In this document: positions 1-64,000 of the stretch, one piece after another
Layout of the letters: each line of letters starts with the position of its first letter
Position numbering within the stretch: position 1 is the stretch's first letter
Assembly: GCF_947568905.1 (NCBI RefSeq)
Contig: NC_079171.1
Span: 25,172,001-25,236,000 of the forward strand
Length of the DNA: 64,000 bases
DNA from: Ostrea edulis
Lineage: Eukaryota
Direction of reading: 5' to 3'
The notes under the pieces: generated by a model
What the model was told of the DNA's origin: nothing
What the model saw: the letters and a program-made list of their open reading frames with translations, nothing else
Database searches by the model: none
Made by a program: the position numbers and the translations under genes

Positions 1-905
1 TCATTCATAGGTGTGGAACATAAATTTGCCAATGTCGATAAAGGAACAAATGTTTCACTAGACTGCATAGATGTTTGCACAGTTGACGTGAATGCACTAT
101 CAGTGAATTGCACACGAGGTCGCACAGCTGATGTGAACGTGCTATCAGTGGACTGTACAGGCGGTTGCACAGCGGATGTCAAAGTACTTGTAATTGCTTG
201 CACAGGTGGCTGAACAGAAGTGTTAGTGGAATTCACAAAATGTTGTTGAATAAATTCACTTGTCCTTGCTTGTCGAGCTTCAGTAATAGATTCTGTTTCT
301 ATATCATCTAACTGTTCTGCATTTTCCATCACATTCAGTGCTGATTGTAAGGCTTCGGTTTCTTGTTGGATTTCAAGTAGACTGATTTCCGCTTCCAATG
401 CTGCCTTTTGGGTCATAATGGCAGCTTGTTTCTCGACGTATTTCATTTTCACTTTCGCAGCCTCAAGTGCAGCTCTTTTCTGAATAATCGCAGACTGAGT
501 AGATGAAAGGATTGATCGGCCTGATCCAGATTTAACGCTTTGTCTGTCACAGCTAGGATCTTTTGTTGCAACTTGTGTGCGTTGAGTGAGAACCTCGGTA
601 ACAGCCCTCGTTACATTATCTCTTAATTTCAAATGTGAAATCCTTTCTGTTTCGCTTTCAACTGATCTGTGTTTTACAAGAAAGTCAACATAATGATCTG
701 AAAGTCTTTTAAAATCACCACTAGCTTGTTTTATCTGCTTATGTACCATCTCTGCATCCGATATTTCTGGATATTCCTGAAGAGTGGATATTAGGACATC
801 AATTTCCTTTTGAATATGTTTTATTTCCCGATCATATTTCCTGCATCTGTCCATGAACAACTCGGCTCCAGCCTCTGTGAGTTTCCTTTCCCGTTCCATA
901 GCCAT
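1..905 (-). mobile_element. BEL/Pao LTR-retrotransposon gag N-terminus (partial, runs off window)
   Basis: Hand translation from ATG at 905 (MAMERERKLTEAGAELF...) stays open to the window edge. It contains a Ser-rich tract followed by SAIIQKRAALEAAKVKMKYVEKQAAIMTQKAALEAEISLL, the coiled-coil pattern typical of BEL/Pao Gag. Confidence 0.6.
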
Positions 906-926
906 GTCGAAGTTATTTTACTATTC

Positions 927-1817
927 TGTCACAAGAAAGACGATGTATGTTTCTTTACTTTTAATGGCAGAGAGACAACCTCCAGGGAGGGTAAAATACT
1001 GTAAACAAAAATAAGATCCTATTACAACAGGTTCTGCACAAAAGATAAGTGGCATGGTTTATAATAAACATGTAATATGTTATTCAGAACATATCTACAC
1101 ATTTCATGCTAAAGATATCAAATTTCAGTAAATCAAGAATAACATGCACCAAAAGCTTTACAAAGTTATCAAAAATCTTGAATTCTAAATACACACACTA
1201 GAAGACTTATAAAATATTGATACTGATATGTGAAAACTTAAATGTAATCATCACAACCTTTGAGAAAAAATTTAAACTGTGAGCAATTTACACAGAGCGA
1301 TTTACATATCGAACACGTGAAAGGTCAATATATAGTACGTTCAGAAAATAAGCGAGCGTGCCCCATTTACACAGAAAGAAATAATAACAGCAATGAATAA
1401 CATCATTAAAGATCTATCAGAGATAAGATAACCATGAAATATCAATTAATCAAATTTAGACAATATAAACTACCTGCATGTCACGATATACTGGCTGCTT
1501 ATCACATCGGGGTCAACAAGTGTACAATAACAAATATGCGTATGCATTCTTAATATGACTTGCATTTAACATAAAAGTTAATAAAGAGATTAAAAACTTA
1601 CACTTTGGTGCCATGAAGTTGTGGAAAGTTGGAAGTCAAAATGCATGAGTACGGGTACCATGCCGTGAACGTGCTGGGAGCTTTTTGTAACATACAAAAC
1701 AAAACCAATCCCGGACAAATATAAAAAAAAAAATCCGGAATCCAGCACAGATCTCCTTAAACTCTTGATTTGTTGAATATCTCCATGGAATATGTAAGAA
1801 AAAATCCTTCTATGACA
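927..1817 (-). repeat. Putative 5' LTR of the BEL/Pao element
   Basis: Non-coding stretch just upstream of gag with inverted termini TGTCA(927)...TGACA(1817). The partner LTR is outside the window. Confidence 0.4.
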
Positions 1818-1829
1818 GCATTGTAATTG

Positions 1830-2036
1830 TGGTGATCCGGGTTAGAATAGGTCCTCAGTACCCCCTTGCTTATCGTAGGAGGCGACTAAATGGGGCGGTC
1901 CTTCGGATGAGACCGCAAAAAACCGAGATCCCGTGTCAGAATGTGTGGCACGATAAAGATCCCTTCCTGCTCAATGGCCAGAAACGCCAAGCATAGGCCT
2001 AAAAATTTTGAAGCCCTTCACCGGCAGTGGTGACGA
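1830..2036 (+). mobile_element. SINE fragment resembling an abundant oyster/bivalve (MetaSINE-like) repeat
   Basis: Sequence AATAGGTCCTCAGTACCCCCTTGCTTATCGTAGGAGGCGACTAAATGGGGCGGTCCTTCGGATGAGACCGC... recognised from recall only, not from a search. Confidence 0.55.
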
Positions 2037-2860
2037 TATTCAATCCAACACATCCTTTTGCAGGGTCAGTCACACAACAACAATACTTGTTTAACTTCAA
2101 TGTTAAACTTTCCACGAGGAGAAACCTGCTTCATTATGCAAATTTTAATGGTTATAAGGGAGAGGGCATGTCCTCTATGTTAACTGCATCATGCTGTGTA
2201 CAATATTGCTTTATATATTACATGTGAAGTTGCTGCCCTCCATTTAACCCTTCGTAGTTGCTAATTGTTTGGATTATTGTGTATTTTGCGCAGTTTTTGT
2301 GTAAAGCTCGTGTTATTGAGGCGCTTGTGTGTGTTAGTTGTGTTGGTTGTGTTACTTTGTGTCAGTTTTGTGTTACTCTGTGTCAGTTTTGTGTTAGCTG
2401 TTGCTCGAACCATTCGCATGTCCTATGTCGAGTGTTTGTTTTTTACCCAAATTATTCGGCTGCATCAGACATTTGTTTAAAAACAGTCTGAGTTTTTTTT
2501 AAGGCGGTTATTCGATCGCAAGATAGTTTTGCGTTGGTGATAAAAATTTCCCAAGTTTTAAATCCAAGTTTGCTGCGTAATCCATTTGTGTTGTTATATA
2601 TTGTTTCCGACTGCACTCAGTCATGATTGCCAGTTTGATACTCCTTTGGCATGTTTAAATCCTGTTGGTTGTTTTTTTTACCCATTTGATAACTAATGTC
2701 GTGAGTTTAGTTTTCATTTTTTTTATATAATGATAACATGTTTTACATACAAAGTTACATACATATATATACATACAGTGTTATACGATATAAAACGAAT
2801 ACAAAAATGTGAGATGGCACACGTTTGAAAGAAAGTCTTGGCTTCATTTGGCAAAGTATA

Positions 2861-3889
2861 TTATGATGGGTTAAATCCCCTCATTCTAAGACACAAATTC
2901 AGTGTCTGCATGTCCAGTTTGAACTGTTCGATTTCGCGATCCACCTCCGCTCCCCAGTCTTCACTCATGCTACAGCGGCGAATGGTGACTCCCGCGTCCC
3001 AGTCGATAACTTCTGGTTGTTGTTGCGATTGGGGTTCTACATCCCAGTCTTCGATTGGGGTATCGAGATCATTGGAATCTTCGGCGGATTCGTCGCACAT
3101 GGCAACCTGTTTGTACGCGTTCGCCAGTTCGGCAACTTGTTCACATAAAATTTCCTCGTCCCAATCTTCCCCGGCTGCGTTGTATGGGTCCTCGTAATAC
3201 ATTTCCTTGGGTTCTTCCATGTTGGGCCCCAGTGGGTAACTGTCCGTAAATCCGTTACGGATCTCTTTCCGTTCAAACTCTTCACATGCGAGTTCCTCGT
3301 CCCAGTCTTCTCCGGATGACTGGTATGGGTCCTCGTAATACATTTCCTTGGGTTCTTCCACGTTGGGTCCCAGTGGGTAGACGTCCGTAAATCCGTTACG
3401 ATGTTTAGCATTTTCGGATTCAATGTTCATTTTACGGATTTCTTCCAGTTCAAACTCTTCACATGCGATCTGATCGTCCCAGTCTTCTCCGGACGACAGG
3501 TATGGGTTCTCGTAATAAACTTCTTCTGGCGCTTCCACCCTGTGTCCCAATGGGTATCTATCGGTGAATCCCGTAGGCGTCCTAGTGCTAGTTGTAACAC
3601 TGCTAGCTCCCGTAAAGTTCTTAGTAACGGTGGTAGTACCACGAGATACCGTAGACTTCTTAGCCTTCTTAGACTTCTTAGAAGACTTACTGTTGGCGCT
3701 TGGCAATGTCGGCCAATCGTGCTCATTGGAATCAAACTGTTGCACATCCTCCGTATACCAATCATCCACGGTGGCGTTGTAATACATTTTGTGGTCTCGC
3801 TCCCACTCGGTGCTACTATCGTTTTCGAATGTTGCGTACATTCCATTAAACTCGTGACACTCCTTCTTAAGCAACATATTCATATCCAT
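2861..3889 (-). CDS. 342-aa acidic protein with 3 internal repeats (GFTDxYPLG...EDWD) and an LxCxE motif
   Basis: Long ORF with promoter palindrome about 130 bp upstream. N-terminus paralogous to 32679-33312. Confidence 0.8.
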   Translation of the reverse strand: MDMNMLLKKECHEFNGMYATFENDSSTEWERDHKMYYNATVDDWYTEDVQQFDSNEHDWPTLPSANSKSSKKSKKAKKSTVSRGTTTVTKNFTGASSVTTSTRTPTGFTDRYPLGHRVEAPEEVYYENPYLSSGEDWDDQIACEEFELEEIRKMNIESENAKHRNGFTDVYPLGPNVEEPKEMYYEDPYQSSGEDWDEELACEEFERKEIRNGFTDSYPLGPNMEEPKEMYYEDPYNAAGEDWDEEILCEQVAELANAYKQVAMCDESAEDSNDLDTPIEDWDVEPQSQQQPEVIDWDAGVTIRRCSMSEDWGAEVDREIEQFKLDMQTLNLCLRMRGFNPS

Positions 3890-4408
3890 GATTGTAGTAA
3901 TAAAAGATCCTGAAGCAATACTCTGTAGGTAAATGGTACTATTATGCTGGAAGGCAGAAGTTATGATTTTCTAATTAGACGAATGAAAGTATATATAGGT
4001 TTGCGGTCGGTGTTATGTCGAACGCGTTCAATTTTTTGGACCGGTGTTGGCGCGTCGTTGTTTGTTTGGCGATTGGAATCGTGACCAAATCGAGTTTTTT
4101 TAAGGTGCGATATCCCGCGTGGGTGTTTGATAAAAAAAATCTCCAAGTATAGAAGGCAAGTGTTGGTTTGTTATTTTCTGTGCCTGTAACAGAGCACGTT
4201 TTTTTTGGCGAATATCAATCCATTGTTTTGTGTGACAAGAATAAATCATTTGTTTTGGTTTGTAACAAGTTTTATTAAAGGATATTATGTTGCGTATGTA
4301 CGTACATTGTAAATACAACAGTTTTTATATAGCAAGTGGTATATAACAAAGATACATATATAAAATAGACATGTGTACACAGAATTTGAGTGTTTTTTTT
4401 GAAGTCGA

Positions 4409-4846
4409 TCATGCGTCCGCCACAGCCTCGCTTAACGATTGTTCTGCATCTGCGACCGTGTCCACTCTCACAGGTGGTTGTATGTCTGGCATCTCGATTA
4501 TTTCGAAGTGTTCTTGGTCTAGCCATTCTGAGTCTTGGTATCTGTCTTTATGTTCTGTGCATGCAGACTCGGGATTGGCGTTGTTCACGTATACGACTTC
4601 GAAGTCGGGCGAGAACGACAGTTCAGCACACTCATTCGGCGCGTAATTAGGTTTATCGAAGCCTTGCGCCAGTGGTCTCCATGTCGGTTGATACACGTCT
4701 GGAGAGTCGTTGTCATCATTACTATCGGATTCCTCCGCGTGCGGGTTGTATCTGACACTATGTCGGTCGTCTATGACCACCGGTTGTGCATTTTGTTTGG
4801 CGTATTCATGATCTATGTCAGTTTCTCCGATATTGTATGAATTCAT
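4409..4846 (-). CDS. 145-aa acidic hypothetical protein
   Basis: ORF with a truncated paralogue at 33830-33961. Confidence 0.7.
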   Translation of the reverse strand: MNSYNIGETDIDHEYAKQNAQPVVIDDRHSVRYNPHAEESDSNDDNDSPDVYQPTWRPLAQGFDKPNYAPNECAELSFSPDFEVVYVNNANPESACTEHKDRYQDSEWLDQEHFEIIEMPDIQPPVRVDTVADAEQSLSEAVADA

Positions 4847-5043
4847 CTTGGTTTGTGCTTTTTGTTGTTGTGATATAGATATATATATTGATCGATTGGT
4901 GTGGTCTGATAATAATAATATAAAGTACTTTCAGAGGTATATATATACAGTTTAATGCGAGAACTTGTTCGTTATTTCTATCTGGGGAGAAGTTTTGGCG
5001 TATATTGTGCCGTACTGGATAACCTCCGGAGGACAGTAAGTTG

Positions 5044-5231
5044 CGGTATATAATATATATATATTATTGGAGAGGCACGGAGGGCAACTCCGCAGTTAAA
5101 TAATCGAACGTGTTCTAGGCTGGGGGAAAACCCACTTTTGAAGAATCGAACGAGTTCGAGCTTTAGTAACAGCAGCTGTGGAGGGCCGCCCTCCGTGCCT
5201 CTCCAATAATATATATATATATATTACACCG
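5044..5231. repeat. Palindromic pair of origin-like repeat units (P1)
   Basis: About 40-bp inverted arms CGGT(AT)nTATTGGAGAGGCACGGAGGGC enclosing two TCGAAC palindromes and a GGGG-AAAA-CCC hairpin. Confidence 0.85.
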
Positions 5232-5904
5232 TTAGTTTATGGCCTCCACAGTAAATCGACCGGTTGTAGTTTTGGGGACGATTTTGATGTTAAACCTCAT
5301 GTTATTGAGGACCTGTGCATGGTTTTGTGCGTGTTGTGTGTAGTTGTCTAATACAATTTACAAGTATAGAACACAAGTATATGGTTGGCGTTTGATAAAT
5401 TTACAAGTATAGAACACAAGTATATGGTTGGCGATTGATGAAGTTTTTTTTACAAGTCCACGGTTGATGATATAAAAAAATTGCAAGTGTATAACACAAG
5501 TCCACGGTCAGTGTATGATTTGATGATTTGATGGTTTGATAAAGTTACAAGTATATATATAACACAACTACATGGTTAGCGGTTAGATTGAAGTCGCAAG
5601 AAAAACACCAGTCTAGCGTTCATGTTCTAAGTGCGTGTTTTAAATGGGTCAGGTATAACCCGACTAGATGGGTGGTTCAACTGAGTGCACTTTTGAGGTC
5701 AAAGGTCAAATTTTAGATAGCTCGTACTAGGACTGTGTCTGTCGTGCTATTTCGTAAACAAAATGGTAACAACCACAAAGTCGTGCACAAAAGAGATAGG
5801 GGATATTCTCTCCCGGATTTTTCTAAGTATGTGTTGGTGTTTTTGAAATAATATCGCAAGAAAACGTAAGTCCAGAGTTGGTAAGTAAAGTTTCGATAAA
5901 TAAC

Positions 5905-6585
5905 CAAGTTTAACCACCAAAAACTACACACAAAAACAGACAACTAGTGCCTTTCTAATGGATTTTTTCTAAGTATACGATGTACTGTGGAGGGCACATA
6001 GTGACGGTATATAATATATATATATTATTGGAGAGGCACGGAGGGCGGACCTCCACAGCTAAAAGATTGAACACGTTCGAGGCTGGGGATTCCCCGTTTC
6101 TTCGTTTGATAATGCTAAAGATATAGAACACAAGTCCAGGGTTGGTGTTTGATAAAGTTAAAAATATAGAACGCAAGTCCAGGGTTGGCGTTTGATAACG
6201 TTACAAGTTCGTGCTTGACGTTTGATAAAGTTTTAAAAATATAGAACACAAGTCCAAGGTTGGTGTTTTAAATTGAGACCACAGGAAACACAAGTTCGGG
6301 GTTGGGGTTCTAAGTGATATTATAAACAAACACGAGTTCACTTTTATATATGCTAAGTGCGTGCTTTAACGTTTACAACTATATATCCCAGTAAATTTTA
6401 AATAAAGACGAGTTTAACCACTAAAACTACACACAAAAACAGACAACTAGTGCCTTTCTAATGGATTTTTTCTAAGTATACGATGTACTGTGGAGGGCAC
6501 ATAGTGACGGTATATAATATATATATATTATTGGAGAGGCACGGAGGGTAACTCCGCAGTTAAAAAATCGAACGAGTCCGAGCTC
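5905..6585 (+). repeat. About 150-bp direct repeat carrying single origin-like units (6005-6080, 6508-6585) plus about 40-bp tandem repeats
   Basis: AACCACYAAAACTACACACAAAAACAGACAACTAGTGCC...GGCACGGAGGG occurs at about 5905 and about 6410. ATATAGAACRCAAGTCC units at 6120-6260. Confidence 0.8.
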
Positions 6586-6830
6586 GGGATGATCTTCGTA
6601 GCTCTATGTTTCCTTTTTATACAAACACTCGCTTACTGGAGTGAAACTTAGACCTTTTCTCAAAACCCAGTGTGTAATCCTATACACACACACCTCAACA
6701 ATAAGGAGTCATGTTTTTTTTAAGTTTCAAACATTTTATATAAAGCAATATCAAACAACATGAAATAAAATTTACAAGAACATATATACACACATCATAT
6801 AGCATTACAGAAATCAAATGTGACAAAAGT

Positions 6831-7270
6831 TTATCGTCGGGGTCCCAATACACGCCTCAATCTTAACCGCCGTACGGGGATTTCTGGTAAATTGTCATTA
6901 GCATTATCGGCTTCGGTATTTTCGACAACAGCAGGCACATTATCATTGTCAGTTTTGCTAACAGCATCATTGTCAGTTTTGCTAACCACATCAGTATCAG
7001 TTACAGTTTCGCTAACGACATCAGTTTCGGTTACAGTCTCGGCTGTCTCCTCGACATCCGGATTCATCGTCTCGGCCGTCCTAGTATATCGTATCGGACG
7101 ACCACGCCGACGACCGCCTGCTCCAACACGTCTCTTTCTGCGGGCAGGCGGGTTTGATTCTCCACCGATATACGTGAATGTACCATCGGGTTCCTCCCTC
7201 ACGATCACATTGTCTGAGTCGTTATCACTGCTGAGATCTCTGTAGGCGTTGGGGTCGCGCAGCTCGGCGT
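6831..7270 (-). pseudogene. 3' remnant of a paralogue of the 873-aa gene, cut at the inverted-repeat boundary
   Basis: LRDPNAYRDLSSD.DSDNV...RRGRPIRYTR...RRVLGPR matches the C-terminus of 35393-38014. Upstream sequence is the IR. Confidence 0.75.
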
Positions 7271-7293
7271 ACACATGAACATTGCACACACAA

Positions 7294-8286
7294 TTAAAAT
7301 AGTTCCTTGAAGGTTAGCGCCAACCGTCTGGCCTTCATTGATTTGGTAGCACTAACCTTCGATTTCGAAATGTTAGAGTGTGTGTACTTCGTCAGGGCTG
7401 AGTTTTGATGCTGTGGCGAGAACATCTCCGGCGAGCCACACACTCTCGTTGCCTGAATCACACGTTTAAGTTTATTGTCGTTGACCACGACTTTGGGTCC
7501 CGGTGTTCTTGCAGACTTCTTACCGCCCGTCGATTTCTCCGCCGTCGTCTTTAGTATCGCGTTATCCCTGCTGAGATTGTGTTTATTAATAAATTTCCCC
7601 AAGGTGTTGATGGCGGCGGATACCTCCGACAAATCCTTAAATTGCGCCCTGGACGCATCTATACAATTATCCAAGTCGGCCAGAATGGCCTTGATGCTAC
7701 CCAATCTACTGGATAGATCGTTTTCGATCTGTGTTGTACGGTCGTTCACTAACTCTTGCAGATGATTGACTTTAGTGTAATATACACTCTTGACGAAAAT
7801 GCTGCATTTGTCACCATATAAAAAATTGTTAAAAATGCACCACCTATTTCTAATGTGGTGATCAATGATGGGCAATGTCTCGTCCAGATATTTATCTTTG
7901 GGATTCGGTGTATCGATCGATATCCCACAGAAGAAGCACGTGGATTTGGAACAGCTGTTATCGTGGAATAATCCGGATGTTACAAGTTCGTCTATCACAT
8001 TAGCCTTCAATCCGCATCCAACATATGTCTCGCGCCTACGATCTTCGTGGGCGAAGAATTTGTGGGCCGAAGGATGAATGTATTCATGTTTCACACTATC
8101 TTCTGTCGTAATAACTTGGCGTACATTCCCATCAAACGTTAAGCTATAATCGTTTGCACTCTTCACAGTCTTACGGTCGTGCTGTCCCAATTTCACGGCA
8201 TCTGTCGATTTACCCCAAGGGTTCACACACTTAGAGTACGGCTTGGTCCGATTGTTGCCCAAAACTTTAGATTTCATCGCTGACAT
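7294..8286 (-). CDS. 330-aa protein with a divergent BIR-like zinc domain
   Basis: RRETY...LVTSGLF...CFFC-X22-H-X6-C (canonical BIR is CX2CX16HX6C). No RING. Confidence 0.75.
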   Translation of the reverse strand: MSAMKSKVLGNNRTKPYSKCVNPWGKSTDAVKLGQHDRKTVKSANDYSLTFDGNVRQVITTEDSVKHEYIHPSAHKFFAHEDRRRETYVGCGLKANVIDELVTSGLFHDNSCSKSTCFFCGISIDTPNPKDKYLDETLPIIDHHIRNRWCIFNNFLYGDKCSIFVKSVYYTKVNHLQELVNDRTTQIENDLSSRLGSIKAILADLDNCIDASRAQFKDLSEVSAAINTLGKFINKHNLSRDNAILKTTAEKSTGGKKSARTPGPKVVVNDNKLKRVIQATRVCGSPEMFSPQHQNSALTKYTHSNISKSKVSATKSMKARRLALTFKELF

Positions 8287-8435
8287 CGTGGTAAATGATT
8301 AAAAATGATACGATAATAATCTGTCTATAGTTATATTACATAAATCGCACAATACGTTGTGATAATATTATGCGCTACGGAGGATATATATAATCATTAT
8401 AAATCGAACACGTTCATTTTCTTTTACTTTCACTT

Positions 8436-10793
8436 TCACTTTCTCACTGTTGTCTTAATTCGTTTAGCTCTATCGGCCTTCTTCCGAGCATCAATACCTC
8501 GTTGTTTTATGACATGTCGAGCCTCTGCCAAATCTTCGGATACATGTCTAGCGAGTTGTGCAGCCGTAATCATAGTATATTTAAATTCTGGATCATTGTG
8601 ATGAGCTAAATTTTCCTCGTGGATCAGCTGATACCATTTAGCTTCGTTTAGTGCCATGATAGCAATAGCCATCGAACGATGCTTTAATGTTGCCTCACGA
8701 ATTTCGGGAGTATCACCGAACAATTTATCGAGAACATGGGTCATTAGCGAAGCTTTCTTCTGGCCGAGGTTACATAATGCACATGATTGCCGATCCCTTT
8801 GAGCCTCCTCGCGAAACTTGGCGCGCATACTGTTGCGGACTTCAGTAGACTTTCCGATATATCTTGATGGATTGTCGATACCATTTTTAAAACATTTGTC
8901 ACACAGGATCCAGAACTCATTTTTATCGCTGTTCTCGAAATATCTATCTAATACGGCATGTCTAGCACTGTTCGATGTTTCACCTATATCATGATTATCT
9001 AGAATCTGCCTAACCGCTTCTTTCTCAGCCTGGTTATCTATGCGTCTATTCGAGTTAGTATGTCTTGTGTAAAACTCGCTGAATGCCCACAACTCTGGCG
9101 GTTTGAACGGTAAGATTTGAGGTATCTTTATCGGTTTCGATGTTATTATGGCACTAGGCATATATGTACCAATACTTTTCCCCACTTCTTCCGGATCTGC
9201 TGTTTCGAAAAACTTTAACTTATTTGCCCACAGATCCTCGGTTAATCCGAAATTACTGAGGGCCTGACATTGGTACATTTGCGCCACTTGTTCCACTGTA
9301 GATATCGGTATTTTTTTGAACATCGATGTACGTTTGATTTTACTCAACCTTTTGTTGACGTACGCGATGCGTTCTGTGACATAATCATCACTCTTTTCAC
9401 TTTCATCGGCCGGTTCCGCAATGTGTAGAGATCTAAAATCGTCCGATACATCGGTTGCGACATCTATATCTGACAGTATACGATCTTGCACAAGGTTGTC
9501 ATTAGACGGACTCCCCCCTTCGAACATCATACTAGAGAAATCGTGATCGTGTAGATCCACGGTACCATGGTCGACTTGGGTAGGTGAATAACCGTTTCTG
9601 CTTTTAAGATCGCTCTCGTACAACGATCTTTGGGGAATGAACTCGATGTCTCCTATATCGACATTTGTCTCCTTCTGACCATTCTTCATTTCATAGTATT
9701 TTACTACTATTCTTTCCTGATCTAATTGGGCGGTTTTATTCGCTACCGACCGACTTCGTTTTCGTCCATCCCCAACACCAATCGCGACATCATCCTCTCG
9801 ATCTTCTTTAGTTTCCGCGAAGTGTTTGTTCACACTCCGAATTTGATCGTTCATCTGCTTCCACAGGTGTATGGTAGCTCCAGTTATGGAAGTTGTAACT
9901 ATTCTGATAGCGTGTGTGCTAATGACGTCTCGTCTTTCTGCCATTTCTTCTTCATTAAACTTAATGACCTTTATCAAAGTGTCACCAGTCACTCTCTTGG
10001 CAGCCGGATTCAATGGTATGGGTACGGCTACATATCGACCACGATCGTCCGGTCTCAACAACACATGTCCGTGTTCATCTAGTTCCGATATAGCTATCAA
10101 ATCCGCCATCATGTTAGCCAGGTATGAGATCGGAGGTGGCGAGTAGACTGTTTCACCTTTACTATTCAATAGCGTGGCGCTGAGCACCATCTGAGGAGAC
10201 AAGTATCTATCTGGATTATAAATTCCAGATACTACGTGCATGAATTCGAATAGTTTGTAATAGTTAAAGTGACCATAACCAGTAGCTCCTCTCGAAGTCT
10301 TCGGATACTTATGAAGCTTCATCATGTTGGTCACTATTCTAGTATACTGGTCGCCATTAAAGGCTTTCTTGGCACTTGCTACGGTAATCTGTTTAAAGAT
10401 ATCCCGTGGTATTTCCGATATACAAAAACCTTTCCTGAGGTTTGTTTCTAGTGGAATTCCAGAGAAGTTGTAGAAGGCTCTAAGTTTATGAGCTTCATCC
10501 ATATCTGGAGGACACACTCTCCTGTATCTGGTTTGTATACCTTCAGTATTAGCGATATGGTTGGCAACTTCATCGTACCCCAAGCGTTTAGCCATAGCTA
10601 CGCAGAAATGGGCATCATAATCAACTTTCATTTGATAACATCCGCCACACACCATAGCTTCACCATGACAGGCTGGTCGGATGAATATTTCGTCCGACTC
10701 ATTGTAGAACAGTAGCTTTTTATTCTTGGCGAAATATCGTTTGGCAGACATGATTATTTTGGTCGAAAATATCCTTACAACGACTGTGTTCAT
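8436..10793 (-). CDS. 785-aa hypothetical protein with Cys/His clusters
   Basis: Long ORF; CHGEAMVCGGC..HFC, LCDKC and CALC clusters. Confidence 0.85.
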   Translation of the reverse strand: MNTVVVRIFSTKIIMSAKRYFAKNKKLLFYNESDEIFIRPACHGEAMVCGGCYQMKVDYDAHFCVAMAKRLGYDEVANHIANTEGIQTRYRRVCPPDMDEAHKLRAFYNFSGIPLETNLRKGFCISEIPRDIFKQITVASAKKAFNGDQYTRIVTNMMKLHKYPKTSRGATGYGHFNYYKLFEFMHVVSGIYNPDRYLSPQMVLSATLLNSKGETVYSPPPISYLANMMADLIAISELDEHGHVLLRPDDRGRYVAVPIPLNPAAKRVTGDTLIKVIKFNEEEMAERRDVISTHAIRIVTTSITGATIHLWKQMNDQIRSVNKHFAETKEDREDDVAIGVGDGRKRSRSVANKTAQLDQERIVVKYYEMKNGQKETNVDIGDIEFIPQRSLYESDLKSRNGYSPTQVDHGTVDLHDHDFSSMMFEGGSPSNDNLVQDRILSDIDVATDVSDDFRSLHIAEPADESEKSDDYVTERIAYVNKRLSKIKRTSMFKKIPISTVEQVAQMYQCQALSNFGLTEDLWANKLKFFETADPEEVGKSIGTYMPSAIITSKPIKIPQILPFKPPELWAFSEFYTRHTNSNRRIDNQAEKEAVRQILDNHDIGETSNSARHAVLDRYFENSDKNEFWILCDKCFKNGIDNPSRYIGKSTEVRNSMRAKFREEAQRDRQSCALCNLGQKKASLMTHVLDKLFGDTPEIREATLKHRSMAIAIMALNEAKWYQLIHEENLAHHNDPEFKYTMITAAQLARHVSEDLAEARHVIKQRGIDARKKADRAKRIKTTVRK

Positions 10794-10914
10794 ATATTGA
10801 AAGTGATACTGTATTAATAATATAAAATCGGTTTATTACAAATAACATGTGTGCGGTATATAGTACAATTGACTACATAATACATTTTTGTTACAATTTG
10901 CATCAATGGTGATA

Positions 10915-11685
10915 TCACAAAATACTAAGAGGTGACTTGGATCTGGGGCGTTTTCTTGTCTTTTTCTTTGATTCTCTACGTGTTTTCGGTCGTGGTTGTG
11001 GTGCTGGTGATGATAATGCTGAAAATGTTATTAAATCGTCTTCTTCGTCCAACTCTACATCGCTCGTCTTCGACTGTATGTCTGCATCAAAAGACGTTGT
11101 TGTGATAGTTTCCACAACAGAGTTTTCGAGTTCCATATCATCGTCACACTGGTCGTCTCGACAGAGGTGTGGCGTCGTGCTCGGATTATCAACATCCTCT
11201 AATTGAATAGGACAATTGTCAAATCTCATTTTTTTCCGTATATTATCTAACGAACTCGTTGCTGAGCGTTTCTTTAATCTGGCGTCTCGTCGTCTAATGA
11301 TAGTCATAAACACATCGTGATCTTTCTCGGCATCGTACACTACGCTATGTAACTCGGGTACATCCTTAACGACGCTAGCTATTTTCACTTGAGTTACGGG
11401 TTCGACGTCAATATCTACATCATCATCATCACCATAATCTTCTTGGTATCCTAACATACAATGTATACTCGTCAGACCACTATTGTTAATTGCAGTATAG
11501 CCTCGCTTCTGTGGCGATCGTGTTTCATTTACATTGCTATCGTAATCACTATCGTTATCAGGATCGGCATAATCGTCTACTTCACGCTCGTCGTCGGCAT
11601 CATCGAAGCATTCGGTATTATCGTTTTCATGGTCGTCACCATATACAAATTCTTCGTCTGGATCCATGATGGTTTTTTTGTACAC
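10915..11685 (-). CDS. 256-aa acidic protein with basic NLS-like C-terminus
   Basis: ORF with promoter palindrome at about 11758. Confidence 0.8.
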   Translation of the reverse strand: MYKKTIMDPDEEFVYGDDHENDNTECFDDADDEREVDDYADPDNDSDYDSNVNETRSPQKRGYTAINNSGLTSIHCMLGYQEDYGDDDDVDIDVEPVTQVKIASVVKDVPELHSVVYDAEKDHDVFMTIIRRRDARLKKRSATSSLDNIRKKMRFDNCPIQLEDVDNPSTTPHLCRDDQCDDDMELENSVVETITTTSFDADIQSKTSDVELDEEDDLITFSALSSPAPQPRPKTRRESKKKTRKRPRSKSPLSIL

Positions 11686-12015
11686 ACTGTTGATTTGGGT
11701 TGTATATATGTTTTACTAATGTTGGACAACTTATAAATACAATGTGATATATTAAAGGTCGAACACGTTGGATATAAATATCGTTTCTAATAGTAAGTTT
11801 TTAAATCATCACATCCTCTGTGTTTGTAAGTTTGTAAAAATAACTGAAATTCTGTTTTAAATTTGTCGATACATATATTTAGCAAAACATCAAGCATACA
11901 CACGAATATATATAACAGTACAATACGATCATAAAATAAACTAATGTTGAATTATACACACGTTATCATAACATAAAGTTTTTCACAAATGATTCAGTTT
12001 GGCGAAGAGTCATAT

Positions 12016-13935
12016 TCAAGATTCATCGGCATCTTTGGACACTTTTGTAGATTTGGTGGAAATGGTTTCGGTAGTCTTGCGTTTACAACCACAAGTTGAC
12101 ACCCGTGGTCCTATAGGTCGGCGAACCAATGATTCACGATCGACATACCGCATATGCATATCATCGATGTGTAGGGGTTCGGAGAACTGATGGGTACGAG
12201 TTTCGGAAGTCTGAGACTCTGTATCATCTCGCTTGTTTTTCGCACCACTAAACCACCCGTTGGGGTCGTGATACGAATCGCGTTTATCATCTGAATCGTC
12301 CGAATCGGAATCTGAATCGGGGTATTCAGAATCCGAATGTTCTCGTTCTGAATCACGATCGCAGTTTTGATCGGCACGTCGATCATTTTGGTCGCCTGGT
12401 TGATATTCCATCTCCTCCTCACACTTGTTCATGCAATACATGTGACATGGTACTCTAAGTTCAACAATTTCGTGACCTTGATAGTACAGATCCTTAATCG
12501 GTGCTATTGGATGCAACTCAAAGTCGCGCAAGACCAACAGCATAGGTCTGTTCATTCGCTCCCGCATGCGAGCACGACCATCGTTTTTGATCATGTATCC
12601 GTTAGATAATACTGTCAGAATCCTGTCGAGCTTATGTCCGCGGCGTACCTGATTTAACGTGTCCCCAGACGACGTTTGTGCTACCACAATCACAATATCT
12701 GCGTTCCAAGCCGAGTCGAACGCGTATTCTACATTATCTATCCCAACAGATACTGTTAATAATTTATGAAATTCCGACCATTTCTTAACACTGTCGGTGA
12801 TGAAATGGTAATATTGGGTAGGCGTCGATATTATCAAGGGTTGTCCTTCGCCTGATAATGACAACGCGTTAAGGATCGTGTTGCTCACATGAGAACAGTT
12901 CTCTTGCTTGGAACCCGGCGATCTGATGGCTCGTATTCTGTTGGTATTCAGGTGATCATCTGAACCGGCTGTCATTACGTGTACTATTTCGGGGTCGATC
13001 GTGTATACGTCTGGATACGTGGGTTGCGTTACGCGATGCGCATGTACGGTAGTCGACACATTCATATCCACTTCAAATCGAGCCCCGGGTCTCGCCAGAC
13101 TCCTAAAATTCAAATCTTTAGCATCGATCCATGTCATGTCGGTTGGACCTACAGAAACAACCTCCGTGGATAGCACGATAATTTTGGGTTTCCCAACCTC
13201 CTTTAACCGGATGATGTCTGTTCCATTGATATAGGCATATCCCGAGTCAAGGCACACCATGGTTTTCCTGAGCACTTCTCGTTTCGATGAATTCGTGTCA
13301 CCAGAGTCAGCTTCCATTGGTGGGACGAGCAGGACTATGATGTCGTGTCCTTTGGCTTCTAACCATTTTTTACCAGCGTGAATGAAGGGTTTCTCGAGTC
13401 CCATAACATAGACCGTTTGGTTATCCGATCTGGTACTCGGTGCGATATCCGCATCAGCAACATTCGATTGTGGCAAAATTCTTTCGTGCTTGATCAACTG
13501 TACCAGTCTATGCCACTCAGATTCTGGGGCGACAATTCCAGTCTTCATCCTCGTGGAAGCTTTGGCGACCGTGTCTATGATGGCATCGATCGCAGCTCGA
13601 TTGTTCAGCATAGCATTCGCCCCGTTTAAAATCCTGTGCGCCATGTCCAATTCGAGCATTTCGAGCCTTAGATCACGATGCATATCATTAATGTAGAGTG
13701 TATCTGGAGGTTGGCTGTTAATGTAATGCTCGTGCATGCCCATACTTCGGATGAATTCTGGAATTAGCGATCCTGATCCGCGTGCCAATTCTTTGCGAAC
13801 CCTGGTCACCTCTTCCATAACGGTAACCCATCCACTACTTCTTCTCATTTTGCCGCATTGGTTGCTACACCCAAACATAGTGATTTTGTTGTGAATGTAT
13901 CGTATTTTATGAAATGAGACAAGATTATTCAGCAA
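12016..13935 (-). CDS. 639-aa protein with two degenerate CRESS-Rep SF3-helicase-like domains (likely start 13878)
   Basis: SDNQTVYVMG..VCLD..KPKIIVLS, and DNVEYAF..DIVIVV..VLSNGYMIK..RPMLLVL..HEIVEL, follow the motif order of Rep helicase domains. No Walker A GKS. Confidence 0.75.
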   Translation of the reverse strand: MLNNLVSFHKIRYIHNKITMFGCSNQCGKMRRSSGWVTVMEEVTRVRKELARGSGSLIPEFIRSMGMHEHYINSQPPDTLYINDMHRDLRLEMLELDMAHRILNGANAMLNNRAAIDAIIDTVAKASTRMKTGIVAPESEWHRLVQLIKHERILPQSNVADADIAPSTRSDNQTVYVMGLEKPFIHAGKKWLEAKGHDIIVLLVPPMEADSGDTNSSKREVLRKTMVCLDSGYAYINGTDIIRLKEVGKPKIIVLSTEVVSVGPTDMTWIDAKDLNFRSLARPGARFEVDMNVSTTVHAHRVTQPTYPDVYTIDPEIVHVMTAGSDDHLNTNRIRAIRSPGSKQENCSHVSNTILNALSLSGEGQPLIISTPTQYYHFITDSVKKWSEFHKLLTVSVGIDNVEYAFDSAWNADIVIVVAQTSSGDTLNQVRRGHKLDRILTVLSNGYMIKNDGRARMRERMNRPMLLVLRDFELHPIAPIKDLYYQGHEIVELRVPCHMYCMNKCEEEMEYQPGDQNDRRADQNCDRDSEREHSDSEYPDSDSDSDDSDDKRDSYHDPNGWFSGAKNKRDDTESQTSETRTHQFSEPLHIDDMHMRYVDRESLVRRPIGPRVSTCGCKRKTTETISTKSTKVSKDADES

Positions 13936-14061
13936 TCAGTGAAATGATCGTTCTCCAGTAAACCTGAGCTTGTTTATATATCCCAAATTTGGTTTATTAA
14001 CATGAACGTGTTAAATGCTTTAAATCGATCGGAGTTCAGCGAAAGGAGGGCAGCCCTTTGA

Positions 14062-14135
14062 CGGTGTATATATATATATATTATTAGAGCGGCACGGAGG
14101 GCAACTCCGCAGCTAAAGAATCGAACGTGTTCGAC
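14062..14135 (+). repeat. Single origin-like repeat unit between divergent Rep-derived genes
   Basis: CGGTG(TA)nTTATTAGAGCGGCACGGAGGGCAACTCCGCAGCTAAAGAATCGAACGTGTTCGA. Confidence 0.85.
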
Positions 14136-14242
14136 AGTCCTTTGGGTATATATACCAAAAATGAAAATCAAAATCAAAAACTCCAGTCTTAGAACATCGA
14201 TTGCTATTTATGTGTATACATATCTGCTTTTATTAAGAAACC

Positions 14243-14956
14243 ATGTCAGATTTGTCACAAGCAATGCTCGACGCCGACGCCATGGCTGAGTACGAAAATA
14301 ATATGATCATCAAGGCGGCCACTGATCTGAATTCTGGACGTTTGACATCTCAGATGTACGATATGTATGGAGATTGGTATGGGAGGAATATGTCGCGCAT
14401 AATGCTTAAAGCGAGCTATCTGAGGGATCCAGCGACGTACGTCGCAAGGGAGTTGAGACTTAAACGACCCATGTTACCCGATCTGAGAAATGCAGCCGTT
14501 CAGCGAAGGGGAACTCGTTTGGCAAACAGAGAGAAGGCGGTGAAGTCTGCACATGAAAGTAAACCGGAGGTTCACGACACGACCCAATCGATGTTACAAT
14601 GGCAGATTCGTGTGGCCGATTTAGCTGCGTTTACTAACTCTGACAATAGAGTCCTGTTTGTGGTGGGCAAGACTAAAGGACAAGGAAAATCTTGGATGGC
14701 GCAGTATTTGCACAAAACACTGAATTCAAACATGTTTCGTACGTGTTGTTCTGACTATTTGGCGCTATCTGGTAACATCACCAAGTATTCCGTGTTTGAC
14801 GTGGATTGTGACGAGTGCGATTTCGTCTACAGCACCTTCTACAGACACCTGGATGATACCGACGTGAAGGCTATAGTGTTTTGTAACTTCTTCCCGACGA
14901 AAATGCCGCATAGTGATGTGTTTTACATCGATCAGTACGATAAGTACCATGTGTGA
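14243..14956 (+). CDS. 237-aa CRESS-Rep-like oligomerisation plus SF3 P-loop protein lacking the endonuclease domain
   Basis: LQWQ...DNRVLFVVGKTKGQGKSWMAQYL (Walker A at 14666-14692), VFDV (Walker B), IVFCNFFP (motif C). Resembles the nanovirus-type Rep C-terminus. Confidence 0.8.
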   Translation: MSDLSQAMLDADAMAEYENNMIIKAATDLNSGRLTSQMYDMYGDWYGRNMSRIMLKASYLRDPATYVARELRLKRPMLPDLRNAAVQRRGTRLANREKAVKSAHESKPEVHDTTQSMLQWQIRVADLAAFTNSDNRVLFVVGKTKGQGKSWMAQYLHKTLNSNMFRTCCSDYLALSGNITKYSVFDVDCDECDFVYSTFYRHLDDTDVKAIVFCNFFPTKMPHSDVFYIDQYDKYHV

Positions 14957-15133
14957 GACATTTGTTATCTGTTATATGTATTGTCAATGTTTATGAACTT
15001 ATATTTCAATGTACGCATGTGTTTCAATAAAAATTGCTTGAATTCAATACGACTGTTCTGTGGTTAAAGTTTGGGTATAAAAATGATTCCGTTTTGATGA
15101 TCATGGAGGCTAATATGGAGGGCAGCCCTTTGA

Positions 15134-15320
15134 CAGTGTATATATATATATATTATTAGAGCGGCACGGAGGGCAACTCCGCAGCTAAATGATCGAACGT
15201 GTTCGAGACCTGGGGGAAACCCACTATCAAAAAATCGAAGCTGTTCGAGGTTTTAAGAGAACAATAGCTATGGAGGATGCCCTCCGTGCCTCTCCAATAA
15301 TATATATATATTATATACCG
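15134..15320. repeat. Palindromic pair of origin-like repeat units (P5)
   Basis: Inverted arms with the same spacer orientation as P1. Confidence 0.85.
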
Positions 15321-15577
15321 GCAATGTGGCCCTCCGTAGTTAATTGGATGGTGATAAAAATGTGTACCGTCGTATCAAATAACCGCTCATGAGAGAGAAA
15401 AAACTAGCTATATCTTTGTAACAATCGCTTTTATTTATATGTGTTCATTTTTATATATACGCATACATATATAGCAACGATGTATAATTACAATCAATCG
15501 TATCACACAGTGTTCTTAAAATTTCATAGCTTAATAACAGTCTTATACTATATGTTTCTGTAACAAATCTAGTTTCA

Positions 15578-16159
15578 TCACAGTCCAACTTTCATTCTAT
15601 ATATAGTCGACAGTTCCTCCCTAAGCATTCTAGATCTAGACAAACGGAGAGGTTTGGCCTCCGATAGTACGGACCGCTTTCTCTTCACTATCTTAGCCAA
15701 TTGTTCAATCAACCTATCCTGTTCGATGTTTGCAGACACGACTTCTAATAAGATGTCAATGACGTCGTCCGTGCGCAACTTGTGTATTTCTTCTGGCCTA
15801 CAACCATACATCTGTGCGATTGCTTGATGAATGGTATCCTTGTCGACGGTTTCAGTTATCATTTCTACAGTATGATCTCCCGACCCAAATCCACTTCCTT
15901 CATTCCCATTTTCTGTAGCAGGTTTAGCCTTGTGTCGAGAATCATCGTGATCTATGCTTATATGATGAACGTCCTTATGAGAATCCTTATGGTGATGGAT
16001 GTTAGGCTTGTGGATAAATTCACCCCCGGAACCTTCTTCAATCTCGACACGATGATCTTTATCTGCCACTAAAAAATCACCATCTATAGGTTGGCGAACG
16101 GCAGCAGATAATGCTCCACTCACACATAGTGCTACGATAACTACACCAAACTTAACCAT
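15578..16159 (-). CDS. 193-aa secreted protein (signal peptide, acidic Ser-Gly motifs, KRKRS)
   Basis: MVKFGVVIVALCVSGALSA; EEGSGG; EGSGFGSGD. Confidence 0.8.
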   Translation of the reverse strand: MVKFGVVIVALCVSGALSAAVRQPIDGDFLVADKDHRVEIEEGSGGEFIHKPNIHHHKDSHKDVHHISIDHDDSRHKAKPATENGNEGSGFGSGDHTVEMITETVDKDTIHQAIAQMYGCRPEEIHKLRTDDVIDILLEVVSANIEQDRLIEQLAKIVKRKRSVLSEAKPLRLSRSRMLREELSTIYRMKVGL

Positions 16160-16244
16160 GTTTTCTTGTGAATGTACTTTTCGACAGAATAATGACTAGT
16201 CATGTTTTACGACAACATCATCTCATCCATTTAAATAAAAGAAA

Positions 16245-17084
16245 TTACACAGATTGACTACATAGCATGTCGTAATCTGTTAGAAGTGCAACTATGTCGT
16301 TTATACATTTGAGAATAAATGTTACGTCGTCTATAGACATATCCTTGTACTGTTCCTGCACGAGTATGCCAGCTACCGCCATGGCTTCCTTAAACCCGGT
16401 CATGGGCATGTTTATAAACCTATCGTTATTTAACACATCTAACTTAGTCAAGAGTGGTTCTACTGCCTTAACGCCCACCAAGTTGGTAAAGTGTTCGCCG
16501 TTTGCGTTACAGTTCGGTCCAGCACCATCTAACAACGCTCCCAAGTTATGTATAAAGGCTCCAATATGTGCGTTTTTTTTATACGACAACTTAGTACTCG
16601 ATGCCAATCGCTTGTCTCTAGCTTCTTGTATAGCAGCGATAAACCCGTTCTTTCTCATGCGAACGTTGTCGTTGAGATTATGAGGACCGTATGCTACCAA
16701 ATCCCTAATGATATAGCGCTTATCTTTAGACTTCCCACGCCTTTGCAACTTTCCGGTCTCTTCATATTCCATCCCATTACGTTTCATTCTCTTGACAACT
16801 GCTATAGGATCCAAAGTCGGAACTATCCAAGTTATAGTCGGACATAGTCTAGTCAAGCTTTTCCAACGGCGTTTTAGTTCTAATTGCACGTACCCGGTTA
16901 GAACAGGAACGTCATTGTCACCGAGAGTCTTAACGACTAACCTATAATACGAGTCTAGAGATGATAATTTCTCGTAGTCGCTATAATCCCAATCTACGAT
17001 TCGAAAAATCCAATTACACTTGGGGCAATCCATTTTGTAAAAAAAAATATCTGTGACACCCTCTTGCAGATGAATTGAATACAA
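16245..17084 (-). CDS. Protein with inactivated CRESS-Rep HUH-endonuclease-like N-terminal domain (likely start 17033)
   Basis: NWIFRIVD (motif I), PVLTGYVQL (motif II, PHLQG equivalent with His lost), KRRWKSLTRLCP..W, VKRMKRNG..EETG (motif III position, Tyr lost). Confidence 0.75.
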   Translation of the reverse strand: MYSIHLQEGVTDIFFYKMDCPKCNWIFRIVDWDYSDYEKLSSLDSYYRLVVKTLGDNDVPVLTGYVQLELKRRWKSLTRLCPTITWIVPTLDPIAVVKRMKRNGMEYEETGKLQRRGKSKDKRYIIRDLVAYGPHNLNDNVRMRKNGFIAAIQEARDKRLASSTKLSYKKNAHIGAFIHNLGALLDGAGPNCNANGEHFTNLVGVKAVEPLLTKLDVLNNDRFINMPMTGFKEAMAVAGILVQEQYKDMSIDDVTFILKCINDIVALLTDYDMLCSQSV

Positions 17085-17240
17085 TCGTGTTCTGTTTATA
17101 CATAGATTTATTTTAATATATTTTATGTAACTTATACATATAGATATATATCGATGTAGTACAAATTATACAGGTATAAAACATATAACTAACAATCATG
17201 ATCGCATACACACATATACATAATGTTCTACACATATAGC

Positions 17241-18317
17241 TTAAAGTTCTTCCACAAATTCCTCGTCACAACTGTCACCATCCTCCTCGCATATCGACTC
17301 TTCAATACTCTCGATGGTGTTGAAGGTATTTATGATATTATACATCGCAAGTTCAGATCGCGAGAGCGGTTGCTTGCGGAGTTTCAGTATGTCCATGTTT
17401 ATCTTAACTACGTTGCCCAAGAACCAAACGATTCTCCAAACGCCATGTCGGGCAGCAGCGGTCGACATAAAATCCATATGAACAGAGGTGATTTCACCAC
17501 ACACAAGTTCCAACATAGGCTTCAATGCGATAATCGCATTAGTCCTGATCTCTGCAGCCTCGGGTGAATTGTCAGGTTTATTGTACGCTACGTCGTCCAT
17601 GTACCGAGCGAAATCCATGAGGCGAGTCAGCAATTCGATCCAGAAATCTTCCTTGGTTGGATCACCATTCCTCTCATCACATCTCTGCTTATGCCATTTC
17701 AAGATACGCGAACTGGCAACCGTAGAATTCTCAACGTTCTCGATCTCCAACTGTGATAATATATCTTCCATGGAATCAGCTGTGATGAAATCTTCAAACG
17801 ATATGATTCTATTGATGTGCGATTTCACATCTGGTAGTATATCGATACTACTCCTGAACATGTCGGCAGGCTTAAACTTCTTGGACTCGTGTGCTGGAAC
17901 TTGGAAATTTAACGACTTTGTAGACTCGCTAAATACAGCCCCGTCATCATACTTTCTTTTACGGCCGGTCTCAACATTTGCCACAACTGATTCGTCGCTC
18001 TGAGAATGTTTCTTTGTAGAACAGATCGTGATTTTAGGAGCCAACCCGGCTCGCGTCTCCTTTGAGTATATATCATTGAGAGCAGCTTCGATTTCCGAAA
18101 CCCTAGCGGCAGCATTTCGAGTTAAAATATTTACACAATCGTTATAGCTCTCTAGCGCTTTCACAATTTTTCGCAACCCCTTATACTTAACATCCAATGA
18201 TACAACCCGTTTACCACGAACCATCTGTTGAAGTGGAGCCGGGTATTCAATGGGTAACCTCAATATATCGTTACAGTACGCTATGAAATCGGTCGTACTA
18301 ATGCTTTGGTTCATCAT
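17241..18317 (-). CDS. 358-aa hypothetical protein
   Basis: Long ORF; RKRK NLS-like; promoter palindrome at about 18416. Confidence 0.8.
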   Translation of the reverse strand: MMNQSISTTDFIAYCNDILRLPIEYPAPLQQMVRGKRVVSLDVKYKGLRKIVKALESYNDCVNILTRNAAARVSEIEAALNDIYSKETRAGLAPKITICSTKKHSQSDESVVANVETGRKRKYDDGAVFSESTKSLNFQVPAHESKKFKPADMFRSSIDILPDVKSHINRIISFEDFITADSMEDILSQLEIENVENSTVASSRILKWHKQRCDERNGDPTKEDFWIELLTRLMDFARYMDDVAYNKPDNSPEAAEIRTNAIIALKPMLELVCGEITSVHMDFMSTAAARHGVWRIVWFLGNVVKINMDILKLRKQPLSRSELAMYNIINTFNTIESIEESICEEDGDSCDEEFVEEL

Positions 18318-18618
18318 GGTTATTATTTAGTTCGTATGTACTAAATACAAGGTGAGCTGGAATAATCCTTGGGTTGTCACGAATGTATTAATATACACCA
18401 CAAAACTCCAATATATCGAACGTGTTGAACACTTCATTAAAGCAAACTATGAGTGTTCTCTGAAGATGTTACGACACTAAATAATCACATAGATATCAAA
18501 TGCTATATGTAACATGGTTTATTATTTAACTACATGATCATATATAATAAACATACATGCGATATAAGTATTATATATACACACAAACAATAATGTTGCC
18601 ATTGATTGATATAAAGTT

Positions 18619-19086
18619 TCACAAAGAGTCTGTATCATCTTCGTTCCCCACAACGGCGTTGTATCTCTCATAGTCATCTTCGGTCATTTCCTCATGGTTG
18701 ATATCACGCCAGAATCTTTTATACTGCTCGTAGTCATACAAGTTCACCTCCGGATTGCGAGACACGAGTTCCTTAATGAAATCGTCAGGCGATTCACTAG
18801 ATTCATCAGACTCCACATCGGCACCATTAGATTTAATATCATTTATGATATCCCCCAGTAACTTTTTGCATGTGGCTGTTATAGCAAAAATGTGGTCTGC
18901 ACTAACACCATCATCGCATTCATCATCAATATCGCTATCGTCACAACAATCATCCGTATCAACTTCTGGGTCAGACTTGTAATCTGTACCGAGACTCATG
19001 ACATTCTGGACTTCTAGGAGACCTTCTTGATTCTCTGGTATATCCATAATAACGTCTTCTGAAACTTCAATATCCTGACCATCCAT
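18619..19086 (-). CDS. 155-aa acidic hypothetical protein
   Basis: ORF with D/E bias like its neighbours. Confidence 0.75.
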   Translation of the reverse strand: MDGQDIEVSEDVIMDIPENQEGLLEVQNVMSLGTDYKSDPEVDTDDCCDDSDIDDECDDGVSADHIFAITATCKKLLGDIINDIKSNGADVESDESSESPDDFIKELVSRNPEVNLYDYEQYKRFWRDINHEEMTEDDYERYNAVVGNEDDTDSL

Positions 19087-19186
19087 GTTATCAATCTCCT
19101 TTTATATATGGTGATACGACCAAGTTCGTATAATTAAGATGCTGAGTTGTGCTAGGTATTAATTAACACGTATATATATATACAAT

Positions 19187-19972
19187 TTATAATTTGTAGT
19201 CTGTAACACGTTTAATATTTTCAGTATCGAATTCGTGACGTTCCTTATCTAACTCATCCCGAACATTTCTGTAGTCCAATTTGTGCACGTGATAAACTGC
19301 TAGTGGTGAAGGAAGTATTTGGAGGAGGTGGTACACAGAACATTTGTCCTCATCGTGTGTCGCGATAAAACTTTCTTTTTCATCTGTCGGGTAAGAATCT
19401 TTCATGAAATCGTCCATCGCAAAATTGAGGTACCGATCTTTCGACAAACGTTGTACACGGGTCGATTTGACATGAGGTGCAAACAACAGATCTGTCACTC
19501 GGAGCACAATTGAAGTATCGATCTTGGCTCCACGCAGTATAGAGTTATAGCTATCGAGATCGAAAGCCGGAACATCGTGTAGTTGAGGCTCATAGTTGTT
19601 GAAATGAGCATTGACGTTTTGGACACCAGCGATAGCTGTATAATGAATTAATGCGGGATTATTATTCTGCAATCGCTTAACCGTCATCATATATCCCCAG
19701 TCTATGCGGGTATATATAATCACATACATGGTTCCAGTTTGATATAGTTGTGCGCTATCGTTGTTAGCAGCACGACTCCGTACAGCAAATTTCTTCAGCT
19801 CCGGTAACCTAACTATGCGATGTTTGTCCAATTCTGTATCATCGAAATTCTCGCGATTGGCGGGACAATGGAAATAATCGTCCATACACACGCCATAGTC
19901 ATCATCATACGACTCTATTTTTTCAATCACATCCTTGGTGACATAGTAGTCGTGAGACATATTGGATCCCAT
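19187..19972 (-). CDS. 261-aa hypothetical protein (possibly a very degenerate Rep-helicase fold)
   Basis: ORF with palindrome at about 20060. VPAFDL weakly resembles Walker B. Confidence 0.75.
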   Translation of the reverse strand: MGSNMSHDYYVTKDVIEKIESYDDDYGVCMDDYFHCPANRENFDDTELDKHRIVRLPELKKFAVRSRAANNDSAQLYQTGTMYVIIYTRIDWGYMMTVKRLQNNNPALIHYTAIAGVQNVNAHFNNYEPQLHDVPAFDLDSYNSILRGAKIDTSIVLRVTDLLFAPHVKSTRVQRLSKDRYLNFAMDDFMKDSYPTDEKESFIATHDEDKCSVYHLLQILPSPLAVYHVHKLDYRNVRDELDKERHEFDTENIKRVTDYKL

Positions 19973-20291
19973 TTTGTTAGCGTATAGTCGAACAATACAA
20001 TCGTTTGAGTGCAGATTGTAAGAGTCATTAAATGAAGCGAGTTCTTTATAATCAAAATGTCGAACTCGTTCATTATTTACTGAAGACAGTCGTCATTCTG
20101 TGACTCACCAAATATTAAATGATTCAATACGTATATATGTTTACCAATAGTTTTTATTATACAAGTGATTATATAAAACAATATCAAACCAACAGGTTAA
20201 CATGATTCAGAAGCATTCCATAACATAAGATTAAATGCACATTTAGTTTCACGGTATACACATATTAACAAAAACGAATTTCCATAATAGT

Positions 20292-20801
20292 CTAGATACG
20301 CGACCGTTTCTGTACATCTGAGGAACATCCAGGGTTTGCATCGTCCATAACGTCCAATTTGCGTTTAGATGGCCGACTTGTGAATGTTCTCCCGTCATGG
20401 ACTGGATATACGACATATTCGTGTGGCACCAATGATCCCATCTCGACCGCAACAATATCTTGTTCGGAAACGATGTCGAAATGTCTAAGTAAAAATACAC
20501 ATTTCTTAGCACATTCGTTCAATTTTATCATCTGCTTCAGTACATTTTCGTATAGTTCAATGTTAGCACCGCTACGCCCGGACACAACCCAACCACTGTT
20601 CACCATGGTTGATAATAGATTTGTGACCGACGGTGTGTCGCGAGTATCCGCACCCATCATTTTACGAACTATTTTCAATGTCAAGTTGAGATCGAGTCTG
20701 GCCACCAACATATCATCGATTGTATCTTGAACTATCATATTAGCTCCAGAATAATTAGACAGGATCCTGTAGATTGTAATTAACTTCAATTTAGTATCCA
20801 T
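20292..20801 (-). CDS. 169-aa hypothetical protein
   Basis: ORF; palindrome at about 20882; KRKL NLS-like. Confidence 0.75.
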   Translation of the reverse strand: MDTKLKLITIYRILSNYSGANMIVQDTIDDMLVARLDLNLTLKIVRKMMGADTRDTPSVTNLLSTMVNSGWVVSGRSGANIELYENVLKQMIKLNECAKKCVFLLRHFDIVSEQDIVAVEMGSLVPHEYVVYPVHDGRTFTSRPSKRKLDVMDDANPGCSSDVQKRSRI

Positions 20802-20892
20802 ATTCTCTGATTAGTCTTCTTGCTGGTTTTGATTTTTTATTTTGGAATGACCGGTGTGCTTATATTTATACTACATATAAATCGAACGTGTT

Positions 20893-21345
20893 CTAGTAAT
20901 CAAGACTATCTGCGGACATTTCTACATCATTAGTCGATGGGTAAAATCTAGCAATCCTTCTTTTAGCATTGATCCTACGTTTATCGGGTTTTTTATATCG
21001 TCTCATAGTAGGTATGGGCGATTCTCGACGAGGTTCAACCAAGTCTTCGACCACACGTGTATATCTCCTTTTACAAACTTCTCGTTCACATTCTTGTTGG
21101 TGACATTCTTGGTCATCTTGATTTATGGGTGTGCGATAATAGTAATTATCAGCATCGTCGCCAGACTCGTAATCGGACTCAACTTCATCATCCTTATTAC
21201 GTATTCGTGTTGGTAGAGCAACGCTTGCTTCCAGAGCTTCCACGAGCTCGGCCATATTCATAGATCTAGCCCGTTTTTGGGGTTTGTTTTTTTGGTCGAA
21301 TTTTGGTGCCGACACATTCATGATTGTGCACGTTAATACCAACAA
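20893..21345 (-). CDS. 150-aa hypothetical basic/acidic protein
   Basis: ORF sharing a bidirectional palindrome (about 21452) with the IAP gene. Confidence 0.7.
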   Translation of the reverse strand: MLVLTCTIMNVSAPKFDQKNKPQKRARSMNMAELVEALEASVALPTRIRNKDDEVESDYESGDDADNYYYRTPINQDDQECHQQECEREVCKRRYTRVVEDLVEPRRESPIPTMRRYKKPDKRRINAKRRIARFYPSTNDVEMSADSLDY

Positions 21346-21556
21346 ATGATAGATGTTAAATTTTGTGATAAAATATGGAGGAAATATTTTAGAATTGTCA
21401 GTTGTAGTAATATCTATAAATAATATTGTTTAACGCCAGAATTATATAAAATCGAACACGTTAGATGTTATTTCTCATACAGATAGATTTTTAGTGTCGG
21501 TGTATATATGCGTTCATTATTATTAATGTTCGATATCAATCGAATGCAACCGATGA

Positions 21557-23350
21557 TTGACGATGGAGTCCCCTTTCGATTCATATGTGAAGCGTAAGAA
21601 TGACGGTTGTAGCGAAGACTTATTGATGGATAACGTAATGATTCGAATTAGCACATTTGCCAATTACCCATCGAACAGTATATCTACATTTAGGCTTGCG
21701 AGAGAAGGGTTTTATGTTGTCAGTGGTACCAGTGACACATTGGCATGTTTTGAGTGTAAAGCTAAAGGTGCTGGTTTCATGACCGACGCTGATAATGTAA
21801 ATGGTATTCACAATACGACATGCTCGTTCAAGAAAATACTCCCTAACCAGCCGGTGGTCGAGCCACTCGATCCCATGGAGAGACGTATCGCAGGAGCCGC
21901 AGCAGCTATAGCGCTACAACAAGTACGACCACCCGAAGATCTAACGATGCCTCAACCCAAAGAGTCAACGCCACCTTCGCATACAGAACTCACACTACCT
22001 AAACCCAAAGAGTCAAGGTCGCCTCCAGTCGATGACCTAACAGCACGTCCACCCAGGACGTCAAAAAGATCTCCACCCGAAGAACTACCGTTACCTTCGC
22101 ACGAAGAGCTAATGCTACAGCCGCCCAAAATACCATCTCCCACAAAGGCTCCCGCAGCAACGTTTGTGCTGTTTACTCCCTATACACAATCCACTCCAGC
22201 GATATTCCGCCCAACATTCGATAAAACTTTGGATGTCATTGAAGATCCTCCATCACCGGCACCAACAGACGTTCTTCCACCACCAATCGATAAAACTTTG
22301 GATATCATCGAAGCTCCTTTATCACCGATGCCAACAGACGTTCTTCCACCGCTAATCGATAGGACTTTGGACTACATCGGTCCCGATCCAGAAATTGTTA
22401 GCGAGTCGTCTGTACCGACACCAGAGCAAAGATCGCCAGACGTTCTAAAATATGCCGACATACAATACGAGGTCGCCAAGTTAATGGCTGGATATAAACG
22501 AGAAATGTGGAGTACGGAACCAATTCATAATGGTATGGTGAATGAACCCGATCGTCTCAAATCGTTTTCAATGTGGCGATGTGTTACCGGAACGACGCCA
22601 ACGACACATAGCTTAGCGAACTCAGGTTTTTTTTATATCGGAGACAACGACTCTACATCATGTCACCACTGTGATCTTAAGTTAAAGAACTGGGAACCCA
22701 AAGATAACCCTTGGATCGAGCATGCTCGCTGGCAACCACGTTGTGATTTTTTACTTAAGGCGGTGGGGTCACGATATATCGCCACTGTACAAGCCGCAGC
22801 CAAGACCGATTCGCATATGTCATGTTCCAAAATCTCACAGATATTAAAGGAAGCTAGAGTCGGGAATAATGTCGCAACAGATCTTGCGAATCACCCTGCT
22901 GTGATAGACCATATTAGCAAAGGGTATGATAGTAATCGAATAGCAATTACGCATAAGATGATAATTGCCGATGCATCATTTAAACATGTTACAATGAATG
23001 ATGTCGCGAACGCCATTCTAGACAATACATTTACACAAGCTCGAGTGGGATCTCAACAGAATGGAATTACTAAAGATGAGCTGAGACTAGTCAAGGAATC
23101 CAAACTTGCTGATTTGGAAAAATTATTGAATGACAATTCTAATGATTCCTTGTCAGATGTACAAAAACAATACATCGAGTTAAAGCGTCGGATAATTTGC
23201 AAAATCTGTAAGAAAGAAGACGCTTGTCTCGTTTTTTTACCATGTGCACACTTGTCTGCGTGTAGCCCGTGTTATTCTAAAATGAAAGGTCGCAAATGTC
23301 CATTATGTAACGCTACTCACAGGAGCACCGTAAAGGCTTTCTTGACGTAA
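21557..23350 (+). CDS. iap: Inhibitor of apoptosis: degenerate BIR, Pro-rich repeats, canonical BIR, RING
   Basis: CHHC-X16-H-X6-C BIR (NWEPKDNPWIEHARWQPRC); C-terminal CKIC..PCAH..C..C..CPLC RING. Confidence 0.92.
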   Translation: MTMESPFDSYVKRKNDGCSEDLLMDNVMIRISTFANYPSNSISTFRLAREGFYVVSGTSDTLACFECKAKGAGFMTDADNVNGIHNTTCSFKKILPNQPVVEPLDPMERRIAGAAAAIALQQVRPPEDLTMPQPKESTPPSHTELTLPKPKESRSPPVDDLTARPPRTSKRSPPEELPLPSHEELMLQPPKIPSPTKAPAATFVLFTPYTQSTPAIFRPTFDKTLDVIEDPPSPAPTDVLPPPIDKTLDIIEAPLSPMPTDVLPPLIDRTLDYIGPDPEIVSESSVPTPEQRSPDVLKYADIQYEVAKLMAGYKREMWSTEPIHNGMVNEPDRLKSFSMWRCVTGTTPTTHSLANSGFFYIGDNDSTSCHHCDLKLKNWEPKDNPWIEHARWQPRCDFLLKAVGSRYIATVQAAAKTDSHMSCSKISQILKEARVGNNVATDLANHPAVIDHISKGYDSNRIAITHKMIIADASFKHVTMNDVANAILDNTFTQARVGSQQNGITKDELRLVKESKLADLEKLLNDNSNDSLSDVQKQYIELKRRIICKICKKEDACLVFLPCAHLSACSPCYSKMKGRKCPLCNATHRSTVKAFLT

Positions 23351-23489
23351 TTATCTAATCAAAGACTGAATAAAGATTTGTATAAAGTTTGTCAATACTT
23401 GTATTTTATAATTAAGTCATATGCATATTTCAACAGTTATGTCAAATATGTACAAAAATAAACAGTCATCAAAATGATCACATTGGAGT

Positions 23490-24521
23490 TCAAATCTTGT
23501 ATTCACTCTTATTCCCACTGTTTGGACGCGCAGGGAATTCCTGTCTGGGAAAATCGTCATTGTCACGATTGGGCACCATTTCTTTCTCAGCAACACCTTT
23601 GCTTATAACTTGCAAGGATCGTGCGACCAGCTTACGTTTATCATCTTCGCTCAGGGTAGAACTCTTCTTAGATACAGCAGGTCGCTTTCCGGTACCATCA
23701 AACAATCCTAATAATTGCGCCGATGTATCGGACGGTTTGGACTTTTGCCGCTTAACAGATTTTTCCCTTGGTCTCACCTCTGGCGTTTCAACACGAGTCT
23801 TGTATACGGCCACGTTCGGTACATCCTCTGAACTCACAGGGGTTTCACGGACTTTGTGTTTTTTATACATATAACCGTCACACGTATCAGTTCTCCTTTT
23901 CTGAATCCTACTCTGATACATCAGTTTCGCTTGAACCCTGTCTTCTTCGGTCATCGTGTTGTTACTAACATCATACGATCCAACCTCAATTTCTGTAACA
24001 ATGTCTGTCAATCCTTCGAATTTGACATCGTAGTCTTGTACGGGAACAGTCTCATCTGTATAGATCAGGATATGGATGTCAGATTCGATAGCTACACCTT
24101 CACCATCGCAAATTCTAAATCTCTCTGTGAGATTTCTAACAAATGTCACAAACGCCTTATGTTGGCGAGTTTGCATTGTCACATCTTTGTTGTAACGAAT
24201 TACAACTAACCGCTTATCCGTCAAATTTCTAAATATCTCGTCATATCTCTGTGACTCGGTGGGCATCCCGACATATCCAACCTCCCCGTATACAAGCTTG
24301 TGCTTCAGATACATAACAAATTTCATAAATTGAGAACTCTTCGCGATGACTGCGAGCGGTTTTCCATTCTTCAGTTTTAGAGTCTCCATCGTATTGTCGA
24401 ACCAATATGGGGTCGCATGTGTATATTCCGAACATTGTCGATCGACATCCGCATGTTCGGCGCTCCCAAATTCAACTCTGCTCATCAATACGTTGGTCTT
24501 AGTGCGCATCGGTTGCTCCAT
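23490..24521 (-). CDS. 343-aa protein with probable degenerate Rep-helicase-like N-terminal domain
   Basis: YWF..PLAVIAK..FVMYL..LVVIRY..FVRNLTERF..IHILIYTD motif order; palindrome at about 24625. Confidence 0.75.
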   Translation of the reverse strand: MEQPMRTKTNVLMSRVEFGSAEHADVDRQCSEYTHATPYWFDNTMETLKLKNGKPLAVIAKSSQFMKFVMYLKHKLVYGEVGYVGMPTESQRYDEIFRNLTDKRLVVIRYNKDVTMQTRQHKAFVTFVRNLTERFRICDGEGVAIESDIHILIYTDETVPVQDYDVKFEGLTDIVTEIEVGSYDVSNNTMTEEDRVQAKLMYQSRIQKRRTDTCDGYMYKKHKVRETPVSSEDVPNVAVYKTRVETPEVRPREKSVKRQKSKPSDTSAQLLGLFDGTGKRPAVSKKSSTLSEDDKRKLVARSLQVISKGVAEKEMVPNRDNDDFPRQEFPARPNSGNKSEYKI

Positions 24522-24756
24522 GATGATATATAACGTTGTAGAACACTACCAAAGTTCACTCGTGTATAACAATGTGTTATGATTCGTATTGAGCTGTCCT
24601 CCGGTATATATAGACGATAATGTTGAACGCGTTCGTTTTTTTGTAAACGATCGTAAACGCAAATTAATATAGTAAGATTTTTAATTAAATTGGTTATTGG
24701 TACACAAATTTCGAAGTGGATTTTGCATGTGTCGACATGTCCCCAACCATTCACCG

Positions 24757-25050
24757 TTATGTATGATCATCTTCATGATGCCGTGCGATGTTGCACAATA
24801 CACATGTATCTACATTTTCATCAGAAGTTTTAACACGTCTAGCGGGTGTAAGTTCCCTTTTAATTTTTCTGGGATTTTCACGATGGTCCGGTGGGTCTTG
24901 AAATTGTACCACACGAGATCTTTTTACATTTCTAAGTTCGATATCATCATCATCATCGATTCGTTTACGTTTATTGTCAGTCATGTCGGTGTTGTGTTTT
25001 TGATATCCGAGTGTGCGGAATGTGTTTCCAATATATAAATAACTGTACAC
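24757..25050 (-). CDS. 97-aa basic hypothetical protein
   Basis: Short ORF with KRKR/KRSR and C-terminal CVLC..H. Confidence 0.5.
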   Translation of the reverse strand: MYSYLYIGNTFRTLGYQKHNTDMTDNKRKRIDDDDDIELRNVKRSRVVQFQDPPDHRENPRKIKRELTPARRVKTSDENVDTCVLCNIARHHEDDHT

Positions 25051-25163
25051 TTGTAGTTCATAATAATAGTTTGTTTTAATTTGTTACAAACATCGCATGG
25101 TGAATATAAAATCAATTCATAGTATACACATATACAGATATAAAATCAATCTACATGCACATA

Positions 25164-25523
25164 TCATGTCCACTGAGGAACATCTAGGTCTGGTATAATT
25201 TGATTGTTTATGATAAAAAATCTACAAGGATGTGCACATCCTTCCCCGTGCGCATTCGTCGATTTAAACTCGCCCCCTCGCACTTGTATGCCAATCTCCT
25301 CGCCCTGATCAATGTACGTAGTGTAGCCCACATAATATTTCGCCACGTCAACATCTCGTTTGTCATCAGCGATTTCTTCAACATCAGTGACTTCTTCAAC
25401 ATCAGTGACTTCTTCAACATCAGTGACTTGTTCCACGTCTGTAACCAACTCAATGTTGGTAATTAGTTCGATATCTGTAACCTGATTCATGGTGGTAATT
25501 TCGTCAACGTTATTATGTGACAT
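25164..25523 (-). CDS. 119-aa protein with EEVTDV (18-bp) repeats
   Basis: ORF; bidirectional palindrome at about 25598. Confidence 0.65.
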   Translation of the reverse strand: MSHNNVDEITTMNQVTDIELITNIELVTDVEQVTDVEEVTDVEEVTDVEEIADDKRDVDVAKYYVGYTTYIDQGEEIGIQVRGGEFKSTNAHGEGCAHPCRFFIINNQIIPDLDVPQWT

Positions 25524-25696
25524 GTTAGATCTGATCTATTTTTTATACATATCAGTTAAATATAAGTATACTTTATACATATATGTAACTCGATTTCTTG
25601 AACGCGTTCGATGTAACGTCGTACAAACCGTGTGTATAATGCTATTCATTTAATGACAACTCCATAACTCTATCATACATTTACACAAGAGGAGCC

Positions 25697-26308
25697 ATGG
25701 ATGACATGAATTCTTTCCCAACCCATAACCGTGAGGAAGAAATACTTGATAGGACAGGTATCGATATTACTACACTTTCAGCCTTCACGACTATGTTGGA
25801 GATGGAGTTCGATCGCCGCTCGGTGATAGAAGCATTTGGATCTTTGATTGGTGACAGTTACGACAGTAGTTATATACAAAGTATCAGTGCTGAATGTGTC
25901 TTAGACAGTCTGCTCGCAATGAACGCGACTACCAAGATTGCGAGTGAGGATGTAGATGAAACTGCGCTTCAGACAATTATCACCGAAAGCGAAGCTACTG
26001 CCAAAGCTACAGTTGGGACTACAGCCGAGACTTCGTTGGGACTTGCAGGTCTTGCGGAAGAGCCTAATATCAGATACGATTTTGAGCGCGCAGTTTATGA
26101 TATGGATGCTGGTCTATTATTAACTCAGACCAAACACTTGAAAGATATGTTAATTTGTAAAATTTGTATGGTTAAGAGCGCCTACGTATTGTTACAACCT
26201 TGTGGACATTTGTGCGCTTGCGCCGAGTGTGCTAAACAACTTAAACGTTGTCCCATGTGTCGTATTCGTGTTCATCTAAACAAATCTATACATGTAGATT
26301 TGATGTGA
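25697..26308 (+). CDS. IAP-type RING finger protein without BIR
   Basis: CKICMVKSAYVLLQPCGHLCACAECAKQLKRCPMCR. Confidence 0.88.
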   Translation: MDDMNSFPTHNREEEILDRTGIDITTLSAFTTMLEMEFDRRSVIEAFGSLIGDSYDSSYIQSISAECVLDSLLAMNATTKIASEDVDETALQTIITESEATAKATVGTTAETSLGLAGLAEEPNIRYDFERAVYDMDAGLLLTQTKHLKDMLICKICMVKSAYVLLQPCGHLCACAECAKQLKRCPMCRIRVHLNKSIHVDLM

Positions 26309-26615
26309 TTTGCGATCTACACATTTTGTTATATTTGGTAACTCTGCATATATGTTTACAATATTGTCAAATCAATAAAATTGTCAGCAATCATACCATT
26401 TGTGTTAGGAATTTTTATATAATATATAAACTACGATACAAGTTTATATAACCAAGCACAGGATATCGACGTGGTAAAAGACGCACAGTTCTTTAAACTC
26501 GTATTTATGGAAGAACTCATAATATATATTTTTGTATCGAATCGTATTGATATCGTTCGATACTCAATGAAATTATACCAATTGATAACTAATGTCATAA
26601 GTTCGATTTCATTTT

Positions 26616-27428
26616 TTATATAGTGATAACATTTTGTTTTACATGATTATGTATACAGCGTACAAGAATATGAAGTTTGTTATATATATACAATAGACAT
26701 GACCGTATCGCACTTCCTATTGGCGTGGCATTCGCAAATCTTTTTTTCATTAATGAGCTGTCTTTGACATCCATAAGGGTCAATCTAGGTCTCTTTACAA
26801 TCTTCGGTGGTAAATCTTCGTCTTCAGATTCACTGTCTTCAGATTCACTATCGTCCGATTCATACAATCCGTACGACTCGCCCGACTGCCCATCTCGCTC
26901 CAAGATTTTCAATTCTTGACCCAACATCGATCGCTCCGCCTCTAGTAATTCCTGTTTAAATGCGAACACGGTCCGATCCTGGGTATGCCTGTGTTTAGAC
27001 TGTTCCAGTCGACTTTGTCTCTTAGCCAGTACTTCTTTATCAGGTATCACACCACGATGCGAGTTCATACGTGTTACTATTGACCATTTCAGGTCATATA
27101 TCCACTGGTCCAACAATTCCATATACCGACAAGAAACGACTAGTTGTTGTTTCAACACATCGTGATTTCGTACCATGTGTGCATACACGCGCATAGATCG
27201 TCCGTTCGGATCCAATCGTTTTTGCAGCGTGGTAATTTCCAGAGCCAAAGTGGACCTTTTCACTTTCAGCATATCGTGTTCTTGTTGTAACTCTCCAATA
27301 AATTTCATTTCCTTACTTTTGAAGTACATCGTGGTGTTGTAATGTAAATTGGGTTGACGAAAGTACAAGTTGAATGTGTGGAATTGACATTTTATACAGT
27401 TTACCAGTTCAATATCGAACGCGTTCAA
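26616..27428 (-). CDS. Coiled-coil family member 1 (likely start 27329)
   Basis: MYFKSKEMKFIGELQQEHDMLK...; paralogous to the next three genes. Confidence 0.75.
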   Translation of the reverse strand: MNAFDIELVNCIKCQFHTFNLYFRQPNLHYNTTMYFKSKEMKFIGELQQEHDMLKVKRSTLALEITTLQKRLDPNGRSMRVYAHMVRNHDVLKQQLVVSCRYMELLDQWIYDLKWSIVTRMNSHRGVIPDKEVLAKRQSRLEQSKHRHTQDRTVFAFKQELLEAERSMLGQELKILERDGQSGESYGLYESDDSESEDSESEDEDLPPKIVKRPRLTLMDVKDSSLMKKRFANATPIGSAIRSCLLYIYNKLHILVRCIHNHVKQNVITI

Positions 27429-27561
27429 TTGAATTGTACCAAGTGATAACTAATGCTGTAAGTTCGTTTTCATTTTTTATATAATGATAACATTTGTTTA
27501 CATGAAATTATATACAGACACATAGTACAAAGATAATATATATACAATAAACATGACCAAA

Positions 27562-29793
27562 TTACACATCTTTTTTGATCGCAGATCTTCTTCTTTGCAT
27601 TAATAAACTGTCCTTAAAGGACACATCGCATGTTTTTAAACTTTTTAATTTTTTCAGCAAAATTAATTCATTTCATGCCTAAAACTACTTTACTTGTGTT
27701 TTAAATGAAACAGTTTGCGTAGTTTTCGAGTTTAAAAGCGATGAAATTCAAATCTTGCGATATGCATATTTTCTTCGATATTTTACGCGCCATTATCTGT
27801 GACGTCATATGCGACCTCGAGCGAGAAGATTTGAAAACAGTTGATAGCCATTTCATAAACAGATTAGATTTAATTGACAAACAAACAATTATCACATTAA
27901 CAGCTTGTAAATAACACTGCATTAGGGTGTTTTGTGCCGTTTAAGGGTGTACTTGCTGTCAGTAGAGAGGATTTGGACTGTGTTTTTTATCAATTTTCGA
28001 AGGAAGGTATGAGGGACAAGACGTGAATATTTTTTGTCGGCTCAACGACTTTTCCATAAAAACCCCCAGTAGAATTTGTCCCTGTACTTTTTCTAACAAG
28101 CACTTGGACAAATACGTAGATAAACTGCGAGAAAGTGGTTCTATCGAAGCTACGCACTGTAACATATAGGCCTACGGCATATGCTTTCCGTTCTGCTCTC
28201 GAATTCAATACACACTCGCACCAACTGACCTTCACCTTGTAACAACATAAGCAGAACTTTGCTAGCAGTGTCTACCAACTGGTAGTTTTAAAAAAGAAAT
28301 TTAAAGATAAAAGATAATTGGACTTTCAATTATAAATAATAAAATGTAATATTTCCCGACTTTGAATTGAATTATAATGCTTTCATTTTTTTTTAAGGAA
28401 CGCGTATGTGTTTACAACAACAGCACGCCGCGCTCCCACTTCCTACGTAACAACGTGTTGATAACAAAAAATAATGATTAGGCCTAATAAAATTGCTTTA
28501 ATAAAATAATTTAAAAGTATTGTGATTTTCACAATAAGTTTGATCATTATTATTATTTTTTTTTCTTTTTCGAAATGCACCCGTGACAGTAGGCCTGGTT
28601 GTCAATGATACATAATCGTATCATAATTTAGGCCTATCTAACTTCTCCAAAAATAAATTTAATAATAATTGCACTGTTTATTTTAGAAAAGCAACAACGC
28701 TAATTACAGTTGTTTACAGAAATGGCATTACCAAATTGTGTTTAAACAGGGATCCGATGTAAACATTATTTACTCGCAAATTTATGCAGATTTCATACTC
28801 GCTTTTCTCGCTACATTTGGGTCGCTATTTGTATGCACTGGTGGCTAAAAGATATAAGACTCTGGAAATTTGTCAACATCGAAATAAATGTTATCCATGG
28901 TAAATAAATTAGGCCCCTAAAACCCGAGTTTTAAAAAATATCTAACACTACTTTTACAACAAGTTGATCGACGAAGGTCGCATATGACGTCACTGTACCA
29001 CGTGACTACCTATCTAATTAACTAGGCTTTTTGAAATCGGGGCTTAGATTTAAGTCCGTATTGTGGCTAATTATCGCAATACTTCAGCGAACGAACTATT
29101 ACAATTAATTTCTATAAGCATAAGGAAGACAAAATGCATATAATTCTGTATACTTTGAAAACACGAGATGTGTCCTTTAATGTCCATAAGTGTTACTCTA
29201 GTTTCACCATCTTCCAATTCGACGTTCGACCCATCGAATTTATACTGGTCTAAATCTTGTCCCAACATTGTGACTCTGTCTCCTAACGCCTCCGATTCTT
29301 GTTCTAGCCTCGCTCGATCCAACACTTCTTGATCAAATGAAAATGCGGTTACTTCGTGGTACAATGTGCTATATCCTTCATAATATTTTATGCTCGTATA
29401 CTCATCTATGTCCTTGATTACCACATTCAACCGCTGATTCAACCATCCGATATCCCGACATATCATGGATCTGTGCTTTTCCAACATACTATACTTGCGC
29501 CCCGCACGATCACACATATACATGGATCGTCCGCTCGAGTTCAGTAGAACATTCAGCGCAACAAGTTCCTGATTCAAAGTGAATATATGTTGATTCAACA
29601 TATCATATTCTCGTTCCAACTCGTCAATAACTTCCATTACAGCTTTGAAGAACATCTTGGTGTGTGGAATGATATTTTGATGAGAACAAGTTTTGATGGT
29701 GCTATAATTTTTTATTTTGGAATTTGTTATTTTATACATTTTGACAGTTTGATATCGAACACGTTCGATTATATAAAGTTCACACTCCAACAT
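27562..29793 (-). pseudogene. Coiled-coil family member 2 split by a DNA transposon (likely start 29655)
   Basis: Removing the insert and one TTAA restores ...ETRVTLMDIKDSLLMQRRRSAIKKDV*, matching RLTLMDVKDSSLMKKR of member 1. Confidence 0.88.
27618..29176. mobile_element. Non-autonomous host DNA transposon, Kolobok-like (TTAA target duplication)
   Basis: TTAA|AGGACACATC ... GATGTGTCCT|TTAA. Sub-terminal inverted repeat GTGACGTCATATGCGACC (about 27738 / 28975). AT-rich, no long ORF. Confidence 0.85.
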
Positions 29794-30121
29794 CGTTCAA
29801 TCCAAACTCGATACTTCTTGTTTTTTTTTTATCAGACATCTCATCACGATGCGCGTGCGCATATACATCTATAGCTATCTCCAGCACATTCAGCTCCCGG
29901 TCCAACGATGCCATATCCCGATCCAAAGTGGCTCTATGCGTCTTCAACATATTATAATCTTGCTCCATGTTCGCATACGCATATATAGCTTGTTCGGCCG
30001 AAGTCAGTCGTTGTTGCAGCAAGGCGATTGTCTGAGCCAAATCCGTCTTCCGTTTCTTCAACATAGACAGTTCTTGTTTTAGATCTTCAACGTATTTCAT
30101 TTCAGCCTTGCGAGTCATCAT
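29780..30121 (-). CDS. Coiled-coil family member 3 (113 aa)
   Basis: KAEMKYVEDLKQELSMLK aligns with member 1. Confidence 0.75.
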   Translation of the reverse strand: MMTRKAEMKYVEDLKQELSMLKKRKTDLAQTIALLQQRLTSAEQAIYAYANMEQDYNMLKTHRATLDRDMASLDRELNVLEIAIDVYAHAHRDEMSDKKKTRSIEFGLNDVGV

Positions 30122-30450
30122 GGTTGTAATAAAATGATTTGACGAGAGAACAAATTGTGGATGTTTTATAGTTTTTGAAGTTCGGTAATGATTGTATATT
30201 TATACAGTTCAATCCTTTGTGATACCAAACACGTTCGATTTGTAAAGCTTATTGTGTCTGTAACAGATCAAGTTTTTTGGTCGATCCGAATCCCCTTATT
30301 TTGTGTTACAAGAAGAATGCAGTTTTGGTTTATAACAAGTTTTATTAAATGGTATCATGTTGCATATGAACGCACATTGTATAACATCACCAGTTTTATA
30401 TGACAATTGGTATATATATAAAATATAATGAATATACATATATGATCGAG

Positions 30451-31065
30451 TTATAAAAGTTTGTTGAGTTCATCCACAGTTCTTTCGTGCAGTGCTATTT
30501 TTTTTGTAGACTTCGCAAGCCTATCTATAGCCTTTCTCAAAGTAATCAATTCCGATTCGATGCAGTAATCATCACCAGACGATAGAATTTCGGGCACTAG
30601 AGCCGGTTCTTCGTCGACCGATTTGACCGGTTCTTCGTCGACCGATTTGACCGGTTCTTCGTCGACCATTTGATCCCATTCTGCCGGTCGTGCTTTTCGT
30701 CTCATCATCACCGTTTTTTTACCAAACACAATCGATTCTCGCCTATGCCTAAGCATTGCTCGTTCCAGATCACATATATCTTCATGAGTTCTAAATATTT
30801 CTCTGCGCGTAAGCATTGCGCTCACTTCTTCTCGATCAGGATCGAATTCTTCTCCATATTCATCCCCCTCAATAACGTGTTTGCGCTCACAATCGTGTAT
30901 ATGTTTCTCAACATCATCCATGAATTCGTCCAAACGTTTCAGTTGCTGTTTCAAATCCCACTTCTGTACACTCAAGATGGAAAACTCTTTTCGCATCGAT
31001 TTGATTATACCCATATTATTTTGTTTAAACATTGTGGTATCGTTGTGTAAAAATGATTTTACCAA
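30451..31065 (-). CDS. Coiled-coil family member 4 with DEEPVKSV repeats
   Basis: MFKQNNMGIIKSMRKEFSIL...; 24-bp tandem repeat at about 30603-30665. Confidence 0.7.
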   Translation of the reverse strand: MVKSFLHNDTTMFKQNNMGIIKSMRKEFSILSVQKWDLKQQLKRLDEFMDDVEKHIHDCERKHVIEGDEYGEEFDPDREEVSAMLTRREIFRTHEDICDLERAMLRHRRESIVFGKKTVMMRRKARPAEWDQMVDEEPVKSVDEEPVKSVDEEPALVPEILSSGDDYCIESELITLRKAIDRLAKSTKKIALHERTVDELNKLL

Positions 31066-31429
31066 CAGTACAAGTTTGATGCTGTTATAATTTGAGAATG
31101 GTTACATATCTTATATGATTTGACCGTGTAACATCGAACACGTTCGTGTCTTTTTAATCCGAGTCAATCCCAAATTATATAATCTATTTCTGACTCCATC
31201 AGTGTGTTTTTATGAAAATGATTAATAAGTCTTGTAGTTATTTTTTCATATTTTATTACTGTAACAAGGTTTATGCGATAATACAATTGGCACTCGTACA
31301 AGGTACAAGGCACTCTATTACTAAGATACAAGATACAATGTTCAATATACAAGTTATTAAGCACAAGTTGTATTATCAGGTAGACATATAGCAAATATAT
31401 CAATGGTTGGTACGTTTTATCTGTAAAAT

Positions 31430-32083
31430 TTAATCATCTTTTTCGTAAAAGTGCCACGATCCAGCATCGTCTAGACAGCGTTCTTCAGCTGGCTCTTCAA
31501 CCGGTTTTTCGCGGACCACCAATTCCTCATGTTGACCATGTTGTTCAGCCACGTGTTCGGCACCAACACGATCTCCGTGATCAGGTTCGTCACCATCGAT
31601 AGCCGAGCGTCGACTATTAAGTCGACGTTTAAGTTTGAAGTTTAAATTCTGACGAATTTCCTCCGATACCAATTCTTCACCCAGATCTCTATCTGCCGAT
31701 TCTTCCACATCTGCAAACTCTGCTTCTGAGACATCTGTGTCTGATGTATCGACGTTTGATACACCAGAGTCTATCCTATCGGCATCGTGGTCTAGTTCCT
31801 CAGTTCCTGACCAATCGCTGTCAGTTTCTTCGTCATCTAGATCCTCGTTTACCGGCTCTTCGTTCGCCGGCGCTTCGTTCGCTGGCGCTTCGTCATTTAT
31901 AACTTCGATCGATTCATCATCATCTGAATACTCGCCATCCGTGAGAACAAGGTTCTCATGATTGTCGACTTCGTCATCGTCGACGAATCCATGTGCGAGG
32001 AATTGGTTGACGACCAATTCTTCATCATGTTGTCTACTTGGTGCTTCGTCAATCATTTTGTCGATTATGGTTTGTAGTTTCAA
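31430..32083 (-). CDS. 217-aa acidic hypothetical protein
   Basis: ORF; palindrome at 32190-32205. Confidence 0.75.
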   Translation of the reverse strand: MKLQTIIDKMIDEAPSRQHDEELVVNQFLAHGFVDDDEVDNHENLVLTDGEYSDDDESIEVINDEAPANEAPANEEPVNEDLDDEETDSDWSGTEELDHDADRIDSGVSNVDTSDTDVSEAEFADVEESADRDLGEELVSEEIRQNLNFKLKRRLNSRRSAIDGDEPDHGDRVGAEHVAEQHGQHEELVVREKPVEEPAEERCLDDAGSWHFYEKDD

Positions 32084-32678
32084 AAACTAGGAGTCGTTTT
32101 ATAACTTTGTAGTTATGGAATACGATGCTAGTGAAGGTATGATTTCTACTTGAATATGTTTGGTTATATGCGGTTTGCACCCCGATTATATCGAACTCGT
32201 TCGATTTTATAAAGGGAGTTTCCGGTCTAGAACTTCTTCAGTTTATTAATCTGTGGAGGATTGTGTACTTGGTCATTCTATTAATAATACATACTATATT
32301 GTAATTTTCGATCGTCATCCTCACAGTTTCGCGTCGGCCTGTTCGCCAGACGTTCGTATTTGAGTATTAGTTCGTTTTTAGTTATGGTGAGCGTGACCAT
32401 CGTTATAAACTCTATGTTTAAAGGCGATATCGGTTTGTAATTGCTCCGTGTGCGTTTTAGAGCTCCTTTTGCATTTGTAATCCCTTTGTTAAATCCTTTC
32501 GTATCAGTTTAAAACTCCTGTTTGTTGCTTTGATAACTCTAACGACATGATTTCGTTTTAGATGTTTTTATATAATAAAGGTTGGTGCATTTTATAAACA
32601 TGGTTACATGATTCAATATATACAAACATTCGATGATACAATGACAATATGTGATATTATACATAAGTGTTACATAGT

Positions 32679-33312
32679 TCACATTGCGATTTCTGCGTCC
32701 CAGTCTTCTTCTTCTTCTTCGTCGGTGTCGAAGGATAGCTGATAGTGAGCATCCGTGTAGCCACTCTCCAGCATCTCCTCGATGTCCCTGTCTTCCTGCG
32801 AAGCTGCAGCTTTTTTTTTTACGTCTTGGGACTTCTGTGGTATTTCCGGTATACATCCAGTGGTGTGCTTTGAAAGCGATTGTGCCGCGTCGTCCGTCGT
32901 TGACGGGTTGCTCGTTGCCGTCTTGCGTATCATCTCCGGTATATATCCAGTGGTGCGGTTTGTAAGTGATTGTGATGTCTCGTTCGTCGTCGTCGAAGAG
33001 TCGGTCGTTCTCGTCTTCTGTACCATCTCCGGTATACATCCAGTGTTGTGGTTGGTAAGTGATCGTACCACGGCCGTCTTGCGTTTTGTTGTTCGAACTC
33101 TTTGAATTCTTGGCGGATGCTTTAACGAGTTTCTCCCATTGTTGCTCTCTCGCTTCTGCTGCCAGGGATTCCTCTGACACCCAGTCATCCACGGCGTAGT
33201 TGAGCAACATGGTGTTATTGCGGTTGAATATTTCCGCATCATCGGTATCGAACATGACGAACATGCCATTGAGCTCGTTGCCGGATTTCCTCAGGAGTCT
33301 ATTCATATCCAT
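32679..33312 (-). pseudogene. Paralogue of the 342-aa gene with apparent frameshift at an A10 tract
   Basis: Shared MDMN.LL.K N-terminus. The acidic EDWD C-terminus is in another frame after T10 at 32811-32820. Confidence 0.65.
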
Positions 33313-33467
33313 AGTGATAGTAGTAGTAGTAGTAAAAATCCTTAGAGGTATGAATGGTGAATCGGTAGAGATCACGTAGACTGTGATAATCTTAAAATGC
33401 TGGAAGGCAGAGTTGATGATTTGTAATTCGACGATGAAGGTATATATATGTTTTGCGCCGGTGTTAT

Positions 33468-33483
33468 ATCGAACGCGTTCGAT
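33468..33483. promoter_or_regulatory. Perfect 16-bp copy of the recurrent promoter palindrome ATCGAACGCGTTCGAT
   Basis: About 20 bp from a TATA-like tract toward the ATG at 33312. Similar copies at 29754, 32190, 58872, 61179, 62887 and others. Confidence 0.75.
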
Positions 33484-33691
33484 TTTTTGGGTATGGTTGT
33501 TAGCGCGTCGTTGTTCGTTTGTGGCTCTGGATGGGTGTTATAATCGCCGTTTTTGCTGGGTACGATGCATGTATCCTGCGCGTGTGTTTGATAAAAATAA
33601 ATCTCCGTCTGGAAGACTAGTGCTTTCTATCTGGGAGAAGTTTTGGTGCTTATGGTGGTTCCCGAGTGCCCTCCGGAGGCCAGCTCTCTGA

Positions 33692-33745
33692 CGGTGTATA
33701 TATATATATATTATTAGAGCGGCACGGAGGACGGCCCTCCGCAGA
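33692..33745 (+). repeat. Single origin-like repeat unit within a ~140-bp direct repeat (partner at about 34110-34250)
   Basis: CTTTCTATCTGGGAGAAGTTTTGG...GGACGGCCCTCCGCAGACAG is duplicated. Confidence 0.8.
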
Positions 33746-33829
33746 CAGTGTTGGTTTGGTGTTTCTGTGCGAGAGCACGTTTTTGTGTAAGAAGAAGAAT
33801 GTCGTTTTTTTGGGTTTATAACAAGTTTT

Positions 33830-33961
33830 TTATTGATTGAATGCCATGGTGTTGTACCTGACAGTTTGTCGGTCGTCGGCTATGACTACCGATTGTGTGT
33901 CATTTTGTTTGGTACATTCGTACTCCATGTCAGTTTCTTGAGGGATATTGTGTGAGTTCAT
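33830..33961 (-). pseudogene. 43-aa truncated paralogue of the 145-aa gene
   Basis: MNSHNIPQETDMEYECTKQNDTQSVVIADDRQTVRYN vs MNSYNIGETDIDHEYAKQNAQPVVIDDRHSVRYN. Confidence 0.7.
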
Positions 33962-34183
33962 CTTGATATATTTTGTTGTGGTTGGAATATGGTTGCGTGC
34001 GTGTGTATATATTTTATATATATTTTATATAAATAATATTGACGACTCGGTGTGATGCCCGATATACAGAGGTAAATATATATATACGGTTGATGCGAGA
34101 ATATGTACGTGTTCCTTTCTATCTGGGAGAAGTTTTGGTGCTTATCGTGGCTACCGAGTGCCCTCCGGAGGCCAGCTCTCTGA

Positions 34184-34368
34184 CGGTGTATATATATATA
34201 TATTATTAGAGCGGCACGGAGGACGGCCCTCCGCAGACAGCCTCGATAAAACCTCGAACAGCTTCGATTTTTTAGAAGTGGGTTTTCCCCGCTGCTAGAA
34301 CACGTTCGATTCTTTAGCTGCGGAGTTGCCCTCCTTGCCGCTCTAATAATATATATATATATACACCG
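34184..34368. repeat. Palindromic pair of origin-like units (P7), core inverted relative to P1
   Basis: Spacer reads GTGGGTTTTCCCC instead of GGGGAAAACCCAC. Confidence 0.85.
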
Positions 34369-35077
34369 TCAGAAAGCTGTCCTCCGGAGGTCACTCGGTC
34401 GGTCGTGTTGATGTGGATGATTTTGGCGTAAAACTCGAGTTATTGAGGCCTTTTGCTTGCCTTTGTGTCGTGTCTCTGTGTGTGTTTTTGGGTAGTTGTT
34501 TAATAAATTTTCTAACAAGTATAGAACACAAGCATACCATCGACGTTTGATAAGTCGCAAGTATAGAAACACAAGCATACGGTTGGTGATTTTGATGAAG
34601 TTTTTTTTACAAGCGCACATATCATTTGCCGAACTTGCTAGTGTGTGTATCTGCATCTATATAATCTCTATATATCTGACAAAAACTCCATGGTCTTAGC
34701 GTGCGTGTTCTAAGTGCGTGTTATATACGCAGAGAGAGAGAGAGATGGTCAGGCATAACCCGACTACATGGGTGGTTCAACCGAGTGCACTTTTGAGGTC
34801 GAAGGTCGGAGTTTTTCAAGATAGATAACTCGTGATAGGACTGTGTTCTGTCGCGCGATTTCTCTAAGTATGACTTGGTGGTTTTTTTTTGGAAATGATA
34901 GCATCGCCCAGAACACAACCTCAGTCCAGAGTTACTAAGTACCAAAACTTCGACGAACGACCGAGTTCGACTACCCAAAAAAAATACACATAAAAACAAG
35001 CAACTAGTGCCTTTCTGATGGGTTTTTCGTAAGTTTATCATTTCGCTGTGGAGTCTATAAGAGGGCAGCTCTTTGCC

Positions 35078-35152
35078 AGTGTATATATATATATATTATT
35101 AGAGCGGCACGGAGGGCAACTCCGCAGCTAAAATAATCCAACGTGTTCGAGC
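35078..35152 (+). repeat. Single origin-like repeat unit
   Basis: Same consensus as 14062. Confidence 0.85.
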
Positions 35153-35392
35153 TCGGGATGATTGTCTTCGCAGCTCTATGTATTTCCCAGTTTCAACCCA
35201 CAAAATCCCCCTTCGAGAAAACCAGTGCATAATCTTTATACACTCCAACAATAAAGAGTCGTGTTTTGTTTAGTTTCAAACTTTTATATATAAAACATAT
35301 CAACGAAATACAATACAACAAGAACATATATACATACATACAATAAAAATCATCACAGGAATTCATTCGATAAGTTTTACACAAAAAAAAGT

Positions 35393-38014
35393 CTATTTGC
35401 GGGGTCCCAGGACGCGTCTGGTCGTTAATCTTAGAGTCCGCGCACGAACTACGGGTGGTTCGGGGGCTTCGGGCATTTCGGGGTCTTCGGGGACTTCGGG
35501 AACTACGGGCACCTTTGGAGCTACCGACACTTTGTCCACTACAGGGGCTGCGGAAACATCGTCTATGTCCGGCAAATCGTTTTCGCCGGTATTATCGAAT
35601 TGTACAGTAACGGGAGCTTCGGCACTGGCTCCCACATTCTCGCACACATCGTCAGCTGCAGTCGGCGCATTCACCACGATCACATTCGCATCAACCACGG
35701 GCTCCACCGGCCTGGTGTAGCGTATGGGGCGACCCCGACGACGACGACGAGTACCGGCACTAACACACCTCCTTCGGCGAGCGGGAGGATTCCTCTCCTC
35801 GTAAGTGAAGTCGCCATCGATGCCCTCACGCACCACCACGTTGTCGGAATCGTCGTCACTACTCAAGTCTCTGTATGCGTTAGGGTCGCGCAAGGCCGGG
35901 TGGACACTCTCCAACAGGGCCTCACGCAACGCTGCATCGTCCTCGTCCACAACACGCTTTCGCTTACGACTCATCGGGGTCACACGACACATCAGCTTAT
36001 CCGACTGCCTACACCTGTACTCTGCCGAACACACATTGCATCTACACATGGGTCCGCGAGATCTACCATCGGCGCCGTCCCCATTGTAGACCGACGGCAA
36101 AACGTCGTGACACACGAATTGGATTATCGGTGTGCACTTGGGGTAAGTAACATCCTGCTCACGAAACACGACCACTACTGGCTTGTGTGTCAGAAACATC
36201 AATTCGGTACCATCATCAACAGGCGTAAATCCCCCAGATATAAACTTCAAGAATTTCACCAAGTTGAAATCGTCACCTCCCACATCGTCACAACTCGTGT
36301 ACACGAAGATAAACTTGGCGTTCTGCACCTTCTTGAACACGCGATGGAAATTCTTCGGGGAAGGAGCGGCCACACACACTAAGTCCTTCAGCGGACACTC
36401 CAAGAAATCCCCGAAGTACGCATAGAAGTCGCGCCATTCACTCTGGGGTGCACTGATGGAATATCTCTCGCCCGCACTGGCACTCAGGGTCACGCGCATC
36501 GAGGAGAACCAGGCGGGGACAGACTTCTCTGCATACTGCCGAAGAATCAGCTGGGTGTTCAAGAATTCGTGATGACTCGAACCCAGCTGAATCGCGGTCT
36601 CGTACTCCGTTCGCAGTGGACCAGTCAACGCCAAATGTGTATCTCCGTTCTCGCCAGGCTTTTCGATGGCATCGCGATCACGATCGGCGTTAATGTAATA
36701 CCGCAGTCCATCGTCGTTTTCTCTCAACTGCTCCAGTTTGCCTTCGGCCGCACCAAGTTCACCCAAACTTGCACATATTAACTTGGGGTTCTCTTTAAAA
36801 CCCGGAGCCACCGATACGGGCGACTTGTGTAAGACATAGCGTTTTACAAAACCGTCACATCCCGCCAATTCCATCACCACATTATCCTCATCATCCTCGT
36901 CATCATCATCAACAACCTCAACCACGTACACGTCCTCCTCGTCATCATCACCATCGATCTCCACAGCTGCAGTCTTAGCCGCGGACACGGGACTAAAATC
37001 CTCACAATCATCTTCGGTATCTCCGTCGTACTCCATGTGAACACTGCTGTCCATATCGTCACTGTACAATCCACTATCCACACTCACGTTACAATCTCTA
37101 TCGTCATCTTCGTCGTCCACAACACAAATATTCTCATCCTCGGAATCAGACTCCCCAAAAGCAGGATCAGACGCAAAGTTTTTGATTACGCACCCGAAGT
37201 AGTTCGGCCGGTTTGTCAACAAACAAACGCTCTTCGCACGAGAACCCTCGGGAGGAGGAGGACAATTCACGTCCGTCTCCGCACAGTCATTGGGGTCCTC
37301 GTGCACCCACGATGCATCGTATACCCTCGGAAGCCAATTGCCAATGTGCCCGTCCGTATCCGGGTAATCGAAGCGAGGGCCAGCGGGACTCACACTATCA
37401 TTGTTATTGCTCGGAGACAAGTACTCCCGCTCGTCCTCGTCACTACTTATGTCCGAATACTCCCCGCCAGACACGGAACCATCATTCACACGTCCCGCCA
37501 CACTGCTACCATCCTCGTCCTCGGCATCGCTGATGTCCGAGTAAGTCGAGGGGTCGCCCACCTCGCAGGTAACGGCGGCAACGGCCACACTCTCGTCCTT
37601 ATCCTCCGTCTTCTTATCCTCCTCCGGTAAGAACACATCGTCACTCAACGTGGTTATATCGCTAATGTCACTGTCGTCATCACTATCCATATCGCTGGCA
37701 CAACTATCACAACTGCAGCTCTCGGAACTCTCGGAACCATCGGAACCATCGGGAGTCTCGGGCACAACACCGTCGCCGAAATCGACACCCTCCACGTCCA
37801 CATCCGGACTCTCAACATCGCCACCACTGCTCTCGCTGTCGCTAACGGTCGCACCCGCTGCAGGCTCGCCATCGGACAACTTAGCCAACAGCGAATCCAC
37901 GTCCTCGTGAGCATCCATCCAACTGGTCAGATCAACCCGGTTCTCCTGCTCGGCCGCTTCCAACAGATGACCACCTCCCATAACAAACGCCATCAAGTCA
38001 ACAGTGTCAGCCAT
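35393..38014 (-). CDS. 873-aa highly acidic putative regulatory protein with AT-hook-like motif
   Basis: Longest ORF in the window, GC-rich, RRRRRGRP near the C-terminus. Four tandem palindromes upstream. Confidence 0.85.
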   Translation of the reverse strand: MADTVDLMAFVMGGGHLLEAAEQENRVDLTSWMDAHEDVDSLLAKLSDGEPAAGATVSDSESSGGDVESPDVDVEGVDFGDGVVPETPDGSDGSESSESCSCDSCASDMDSDDDSDISDITTLSDDVFLPEEDKKTEDKDESVAVAAVTCEVGDPSTYSDISDAEDEDGSSVAGRVNDGSVSGGEYSDISSDEDEREYLSPSNNNDSVSPAGPRFDYPDTDGHIGNWLPRVYDASWVHEDPNDCAETDVNCPPPPEGSRAKSVCLLTNRPNYFGCVIKNFASDPAFGESDSEDENICVVDDEDDDRDCNVSVDSGLYSDDMDSSVHMEYDGDTEDDCEDFSPVSAAKTAAVEIDGDDDEEDVYVVEVVDDDDEDDEDNVVMELAGCDGFVKRYVLHKSPVSVAPGFKENPKLICASLGELGAAEGKLEQLRENDDGLRYYINADRDRDAIEKPGENGDTHLALTGPLRTEYETAIQLGSSHHEFLNTQLILRQYAEKSVPAWFSSMRVTLSASAGERYSISAPQSEWRDFYAYFGDFLECPLKDLVCVAAPSPKNFHRVFKKVQNAKFIFVYTSCDDVGGDDFNLVKFLKFISGGFTPVDDGTELMFLTHKPVVVVFREQDVTYPKCTPIIQFVCHDVLPSVYNGDGADGRSRGPMCRCNVCSAEYRCRQSDKLMCRVTPMSRKRKRVVDEDDAALREALLESVHPALRDPNAYRDLSSDDDSDNVVVREGIDGDFTYEERNPPARRRRCVSAGTRRRRRGRPIRYTRPVEPVVDANVIVVNAPTAADDVCENVGASAEAPVTVQFDNTGENDLPDIDDVSAAPVVDKVSVAPKVPVVPEVPEDPEMPEAPEPPVVRARTLRLTTRRVLGPRK

Positions 38015-38734
38015 AGCTATAAGTCTTCCAATCGCAAATAATCAAATCTCTCCCAAAATACAAACTATCACCTACGATGCACAAACGCAAATCACGCACT
38101 CGGACTGCCCTCCGTCTATTATACCCACACAAACATCCAACGCGTTCGACATTTTACAAACACCAACACCCAACGCGTTCGACACTTTACAAACACCAAC
38201 ACCCAACGCGTTCCACATTTTTACAAAACACTCAACGCGTTACACACGCCGGGGCCACCGATCGCCAACACGGACACACCGGGGACCCACTACCCAACCA
38301 ATACACACCCGGGGGTACCCTCCCCGCAAACAAACACTCCTCCACACCACACTCGCCCCAGCAAACCATACTCTCAGAACATCGGAACGCACTACACTCC
38401 CCCCAGCCACACCAAACCACCCACACTCAACCCCAAAACACTACCATCCCCACACACTACCATCCCCACACTCACCCAATCCACACTCCATCCCCACACA
38501 CACCACCCCCATCCCACAACACACAACCCAAAAAACAAGGGGGGGGGGGTCTACCACAAAACAGGCCACCCCTTCAAACCACACACACAAACAACACTAC
38601 TCACTAACATCTCACCCGTATTCGTTGCATTTTTTTTTGTGCGGGAGTCGGACGGGGCGGTGGCGGAGGGGACGGTCGTGCGGGCGGCGGCGCTCCGGTC
38701 CGCGCGACAACAAAACACACACGCAACCGGGCTA

Positions 38735-38914
38735 GAGAGTTGTTGGGTATAAGTTTGGTTTATTTTTTTTTGCGCGGGGTGCGGGTTGTGTGTTGAGAGA
38801 GTTGTTGGGTATAAGTTTGGTTTATTTTTTTTTGCGCGGGGTGCGGGTTGTGTGTTGAGAGAGTTGTTGGGTATAAGTTTGGTTTATTTTTTTTTGCGCG
38901 GGGTGCGGGTTGTG
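38735..38914 (+). repeat. 62-bp tandem repeat, about 2.9 copies
   Basis: GAGAGTTGTTGGGTATAAGTTTGGTTTA(T)9GCGCGGGGTGCGGGTTGTG at 38735, 38797, 38859. Confidence 0.92.
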
Positions 38915-38976
38915 GTTTGTGGTTTGTGTTTTTTTATTGTTTTTTTTTAATGGTGGTAGGGGGTGTTGTGATTGGA

Positions 38977-39050
38977 GTGGACACTGGGGTCGGTGGACAC
39001 TGGATTCGGTGGACACTAGTTGAGTGGACACTGGATTCGGTGGACACTAG
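38977..39050 (+). repeat. Five iteron-like GTGGACACT(G/A)G direct repeats, 15-16 bp period
   Basis: Copies at 38977, 38993, 39009, 39024, 39040. Confidence 0.9.
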
Positions 39051-40164
39051 TGGGGGACGAGTATGCCGGTAGCGATAGTCGCGGGACGGATAACCGACCG
39101 ACGACTAGGGCCGAATGTACACCGACTGCGGGCACACTGGTCGCATGCACACTAGCGAACCTGTACACTCCCGCTACTTACAGTACTCTCAACAAAACTA
39201 CAGGGTTAAAAAAGGCCCTGCTCTGGATTTGGTCGTTCTTGACTGGGAATGGTGTTTAAGAGTGATGTCTTGATGGGGGACGTTTTTGAGTGGGGGGACT
39301 GTGTTTTTTAAAAAGCTGGGACTGGTTTTATGTTTGGTAGTAGTAGTAGTTAGTAACAGCAGCAGTTGTTTCTGATCGGAGAGATAGATGCGGATGTGGT
39401 TTGTAGAGAGTAGACTGAGCAGAAGTAAAATCGGTGCGTGTTATACACTCGGACGAGGGTTGGTCGAACGGGTGATTAATTGGGTGTTTTTGGTGTATTT
39501 TGGGCCGGATTGGGTCGTTCCGATGGATCGCTGTGGAGGGTAATATGGAGGGCAGAGCTTTGCCGGTGTATATATATATATATTATTAGAGCGGCACGGA
39601 GGGCAACTCCGCAGCGGTAAATATCGAACGTGTTCGACAGGGGGTGTGGTCGGTGGGGATTCCCCGTTGGCGAAACCGGGGCGAGTTGGCGGTAAGAGAT
39701 ATGTAGATATGTAGAGAGAGATATGTAGAGAGAGATATGTAGCAGCCAAATGGGGGGTGGAATAGAATAGATGTTCACGGGGAAGTTTCCGTGCACTCGG
39801 TACTCCAATTCGCATCCATTCCGACGCGATTTGCCACCCATTCACCACACTAACGGCATGGTGCGACGGGGAACGACGACGGGGAACCATGGCGGACAGC
39901 GGAGGACGACGGAGGCCAGCTCTCTGCGGTGTATAATATATATATATTATTAGAGCGGCAAGGAGGGCGGACCTCCATAGCGAACGTTAAAACAACTAAC
40001 GGCCGGACACTAAACACGAACACATTAAGCATATATATCGATACCGGTGTATAACTGCGAATGGGAAAAACTTTAATATTATATAGAAAATATAATTGAC
40101 TTAATGATAGTGTTTTTTTTACACTGTTCGCATTATCAGCTGCTTAAATTGATTCCGCATAACA

Positions 40165-41244
40165 ATGGCAAGTTCATTAAAAGCAAAGCGTGCCGCATTA
40201 TACGCTAAATATAAACGTTTATACAACGCAAGGTTACTCGACGTAGACGACCCAATGACAAAAAACCTATATGATAGGTTTCAATCGTATGTGGAAGCTA
40301 ACCCTGATGAAGAGGATACGAGAGCTCATAAACCATGGATGGATAATACCAAGTACACACTGAATTCAAAACATGCGAGAGCCTTGTGTGTGGACAACGT
40401 ATCTGAGGACTCAGACTCAGAATCAGAATATTGTGATTCGGATGAATCTGATTACGAATTCGACGATGAAATTCATCTCAAAATAGGGTCGTGTGCGGAC
40501 TGTATAGATTGTAAAGGTATAAAGTACGTAAGTCATGCTGCTCCGAACACAGTGATACAAGGCGGTCTAAGATTCGATATGATACTAGACCCTCAGTCGT
40601 TGTTTTATGCGATAGGTGACGTATTTGAGATGGACGATCGGCTAAAAGATAGTGCGTACGGGCTTTCAATAGCTCAAAAGATCGCACTGTACCAGAAGGT
40701 TATACCCGTGGTTGGACAATACATCGCTCGTATCGTCAATTGTTCGATGTGGAGTCGTAAGAGGTTCTATAGTAATAGTAATTTGGTACTAACTGCAAAC
40801 TCTACAATCAGTGAGCTCATCCAATCTGATCCAAGTTTTGCTACAGGTAATGCTGAAGAGAAACGACTAGTGGCACTTGCATATGACGCTATCGGTAGAA
40901 CATGCGCTAAGTTCATAGTTAAGCGAATGATGAATGATAACCCCGGATTGCATATGTTTGATGATGACGTATCATGTAAAACATACGACGAATTGGACCT
41001 CAGTGCGGAAGATGATTGCATGGCTATGGACGCACTAAGAGAGCAGTTAAGAACAATGCCGTTGACTGATGACCGTAGAGCGAAAGTGCGATCAGGAGAA
41101 TACGAGGAAGATGAAGAGAGTGTTACTGACAGTGACGATGATTATAAAGATGAGCTTGATAGAAATAGTGATGGGACACCCGAAATTGTGACCGATGTAA
41201 TTGACGACCTGGAATACTACAGATATCATGAAAAATATATATAA
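40165..41244 (+). CDS. 359-aa hypothetical protein
   Basis: Long ORF with acidic tracts and CADCIDC. Confidence 0.82.
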   Translation: MASSLKAKRAALYAKYKRLYNARLLDVDDPMTKNLYDRFQSYVEANPDEEDTRAHKPWMDNTKYTLNSKHARALCVDNVSEDSDSESEYCDSDESDYEFDDEIHLKIGSCADCIDCKGIKYVSHAAPNTVIQGGLRFDMILDPQSLFYAIGDVFEMDDRLKDSAYGLSIAQKIALYQKVIPVVGQYIARIVNCSMWSRKRFYSNSNLVLTANSTISELIQSDPSFATGNAEEKRLVALAYDAIGRTCAKFIVKRMMNDNPGLHMFDDDVSCKTYDELDLSAEDDCMAMDALREQLRTMPLTDDRRAKVRSGEYEEDEESVTDSDDDYKDELDRNSDGTPEIVTDVIDDLEYYRYHEKYI

Positions 41245-41324
41245 TAAGATCCAAATATGTCTATGTACGATCATTTTTAAAAAAAAACTAAACACATCTT
41301 AAAAATCGAACACGTTGGTTATAT

Positions 41325-42074
41325 ATGTTATATATACTTGGTAGCGGTCGCTGTGGATGGTATGCAGCTCGAGTCGCAACTATGACTATTGAAGAAATTC
41401 ACGATGATTCTGAATCTGAATCAACTATATTTAGAGGTTTCACCTCTGGGTTTGACAGTATCGATAGTGATGTCGGACCACTAATCATAGATCTATCTGG
41501 TGCGTTAAAAAGCTCGTCATCAGATTCAACATCGGACATCGCACAAAGATTCAGCGTTATTTTGAGAGATGAACACGATACTACAGAAATGGAAGCTGAA
41601 GACCTTCGTATAGAATCAGCTATTAAAATAGAAGCGGAAATTAAATCGGAGATGGATACAATGTCGAGTGCTCCGAGTCACGATTCTCGTATGGATGATG
41701 ATGATATCAACCACGATTGTGACGCGAGACATTTCAACTTTGACAATGTGAACAGTGCGAGTAGTGAAACGTCGAGTGATGAGAAGACTACAACCGGCTC
41801 GCGTGCGAGATCGTCGGACGCGAGCCGGTCGTGTAAACGGGCCAAGAAATATAAACTGTGCAACATATGTTGTAAAGAGTACGATACGCATAATTGGAGT
41901 CGACACCACAGACGATGTTCTGCTAGATACGGCAAACAGTTATCTGTGAACCCAACTATATCTTTAGGAAAAGAACTGTGTAATGTGTGCAAAATTTTAT
42001 ATACACCAAATAATATTGAGAGACATAGAGTTGCGTGTATCAAGAGATTGAAACTAAAGCAATTTGGTGTGTGA
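41325..42074 (+). CDS. Protein with two C-terminal C2HC zinc fingers (likely start 41382)
   Basis: CNICCKEYDTHNWSRHHRRC and CNVCKILYTPNNIERHRVAC; acidic N-terminus. Confidence 0.8.
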   Translation: MLYILGSGRCGWYAARVATMTIEEIHDDSESESTIFRGFTSGFDSIDSDVGPLIIDLSGALKSSSSDSTSDIAQRFSVILRDEHDTTEMEAEDLRIESAIKIEAEIKSEMDTMSSAPSHDSRMDDDDINHDCDARHFNFDNVNSASSETSSDEKTTTGSRARSSDASRSCKRAKKYKLCNICCKEYDTHNWSRHHRRCSARYGKQLSVNPTISLGKELCNVCKILYTPNNIERHRVACIKRLKLKQFGV

Positions 42075-42360
42075 CAGTATTAATTTTGTGATGTACTGTG
42101 TAATATTCTTAATGTGTACGATATGTCCTTTATATGTGTATATGCAAAATATATTTTATCAATACTACATTTTCATCGTTGAGTTATTTTATCACAATAT
42201 CCGAATATACAAGATATTCGAGATATGGTAAAAAAAATATATTAAAAAAAACGAAGCAGTTCGATATTTTAACACACGATGTGAATATAAACGGCAACAT
42301 TGTTATAGTATATTATCACAAAACGTCGAGCAGTATCACAATACACACAAGACTAAAACT

Positions 42361-43077
42361 ATGGAATCAAACAAATCTGAGGTAACTATAGTAATGGATG
42401 TCAATGATGTCACAGACTCAGCTTTGTCTTATACTGAAGACGAATTTACGTTAGGCGCCCGTTCCAATATAGCCGAGCAATTCGTCGATAATGCGGCAGA
42501 TTCAGAAAGTTCCGACGACGAAATAATCGATCACACACAATCGACCGACGACGAACCATCAAAGCTAAATTCACTTTCGGAAGTGATGTCGAACGTACAA
42601 AAAAAGACCCTCCAAACTCTACAGGATTTAGAAACATCCTTAGAAGCTGTGAGTGTGCAGAAAGAGTCGCCAAGTGGTGGTAACGACCATGGTGAAAATA
42701 GTGACGCGGTGAAACCTTGTGTCGAAGATAAATTGATAGACGAGATTGAGACGGTGTTAGCAGGTCGCGAATCGCCAGTCTCAGAACCCGGCGATGTGAA
42801 AGATGAACCGCAGATGATCCCATCGGCACTCAAAGTCTTGAACAGACCTTGTCGACCTGCCAGTTTAAACTTCACTTATACACAGAGAAATTTTTCCAAG
42901 AATCCTTTGACAGTCTGCATACCGGGACAACCTCTCAAGATCGTATCAGAATCGCCGCCAGCATTCGTAACAACATTTAAAGAACCCGTGAGGACAAGGG
43001 GTGCGAATGAGGTACGACAAGCTCTGGAGAACATCATGAATCCAAAGAAACCCGAGAAGGCTCCCGCGCAGTTATAG
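42361..43077 (+). CDS. 238-aa acidic hypothetical protein
   Basis: ORF. Confidence 0.75.
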   Translation: MESNKSEVTIVMDVNDVTDSALSYTEDEFTLGARSNIAEQFVDNAADSESSDDEIIDHTQSTDDEPSKLNSLSEVMSNVQKKTLQTLQDLETSLEAVSVQKESPSGGNDHGENSDAVKPCVEDKLIDEIETVLAGRESPVSEPGDVKDEPQMIPSALKVLNRPCRPASLNFTYTQRNFSKNPLTVCIPGQPLKIVSESPPAFVTTFKEPVRTRGANEVRQALENIMNPKKPEKAPAQL

Positions 43078-43224
43078 AAATATGTCTGTAAAATTTCTAT
43101 ATGCTATAATATATATATAAAACACTGTCTTATACTTCATATCTTGTTATATAAAGTTTTTTTATCATATTAAAATGTTTTAACGAATTGAATAAACCGT
43201 ATAATCAATACTACTGACTTAAAA

Positions 43225-44175
43225 ATGTTGCTTATACCATTATTATGCGTGTTGTTACAATACAGTGTTGTAATGGCAGAAACTGTAATTGACTACAGCA
43301 CAGTCTGCAATAATGATAATTTGTACCCCATGAAAGGTCATACGTCTAGAATTGTAGAGTGTGAAGTCGAGGTTGGTAGAGCAGATTTGATATATAGATT
43401 CAACATAGCAGGTGATGAATCTAGAGTTGCGGATTTTAACATACACAAATCTTGTGGCGGATTGTGTGTAAGCTGGCACGCTATAGGTATGCCTGGATAC
43501 GTAATTACCCGAGATATGATGTCTGCTACACCATCACCGTATACTAAGATCTTGGCGGAGCAAGCTAATAACGGTGGGGTATTCACCCATTCGCACATAA
43601 CGAATACCTGGATCACTGACGTTGCTTCGGTAGCTATTCCGGAAATTTTATATACCAGATCAGAATACATGTCGTCAGTGTTCAAACTCATACCTGTAGA
43701 ATACGACGTGCAGCTAAAATCATTTCAAGATTCAATCCTCGTTATCTCGTTAGTATCCAAACATTACAGACACGTTGCCAAATATGGAACGGTTACGATT
43801 GGTGAAAATAAGGATTGTTCATGGCCGGTTAGAGGGTCAGATTTAGTTTTCAACATGGATAGTGAACCGTGTAAAGAAGCGATTCATTCAGGCACCGTTG
43901 TGGTATATTACGACAACGAAAGTCCAGAGGCTAGAAGTGTGAGAAGTACCGTATTACAATTAAGTATACCACACGTATATGTATCTACACGATTGAGCTC
44001 CATATATACAAACTCTTCCTTAAAACAAATTTGTGGATCATTGCATCAGTTACCAGACGGTGGTTACGATGTAACAATTAACGATTGCGACAACAAACGC
44101 CATATGACAGATATACTCGATGTTATAGAGGTACGTGCAATTAGAACTAAAACGCCGTTGGAAAAGCTTGACTAG
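43225..44175 (+). CDS. 316-aa secreted Cys-containing protein; last ~15 aa come from the IR
   Basis: Signal peptide MLLIPLLCVLLQYSVVMA. Crosses the IR boundary at 44130. Confidence 0.8.
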   Translation: MLLIPLLCVLLQYSVVMAETVIDYSTVCNNDNLYPMKGHTSRIVECEVEVGRADLIYRFNIAGDESRVADFNIHKSCGGLCVSWHAIGMPGYVITRDMMSATPSPYTKILAEQANNGGVFTHSHITNTWITDVASVAIPEILYTRSEYMSSVFKLIPVEYDVQLKSFQDSILVISLVSKHYRHVAKYGTVTIGENKDCSWPVRGSDLVFNMDSEPCKEAIHSGTVVVYYDNESPEARSVRSTVLQLSIPHVYVSTRLSSIYTNSSLKQICGSLHQLPDGGYDVTINDCDNKRHMTDILDVIEVRAIRTKTPLEKLD

Positions 44176-44779
44176 ACTATGTCCGACTATAACTTGGATA
44201 GTTCCGACTTTGGATCCTATAGCAGTTGTCAAGAGAATGAAACGTAATGGGATGGAATATGAAGAGACCGGAAAGTTGCAAAGGCGTGGGAAGTCTAAAG
44301 ATAAGCGCTATATCATTAGGGATTTGGTAGCATACGGTCCTCATAATCTCAACGACAACGTTCGCATGAGAAAGAACGGGTTTATCGCTGCTATACAAGA
44401 AGCTAGAGACAAGCGATTGGCATCGAGTACTAAGTTGTCGTATAAAAAAAACGCACATATTGGAGCCTTTATACATAACTTGGGAGCGTTGTTAGATGGT
44501 GCTGGACCGAACTGTAACGCAAACGGCGAACACTTTACCAACTTGGTGGGCGTTAAGGCAGTAGAACCACTCTTGACTAAGTTAGATGTGTTAAATAACG
44601 ATAGGTTTATAAACATGCCCATGACCGGGTTTAAGGAAGCCATGGCGGTAGCTGGCATACTCGTGCAGGAACAGTACAAGGATATGTCTATAGACGACGT
44701 AACATTTATTCTCAAATGTATAAACGACATAGTTGCACTTCTAACAGATTACGACATGCTATGTAGTCAATCTGTGTAA
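44130..44779 (+). pseudogene. 5'-truncated copy of the HUH-like gene
   Basis: Begins at G64 of 16245-17084 and lacks motif I and most of motif II. Confidence 0.75.
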
Positions 44780-44864
44780 TTTCTTTTATTTAAATGGATG
44801 AGATGATGTTGTCGTAAAACATGACTAGTCATTATTCTGTCGAAAAGTACATTCACAAGAAAAC

Positions 44865-45446
44865 ATGGTTAAGTTTGGTGTAGTTATCGTAGCACTATGT
44901 GTGAGTGGAGCATTATCTGCTGCCGTTCGCCAACCTATAGATGGTGATTTTTTAGTGGCAGATAAAGATCATCGTGTCGAGATTGAAGAAGGTTCCGGGG
45001 GTGAATTTATCCACAAGCCTAACATCCATCACCATAAGGATTCTCATAAGGACGTTCATCATATAAGCATAGATCACGATGATTCTCGACACAAGGCTAA
45101 ACCTGCTACAGAAAATGGGAATGAAGGAAGTGGATTTGGGTCGGGAGATCATACTGTAGAAATGATAACTGAAACCGTCGACAAGGATACCATTCATCAA
45201 GCAATCGCACAGATGTATGGTTGTAGGCCAGAAGAAATACACAAGTTGCGCACGGACGACGTCATTGACATCTTATTAGAAGTCGTGTCTGCAAACATCG
45301 AACAGGATAGGTTGATTGAACAATTGGCTAAGATAGTGAAGAGAAAGCGGTCCGTACTATCGGAGGCCAAACCTCTCCGTTTGTCTAGATCTAGAATGCT
45401 TAGGGAGGAACTGTCGACTATATATAGAATGAAAGTTGGACTGTGA
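44865..45446 (+). CDS. IR copy of the 193-aa secreted protein
   Basis: Identical translation. Confidence 0.8.
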   Translation: MVKFGVVIVALCVSGALSAAVRQPIDGDFLVADKDHRVEIEEGSGGEFIHKPNIHHHKDSHKDVHHISIDHDDSRHKAKPATENGNEGSGFGSGDHTVEMITETVDKDTIHQAIAQMYGCRPEEIHKLRTDDVIDILLEVVSANIEQDRLIEQLAKIVKRKRSVLSEAKPLRLSRSRMLREELSTIYRMKVGL

Positions 45447-46067
45447 TGAAACTAGATTTGTTACAGAAACATATAGTATAAGACTGTTATTAAGCTATGA
45501 AATTTTAAGAACACTGTGTGATACGATTGATTGTAATTATACATCGTTGCTATATATGTATGCGTATATATAAAAATGAACACATATAAATAAAAGCGAT
45601 TGTTACAAAGATATAGCTAGTTTTTTCTCTCTCATGAGCGGTTATTTGATACGACGGTACACATTTTTATCACCATCCAATTAACTACGGAGGGCCACAT
45701 TGCCGGTATATAATATATATATATTATTGGAGAGGCACGGAGGGCATCCTCCATAGCTATTGTTCTCTTAAAACCTCGAACAGCTTCGATTTTTTGATAG
45801 TGGGTTTCCCCCAGGTCTCGAACACGTTCGATCATTTAGCTGCGGAGTTGCCCTCCGTGCCGCTCTAATAATATATATATATATACACTGTCAAAGGGCT
45901 GCCCTCCATATTAGCCTCCATGATCATCAAAACGGAATCATTTTTATACCCAAACTTTAACCACAGAACAGTCGTATTGAATTCAAGCAATTTTTATTGA
46001 AACACATGCGTACATTGAAATATAAGTTCATAAACATTGACAATACATATAACAGATAACAAATGTC

Positions 46068-46781
46068 TCACACATGGTACTTATCGTACTGATCGATGTA
46101 AAACACATCACTATGCGGCATTTTCGTCGGGAAGAAGTTACAAAACACTATAGCCTTCACGTCGGTATCATCCAGGTGTCTGTAGAAGGTGCTGTAGACG
46201 AAATCGCACTCGTCACAATCCACGTCAAACACGGAATACTTGGTGATGTTACCAGATAGCGCCAAATAGTCAGAACAACACGTACGAAACATGTTTGAAT
46301 TCAGTGTTTTGTGCAAATACTGCGCCATCCAAGATTTTCCTTGTCCTTTAGTCTTGCCCACCACAAACAGGACTCTATTGTCAGAGTTAGTAAACGCAGC
46401 TAAATCGGCCACACGAATCTGCCATTGTAACATCGATTGGGTCGTGTCGTGAACCTCCGGTTTACTTTCATGTGCAGACTTCACCGCCTTCTCTCTGTTT
46501 GCCAAACGAGTTCCCCTTCGCTGAACGGCTGCATTTCTCAGATCGGGTAACATGGGTCGTTTAAGTCTCAACTCCCTTGCGACGTACGTCGCTGGATCCC
46601 TCAGATAGCTCGCTTTAAGCATTATGCGCGACATATTCCTCCCATACCAATCTCCATACATATCGTACATCTGAGATGTCAAACGTCCAGAATTCAGATC
46701 AGTGGCCGCCTTGATGATCATATTATTTTCGTACTCAGCCATGGCGTCGGCGTCGAGCATTGCTTGTGACAAATCTGACAT
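46068..46781 (-). CDS. IR copy of the 237-aa Rep-like P-loop protein
   Basis: Identical translation. Confidence 0.8.
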   Translation of the reverse strand: MSDLSQAMLDADAMAEYENNMIIKAATDLNSGRLTSQMYDMYGDWYGRNMSRIMLKASYLRDPATYVARELRLKRPMLPDLRNAAVQRRGTRLANREKAVKSAHESKPEVHDTTQSMLQWQIRVADLAAFTNSDNRVLFVVGKTKGQGKSWMAQYLHKTLNSNMFRTCCSDYLALSGNITKYSVFDVDCDECDFVYSTFYRHLDDTDVKAIVFCNFFPTKMPHSDVFYIDQYDKYHV

Positions 46782-47088
46782 GGTTTCTTAATAAAAGCAG
46801 ATATGTATACACATAAATAGCAATCGATGTTCTAAGACTGGAGTTTTTGATTTTGATTTTCATTTTTGGTATATATACCCAAAGGACTGTCGAACACGTT
46901 CGATTCTTTAGCTGCGGAGTTGCCCTCCGTGCCGCTCTAATAATATATATATATATACACCGTCAAAGGGCTGCCCTCCTTTCGCTGAACTCCGATCGAT
47001 TTAAAGCATTTAACACGTTCATGTTAATAAACCAAATTTGGGATATATAAACAAGCTCAGGTTTACTGGAGAACGATCATTTCACTGA

Positions 47089-49008
47089 TTGCTGAATAAT
47101 CTTGTCTCATTTCATAAAATACGATACATTCACAACAAAATCACTATGTTTGGGTGTAGCAACCAATGCGGCAAAATGAGAAGAAGTAGTGGATGGGTTA
47201 CCGTTATGGAAGAGGTGACCAGGGTTCGCAAAGAATTGGCACGCGGATCAGGATCGCTAATTCCAGAATTCATCCGAAGTATGGGCATGCACGAGCATTA
47301 CATTAACAGCCAACCTCCAGATACACTCTACATTAATGATATGCATCGTGATCTAAGGCTCGAAATGCTCGAATTGGACATGGCGCACAGGATTTTAAAC
47401 GGGGCGAATGCTATGCTGAACAATCGAGCTGCGATCGATGCCATCATAGACACGGTCGCCAAAGCTTCCACGAGGATGAAGACTGGAATTGTCGCCCCAG
47501 AATCTGAGTGGCATAGACTGGTACAGTTGATCAAGCACGAAAGAATTTTGCCACAATCGAATGTTGCTGATGCGGATATCGCACCGAGTACCAGATCGGA
47601 TAACCAAACGGTCTATGTTATGGGACTCGAGAAACCCTTCATTCACGCTGGTAAAAAATGGTTAGAAGCCAAAGGACACGACATCATAGTCCTGCTCGTC
47701 CCACCAATGGAAGCTGACTCTGGTGACACGAATTCATCGAAACGAGAAGTGCTCAGGAAAACCATGGTGTGCCTTGACTCGGGATATGCCTATATCAATG
47801 GAACAGACATCATCCGGTTAAAGGAGGTTGGGAAACCCAAAATTATCGTGCTATCCACGGAGGTTGTTTCTGTAGGTCCAACCGACATGACATGGATCGA
47901 TGCTAAAGATTTGAATTTTAGGAGTCTGGCGAGACCCGGGGCTCGATTTGAAGTGGATATGAATGTGTCGACTACCGTACATGCGCATCGCGTAACGCAA
48001 CCCACGTATCCAGACGTATACACGATCGACCCCGAAATAGTACACGTAATGACAGCCGGTTCAGATGATCACCTGAATACCAACAGAATACGAGCCATCA
48101 GATCGCCGGGTTCCAAGCAAGAGAACTGTTCTCATGTGAGCAACACGATCCTTAACGCGTTGTCATTATCAGGCGAAGGACAACCCTTGATAATATCGAC
48201 GCCTACCCAATATTACCATTTCATCACCGACAGTGTTAAGAAATGGTCGGAATTTCATAAATTATTAACAGTATCTGTTGGGATAGATAATGTAGAATAC
48301 GCGTTCGACTCGGCTTGGAACGCAGATATTGTGATTGTGGTAGCACAAACGTCGTCTGGGGACACGTTAAATCAGGTACGCCGCGGACATAAGCTCGACA
48401 GGATTCTGACAGTATTATCTAACGGATACATGATCAAAAACGATGGTCGTGCTCGCATGCGGGAGCGAATGAACAGACCTATGCTGTTGGTCTTGCGCGA
48501 CTTTGAGTTGCATCCAATAGCACCGATTAAGGATCTGTACTATCAAGGTCACGAAATTGTTGAACTTAGAGTACCATGTCACATGTATTGCATGAACAAG
48601 TGTGAGGAGGAGATGGAATATCAACCAGGCGACCAAAATGATCGACGTGCCGATCAAAACTGCGATCGTGATTCAGAACGAGAACATTCGGATTCTGAAT
48701 ACCCCGATTCAGATTCCGATTCGGACGATTCAGATGATAAACGCGATTCGTATCACGACCCCAACGGGTGGTTTAGTGGTGCGAAAAACAAGCGAGATGA
48801 TACAGAGTCTCAGACTTCCGAAACTCGTACCCATCAGTTCTCCGAACCCCTACACATCGATGATATGCATATGCGGTATGTCGATCGTGAATCATTGGTT
48901 CGCCGACCTATAGGACCACGGGTGTCAACTTGTGGTTGTAAACGCAAGACTACCGAAACCATTTCCACCAAATCTACAAAAGTGTCCAAAGATGCCGATG
49001 AATCTTGA
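47089..49008 (+). CDS. IR copy of the 639-aa protein
   Basis: Identical translation. Confidence 0.78.
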   Translation: MLNNLVSFHKIRYIHNKITMFGCSNQCGKMRRSSGWVTVMEEVTRVRKELARGSGSLIPEFIRSMGMHEHYINSQPPDTLYINDMHRDLRLEMLELDMAHRILNGANAMLNNRAAIDAIIDTVAKASTRMKTGIVAPESEWHRLVQLIKHERILPQSNVADADIAPSTRSDNQTVYVMGLEKPFIHAGKKWLEAKGHDIIVLLVPPMEADSGDTNSSKREVLRKTMVCLDSGYAYINGTDIIRLKEVGKPKIIVLSTEVVSVGPTDMTWIDAKDLNFRSLARPGARFEVDMNVSTTVHAHRVTQPTYPDVYTIDPEIVHVMTAGSDDHLNTNRIRAIRSPGSKQENCSHVSNTILNALSLSGEGQPLIISTPTQYYHFITDSVKKWSEFHKLLTVSVGIDNVEYAFDSAWNADIVIVVAQTSSGDTLNQVRRGHKLDRILTVLSNGYMIKNDGRARMRERMNRPMLLVLRDFELHPIAPIKDLYYQGHEIVELRVPCHMYCMNKCEEEMEYQPGDQNDRRADQNCDRDSEREHSDSEYPDSDSDSDDSDDKRDSYHDPNGWFSGAKNKRDDTESQTSETRTHQFSEPLHIDDMHMRYVDRESLVRRPIGPRVSTCGCKRKTTETISTKSTKVSKDADES

Positions 49009-49338
49009 ATATGACTCTTCGCCAAACTGAATCATTTGTGAAAAACTTTATGTTATGATAACGTGTGTATAATTCAACATTAGTTTATTTTATGATCGTA
49101 TTGTACTGTTATATATATTCGTGTGTATGCTTGATGTTTTGCTAAATATATGTATCGACAAATTTAAAACAGAATTTCAGTTATTTTTACAAACTTACAA
49201 ACACAGAGGATGTGATGATTTAAAAACTTACTATTAGAAACGATATTTATATCCAACGTGTTCGACCTTTAATATATCACATTGTATTTATAAGTTGTCC
49301 AACATTAGTAAAACATATATACAACCCAAATCAACAGT

Positions 49339-50109
49339 GTGTACAAAAAAAACATCATGGATCCAGACGAAGAATTTGTATATGGTGACGACCATGAAAA
49401 CGATAATACCGAATGCTTCGATGATGCCGACGACGAGCGTGAAGTAGACGATTATGCCGATCCTGATAACGATAGTGATTACGATAGCAATGTAAATGAA
49501 ACACGATCGCCACAGAAGCGAGGCTATACTGCAATTAACAATAGTGGTCTGACGAGTATACATTGTATGTTAGGATACCAAGAAGATTATGGTGATGATG
49601 ATGATGTAGATATTGACGTCGAACCCGTAACTCAAGTGAAAATAGCTAGCGTCGTTAAGGATGTACCCGAGTTACATAGCGTAGTGTACGATGCCGAGAA
49701 AGATCACGATGTGTTTATGACTATCATTAGACGACGAGACGCCAGATTAAAGAAACGCTCAGCAACGAGTTCGTTAGATAATATACGGAAAAAAATGAGA
49801 TTTGACAATTGTCCTATTCAATTAGAGGATGTTGATAATCCGAGCACGACGCCACACCTCTGTCGAGACGACCAGTGTGACGATGATATGGAACTCGAAA
49901 ACTCTGTTGTGGAAACTATCACAACAACGTCTTTTGATGCAGACATACAGTCGAAGACGAGCGATGTAGAGTTGGACGAAGAAGACGATTTAATAACATT
50001 TTCAGCATTATCATCACCAGCACCACAACCACGACCGAAAACACGTAGAGAATCAAAGAAAAAGACAAGAAAACGCCCCAGATCCAAGTCACCTCTTAGT
50101 ATTTTGTGA
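49339..50109 (+). CDS. IR copy of the 256-aa protein
   Basis: One difference (T5N). Confidence 0.8.
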   Translation: MYKKNIMDPDEEFVYGDDHENDNTECFDDADDEREVDDYADPDNDSDYDSNVNETRSPQKRGYTAINNSGLTSIHCMLGYQEDYGDDDDVDIDVEPVTQVKIASVVKDVPELHSVVYDAEKDHDVFMTIIRRRDARLKKRSATSSLDNIRKKMRFDNCPIQLEDVDNPSTTPHLCRDDQCDDDMELENSVVETITTTSFDADIQSKTSDVELDEEDDLITFSALSSPAPQPRPKTRRESKKKTRKRPRSKSPLSIL

Positions 50110-50230
50110 TATCACCATTGATGCAAATTGTAACAAAAATGTATTATGTAGTCAATTGTACTATATACCGCACACATGTTATTTGTAATAAACCGATTTT
50201 ATATTATTAATACAGTATCACTTTCAATAT

Positions 50231-52588
50231 ATGAACACAGTCGTTGTAAGGATATTTTCGACCAAAATAATCATGTCTGCCAAACGATATTTCGCCAAGA
50301 ATAAAAAGCTACTGTTCTACAATGAGTCGGACGAAATATTCATCCGACCAGCCTGTCATGGTGAAGCTATGGTGTGTGGCGGATGTTATCAAATGAAAGT
50401 TGATTATGATGCCCATTTCTGCGTAGCTATGGCTAAACGCTTGGGGTACGATGAAGTTGCCAACCATATCGCTAATACTGAAGGTATACAAACCAGATAC
50501 AGGAGAGTGTGTCCTCCAGATATGGATGAAGCTCATAAACTTAGAGCCTTCTACAACTTCTCTGGAATTCCACTAGAAACAAACCTCAGGAAAGGTTTTT
50601 GTATATCGGAAATACCACGGGATATCTTTAAACAGATTACCGTAGCAAGTGCCAAGAAAGCCTTTAATGGCGACCAGTATACTAGAATAGTGACCAACAT
50701 GATGAAGCTTCATAAGTATCCGAAGACTTCGAGAGGAGCTACTGGTTATGGTCACTTTAACTATTACAAACTATTCGAATTCATGCACGTAGTATCTGGA
50801 ATTTATAATCCAGATAGATACTTGTCTCCTCAGATGGTGCTCAGCGCCACGCTATTGAATAGTAAAGGTGAAACAGTCTACTCGCCACCTCCGATCTCAT
50901 ACCTGGCTAACATGATGGCGGATTTGATAGCTATATCGGAACTAGATGAACACGGACATGTGTTGTTGAGACCGGACGATCGTGGTCGATATGTAGCCGT
51001 ACCCATACCATTGAATCCGGCTGCCAAGAGAGTGACTGGTGACACTTTGATAAAGGTCATTAAGTTTAATGAAGAAGAAATGGCAGAAAGACGAGACGTC
51101 ATTAGCACACACGCTATCAGAATAGTTACAACTTCCATAACTGGAGCTACCATACACCTGTGGAAGCAGATGAACGATCAAATTCGGAGTGTGAACAAAC
51201 ACTTCGCGGAAACTAAAGAAGATCGAGAGGATGATGTCGCGATTGGTGTTGGGGATGGACGAAAACGAAGTCGGTCGGTAGCGAATAAAACCGCCCAATT
51301 AGATCAGGAAAGAATAGTAGTAAAATACTATGAAATGAAGAATGGTCAGAAGGAGACAAATGTCGATATAGGAGACATCGAGTTCATTCCCCAAAGATCG
51401 TTGTACGAGAGCGATCTTAAAAGCAGAAACGGTTATTCACCTACCCAAGTCGACCATGGTACCGTGGATCTACACGATCACGATTTCTCTAGTATGATGT
51501 TCGAAGGGGGGAGTCCGTCTAATGACAACCTTGTGCAAGATCGTATACTGTCAGATATAGATGTCGCAACCGATGTATCGGACGATTTTAGATCTCTACA
51601 CATTGCGGAACCGGCCGATGAAAGTGAAAAGAGTGATGATTATGTCACAGAACGCATCGCGTACGTCAACAAAAGGTTGAGTAAAATCAAACGTACATCG
51701 ATGTTCAAAAAAATACCGATATCTACAGTGGAACAAGTGGCGCAAATGTACCAATGTCAGGCCCTCAGTAATTTCGGATTAACCGAGGATCTGTGGGCAA
51801 ATAAGTTAAAGTTTTTCGAAACAGCAGATCCGGAAGAAGTGGGGAAAAGTATTGGTACATATATGCCTAGTGCCATAATAACATCGAAACCGATAAAGAT
51901 ACCTCAAATCTTACCGTTCAAACCGCCAGAGTTGTGGGCATTCAGCGAGTTTTACACAAGACATACTAACTCGAATAGACGCATAGATAACCAGGCTGAG
52001 AAAGAAGCGGTTAGGCAGATTCTAGATAATCATGATATAGGTGAAACATCGAACAGTGCTAGACATGCCGTATTAGATAGATATTTCGAGAACAGCGATA
52101 AAAATGAGTTCTGGATCCTGTGTGACAAATGTTTTAAAAATGGTATCGACAATCCATCAAGATATATCGGAAAGTCTACTGAAGTCCGCAACAGTATGCG
52201 CGCCAAGTTTCGCGAGGAGGCTCAAAGGGATCGGCAATCATGTGCATTATGTAACCTCGGCCAGAAGAAAGCTTCGCTAATGACCCATGTTCTCGATAAA
52301 TTGTTCGGTGATACTCCCGAAATTCGTGAGGCAACATTAAAGCATCGTTCGATGGCTATTGCTATCATGGCACTAAACGAAGCTAAATGGTATCAGCTGA
52401 TCCACGAGGAAAATTTAGCTCATCACAATGATCCAGAATTTAAATATACTATGATTACGGCTGCACAACTCGCTAGACATGTATCCGAAGATTTGGCAGA
52501 GGCTCGACATGTCATAAAACAACGAGGTATTGATGCTCGGAAGAAGGCCGATAGAGCTAAACGAATTAAGACAACAGTGAGAAAGTGA
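50231..52588 (+). CDS. IR copy of the 785-aa protein
   Basis: Identical translation. Confidence 0.85.
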   Translation: MNTVVVRIFSTKIIMSAKRYFAKNKKLLFYNESDEIFIRPACHGEAMVCGGCYQMKVDYDAHFCVAMAKRLGYDEVANHIANTEGIQTRYRRVCPPDMDEAHKLRAFYNFSGIPLETNLRKGFCISEIPRDIFKQITVASAKKAFNGDQYTRIVTNMMKLHKYPKTSRGATGYGHFNYYKLFEFMHVVSGIYNPDRYLSPQMVLSATLLNSKGETVYSPPPISYLANMMADLIAISELDEHGHVLLRPDDRGRYVAVPIPLNPAAKRVTGDTLIKVIKFNEEEMAERRDVISTHAIRIVTTSITGATIHLWKQMNDQIRSVNKHFAETKEDREDDVAIGVGDGRKRSRSVANKTAQLDQERIVVKYYEMKNGQKETNVDIGDIEFIPQRSLYESDLKSRNGYSPTQVDHGTVDLHDHDFSSMMFEGGSPSNDNLVQDRILSDIDVATDVSDDFRSLHIAEPADESEKSDDYVTERIAYVNKRLSKIKRTSMFKKIPISTVEQVAQMYQCQALSNFGLTEDLWANKLKFFETADPEEVGKSIGTYMPSAIITSKPIKIPQILPFKPPELWAFSEFYTRHTNSNRRIDNQAEKEAVRQILDNHDIGETSNSARHAVLDRYFENSDKNEFWILCDKCFKNGIDNPSRYIGKSTEVRNSMRAKFREEAQRDRQSCALCNLGQKKASLMTHVLDKLFGDTPEIREATLKHRSMAIAIMALNEAKWYQLIHEENLAHHNDPEFKYTMITAAQLARHVSEDLAEARHVIKQRGIDARKKADRAKRIKTTVRK

Positions 52589-52731
52589 AAGTAAAAGAAA
52601 ATGAACGTGTTCGATTTATAATGATTATATATATCCTCCGTAGCGCATAATATTATCACAACGTATTGTGCGATTTATGTAATATAACTATAGACAGATT
52701 ATTATCGTATCATTTTTAATCATTTACCACG

Positions 52732-53724
52732 ATGTCAGCGATGAAATCTAAAGTTTTGGGCAACAATCGGACCAAGCCGTACTCTAAGTGTGTGAACCCT
52801 TGGGGTAAATCGACAGATGCCGTGAAATTGGGACAGCACGACCGTAAGACTGTGAAGAGTGCAAACGATTATAGCTTAACGTTTGATGGGAATGTACGCC
52901 AAGTTATTACGACAGAAGATAGTGTGAAACATGAATACATTCATCCTTCGGCCCACAAATTCTTCGCCCACGAAGATCGTAGGCGCGAGACATATGTTGG
53001 ATGCGGATTGAAGGCTAATGTGATAGACGAACTTGTAACATCCGGATTATTCCACGATAACAGCTGTTCCAAATCCACGTGCTTCTTCTGTGGGATATCG
53101 ATCGATACACCGAATCCCAAAGATAAATATCTGGACGAGACATTGCCCATCATTGATCACCACATTAGAAATAGGTGGTGCATTTTTAACAATTTTTTAT
53201 ATGGTGACAAATGCAGCATTTTCGTCAAGAGTGTATATTACACTAAAGTCAATCATCTGCAAGAGTTAGTGAACGACCGTACAACACAGATCGAAAACGA
53301 TCTATCCAGTAGATTGGGTAGCATCAAGGCCATTCTGGCCGACTTGGATAATTGTATAGATGCGTCCAGGGCGCAATTTAAGGATTTGTCGGAGGTATCC
53401 GCCGCCATCAACACCTTGGGGAAATTTATTAATAAACACAATCTCAGCAGGGATAACGCGATACTAAAGACGACGGCGGAGAAATCGACGGGCGGTAAGA
53501 AGTCTGCAAGAACACCGGGACCCAAAGTCGTGGTCAACGACAATAAACTTAAACGTGTGATTCAGGCAACGAGAGTGTGTGGCTCGCCGGAGATGTTCTC
53601 GCCACAGCATCAAAACTCAGCCCTGACGAAGTACACACACTCTAACATTTCGAAATCGAAGGTTAGTGCTACCAAATCAATGAAGGCCAGACGGTTGGCG
53701 CTAACCTTCAAGGAACTATTTTAA
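52732..53724 (+). CDS. IR copy of the BIR-like 330-aa protein
   Basis: Identical translation. Confidence 0.78.
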   Translation: MSAMKSKVLGNNRTKPYSKCVNPWGKSTDAVKLGQHDRKTVKSANDYSLTFDGNVRQVITTEDSVKHEYIHPSAHKFFAHEDRRRETYVGCGLKANVIDELVTSGLFHDNSCSKSTCFFCGISIDTPNPKDKYLDETLPIIDHHIRNRWCIFNNFLYGDKCSIFVKSVYYTKVNHLQELVNDRTTQIENDLSSRLGSIKAILADLDNCIDASRAQFKDLSEVSAAINTLGKFINKHNLSRDNAILKTTAEKSTGGKKSARTPGPKVVVNDNKLKRVIQATRVCGSPEMFSPQHQNSALTKYTHSNISKSKVSATKSMKARRLALTFKELF

Positions 53725-53855
53725 TTGTGTGTGCAATGTTCATGTGTGTAAAATGGAACACAAGACTAGAAATGATGTAAATATGTTTGATTGTATATAT
53801 CGTTGTATTATTTTTAAATCTTGTTTTTGAAAAATGTAGCTTGTGATTTTATGAT

Positions 53856-54746
53856 GTGGTGAAAAAAAATATATATATTAGAATATACTCAAGTTTTTAT
53901 ATTGTATTTCATATCGTTAAAACTATCTGGAAGTGTCAGAAAGAAACATACGACATGCTTCTGTTTATCATATCGTTCGTGCTGACATTTACAGCTATAA
54001 ACAGCGAACACTGTATATGCTTTGATCATGGAGGGTTTGACATCTGTTCTGGATATTTCGACACGTGTGCCTACCTACCATTGAACGATCAAGGGTATCA
54101 TGTCTTAGCAATTTTTAACGATACTTATGCACGACGGAGATTCGGCATGTGTTCGCCCGGCGGGGATATGGTGTTATCACCCAAGGGATTTCAACCTTAC
54201 TTCAGACACGATTGTAGACCAGCTCCCAAAATTTCCCAATGCAAGTTAGACATTGAGGCTCGCCACAGCGATTGTGAAGTTAAATTTGTCAAGGATATTC
54301 CAGTCAAAACTGTAACTGAGCAATACGACACTAAATCGTATATAGACGTTCGGAGTGTATGTAGTGACGATTGTTCATCTCGAATTAAAGGTGTTGTACT
54401 ATACGACCATCATACTAAAACATATCGATGTATAACCCATGAAGTCGGAGCCTCCAACAACTGGTTACCATTGCGTGTTAAACCACATATGTACGAATTG
54501 GTGACTAGTTACTATGCTTACCATGGACTTTCGGTCATGTTTCCGTATAATAAACTAGGATATATACACGTAACTCCGACTCCGCATATGAAGACGACTT
54601 CCGCAAGTAATATCCTTCAAACACACAATTGGTATTGGTGTAGTAACATTGGGGCAGATGCCGAATTCAAATGGTATGGTGTGCGCAACGTATACGACAC
54701 TAAACCGCGATTTACAGCAAATATTGATGATTGTGATAAAACATAA
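53856..54746 (+). CDS. Secreted Cys-rich protein (likely start at MLLFIISF, about 53955)
   Basis: Signal peptide-like MLLFIISFVLTFTAINS followed by many Cys. Confidence 0.78.
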   Translation: MVKKNIYIRIYSSFYIVFHIVKTIWKCQKETYDMLLFIISFVLTFTAINSEHCICFDHGGFDICSGYFDTCAYLPLNDQGYHVLAIFNDTYARRRFGMCSPGGDMVLSPKGFQPYFRHDCRPAPKISQCKLDIEARHSDCEVKFVKDIPVKTVTEQYDTKSYIDVRSVCSDDCSSRIKGVVLYDHHTKTYRCITHEVGASNNWLPLRVKPHMYELVTSYYAYHGLSVMFPYNKLGYIHVTPTPHMKTTSASNILQTHNWYWCSNIGADAEFKWYGVRNVYDTKPRFTANIDDCDKT

Positions 54747-54759
54747 CTCTCGGCGAGAG

Positions 54760-54769
54760 AAAAAAAAAA
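54760..54769 (-). terminator. Pol III oligo-T terminator of tRNA-Ile
   Basis: T10 on the minus strand, 1 nt after the discriminator base. Confidence 0.8.
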
Positions 54770-54770
54770 G

Positions 54771-54844
54771 TGATCAGTGTGGGACTTGAACCCACGACTT
54801 TCGTGTTATTAGCACGACGCTCTAACCAACTGAGCCAACCGATC
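54771..54844 (-). tRNA. trnI-AAT: tRNA-Ile (anticodon AAT)
   Basis: GATCGGT TG GCTC AGTTGGTTA GAGC G TCGTG CTAATAA CACGA AAGTC GTGGG TTCAAGT CCCAC ACTGATC A. Full cloverleaf followed by a T10 Pol III terminator. Confidence 0.95.
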
Positions 54845-55018
54845 ATTGAGAAAATTACTACTAACAAATGTATATATCAGGTCATGTGTTTTTATTCGAT
54901 TGATTATATAACATATGCAAATTAAATACTATACAAATACACACACGGGTTTTCTTTATACTACAAAATATAAGACGACGATTCGGTTTTGTAAAATAAT
55001 ACTAGCAAGTTTTTTACA

Positions 55019-56857
55019 TCAAGCGTAACATCCTGACGTCTGAGTCTCACAGAGACGAATTGGCACTTGCGATTCGATCTTGGCTCTACACAGTGGACAC
55101 GTAGCGTATGGATTACCCATGTTACAATTGGTACAAGTAACCATGTGTCCACACGGTATAAATGCTATACAGCTGGGTGCAGACATACACACCGCACAAG
55201 TATACGATTGTAGCAAATTCTCGAGCTTGTCAATAGCTTGCTCTCTCGTATATTTCTTGTACTCCTCGTTTGCGAACATATTTGCTCGATTGGTGGATGG
55301 TAACTGTGCATATGGTAAAGTCTTGGGCGGCTCGGGTTTTGGCATTGGTAAACTTAACAATTCTTCGATGCTAGGAGGTTCGACCTCGTCTATTTCGAAA
55401 TCTTTGACTTCGGTACCAGATATTCCCGGTTTATCATCGATTCCTATCGATTCTTGACATTCGCACAATGTAGGCTTCCTAACGCACCTCGCTGTTAAAC
55501 GTGCCTCGAGATCTTCTCGTGTGATATTGAGCACCATCGATAACATCCCATCCCGGTTTAAACCATCGGCTGATATCTTATAAAATAACTCATTCACGAT
55601 TTCGGTAATGGTGAACTTTCCTATCAGTGCTAATAATTCCGGCCTACGTTCCAAGCTGCGAAATATGAGCGATTTAACTGCCATATCGTCTTGAGAACAG
55701 GATTTCAGATCTAAAATGTTCTCAAGAACAGACCGTTTGAAATTTAGATCGAAAGTCTTCGCTAATGCATCCTTGTAGAAGTGGTACAGGATGGACTTCA
55801 TTTGTGGTTTATTCAACTTCGTTCTAATGTATCCACAGCCATTAGACCATTTTACATGTTCGTGATACGGATCATCGTCTTCTGTCCAGTTTTCCCCACA
55901 TAATCCGCAAAAGAAACAATAACAGCTATCAATGGCATCACCATCTTCAATATCTTCAGTACCTTTAGGTAATCTATAAAATCCAGCCATGGCAAAAGCT
56001 TCGGCATTTTTCGTCAGAAATGGGGTTGCATTATCATTAAACGTCGCCAATCTGTTAGTGACTATACACAAATCCTTTCTGCCAGTCTTTACACACATCG
56101 CCTTATCTGCAGCTGCGATATATCCATTAGCTTCGACATAAGTCTTGTTCACATACCACCAAATTTTTCGACGAATCATCGTCTCTAACTCGCCAGCAAC
56201 AATTTTGCTATTAAACAATATCCAATCTAACAGTCGCGTCGTATCATCGCAATAGATGGGTCGTTCGCTCAAGATTAACGGTGGGAACTGAGCCCTGTGG
56301 TCTACGTTAAGATTCACCGAATCATACAACCACGCTACAGAATTGCGGATGTGCTTAATAAAATTGCGTGGATATGGAAACTCGCGGTCCCAACTTCCGT
56401 CATCTACTAATCTATTGTACAGCATTGACTGTTTCTCCCTAATCAACACACATTCGGCTATGGTAGCCTCGCATCCACTATCTGATCTTATGTCGTACTT
56501 CATCCACTTACAATCTGGACTCAATCGATTATGAATTTCTACTGGATCGTCTCTCTTGCACCAATATCCCTTCTCCAGCATGCAGTAAAAACATTTTACC
56601 AAATCCCTCGGTTGGTCTCTAGCGAAATTTTCAGTGCTGCGATAAAATCCAGCCATCGCAAGTCGTGCCCATCCGGGCGTATTACATTCAATAAATTTAT
56701 CTCCATTAAGTGACAGCATTCTATCATAACACTTCTGCATGTGAATTCCTCCGTGAATGTTTTTCATATTGTTTTCCATTATCGGTATATATATATATAT
56801 TAACAGCCGAATTTGACGATGTATAAAAACGTTCGATATTTTAAAAGAACCAATCAA
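55019..56857 (-). CDS. iap: IAP array gene 1: 2 BIR + RING (likely start 56779)
   Basis: Two CX2CX16HX6C BIRs; RING CAVC..PCGH..C..C..CPLC. Confidence 0.92.
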   Translation of the reverse strand: MIGSFKISNVFIHRQIRLLIYIYIPIMENNMKNIHGGIHMQKCYDRMLSLNGDKFIECNTPGWARLAMAGFYRSTENFARDQPRDLVKCFYCMLEKGYWCKRDDPVEIHNRLSPDCKWMKYDIRSDSGCEATIAECVLIREKQSMLYNRLVDDGSWDREFPYPRNFIKHIRNSVAWLYDSVNLNVDHRAQFPPLILSERPIYCDDTTRLLDWILFNSKIVAGELETMIRRKIWWYVNKTYVEANGYIAAADKAMCVKTGRKDLCIVTNRLATFNDNATPFLTKNAEAFAMAGFYRLPKGTEDIEDGDAIDSCYCFFCGLCGENWTEDDDPYHEHVKWSNGCGYIRTKLNKPQMKSILYHFYKDALAKTFDLNFKRSVLENILDLKSCSQDDMAVKSLIFRSLERRPELLALIGKFTITEIVNELFYKISADGLNRDGMLSMVLNITREDLEARLTARCVRKPTLCECQESIGIDDKPGISGTEVKDFEIDEVEPPSIEELLSLPMPKPEPPKTLPYAQLPSTNRANMFANEEYKKYTREQAIDKLENLLQSYTCAVCMSAPSCIAFIPCGHMVTCTNCNMGNPYATCPLCRAKIESQVPIRLCETQTSGCYA

Positions 56858-57012
56858 GAATATTTGAGTTCAATGCTAATAATTTATTTTGCACATATGT
56901 CAAGTTAAACAATATACAACATATTAAAAATATACATCAATGATAACTACGTAGTCTGAGTATGAGTAAGAACATTGGGTCATTTTGTAACACGATATCA
57001 GCAAGTTTCACA

Positions 57013-58761
57013 TCAATTGTCCCATCCCAACATCTGAGTATCACAGAGACGAACTGATACTTGTGTGGAAATTTTGGTATTGCACAGTGGGCACACAGCG
57101 TATGGATCGTCCATGTTACAACTGTCACAAGTAACCATGTGTCTACACGGTACAAATACCACACAGCTGGGCGCAGACATGCATATCGTACAAGTATACG
57201 ATTTCATCAAATTCTCGAGCATTTCGACAGCTTGCTCTTGTGTATATAGCTTGTATGTATCGTTTGCGAACATATTTGCTCGAGCGGTGCATGGTAATTG
57301 TGCATATGGTAAAATCTTGGGTGGTTCGGGTTCTGGTATTGGTGCACTTAGAAACTCTAGGATGGTAGGAGGACGAGCGTCTGAGTTCACATAAGGAAGT
57401 TTGATTTGAGTACCAGATTCGTTTAGTTCATCGAACTCTATTGTCGGTCTCGATTCTGGACATTCGCACGACATATGAAGACCATCGCGTCTCAGGAGTA
57501 AAAGTGTTATAAGTTCAACTCGTGTCGTGTTGCGCAATTTCGCACTCCGGTATATATCAGCATCATCATCGGTTGGGTGCATATGAAAAATCTCATTCAC
57601 AATTTCGGTAACTGTGAAAAACTGCAGCATTTTTACTAAATCCGGTCTTTTATCAAGATTGTCCAATATGCACAATTTAACTACAGTTTCGTTTTGAGAA
57701 CTAGATTGGTTATCTAGAATGGTCTCAAGAACATGCCGTCTGAAAGATTGATCGACGGTCCCCATAATCCCGGTCTTGTAGTAGTGGTACAAGATAGATC
57801 TGATTTGGTTCCTATTCATCTTCGCTCTAATGTGTCCACAATTGTTAGACCTTATCGCATGTACGTGATACGGATCATCGTCTTCTTTCCAGCTCTCCAC
57901 ATTAACTCCGCAAAAAAAACATCTGCAGTATTCAGTATCGGGATACAGTTTATCTCGGTAAAATCCGGCCCTAGCTACAGCTTCGGCATTTCTCTTCAGG
58001 TATGGGCTTGAACCATCATTAAATGACATGATTCTGTTAGCAAGTACACACATTTCTTCGTCTCCATTCTTTCTACACACAGCCTTATCTGAAGCTGCGA
58101 CGAAACCATTATCTTCAACATAAGTCTCGTTGACATGCCACCAAACCCGTCGGTGCGTAAGCATATCGAACACTTCAGTAAAGATGTCGCTATGGTCTAA
58201 TGTCCAATCTAACAGTCGTATTAGATCGTCACGATCGATGGGTTGTTCACTCAATATTAACGGTACAAGCTGAGGCCGATCATTTTGATCAAAATCTGGA
58301 CCGTACGACCACGCTACAGAATTGCGGATGTATGTCATAAAATATTGTGGATATGGATAGACGCAACGCCGCATTCCCTCATGTATACATCTATCGTATA
58401 TCAGCGATTGTTTCTCCCTAATCAACTCGCATTCGGCTATGGTCGCTACGCATCCATCATCGTCTGAAGTTATGTTGTACTTCCTCCACTGACAATTTGG
58501 GCTCAATCGCAAATAGACCTCTACTGGATCATCTGTCTTGCGCCAATGCCCCTTCTCCATCATGCAGTAAAAACACTTTAGCAAATCGTCCGGTTGATCC
58601 TTAGCGAAATTTTTAGTGCTGCGATAAAATCCAGCGCCCGCAAGTCGTACCCATCCGGATTCATCGGGACCAACGATTCTAGCGTTAAGAAGCGACTTCA
58701 TTCTATCCACTCCTCTCTGCATATGGATTCCTCCGCGAACATTTTGCATATTGTTATACAT
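57013..58761 (-). CDS. iap: IAP array gene 2: BIR1 (His to Tyr), BIR2, RING
   Basis: DPVEVYLRLSPNC at the zinc-ligand His position. Confidence 0.92.
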   Translation of the reverse strand: MYNNMQNVRGGIHMQRGVDRMKSLLNARIVGPDESGWVRLAGAGFYRSTKNFAKDQPDDLLKCFYCMMEKGHWRKTDDPVEVYLRLSPNCQWRKYNITSDDDGCVATIAECELIREKQSLIYDRCIHEGMRRCVYPYPQYFMTYIRNSVAWSYGPDFDQNDRPQLVPLILSEQPIDRDDLIRLLDWTLDHSDIFTEVFDMLTHRRVWWHVNETYVEDNGFVAASDKAVCRKNGDEEMCVLANRIMSFNDGSSPYLKRNAEAVARAGFYRDKLYPDTEYCRCFFCGVNVESWKEDDDPYHVHAIRSNNCGHIRAKMNRNQIRSILYHYYKTGIMGTVDQSFRRHVLETILDNQSSSQNETVVKLCILDNLDKRPDLVKMLQFFTVTEIVNEIFHMHPTDDDADIYRSAKLRNTTRVELITLLLLRRDGLHMSCECPESRPTIEFDELNESGTQIKLPYVNSDARPPTILEFLSAPIPEPEPPKILPYAQLPCTARANMFANDTYKLYTQEQAVEMLENLMKSYTCTICMSAPSCVVFVPCRHMVTCDSCNMDDPYAVCPLCNTKISTQVSVRLCDTQMLGWDN

Positions 58762-59055
58762 TATCGCTTGTATATATTTAACAGCTGACTTGGTGAGGTA
58801 TGATGTCGAAGGTTGATATGACTATATAAGCTATACTGTGAGTTTATATACCAATCGATCCGAATGATATGTCGAACACGTTCGATCTTTGCAAGCACCA
58901 ATCAAAATGTTGAAGTTAATGATAATAATTTATTTTGAACATGTCAAGTTAAACAATATATACAACATATTAAAAAAATATACATCAATGATAACCACGT
59001 AGTATGGTTAAGAACCTTGGGTCATTTTGTAACATAATACTAGCAAGGTTTCACA

Positions 59056-61071
59056 TCAAGCGTCACATCCTAACATCTGAGTCTCACAGAGACGAACTGG
59101 CACTTGGGTGGTGATTTTGGTTCTACACAGTGGACACTTAGCGTATGGATTGCCCATGTTACAATTGTTACAAGTGACCATGTGTCCACACGGCATAAAT
59201 ACTATACAGCTGCAGGGCCGTAACTGCCGATGAGGCAGACGAGGCAACTGCCTCGTCTGATTTTTTGGCAAAAAAGAAAATAAAATTATATAAATGTTAT
59301 ATTATAGGATATATGTTTAAAATGAAGACAAGCACCTTTGTCTTTGACACCATATTACGATTCTTTACATAGTACAAATGAAACACAAACATGATAAATT
59401 GGGATTTAAAAAGTGTCATTTTCAGTCGTAAAGTCAATCGGCGGCCCCCAATCCCCTGCCTCCCCTGATTTAGAACCCTACTTACGGCCCTGAGCTGGGT
59501 GCAGACATACACACCGCACAAGTATAAGATTGTAGCAAATTCTCGAGCTTTTCAATAGCTTGCTCTCTCGTATAGTCCTTGTACTCCTCGTTTGCGAACA
59601 TATTTGCTCGAGCGGTGGATGGTAATTGTGCATACGGTAAAATCTTGGGTGGCTCGGGTTCTGGTATTGGTGCACTTAGAAATTCTAGGATGGTAGGAGC
59701 AACGTGCGTGCCCACATGAGGAAGTTTGACTTGAGTACCAGATTCGTTTGGTCTATTATCGAACCCTATTACCGATCTCGCTTTTTGACATTCGCACAAT
59801 ATATGGAGGCTATTGCGTCTCAAGACTAAACGTGTCTCAAGTTGGTCTCGTGTCGTTTTGCGTATCATCTCATTCCGGCACGCACCATCGGCTGGGTGCA
59901 TATAAAAAATCTCATTCACAATTTCAGTAATGGTGAAATTTTTCATCAGTTCTAACAAGTCCGATCTACCCTCCAAATTGCGCAATATGGTCAATTTAAC
60001 TATCGTGTCGCTTTGAGAACTAGAATTGTGATCTAGAATGGTCTCAAGAACATACCGTCTGTGATTCTGGTCGATGGTTCCCATAATCTCGGTCTTGTAG
60101 TGGTGGTACAAGATGGATCTGATTTGTACTTTGTTCATCTTCGTTCTAATGTATCCACAAGCATTAGACCATTTCACATGTTCGTGATACGGATCATCGT
60201 CTTCTTCCCAGCTCTCCACATTAACTCCGCAAAAAAAACATCTGCAGCGGTCGATATCACCAGGCACTTTATGTCGGTAAAATCCAGCCCTAGCCAAATA
60301 TTCGGCGTTTCTCTTCAGATATGGGGTTGAGTCATCATTAAACGACACCGCTCTGTTATGGACTATACACATTTCGTCTTCACCACTCCGTCTACACACC
60401 GCCTTATCTGAAGGTACGATAAATCCATTAGCTTCGACATAAGTCTTGTCGACATGCCACCAAATTCGTCGGCGCATGAGCATATCGAACTCGTTAGTAA
60501 AGATATCGCTGTGCTCCAATGTCCAATCTAACAGTCGTATTAGATCGTCACGATCGATGGGTTGTTCACTCAATATTAACGGTACAAGCTGAGGCCGAGC
60601 ATTTTGATCAAAATCCGGACCGTACGCCCACGATGCATAAGAATGGATACATTCCATAAAATATTGTGAATTTGGATAACCGAATTCCTGTGTTCCTACA
60701 CATCTAGCATGTATCAGTGATTGTTTCTCCCTAATCAACTCACATTCGGCTAAGGTCGCTATGCATCCATCATCGTCTGAAATTATGTCGTACTTCTTCC
60801 ACTGACAATTTGGGCTCAATCGCATATGAACCTCTACTGGATCGTCTGTCTCGCACCAATACCCCTTCTCCATCATGCAGTAGAAACACTTCACCAGACC
60901 TTTCGGTTGGGACTTAGCGAAATATTTAGTGCTGTGATAAAATCCAGCCCTCGCAAGTCGTGCCCATCCGGGCGTATTGGCAATCGATTTATCTTCAATA
61001 AGTGACAGCAGTCTATCAGAATACCTTTGCATATGAATTCCTCCGCGAACATCTTGCCTATTGTTATACAT
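59056..61071 (-). pseudogene. iap: IAP array gene 3 with RING split by a MITE
   Basis: ...YTCAVCMSAPS|insert|CIVFMPCGHMVTCNNC...CPLC. Confidence 0.9.
59213..59492. mobile_element. 280-bp MITE with 11-bp TIR and 5-bp TSD
   Basis: AGCTG|CAGGGCCGTAA...TTACGGCCCTG|AGCTG. Internal hairpin CAGACGAGGCA-AC-TGCCTCGTCTG. Empty site seen in the paralogue near 55170. Confidence 0.9.
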
Positions 61072-61306
61072 TATCGCTGTATATATTTAACAGCTGACTT
61101 GATGATGTATTATGTTGAAGGTTGATATGACTATGAACTATATTGTGAGTTTACATATCAATCGATTCGAGCGATATGTCGAACACGTTCGATCTTTGTA
61201 AAGTACCAATCAATATGTTTGAAGTTGATTATAACAATTTATTTTGCACATATGTCAAGTTTAAAAAAATACATACAACATACTAAAACATATACATCAA
61301 TGTTAA

Positions 61307-62827
61307 TCACATAGAGTAACTAAGAACCTTGGGTGGTTCCAACTCTGGCACAAGTCCAGTTAAGAATTCGGGACCAGTATATGCCTCTAACTCGGGGTGT
61401 ACAATCCTGTTGCTGAAATGCGGTCTACCGTCTTGCAAGGTTGGCGTTTCGGCATCTTGACATACGCATTTAGAAGAACTGCATCTTTTGCAGACACCAT
61501 CTCGATTCGCCAAACGATTTAATAGAATACAGTGCGAAATATTGTATACTCGTATATCTATATCTACAAGCTTGCGCATCTCGTCCACCACGTCCGATAC
61601 TGAAAACCTCTCTAACAGTGGATGTAAGGACGTCATTCTCAGCAATTCTGCAGTCAATCGTTCTTTAGTTTGCGGCGATCTTGCTGCGGATCCGTATAAC
61701 TCTTCAATGTAATCCTGCACGATCGCATGGTCTCGGAATGTCAATCCTAGAATGCTCTCGATGATCGAGCGTCTTTCGTCTTGTGTGACAGATCCCATAA
61801 CGTTATCCTTGTAGTAGTGATACAAGATAGATTTGATCTGAGGCGTTGTAAGTTTCGATCTGATGTGTCCACAAGCGTTAGAACGTATCGCATGTTCGCG
61901 ATAAGGATCGGATTTTTCGTCCTCCCAATTCAACACATTGACCCCACAAAAAAAGCATTTTATCTCACACTCTTCGATATTACTATGTGGTTGATCACAG
62001 TAAAATCCAGCCTTGGCCCATTTTTCATTGTAACCTAGTTTATTTGCGACACTACTCAAGGGTTTAAACGATCTCGTCCTGGTCGGACACGAGATCATTT
62101 TGAACATGTTGTTTTTTTCGCAATCTGGGTTTGTAGCTGCAACGATCCTATAATTATCAACAAATGTTTTGTTCACCAACCACCAAATTCGTCGACGCAT
62201 AACATCATCGAACTTGCGAGCAACCGGGGCGACATTCGCAAACGCCCAGTCTAACATTCGTATGTGATCTTCGTACGCAACTGTCCGTTCGCTCAAAATC
62301 AATGGCGGAAATTGGGGTAGATCCTTTGGGGCGACTTCTGGGCCGTACATCCACGATATAGAATCTACTATAGACGATATGTACATGCGTAGTCCAAATT
62401 TATTATCTTCGTTCATACACCTGCTGCGCATTAGCGCGATTTTATCCCTAAGCATCAAGCACTCCATTGCGGATGCGGCACATTCTTCAGATTGTGTAGG
62501 TATATTATATTTCTTGAACTGACAATTTGGATTCATGCGCAAGTGAATCTCTCTTGGATCGTCATCCTTTGACCAATTACCCTTCTCTAGCTGGCAGTAG
62601 AAACACTTTAGTAAGTCGTCGGGCTCATTGTAGGTGAGATTTTCAGAGCTACGATAAAATCCAGCATTCGCAAGCTTTACCAGGTCCGGTTTATTCTCGC
62701 CTACAATATTATCGTACATCGTGTGCAAAGCGCCACTGTTCATCATCGATAGCATTCTATCAACCACCCGTTGCATGTGAATTTTTACGGGACACCCTCC
62801 GTTAACATCGCTCATGTTGTTAGCCAT
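61307..62827 (-). CDS. iap: IAP array gene 4: 2 BIR, RING deleted
   Basis: Two BIRs; ends at EPPKVLSYSM*. Confidence 0.85.
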   Translation of the reverse strand: MANNMSDVNGGCPVKIHMQRVVDRMLSMMNSGALHTMYDNIVGENKPDLVKLANAGFYRSSENLTYNEPDDLLKCFYCQLEKGNWSKDDDPREIHLRMNPNCQFKKYNIPTQSEECAASAMECLMLRDKIALMRSRCMNEDNKFGLRMYISSIVDSISWMYGPEVAPKDLPQFPPLILSERTVAYEDHIRMLDWAFANVAPVARKFDDVMRRRIWWLVNKTFVDNYRIVAATNPDCEKNNMFKMISCPTRTRSFKPLSSVANKLGYNEKWAKAGFYCDQPHSNIEECEIKCFFCGVNVLNWEDEKSDPYREHAIRSNACGHIRSKLTTPQIKSILYHYYKDNVMGSVTQDERRSIIESILGLTFRDHAIVQDYIEELYGSAARSPQTKERLTAELLRMTSLHPLLERFSVSDVVDEMRKLVDIDIRVYNISHCILLNRLANRDGVCKRCSSSKCVCQDAETPTLQDGRPHFSNRIVHPELEAYTGPEFLTGLVPELEPPKVLSYSM

Positions 62828-63006
62828 AGTCGAAATACTTTTTATGACTTTGATGGTACACTTATTTCATTATAAATAGCATAAATATCGAACGTGTTCG
62901 ATTACAATAATGACTTTAAGATAGTATTATAATTATATCATCAAATTTATTACAATGAATGTGTTAAATACATATATATACGATAGTACAAATGCCAACA
63001 ACAATT

Positions 63007-63468
63007 TTAGTCTATCATGCGAAGCTTGCCACCGGATATGTGTAATGGTTCATCATCAGTATCGTCATCTTCATCAACTTCTTCCATTAAGCGAATTTTA
63101 CCACCTGATAAATATAACGGTTCGTCATCCGAATCGTCATCTTCGTCAATTTCATCCATTAAGCGAAGCTTACCATCGGATAACTGCGATGTATCACTAT
63201 CTACATCGTCATCCTCGTCAATTTCTTCAAGTCTTAGCGCCATGCGCTGCTCATCATATTTACGCAACTCTTCCTTCAATAGTAGCAGTTCATGATGTGT
63301 GTCCTCAGCGAGATTCGCTTGCTCCGCCATTCTCTCTTTTTTTGTACACCACATTGCAAATGTTACTACACATCGACCAAGTAGTGACGATTCGGCCCAG
63401 CGTATAAGAGCTATCGTTATCGATAGACTCAAATATGTCAGATCTGGTGTTTCTTGGTGAGACTTCAT
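63007..63468 (-). CDS. 153-aa acidic protein with ~24-aa repeats
   Basis: RLM(D/E)E(I/V)DEDDD..DEPL..SGGK repeats; palindrome at about 63580. Confidence 0.7.
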   Translation of the reverse strand: MKSHQETPDLTYLSLSITIALIRWAESSLLGRCVVTFAMWCTKKERMAEQANLAEDTHHELLLLKEELRKYDEQRMALRLEEIDEDDDVDSDTSQLSDGKLRLMDEIDEDDDSDDEPLYLSGGKIRLMEEVDEDDDTDDEPLHISGGKLRMID

Positions 63469-63828
63469 TTTAACAGACGTTTGTAATAATATATTTTATA
63501 TATGTATTACTACCGTATTGGTATATTGGAATTATTCGAAGTTTTTAACCGGTTTATACCAAACACTGTAATATATAAATCCAACGTGTTCGAGGTTACC
63601 CATATTGGGTCAATTGTGATATTATATCCACAATATATACCATAAAGACAGATTTAAATTTGTCGATACTTATATTTGGTTTGATAAATAGACATGAAAA
63701 AAATGCACATGTGAACATACATATATAAAATTACAATTTTGGTTACAATCCATAATGTTTTCATAAATGTTCTTTCACGAAATCCAGAATGCCCCAATGT
63801 TCATCAGCTCGGTATATAATCGATCACT

Positions 63829-64000
63829 CTATCTAAAATGTAGAAATTTGGGCACTTTCTCGTGTCTAACAGTGAAGACTCTCTTCTTGGACTTGACTTT
63901 ATCACCAGCCTTAGCCATCTTCAATGGGGATCGGATATTTTCCTTCCCAGGATGTTCGATGTTGTCAAAATCCAGTCTTCTGCGGGTAGCCCTCCTCCTG
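63829..64000 (-). CDS. 3' end of an ORF entering from the right
   Basis: Hand translation RRRATRRRLDFDNIEHPGKENIRSPLKM...FLHFR*. Confidence 0.55.
   Translation of the reverse strand, partial: RRRATRRRLDFDNIEHPGKENIRSPLKMAKAGDKVKSKKRVFTVRHEKVPKFLHFR

What the first reader, a model, noticed from the sequence alone, without database searches (positions are those of the whole stretch)
14062..17084. Split, catalytically disarmed CRESS-virus Rep interleaved with origin-like palindromes inside a large dsDNA virus
Seen: 16245-17084 carries HUH motifs I/II/III in the right order and spacing (WIFRIVD; PVLTGYVQL; VKRMKRNG..EETG) but lacks the metal-binding His and catalytic Tyr. 14243-14956 carries the remaining Rep parts (oligomerisation-like helix, WQ, GKTKGQGKS, VFDV, IVFCN) but no obvious motif B' or Arg finger. 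The two halves are separate, convergent genes about 1.3 kb apart, with repeat units directly on both sides of the P-loop gene. Known: SV40 T-antigen and papillomavirus E1 origin-binding domains are inactivated HUH folds; avipoxviruses and HHV-6 (U94) captured ssDNA-virus Rep genes. Inference: a domesticated two-component Rep that binds rather than nicks the palindromes, acting in replication, inversion or transcription.
Basis: partly seen in the sequence, partly recalled or inferred. Interest (0 to 1): 0.9.

Follow-up and report, generated by a model that had tools for sequence, protein, structure and literature searches.

The report
Disarmed CRESS Rep genes in virus
Two nearby genes in what looks like a large DNA virus of an animal are real but catalytically dead descendants of the replication protein (Rep) of small circular ssDNA viruses, a kind of gene capture documented so far mainly in bird poxviruses.

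Summary
A profile of 96 CRESS-DNA virus Reps was searched against all 1,146 six-frame segments of the window. Profile-profile alignment puts residues 1-105 of ORF 16245-17033(-) on the Rep endonuclease domain (prob. 95%, about 20 SD above shuffles). It puts residues 114-219 of ORF 14243-14956(+) on the SF3 helicase core (prob. 98%).

Every catalytic column of the endonuclease is replaced, while scaffold residues remain. The helicase part keeps the Walker A Lys/Ser, Walker B Asp and motif C Asn, but lacks the B' segment and the Arg finger. One relative of each gene (73% and 90% identical, no indels inside the gene) carries the same dead motifs. The closest known case is the avipoxvirus apvRep genes.

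A special link to the flanking repeats is not supported. They belong to a window-wide repeat family and to a 14-nt palindrome that lies upstream of 25 of 46 ORFs. No CRESS-type nick-site hairpin is present.

Whether one gene was split or two copies decayed is open. Structure models were too poor to use. The function (non-nicking DNA binding, or decoy) is inference.

The parts
14243..14956 (+). P-loop gene (237 aa), derived from the linker plus SF3 helicase part of a CRESS Rep. Residues 1-112 (14243-14578) are a helical N-terminal part. Residues 113-237 (14579-14956) are the reduced helicase core.
   Evidence: Exhaustive HMM search: the only distant hit is P0003, a Pfam Viral_Rep protein. BLASTP to P0003 gives E 7e-11 over aa 21-233. 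hhalign to 96 Reps gives prob. 97.8%, E 7e-13, aa 114-219. Shuffle control; six-frame scan; key columns.
46068..46781 (-). Second copy of the P-loop gene, identical in protein, in the other arm of the inverted repeat.
16245..17033 (-). HUH-like gene (262 aa from the ATG; the ORF is open up to 17084).
   Evidence: ORF list. The relative P0002 is 90% identical and not conserved upstream of the Met. A5 HMM E 6.7e-5 among 1,146 segments.
16719..17033 (-). Rep endonuclease-like domain (aa 1-105), with all catalytic positions replaced.
   Evidence: hhalign to 96 Reps: prob. 94.9-96%, E 4e-8 to 5e-9. BLASTP to P0077: 31% identity over 100 aa, E 3e-12. phmmer hits 109 of 120 Reps. Column table; motif coordinates.
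16245..16718 (-). C-terminal part of the HUH-like protein (aa 106-262, predicted helical). No detectable relation to Rep or to any family.
   Evidence: hhalign score 12.6, at null level. phmmer against Reps finds nothing. Pfam and PDB find nothing significant.
44130..44779 (+). Partial second copy of the HUH-like gene. Only the part that lies inside the inverted repeat is present, so motif I is missing.
   Evidence: The inner repeat boundary at 16894/44130 lies inside the gene, at the motif II-like position.
14045..14134 (.). Single arm of the dispersed repeat family, upstream of the P-loop gene. It ends with the 14-nt palindrome (14121-14134), 115 nt before the ATG.
   Evidence: Its fold is not significant on its own.
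15101..15345 (.). Large imperfect palindrome (hr-like element), downstream of the P-loop gene.
   Evidence: DNA fold -54.2 kcal/mol, z -8.5.
7271..16894 (.). Left arm of the 9.6-kb inverted repeat. It holds the P-loop gene, the repeats, the 193-aa ORF and most of the HUH-like gene.
   Evidence: 99.93% identical to 44130-53747: one mismatch and one 6-nt gap.
15578..16159 (-). Neighbour, not part of the Rep pair: a 193-aa ORF with a signal-peptide-like start (judged by eye) and a His-rich stretch. It is probably 3'-coterminal with the HUH-like gene.
   Evidence: No family hit. The first AATAAA on the minus strand after the HUH-like stop is at 15435.

Best explanation
Shown (about 0.95):
- A large dsDNA virus-like genome carries two genes descended from the Rep of an unclassified CRESS-DNA virus lineage.
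- One gene keeps the HUH endonuclease fold signature but has lost every catalytic residue, and is fused to an unrelated 157-aa helical tail.
- The other keeps the linker and a reduced SF3 P-loop core, with the Walker A Lys/Ser, Walker B Asp and sensor Asn. It lacks the DNA-contacting B' segment and the Arg finger.
- Neither gene can therefore nick DNA or act as a normal hexameric helicase.

Shown in part:
- The dead state is old, and the genes are kept. The one known relative of each has the same replaced motifs and an intact ORF with no indel inside the gene.

Inferred (about 0.35-0.4):
- The pair works non-catalytically on the big virus's own DNA.
- The basic HUH-like domain acts as a non-nicking, sequence-specific DNA binder. 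Its candidate sites are the iteron-like octamers and palindromes of the dispersed repeats.
- The P-loop protein acts as an NTP-binding, possibly oligomeric partner in control of replication or transcription.

The confidence given for this field (0.4) is that of the whole statement, so it is set by the inferred mechanism, not by the origin claim.
For: Origin:
- The exhaustive search with the P-loop protein returns a single distant hit, and it is a Pfam Viral_Rep protein.
- The neighbouring gene was not used in that search, yet it matches the other half of the same Rep family.
- Shuffle nulls and the six-frame scan rule out chance.
- The Rep family matches solved Rep nuclease structures.

Inactivation. 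In 93-96 of 96 Reps (90-94 of the 94 rows that reach motif I) the columns read T, N, N (motif I), E, H, Q (motif II), H, Y, K (motif III). The window has R, V, D, T, V, T, T, R, R. Scaffold columns are kept (F, Y, G, P, L, G, G, E, G, G, D).

Helicase part:
- W120, Q121, G148, K149, D188, N215 and P218 are kept.
- The family's R187, G197, D224, R241, E253 and K256 are lost.
- About 17 residues are missing between Walker B and motif C.
- The Arg-finger position aligns to Gln.

Retention:
- P0001 is 73% identical with 0 gaps in 237 aa. Identity is highest (85%) around WQ and Walker A.
- P0002 is 90% identical, with the same replaced motifs.

Integration into the virus's own programme:
- The P-loop gene has the window-wide promoter palindrome at -115, a TATA at -96 and an AATAAA 70 nt after the stop.
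- It is duplicated in the inverted repeat.

DNA-binding idea:
- The HUH-like domain is basic, pI 9.3.
- The octamer GGAGGGCA occurs 21 times against 0.74 expected, in pairs around (TA)n tracts.
- Inactivated HUH derivatives that bind origins are an accepted category (abstracts of PMC13595969 and PMC1779811, listed).
Against: - Pfam models (PF02407, PF00910) do not detect either protein, even domain by domain at E up to 10. PDB sequence searches are blank.
- AlphaFold models are poor (mean pLDDT 49 and 38) and Foldseek finds nothing, so the folds are not confirmed structurally.
- Only one relative per gene is known, and only as protein. There is no codon-level selection test and no expression data.
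- The repeats are spread over the whole window, and the 14-nt palindrome serves many genes. Their position next to the P-loop gene therefore says little. The HUH-like gene itself has no such palindrome upstream.
- The family-invariant first Gly of the P-loop is displaced by one position, so even NTP binding is uncertain.
- The identity of the host genome (free virus or endogenous element) is not established.
Confidence: 0.4

Rival explanations
1. Decoy against co-infecting CRESS viruses. The dead nuclease domain and the reduced helicase/linker protein would compete for the small virus's origin or poison its Rep oligomers (dominant-negative), protecting the large virus's replication niche.
For: The same idea was raised for the avipoxvirus apvRep genes (PMC10193959). 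The P-loop protein keeps the linker region that aligns to the Rep P0003 and the WQ/Walker A block, which is the best-conserved part between the window and P0001. Capture implies co-infection with a CRESS virus.
Against: The proteins are now very far from any known Rep (23-31% identity), which makes mixed oligomers or shared origin recognition doubtful. No candidate target virus is known. The unrelated 157-aa tail is not explained.
Confidence: 0.2
2. Exapted for a function unrelated to DNA, such as interaction with host proteins. The Rep folds would serve only as scaffolds.
For: All enzymatic residues are gone. A new C-terminal domain was added. The neighbourhood is rich in host-interaction genes: IAP and RING genes and a secreted-looking protein.
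Against: The Walker A Lys/Ser, Walker B Asp and sensor Asn are retained in both the window and P0001. That would not be needed for a pure scaffold.
Confidence: 0.2
3. Decaying relics. The genes would be remnants of a captured or integrated Rep, without present function.
For: Catalytic motifs are lost. One repeat arm holds only a partial copy of the HUH-like gene. Very few relatives exist in 15 billion proteins.
Against: Both ORFs are intact in the window and in the diverged relatives. There are 0 gaps in 237 aa at 73% identity. Conservation is uneven and peaks at the P-loop. Promoter and poly(A) signals are in place.
Confidence: 0.12
4. Chance resemblance: the ORFs are not related to Rep at all.
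For: Pfam, PDB sequence search and Foldseek give nothing.
Against. Independent searches converge on one family. Scores lie about 20 SD above shuffles. Only these ORFs out of 1,146 segments are hit, and the motifs are in register.
Confidence: 0.03

Closest known systems
Avipoxvirus apvRep genes (CRESS Rep genes captured by canarypox, fowlpox and relatives; PMC10193959)
   Same: A CRESS Rep taken up by a large dsDNA virus. Separate genes hold only the endonuclease part, only the helicase part, or both. The HUH/HUQ motif and mostly the Tyr are inactivated. The Walker A GK and Walker B are kept, and the Arg finger is not fully conserved. The function is unknown and exaptation is suspected.
   Different: The recipient here has no poxvirus gene among the ORFs scanned; it is rich in IAP and RING genes and has a 9.6-kb internal inverted repeat. 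The donor lineage is an unclassified Cressdnaviricota group around P0003; its relation to the avipoxvirus donors was not tested. An unrelated C-terminal domain was added to the nuclease-like gene. One gene is duplicated in the repeat. Expression and purifying selection were shown there but not here.
HHV-6 U94 (a parvovirus Rep captured by a herpesvirus), as summarised in PMC10193959
   Same: An ssDNA-virus Rep inside a large dsDNA virus, with endonuclease motifs inactivated and helicase motifs partly kept.
   Different: The donor is a parvovirus, not a CRESS virus, and the protein is a single polypeptide. No similarity to U94 was seen or tested here.
Bona fide CRESS-DNA virus Rep (Pfam PF02407 plus SF3 helicase; solved examples returned for the family: 7lar, 5xor, 2hw0, 2hwt)
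   Same: Homologous nuclease domain and helicase core, with the same motif order and spacing.
   Different: Two genes instead of one. All catalytic nuclease residues are lost. The B' segment and Arg finger are lost. There is no nick-site hairpin and no capsid gene nearby.
Origin-binding domains of polyomavirus large T antigen and papillomavirus E1 (inactivated HUH derivatives; abstracts of PMC13595969 and PMC1779811)
   Same: Working analogy only: an HUH-type fold that has lost nicking and might bind repeated dsDNA sites arranged as inverted pairs next to AT-rich DNA.
   Different: There the domain stays fused to an active SF3 helicase, and DNA binding is proven. Here there is no sequence similarity to them in any search, and no binding evidence.
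Homologous regions (hr) of baculoviruses and other large invertebrate DNA viruses (own knowledge)
   Same: Dispersed families of imperfect palindromes in intergenic DNA.
   Different: No sequence relation was tested. Origin or enhancer activity is unknown here.

Membership tests
CRESS-DNA virus Rep (HUH endonuclease + SF3 helicase) | Nuclease domain homologous to the Rep endonuclease domain | tested here: met
   hhalign prob. 95-96%, E 4e-8 to 5e-9. Score 58 against a shuffle mean of 13 (SD 2). HMM E 6.7e-5 among 1,146 window segments. BLASTP to P0077 E 3e-12.
CRESS-DNA virus Rep (HUH endonuclease + SF3 helicase) | Motif I (UUTU; definition from PMC6668415) | tested here: not met
   The hydrophobic positions are kept. 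The Thr (90 of the 94 rows with a residue there) is Arg, and the two following Asn (94 and 93 of 94) are Val and Asp.
CRESS-DNA virus Rep (HUH endonuclease + SF3 helicase) | Motif II (HUH/HUQ, metal binding) and the conserved Glu | tested here: not met
   His (96/96) is Val, Gln (96/96) is Thr, Glu (96/96) is Thr. The flanking Pro, Leu and Gly are kept.
CRESS-DNA virus Rep (HUH endonuclease + SF3 helicase) | Motif III (YxxK, catalytic Tyr) | tested here: not met
   Tyr (95/96) is Arg, and Lys (93/96) is Arg.
CRESS-DNA virus Rep (HUH endonuclease + SF3 helicase) | Pfam Viral_Rep (PF02407) at its curated threshold | tested here: not met
   No hit even at E up to 10, for the whole protein or for the domain alone.
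CRESS-DNA virus Rep (HUH endonuclease + SF3 helicase) | SF3 helicase core: Walker A, Walker B, motif C | tested here: met
   hhalign prob. 97.8%, E 7e-13. G148, K149, S150, D188 and N215 align to the family's invariant or near-invariant columns. The family's first P-loop Gly (96/96) is displaced by one residue.
CRESS-DNA virus Rep (HUH endonuclease + SF3 helicase) | B' motif and Arg finger | tested here: not met
   The family-invariant E253 and K256 and the near-invariant R241 (94/96) are replaced. About 17 residues are missing between Walker B and motif C. The Arg-finger position aligns to Gln.
CRESS-DNA virus Rep (HUH endonuclease + SF3 helicase) | Nuclease and helicase in one polypeptide | tested here: not met
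   They are two convergent genes 1,289 bp apart, with another ORF between them.
CRESS-DNA virus Rep (HUH endonuclease + SF3 helicase) | Nonanucleotide nick site in the loop of a hairpin next to rep, and a capsid gene | tested here: not met
   The three search terms printed in PMC9973303 were used. Of 99 matches in the window, none in 13.9-17.3 kb has a flanking stem of at least 6 bp. No capsid family was found in any ORF scanned.
Rep genes captured and inactivated by large dsDNA viruses (apvRep / U94 kind) | Rep homologue located in a large dsDNA virus genome | tested here: inconclusive
   The context is virus-like: dense intronless ORFs, at least 6 BIR genes, RING genes, a 9.6-kb inverted repeat and hr-like repeats. 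However, no hallmark virus gene lies in the window, none of the 8 window proteins looked up (both Rep-like ones among them) is in the 15-billion-protein collection, and a tRNA gene is present.
Rep genes captured and inactivated by large dsDNA viruses (apvRep / U94 kind) | Endonuclease motifs inactivated, helicase motifs partly kept | tested here: met
   compared with the description in PMC10193959.
Rep genes captured and inactivated by large dsDNA viruses (apvRep / U94 kind) | Kept as intact genes across related genomes; purifying selection; expression | tested here: inconclusive
   There is one relative per gene. Both are intact, without indels inside the gene, and carry the same replaced motifs. 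dN/dS and expression were not tested, because no DNA of relatives was fetched.
hr-type repeats / replication origins of large invertebrate DNA viruses | Dispersed family of imperfect palindromes in intergenic DNA | tested here: met
   About 8 loci. 15101-15345 folds with z -8.5.
hr-type repeats / replication origins of large invertebrate DNA viruses | Origin or enhancer activity | not testable with these tools
   No functional data are available. The 14-nt palindrome's position 67-163 nt upstream of 25 of 46 ORFs points to promoter use.

The most novel reading that the evidence does not exclude
The disarmed HUH domain has become the sequence-specific binder of this virus's own repeated DNA: the GGAGGGCA iteron-like octamers of the hr-like elements, or the 14-nt palindrome upstream of half the genes. 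A Rep nuclease would then have been turned into a replication-origin or transcription factor of a large dsDNA virus. That would be an independent replay of the route thought to have produced the origin-binding domains of polyoma- and papillomaviruses.
Probability: 0.15. Interest if true: 0.85.

Novelty: new member of a known kind. Interest (0 to 1): 0.6.

Why it matters
Capture of a CRESS-virus Rep by a large dsDNA virus is documented in the papers found here only for avipoxviruses (PMC10193959).

A second, independent case would show that Rep capture followed by catalytic disarmament is a repeatable outcome, not a poxvirus oddity. This case sits in a genome with the marks of an invertebrate-type virus, and has the same split into nuclease-only and helicase-only genes.

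It also ties an orphan CRESS lineage, known only from metagenomes, to the host of this large virus, because capture needs co-infection. This is the logic used to assign hosts in the poxvirus study.

The proteins are so diverged that Pfam misses them. Similar captures may therefore be hidden among 'ORFan' genes of other large viruses.

Tried and rejected
Searches and tests that gave nothing:
- Pfam on both proteins, whole and by domain, up to E 10.
- PDB sequence search with both proteins and with the C-terminal tail. There were only weak Nup54 and MarR matches at E of at least 0.04.
- The word-index homologue search found one close relative each.
- AlphaFold2 with the two-sequence alignments gave mean pLDDT 49.3 and 37.6. 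Foldseek of the better model against the PDB found no match below E 0.18. I did not run the poorer model, because its matches would be meaningless.
- The P-loop protein's residues 1-112 and the HUH-like protein's residues 106-262 score at null level against the Rep profile. Only the linker of P0003 itself matches the former (E 2.7e-4 in a set of 120).
- Single-donor test: bit scores of the two halves across 107 Reps give Spearman 0.12, p 0.22. This is inconclusive, and CRESS Reps are themselves often chimeric (own knowledge).
- Search for further Rep remnants or paralogues in the window: none.
- CRESS nick-site hairpins: none near the genes.
- Virus identity: Pfam on all ORFs of 150 aa or more gives only BIR and RING. 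The 785-aa and 873-aa ORFs have no PDB relative. Exact look-up found none of 8 window proteins in the collection. A malacoherpesvirus was considered because of the IAP/RING content and the inverted repeats. The published OsHV-1/AVNV layout (a 3.4-kb unique region between about 10-kb repeats) does not fit the 27-kb spacing here.
- Literature search for the 14-nt palindrome: nothing relevant.
- The 358-aa and 316-aa ORFs that abut the two inner repeat boundaries are unrelated.

While reasoning I also recalled short motif strings of known viruses. I stopped and repeated the scan with the search terms printed in PMC9973303. I use only that result for the nick-site question. From I keep only the count of a 9-mer read from the window itself.


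Full report
WHAT IS AT THE COORDINATES. The region holds two convergent ORFs. ORF 14243-14956 (+) has 237 aa. The second ORF is on the minus strand and ends at 16245. The mechanical ORF starts at a TTG at 17084. The first ATG is at 17033 (262 aa), and the only relative diverges upstream of that Met, so I take 16245-17033 as the gene. The genes are 1,289 bp apart but not adjacent. A repeat element (15101-15345) and a 193-aa ORF (15578-16159, minus strand) lie between them.

CONTEXT.
- The window has no N and about 40% G+C, with a 51-53% island at 36-40 kb.
- A 9.6-kb inverted repeat, 7271-16894 and 44130-53747, differs by one mismatch and one 6-nt gap. Its boundaries are sharp and the arms lie 27.2 kb apart.
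- The P-loop gene lies wholly inside the repeat and so exists twice, with identical proteins.
- The inner boundary falls inside the HUH-like gene, at its motif II-like position. Only one full-length copy of that gene therefore exists. The other arm holds only the repeat-internal part (44130-44779).
- ORFs are dense and intronless. The only Pfam families found among all ORFs of 150 aa or more are BIR and RING. The BIR genes are 21563-23350, four tandem paralogues at 55019-62827, and a weak BIR in 7294-8286.
- AATAAA and TATA signals flank the genes.
- IAP genes of this type are, to my knowledge, a mark of animals and of large DNA viruses of invertebrates. I therefore treat the window as a virus or virus-like element of an animal.
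- No hallmark virus gene lies in the window. None of 8 window proteins is in the 15-billion-protein collection. A eukaryote-type tRNA-Ile(AAT) gene sits at 54770-54844. The claim 'inside a large dsDNA virus' is thus likely but not proven.
- The published layout of ostreid herpesvirus 1 and its variant does not fit the 27-kb spacing of the repeats.

STANDARD SEARCHES ARE BLANK. Pfam finds nothing for either protein, nor for the four sub-domains at E up to 10; there were only sub-threshold AAA-type hits for the P-loop core. PDB sequence searches are blank. The word-index search finds one relative of each: P0001 (237 aa, 73% identity) and P0002 (287 aa, 90%). Both come from Logan assemblies.

THE LINK TO REP.
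- An exhaustive HMM search of 1.84 billion representatives with the P-loop alignment (A1) returned one further protein, P0003. The match had E 4.2e-4 over the WQ-to-Walker-A stretch.
- P0003 is a Pfam Viral_Rep protein (PF02407, E 7.8e-14).
- Pairwise BLASTP aligns the P-loop protein's residues 21-233 with P0003 residues 120-296 (E 7e-11).
- The HUH-like protein was not used to find P0003. Its residues 8-65 nevertheless align with P0003 residues 8-65, in exact register (E 0.002).
- I collected the family around P0003: 122 proteins, nearly all carrying PF02407, one named 'replication associated protein [Cressdnaviricota sp.]'. I aligned 96 of them as A5. This family matches solved Rep nuclease domains (5xor, 7lar, 2hw0, 2hwt and others).
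- Profile-profile comparison gives prob. 97.8%, E 7e-13 for the P-loop protein (residues 114-219 on the helicase region). It gives prob. 94.9%, E 4e-8 for the HUH-like protein (residues 1-105 on the nuclease domain).

CONTROLS.
- With 100 shuffles of each domain, hhalign scores were 13-14 on average (SD 2-3, maximum 22.7). The real scores are 58.3 and 75.0.
- An HMM of A5, run against all 1,146 six-frame stop-to-stop segments of the window, hits only the P-loop ORF (both copies, E 1.3e-9) and the HUH-like ORF (E 6.7e-5, HMM positions 16-132). The next segment has E 2.8.
- Single-sequence phmmer of the N-terminal 110 residues hits 109 of 120 Reps, with a best E of 5.5e-11.
- BLASTP to P0077 gives 31% identity over 100 residues, E 3e-12.
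- The homology of both halves is therefore secure.

CATALYTIC STATE (shares are counts among 96 Reps, or 94 for the motif I columns, where two rows have a gap).

Nuclease domain, replaced columns:
- Motif I: Thr (90) is Arg, and Asn-Asn (94, 93) are Val-Asp.
- The conserved Glu (96) is Thr. The Gly-Thr before motif II (96, 96) are Asp-Val.
- Motif II: His (96) is Val, and Gln (96) is Thr.
- A further His (93) is Thr.
- Motif III: Tyr (95) is Arg, Cys (88) is Met, and Lys (93) is Arg.

Nuclease domain, kept columns: the scaffold F, Y, G, P, L, G, G, E, G, G, D. This is the pattern expected of a fold that is kept while its chemistry is abandoned. Motif definitions follow PMC6668415.

Helicase part:
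- Kept: W120, Q121, G148, K149 (with S150), D188, N215 and P218.
- Replaced: the family's R187, G197 (the first P-loop Gly, displaced by one residue), D224, R241, E253 and K256.
- The stretch between Walker B and motif C is about 17 residues shorter.
- The Arg-finger position aligns to Gln.
- The protein ends 22 residues after motif C.
- It may still bind a nucleotide. A normal ring helicase is unlikely.

ONE GENE SPLIT, OR TWO COPIES? In Rep coordinates the two proteins are complementary. The HUH-like protein covers about 1-114 of P0003, and the P-loop protein about 120-296. Neither has a detectable trace of the other half. This fits a split at the domain linker. On the other hand, the Reps most similar to one half are not those most similar to the other. 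P0077 and P0005 rank 1-2 for the nuclease half and 57 and 102 for the helicase half. P0037, P0028, P0004 and P0003 rank 1-4 for the helicase half and 55-79 for the nuclease half. Spearman is 0.12. With such short, diverged domains this is weak evidence, and I leave the question open.

RETENTION. P0001 has the same length as the window protein and aligns without a gap. Identity is 60-67% in residues 1-112 and 85% in residues 113-165, which hold WQ and Walker A. P0002 is 83-92% identical by region. P0001 has the same P-loop block, and P0002 the same replaced nuclease motifs. The inactivation therefore predates the split of these lineages, and the ORFs stayed intact afterwards. This argues for constraint. 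It rests on one relative each, and on proteins only.

THE REPEATS.
- The units next to the P-loop gene are real. 14045-14134 and 15117-15206 are 97% identical. The latter is one arm of a large imperfect palindrome, 15101-15345 (z -8.5). The former is a lone arm.
- They belong to a family present at about 8 loci in the window: 5.0-6.6, 14.0-14.1, 15.1-15.3, 33.7-35.2 and 39.5-40.0 kb, plus the mirror copies.
- The family is built from the octamer GGAGGGCA (21 copies against 0.74 expected) around a (TA)n tract, plus the 14-nt palindrome TCGAACGTGTTCGA.
- That palindrome, with up to 2 mismatches, occurs at 35 sites (51 strand matches against 0.5 expected). It lies 12-163 nt (24 of 25 at 67-163 nt) upstream of the ATG of 25 of 46 ORFs, against 4.7 (SD 2.1) for random placement.
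- It is thus a window-wide promoter-proximal element. The P-loop gene has it at -115, and the HUH-like gene has none.
- With the nonanucleotide search terms printed in PMC9973303, no nick-site hairpin lies in 13.9-17.3 kb. Each repeat arm does carry a 9-mer that is one base off one of those terms (10 copies). In an AT-rich tract I give this little weight.
- The repeats are therefore better described as hr-like elements and promoter motifs of the large genome than as origins tied to the Rep-like genes.

STRUCTURE. Both AlphaFold2 jobs were run early, on two-sequence alignments, and gave mean pLDDT 49.3 and 37.6. The secondary-structure order strand, P-loop, helix, strand, helix, strand at residues 136-214 agrees with a P-loop core but has low confidence. 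Foldseek against the PDB gave no match below E 0.18.

COMPARISON WITH WHAT IS KNOWN. The closest case is the avipoxvirus apvRep genes (PMC10193959). Those are CRESS Rep genes captured by a large dsDNA virus. They exist as nuclease-only, full-length and helicase-only genes. HUH/HUQ is inactivated and the Tyr is mostly lost. The Walker A GK and Walker B are kept, and the Arg finger is not conserved. They are expressed, under purifying selection, and of unknown function. The same paper notes the parallel with HHV-6 U94. My searches found no report of such genes in an invertebrate-type large virus. I therefore file the finding as a new member of a known kind.

MECHANISM. Shown: descent from Rep, loss of nicking chemistry and loss of helicase-specific elements. 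Inferred: a non-catalytic role. Three points favour action on the large virus's own DNA, with the basic nuclease-like domain (pI 9.3) as a DNA binder and the P-loop protein as a nucleotide-binding partner:
- The genes are wired into the virus's own promoter system.
- The nucleotide-binding residues are kept.
- Iteron-like repeats are abundant.

I put this at 0.35-0.4. The rivals are a decoy against co-infecting CRESS viruses (0.2), a scaffold role unrelated to DNA (0.2), decay (0.12) and chance (0.03).

LIMITS AND STEPS LEFT OUT. The relatives are most likely viruses of animals. I therefore did not fetch any of their DNA by look-up, pattern or accession, so there is no synteny or dN/dS analysis. 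I stopped and repeated the scan with patterns printed in a paper. For the nick-site question I rely only on that result.

Noticed in passing
window 7271-16894 and 44130-53747: A 9.6-kb inverted repeat with one mismatch and one 6-nt gap, sharp boundaries, arms 27.2 kb apart. Both arms are internal to the window. The inner boundary cuts the HUH-like gene at its motif II-like position.
   Followed up: partly
window-wide, e.g. 14121-14134, 29755-29768, 58872-58885, 61179-61192, 62888-62901: The 14-nt palindrome TCGAACGTGTTCGA (up to 2 mismatches) occurs at 35 sites against about 0.5 expected. It lies 12-163 nt (24 of 25 at 67-163 nt) upstream of the ATG of 25 of 46 ORFs (random placement: 4.7). 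It is probably the binding site of a dimeric transcription factor for one gene class. It was not found in searchable papers.
   Followed up: partly
window 5044-5224, 5988-6088, 6491-6582, 33675-33730, 34167-34385, 35061-35151, 39534-39637, 39911-39981 (plus the copies in the finding): A dispersed hr-like repeat family built from GGAGGGCA octamers around a (TA)n tract. Each arm carries TATTATTAG, one base off a CRESS origin search term of PMC9973303.
   Followed up: partly
window 54770-54844 (-): A well-formed tRNA-Ile gene with anticodon AAT (Rfam 68 bits), just outside the right repeat arm. It is either virus-encoded or a hint of a cellular or integration context.
   Followed up: no
window 55019-62827 (-), 21563-23350 (+), 7294-8286 (-): A tandem array of four BIR paralogues, two of which also have a RING (74-82% DNA identity between neighbours). 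There is a fifth BIR+RING gene, and a weak BIR in a gene of the inverted repeat. A RING-only gene lies at 25697-26308.
   Followed up: partly
window 35393-40000: A G+C-rich island (51-53% against about 40%) with an 873-aa ORF that has no known family. It also holds a perfect 62-nt x 2.9 tandem repeat at 38734-38914 and several other short tandem repeats.
   Followed up: no
window 15578-16159 (-) and its copy 44865-45446 (+): A 193-aa ORF with a signal-peptide-like N-terminus (by eye) and a His-rich stretch, located between the two Rep-like genes. It probably shares the poly(A) signal at 15435 with the HUH-like gene.
   Followed up: no
window 43225-44175 (+): A 316-aa ORF reads 46 nt into the right repeat arm across the boundary. 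It is unrelated to the 358-aa ORF (17241-18317) that abuts the left arm.
   Followed up: yes
proteins P0007, P0029, P0050, P0087 (relatives of the Rep P0003): Some members of the donor-like Rep family sit on long contigs (11.6 kb to 5.4 Mb). Copies may therefore be integrated in cellular genomes or in larger elements.
   Followed up: no

What the first reader, a model, noticed from the sequence alone, without database searches (positions are those of the whole stretch)
34184..34368. Flip/flop inversion of the palindrome core between positionally equivalent sites
P1 (5044-5231) and P7 have equivalent flanks in the same orientation (TTTCTATCTGG..GAGAAGTTTTGG on the left, GTTATTGAGG on the right). 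Yet the spacer of P7 is the reverse complement of P1 (GCAACTCCGCAG.TAAA.AATCGAACGTGTTCTAG...GGGGAAAACCCACTT...TCGAA). This implies recombination or hairpin resolution between the arms, as in parvovirus flip/flop termini or an invertible promoter switch.
Basis: seen in the sequence. Interest (0 to 1): 0.75.

Follow-up and report, generated by a model that had tools for sequence, protein, structure and literature searches.

The report
Flipped core in a viral-type palindrome
Two old duplicate copies of a ~250-bp DNA palindrome, in a virus-like island inside a flat-oyster chromosome, carry their central ~105 bp in opposite orientations while the flanks run the same way; this is a real but single historical inversion between the palindrome arms, with no evidence here for an active flip/flop switch.

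Summary
Outside the palindromes, P1 (5028-5247) and P7 (34153-34399) align only in direct orientation (left flank z=15, right flank z=16). Their spacers align only as reverse complements (78% identity, z=15.3, against z=1.9 direct).

The window is Ostrea edulis chromosome 8 (OX387711.1, a HiFi assembly). It holds a dense, intronless, mostly ORFan island with IAP and RING genes and a 9.6-kb inverted repeat. This looks like an integrated large DNA virus whose taxon I could not resolve.

The palindromes belong to a dispersed family of 16 half-units (13 unique). Each has a GGAGG box, a (TA)n run, a conserved 22-nt arm and a small hairpin. A full palindrome is one conserved type-A half and one diverged type-B half placed head to head. 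P1 and P5 read A|B; P7 reads B|A.

P1 and P7 are old paralogues (flanks 67-72% identical), so one inversion since the duplication explains the data. Arm-to-arm exchange is the likely cause, because the arms have been homogenised within each palindrome. A parvovirus-like flip/flop or a regulated invertible switch is not supported:
- the sites are internal, not terminal;
- no Rep or recombinase gene is in the window;
- the mirror copies of P5 agree exactly;
- the B|A state of P7 predates a 97.6% local duplication.

Both orientations at one locus could not be tested with the data available.

The parts
34153..34399 (.). P7, full palindrome in state B|A. Arms 34153-34222 and 34330-34399 (70 nt, 94% complementary); spacer 34223-34329 (107 nt).
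   Evidence: The DNA hairpin folds at -89.7 kcal/mol, z=-16.5.
5028..5247 (.). P1, full palindrome in state A|B. Perfect inner arms 5053-5085 and 5188-5220 (33 nt); weaker outer arms 5028-5064 and 5211-5247 (76%); spacer 5086-5187 (102 nt).
   Evidence: Fold -61.7 kcal/mol, z=-10.3.
15114..15338 (.). P5, full palindrome in state A|B, inside the large inverted repeat. Arms 15142-15175 and 15278-15311; spacer 15176-15277. Its flanks are unrelated to those of P1 and P7.
45686..45910 (.). Mirror copy of P5 in the second copy of the large inverted repeat. It reads B|A on the + strand only because the whole 9.6-kb repeat is inverted.
4745..5021 (+). Left flank of P1, homologous in direct orientation to 33851-34152, the left flank of P7.
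   Evidence: 67% identity, z=15.
34400..34613 (+). Right flank of P7, homologous in direct orientation to 5248-5456, the right flank of P1. Both carry copies of an ACAAGTATAGAACACAAG repeat.
   Evidence: 72% identity, z=16.
33669..33772 (+). Solo type-B half-unit, part of a 126-bp duplicate (33623-33748) of the P7 left flank plus B arm.
35054..35157 (+). Solo type-A half-unit, positional equivalent of solo 6486-6589 and in the same orientation. It is conserved in a diverged relative, L008.
5983..6086 (+). Solo half-unit that starts like type B, followed by a GGGGATTCCCC motif.
6486..6589 (+). Solo type-A half-unit. The segment 6390-6590 is an 89% tandem duplicate of 5884-6090.
14039..14142 (+). 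Solo type-A half-unit in the large inverted repeat, between divergent ORFs. Its mirror copy is at 46887-46979 (-).
39541..39644 (+). Solo type-A half-unit followed by GGGGATTCCCC, in the 2.1-kb ORF-free stretch 38015-40164.
39905..40008 (+). Solo B-like half-unit upstream of ORF 40165-41244.
35393..38014 (-). 873-aa acidic/basic ORFan next to the P7 region. A truncated paralogue at 6831-7289 sits next to the P1 region.
   Evidence: Its only relative in 1.84 billion representatives is P0007.
7271..16894 (.). Large inverted repeat, copy 1. Copy 2 is 44130-53747. Identity is 99.93%; the copies differ by one 6-bp indel and one SNP.

Best explanation
P1, P5 and P7 belong to a dispersed family of non-coding repeat elements in a virus-like island integrated in Ostrea edulis chromosome 8. 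The basic unit is a half-unit of about 100-130 nt. It comprises an outer GGAGG box, a (TA)7-9 run, an almost invariant arm TTATTRGAGMGGCAMGGAGG, and a short CGGAG(G)/C(C)TCCG hairpin. A full palindrome is a well-conserved type-A half and a diverged type-B half placed head to head around a GGGGAAAACCC centre. The 2-3-kb regions holding P1 and P7 are old direct duplicates. Since that duplication, one of the two palindromes inverted its core. The likely route is a crossover between its 33-70-nt inverted arms, or a template switch across the hairpin that the arms form on single-stranded DNA during replication. The product persisted because the element is nearly symmetric, so orientation probably does not matter to its function. 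I infer that function to be cis-acting, as a replication origin or an enhancer (hr-like), comparable to the stem-loop taken as the OsHV-1 origin. Shown: the inversion, the family anatomy, arm homogenisation, intergenic location, and conservation in a diverged relative. Inferred: the mechanism of inversion, that it happened once, and the ori/enhancer role.
For: Core inverted, flanks direct. Family of 16 arm copies where shuffles give none. A/B anatomy: (A halves 80-88% alike among the three palindromes, B halves 67-69%). Arm-to-arm exchange: both arms of P1 carry GGAGAG and both arms of P7 carry AGAGCG. P1 inner arms are 33/33 identical and P7 arms are 94% over 70 nt, while P1 and P7 flanks are only 67-72% alike. 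Strong hairpin potential: z=-9 to -16.5. The neighbouring solo A half-units (6486-6589 and 35054-35157), which have no partner arm, keep the same orientation in both duplicates. This fits an inversion that needs two arms. The region is recombination-prone: there are two independent tandem duplications of about 500 bp that involve half-units. All units lie in ORF-free stretches of an island that is 68% long intronless ORFs. Constraint: in a relative with 71% nucleotide identity (L008), the non-coding 35108-35392 is 86% conserved and the A half is 44/46 identical. Context: OX387711.1 is O. edulis chromosome 8, assembled from 38x HiFi reads, so reads span the 250-bp element. OsHV-1 has a stem-loop regarded as its probable origin, and recombination breakpoints map near it and near a (TA)n microsatellite (PMC9836095; bioRxiv 10.1101/2023.08.23.554398).
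Against: Only one pair of positionally equivalent palindromes exists, so 'once' is parsimony, not measurement. The breakpoints are not mapped. One arm site (GGAGGA vs GGAGGC beside CCTCCGGAGG) travels with the half type and hints that the whole palindrome turned, but it is a single site. The three spacers are about equally distant from each other (76-78%), so an old conversion from another copy cannot be told apart from an in-place inversion. The viral nature and taxon of the island rest on gene density, ORFans, IAP/RING genes and the inverted-repeat architecture. No hallmark gene lies in the window. The ori/enhancer role is by analogy only. The (TA)n runs sit in the stems, not at the apex as in HSV-type origins.
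Confidence: 0.6

Rival explanations
1. Orientation-swapping ectopic gene conversion. A break in P1 or P7 was repaired from another family member, for example P5 or its mirror copy. Because the two arms are alike, the donor could pair in either orientation and deliver its spacer reversed.
For: Arms are near-identical across loci: A half-units are 92-97% alike among 14045, 15117, 34298-34385, 35061 and 39547. The family looks homogenised above flank level. Mirror-oriented donors exist because of the 9.6-kb inverted repeat.
Against: P7 spacer identity to P5 (76%) is no higher than to P1 (78%), so there is no sign of a recent donor. Arm variants are region-specific: all three units in the left duplicate carry GGAGAG, while those around P7 carry AGAGCG. 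That fits vertical descent better than import.
Confidence: 0.2
2. Ongoing flip/flop. Each palindrome exists in both orientations in the replicating element, through frequent arm recombination or cruciform or hairpin resolution, and the assembly shows one arbitrary state per locus.
For: The arms are long enough for recombination and the hairpins are very stable. Herpes-type genomes invert segments flanked by inverted repeats, with OsHV-1 isomers equimolar (PMC9836095). Two of the four palindrome copies in the window read each way.
Against: The two P5 copies are exact mirror images, which is a 50% chance under free flipping. The B|A state of P7 was copied into a duplicate that has since diverged by 2.4%. 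The sequence sits in a host chromosome and is replicated as host DNA. In six short-read assemblies the P1 left flank runs unbranched through the outer arm to the (TA)n run, so at least the outer arms do not flip.
Confidence: 0.1
3. A foldback or MITE-like mobile element inserted, or excised and re-inserted, at the same site in the two duplicates in opposite orientations.
For: It has terminal inverted repeats and no coding capacity. Copies are dispersed at non-homologous sites such as P5.
Against: The position is identical in both duplicates, with direct flank homology running up to the CCTCCGGAGG boundary. I saw no clear target-site duplication at P5 or P7. Most copies are half-units rather than complete elements. 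A half-unit sits at the orthologous place in a relative with 71% identity.
Confidence: 0.05
4. Assembly artefact: the spacer orientation between identical arms was resolved wrongly.
For: Short-read graphs do break at these repeats. Contigs L001-L006 all end in the (TA)n run, and L008 ends at the conserved arm of the solo A half-unit.
Against: The assembly is from 38x PacBio HiFi reads with hifiasm, QV 59 (PMC10979132). Reads of many kb span a 250-bp element. P1 and P7 spacers differ by 22%, so each was read in its own context.
Confidence: 0.03

Closest known systems
Hairpin-associated small inversions (loop 'flip-flop' between short inverted repeats, best known from chloroplast non-coding DNA; from my own knowledge, not checked in a paper here)
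   Same: The inverted piece is exactly the spacer between two inverted arms, the flanks are untouched, and the arms form a stable hairpin.
   Different: The arms here are much longer (33-70 nt) and the spacer is about 105 nt. The context is a virus-like island in an animal chromosome. Recurrence is not shown: there is one event.
Herpesvirus lytic-origin palindromes, including the stem-loop taken as the OsHV-1 origin (PMC9836095; bioRxiv 10.1101/2023.08.23.554398)
   Same: Both are intergenic palindromes with A+T-rich tracts, present in several copies including within large inverted repeats, next to a large acidic/basic ORF, and associated with (TA)n and local recombination.
   Different: No replication function was tested and the virus family is unresolved. 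The (TA)n runs lie within the stems on either side of a 105-nt asymmetric core rather than at the dyad centre. There is no sequence match to any public viral contig.
Homologous regions (hrs) of baculoviruses and other large invertebrate DNA viruses (from my own knowledge)
   Same: Both are dispersed families of imperfect palindromes and partial units in intergenic DNA, homogenised among loci, and recombination-prone.
   Different: The unit size and sequence differ. There are no tandem arrays of palindromes, only singles and solo halves.
Parvovirus and poxvirus flip/flop terminal hairpins
   Same: Two forms exist that are reverse complements of each other between inverted arms.
   Different: Those hairpins are terminal, are generated at every replication round by hairpin transfer or telomere resolution, and both forms coexist at one end. 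The sites here are internal, no nickase or resolvase gene was found, and the two forms are at two old paralogous loci.
Recombinase-driven invertible switches (fim, hin type)
   Same: A segment bounded by inverted repeats is found in both orientations.
   Different: There is no recombinase gene in the window. The arms are long and homogenised (homologous, not site-specific). No promoter was shown in the segment, and no two states were seen at one locus.

Membership tests
Parvovirus-type flip/flop hairpin | Lies at the end of a linear genome | tested here: not met
   Both palindromes have homologous, co-linear DNA on both sides and lie inside a 77-Mb chromosome.
Parvovirus-type flip/flop hairpin | Rep/NS1-type nicking protein encoded by the element | tested here: not met
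   No such domain in the 30 long ORFs scanned against Pfam. This covers the window only.
Parvovirus-type flip/flop hairpin | Both orientations coexist at the same site | not testable with these tools
   Short-read contigs break at the (TA)n run or at the arm. No long reads are available here.
Invertible promoter switch | Segment bounded by inverted repeats | tested here: met
   Arms of 33-70 nt, 94-100% complementary.
Invertible promoter switch | Dedicated site-specific recombinase nearby | tested here: not met
   Pfam scans found only BIR and RING domains.
Invertible promoter switch | Promoter inside the segment that drives a flanking gene in one orientation only | not tested
   No eukaryotic promoter tool or transcript data was available. 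The homologue of the 145-aa ORF beside P1 is degenerate beside P7.
Hairpin-associated small inversion | The inverted tract equals the spacer between inverted arms, with flanks unchanged | tested here: met
Hairpin-associated small inversion | Recurrent, homoplasious flipping among lineages | not testable with these tools
   Only one positionally equivalent pair exists. The relative L008 stops before the P7 equivalent.
Viral origin or hr-type repeat element | Multi-copy, intergenic, palindromic, with an A+T-rich tract | tested here: met
Viral origin or hr-type repeat element | Conserved above background in related genomes | tested here: met
   A half 44/46 identical and adjacent non-coding DNA 86% conserved, against 71% overall in L008. 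This is one relative and one unit.
Viral origin or hr-type repeat element | Supports replication or enhances transcription | not testable with these tools
   Needs an experiment.
Malacoherpesvirus-like provirus (context) | Herpes hallmark genes (DNA polymerase, terminase, capsid) | tested here: inconclusive
   None lies in the 64-kb window. Only IAP and RING domains, ORFans and an inverted-repeat architecture were found.
MITE or foldback transposon | Target-site duplication and insertion at unrelated sites | tested here: inconclusive
   No clear duplication was seen by eye at P5 or P7. P5 is at an unrelated site, but most copies are half-units.

The most novel reading that the evidence does not exclude
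The palindromes are internal replication origins of a still-active oyster DNA virus, and their cores flip at each round of replication through hairpin or cruciform processing. Every locus would then exist in both orientations. That would be a flip/flop so far known only from genome termini.
Probability: 0.1. Interest if true: 0.55.

Novelty: new member of a known kind. Interest (0 to 1): 0.3.

Why it matters
The inversion itself is ordinary: a spacer between long inverted arms turned once between two old duplicates. The value lies in the context. The window holds an apparently undescribed, ORFan-rich, virus-like island in the flat-oyster genome. Its cis-element family is well defined and conserved in a second, 71%-identical relative. 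If the island derives from an oyster herpes-like virus, these elements are candidate origins or enhancers. They would also be convenient markers for tracing recombination in a group of viruses that cannot be cultured.

Tried and rejected
**Searches for other copies that would show orientation**
- The arm pattern found nothing in viral contigs. Two arm patterns found nothing in metagenome contigs.
- The search for related loci with the 873-aa and 785-aa ORFs in viral contigs found nothing.
- Exact-protein look-ups for eight window ORFs were not on record. Nineteen ORFs were absent from the cluster collection.
- The 145-aa ORF beside P1 gave six Logan contigs (L001-L006). All end inside the left (TA)n run. 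They cannot show spacer orientation, because the arms exceed the assembly k-mer and recur 16 times.
- L008 stops at the solo A half-unit, before the P7 equivalent.
- All 12 encoding-contig look-ups are now used.

**Identifying the island**
- The 785-aa ORF has no relatives.
- The conserved part of the 873-aa ORF has one relative among 1.84 billion representatives and no match to a solved structure.
- Its AlphaFold model had pLDDT 30 and was discarded without a fold search.
- Rfam found only a tRNA.
- Paper searches for the run accession found nothing.

**Ideas considered and dropped**
- Half-units as unidirectional TATA promoters: only 2-3 of 13 point at a gene start.
- P5 as an outgroup to polarise the inversion: its flanks are unrelated.
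- Mapping the breakpoints from arm variants: only one informative site.

Full report
**1. What is there**

The two sites were read directly. At both, the quoted left-flank string (4975-4999; 34116-34139) and right-flank string (5301-5310; 34439-34448) lie on the same strand. Between them is a long palindrome.
- P7 has 70-nt arms (34153-34222 and 34330-34399, 94% complementary) around a 107-nt spacer.
- P1 has perfect 33-nt inner arms (5053-5085 and 5188-5220), weaker outer arms (76%), and a 102-nt spacer.

Self-BLAST gives a direct match of 4745-5456 to 33851-34613 and an inverted match of 5022-5235 to 34391-34180. Global alignments against shuffles separate the parts cleanly:

| Segment | Direct | Reverse complement |
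|---|---|---|
| Left flank | 67% identity, z=15.0 | z=-5.2 |
| Right flank | 72% identity, z=16.0 | z=-2.1 |
| Spacer | 51% identity, z=1.9 | 78% identity, z=15.3 |

The spacers are only weakly self-complementary (z about 2.4), so their orientation is meaningful.

**2. Where the window comes from**

One IAP ORF of the window is recorded on NCBI GCA_947568905.1, OX387711.1, a 77.1-Mb sequence. [quoted passage not shown] The assembly was built with hifiasm from 38x PacBio HiFi reads and has 35.5% G+C.
- From 2.9 to 54.7 kb the window is 68% long intronless ORFs, rising to 83% inside the repeat, with about 41% G+C.
- Most ORFs have no Pfam family. The exceptions are BIR and RING domains.
- A 9.6-kb inverted repeat (7271-16894 and 44130-53747) is 99.93% identical and brackets 27 kb.

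I read this as an integrated large-DNA-virus-like island. Integrated malacoherpes-like genomes are known in lancelets (PMC12373286), and bivalve genomes are rich in endogenous dsDNA viral regions (bioRxiv 10.1101/2025.04.19.649669). No hallmark gene lies in the window, so the taxon is open. The window has no N runs and nothing human.

**3. The repeat family**

The arm motif TATTATTRGAGMGGCACGGAGG occurs 16 times where shuffles give none. Thirteen of these are unique once the mirror copies in the large repeat are set aside. Aligned, each copy is a half-unit with four parts:
- an outer GGAGG box;
- about 10 variable bases ending in TGACGGTG;
- a (TA)7-9 run;
- the almost invariant arm, followed by a small hairpin.

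The hairpin comes in two types. Type A reads GCAACTCCGCAG.TAAA.AATCGAACGTGTTC. Type B reads RCGGCCCTCCRCAG followed by diverged sequence. A halves are 80-88% alike among the three palindromes; B halves are only 67-69% alike.

A full palindrome is one A and one B placed head to head round GGGG(G)AAA(A)CCCAC. P1 and P5 read A|B. P7 reads B|A. The copy at 45686-45910 reads B|A only because it is the mirror of P5. All units lie in ORF-free DNA. Three ORF-free stretches of 2 kb (4847-6830, 33376-35392, 38015-40164) hold nine of them. The three palindromes fold as DNA hairpins far better than shuffles (z=-16.5, -10.3 and -9.0).

**4. P1 and P7 are old paralogues**

The homology extends over about 3944-7289 and 33397-35900. 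It includes a truncated copy (6831-7289) of the C-terminus of the 873-aa ORF (35393-38014) and paralogous ORFs at 2861-3889 and 32539-33375. Flank identity is 67-72%, far below the 99.93% of the large repeat. There has therefore been ample time for a single inversion.

The flanks of P5 are unrelated to those of P1 and P7. No outgroup tells which of the two turned.

**5. Mechanism**

*Evidence for arm-to-arm exchange.* P1 and P7 differ at two diagnostic arm positions (GGAGAG vs AGAGCG), yet both arms within each palindrome carry the same variant. P1 inner arms are 33/33 identical and P7 arms are 66/70 identical. The arms have therefore been homogenised against each other since the duplication. 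This is the kind of interaction that yields an inversion when resolved as a crossover, or when a polymerase switches template across the hairpin.

The solo A half-units next door (6486-6589 and 35054-35157), which have no partner arm, kept their orientation. Both regions also show independent tandem duplications of about 500 bp that involve half-units: 5884-6090 with 6390-6590 at 89%, and 33623-33748 with 34115-34240 at 97.6%. The DNA is evidently recombination-prone.

*Breakpoints.* Direct homology of the flanks runs up to the CCTCCGGAGG box on both sides. One arm site just inside it (GGAGGA with A halves, GGAGGC with B halves) travels with the spacer. This hints that the whole palindrome turned. 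It is one site only, and outer-arm identities do not settle it.

**6. Evidence against an active switch**
- The two P5 copies are exact mirror images. The only differences in 9.6 kb are a 6-bp indel at 8426-8431 and a SNP at 11672.
- The 97.6% duplicate at 33623-33748 already carries the P7 left flank joined to a B half, so the B|A state predates it.
- In six short-read assemblies from other runs (SRR25445033, 49, 61, 68; ERR13868508, 515) the P1 left flank continues unbranched through the outer arm and stops only in the (TA)n run.
- No Rep, resolvase or recombinase domain was found.

None of this excludes low-level flipping of the inner spacer. Short-read graphs cannot phase it.

**7. Evidence for function**

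A second, diverged relative exists. L008 (run SRR25445061) is 71% identical to 38681-35108 and encodes an intact 883-aa orthologue with 70% amino-acid identity. Downstream of that gene the non-coding DNA is 86% conserved, and the A half-unit at the contig end is 44/46 identical. That is well above the background.

Combined with the multi-copy, intergenic, palindromic, A+T-tract anatomy, I favour a cis-acting role as replication origin or enhancer. The parallel is the OsHV-1 stem-loop regarded as its probable origin, near which recombination breakpoints and a (TA)n microsatellite map. This is analogy, not a test.

One lead: the palindrome centres read GGGAAAACCC, and two solo units are followed by GGGGATTCCCC. 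These are four of the few Rel/NF-kB-type consensus matches in the window. The consensus is recalled from memory, and the copies are related by descent, so they are not independent.

**8. Verdict**

The parvovirus and promoter-switch analogies fail the features that could be tested.

| Explanation | Confidence |
|---|---|
| Single historical arm-mediated inversion of a near-symmetric viral-type cis-element | 0.6 |
| Orientation-swapping conversion from another family member | 0.2 |
| Ongoing flip/flop | 0.1 |
| Mobile element | 0.05 |
| Assembly artefact | 0.03 |

The decisive test is counting orientations in the existing HiFi reads. 

Noticed in passing
window 7271-16894 and 44130-53747: A 9.6-kb inverted repeat, 99.93% identical (one 6-bp indel at 8426-8431 and one SNP at 11672), brackets 27.2 kb of unique sequence. 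This resembles a herpes-type repeat/unique/repeat layout inside an oyster chromosome.
   Followed up: partly
window 54770-54844 (-): A tRNA-Ile (anticodon AAT) lies just outside the right copy of the large repeat. It could be a host gene marking the edge of the island or an integration site.
   Followed up: no
window 55019-62827 (-): A tandem array of four intronless BIR (two with RING) IAP ORFs, 70-82% identical in DNA, spaced about 2 kb apart. A fifth IAP lies at 21557-23350, with best outside hits to scallop and amphioxus IAPs at 29-45% identity.
   Followed up: partly
window 5124-5133, 34280-34289, 6085-6095, 39655-39665: Rel/NF-kB-type motifs sit at equivalent places in the repeat family. 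GGGAAAACCC is at the centre of P1 and P7, and GGGGATTCCCC follows two solo half-units. This is a possible enhancer lead only.
   Followed up: partly
L008:1-3557 (Logan SRR25445061): A second, 71%-identical relative of window 35108-38681 has an intact 883-aa orthologue. It comes from the same run that also holds a 99%-identical copy of the P1 region, so two related islands or viruses are present in one sample.
   Followed up: partly
window 35108-35392: The non-coding DNA downstream of the 873-aa ORF is 86% conserved in L008, more than the coding region. It contains a further imperfect palindrome at 35258-35319.
   Followed up: partly
window 6831-7289 (-): A truncated paralogue of the C-terminus of the 873-aa ORF abuts the boundary of the large inverted repeat at 7271. 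This suggests a past shift of the repeat boundary.
   Followed up: no
window 5355-5439, 6103-6203, 34513-34590: 43-nt repeats containing ACAAGTATAGAACACAAG lie to the right of P1, of P7 and of the solo unit at 6033. They are further candidate protein-binding repeats.
   Followed up: no
window 36000-40000: A G+C-rich stretch (51-53%) holds a perfect 62-nt tandem repeat of 2.9 copies at 38734-38914, plus several other short tandem arrays, between the divergent 873-aa and 359-aa ORFs.
   Followed up: no
window 1-2860: This stretch has no long ORF and 38% G+C. It may be host DNA or the degenerate edge of the island.
   Followed up: no
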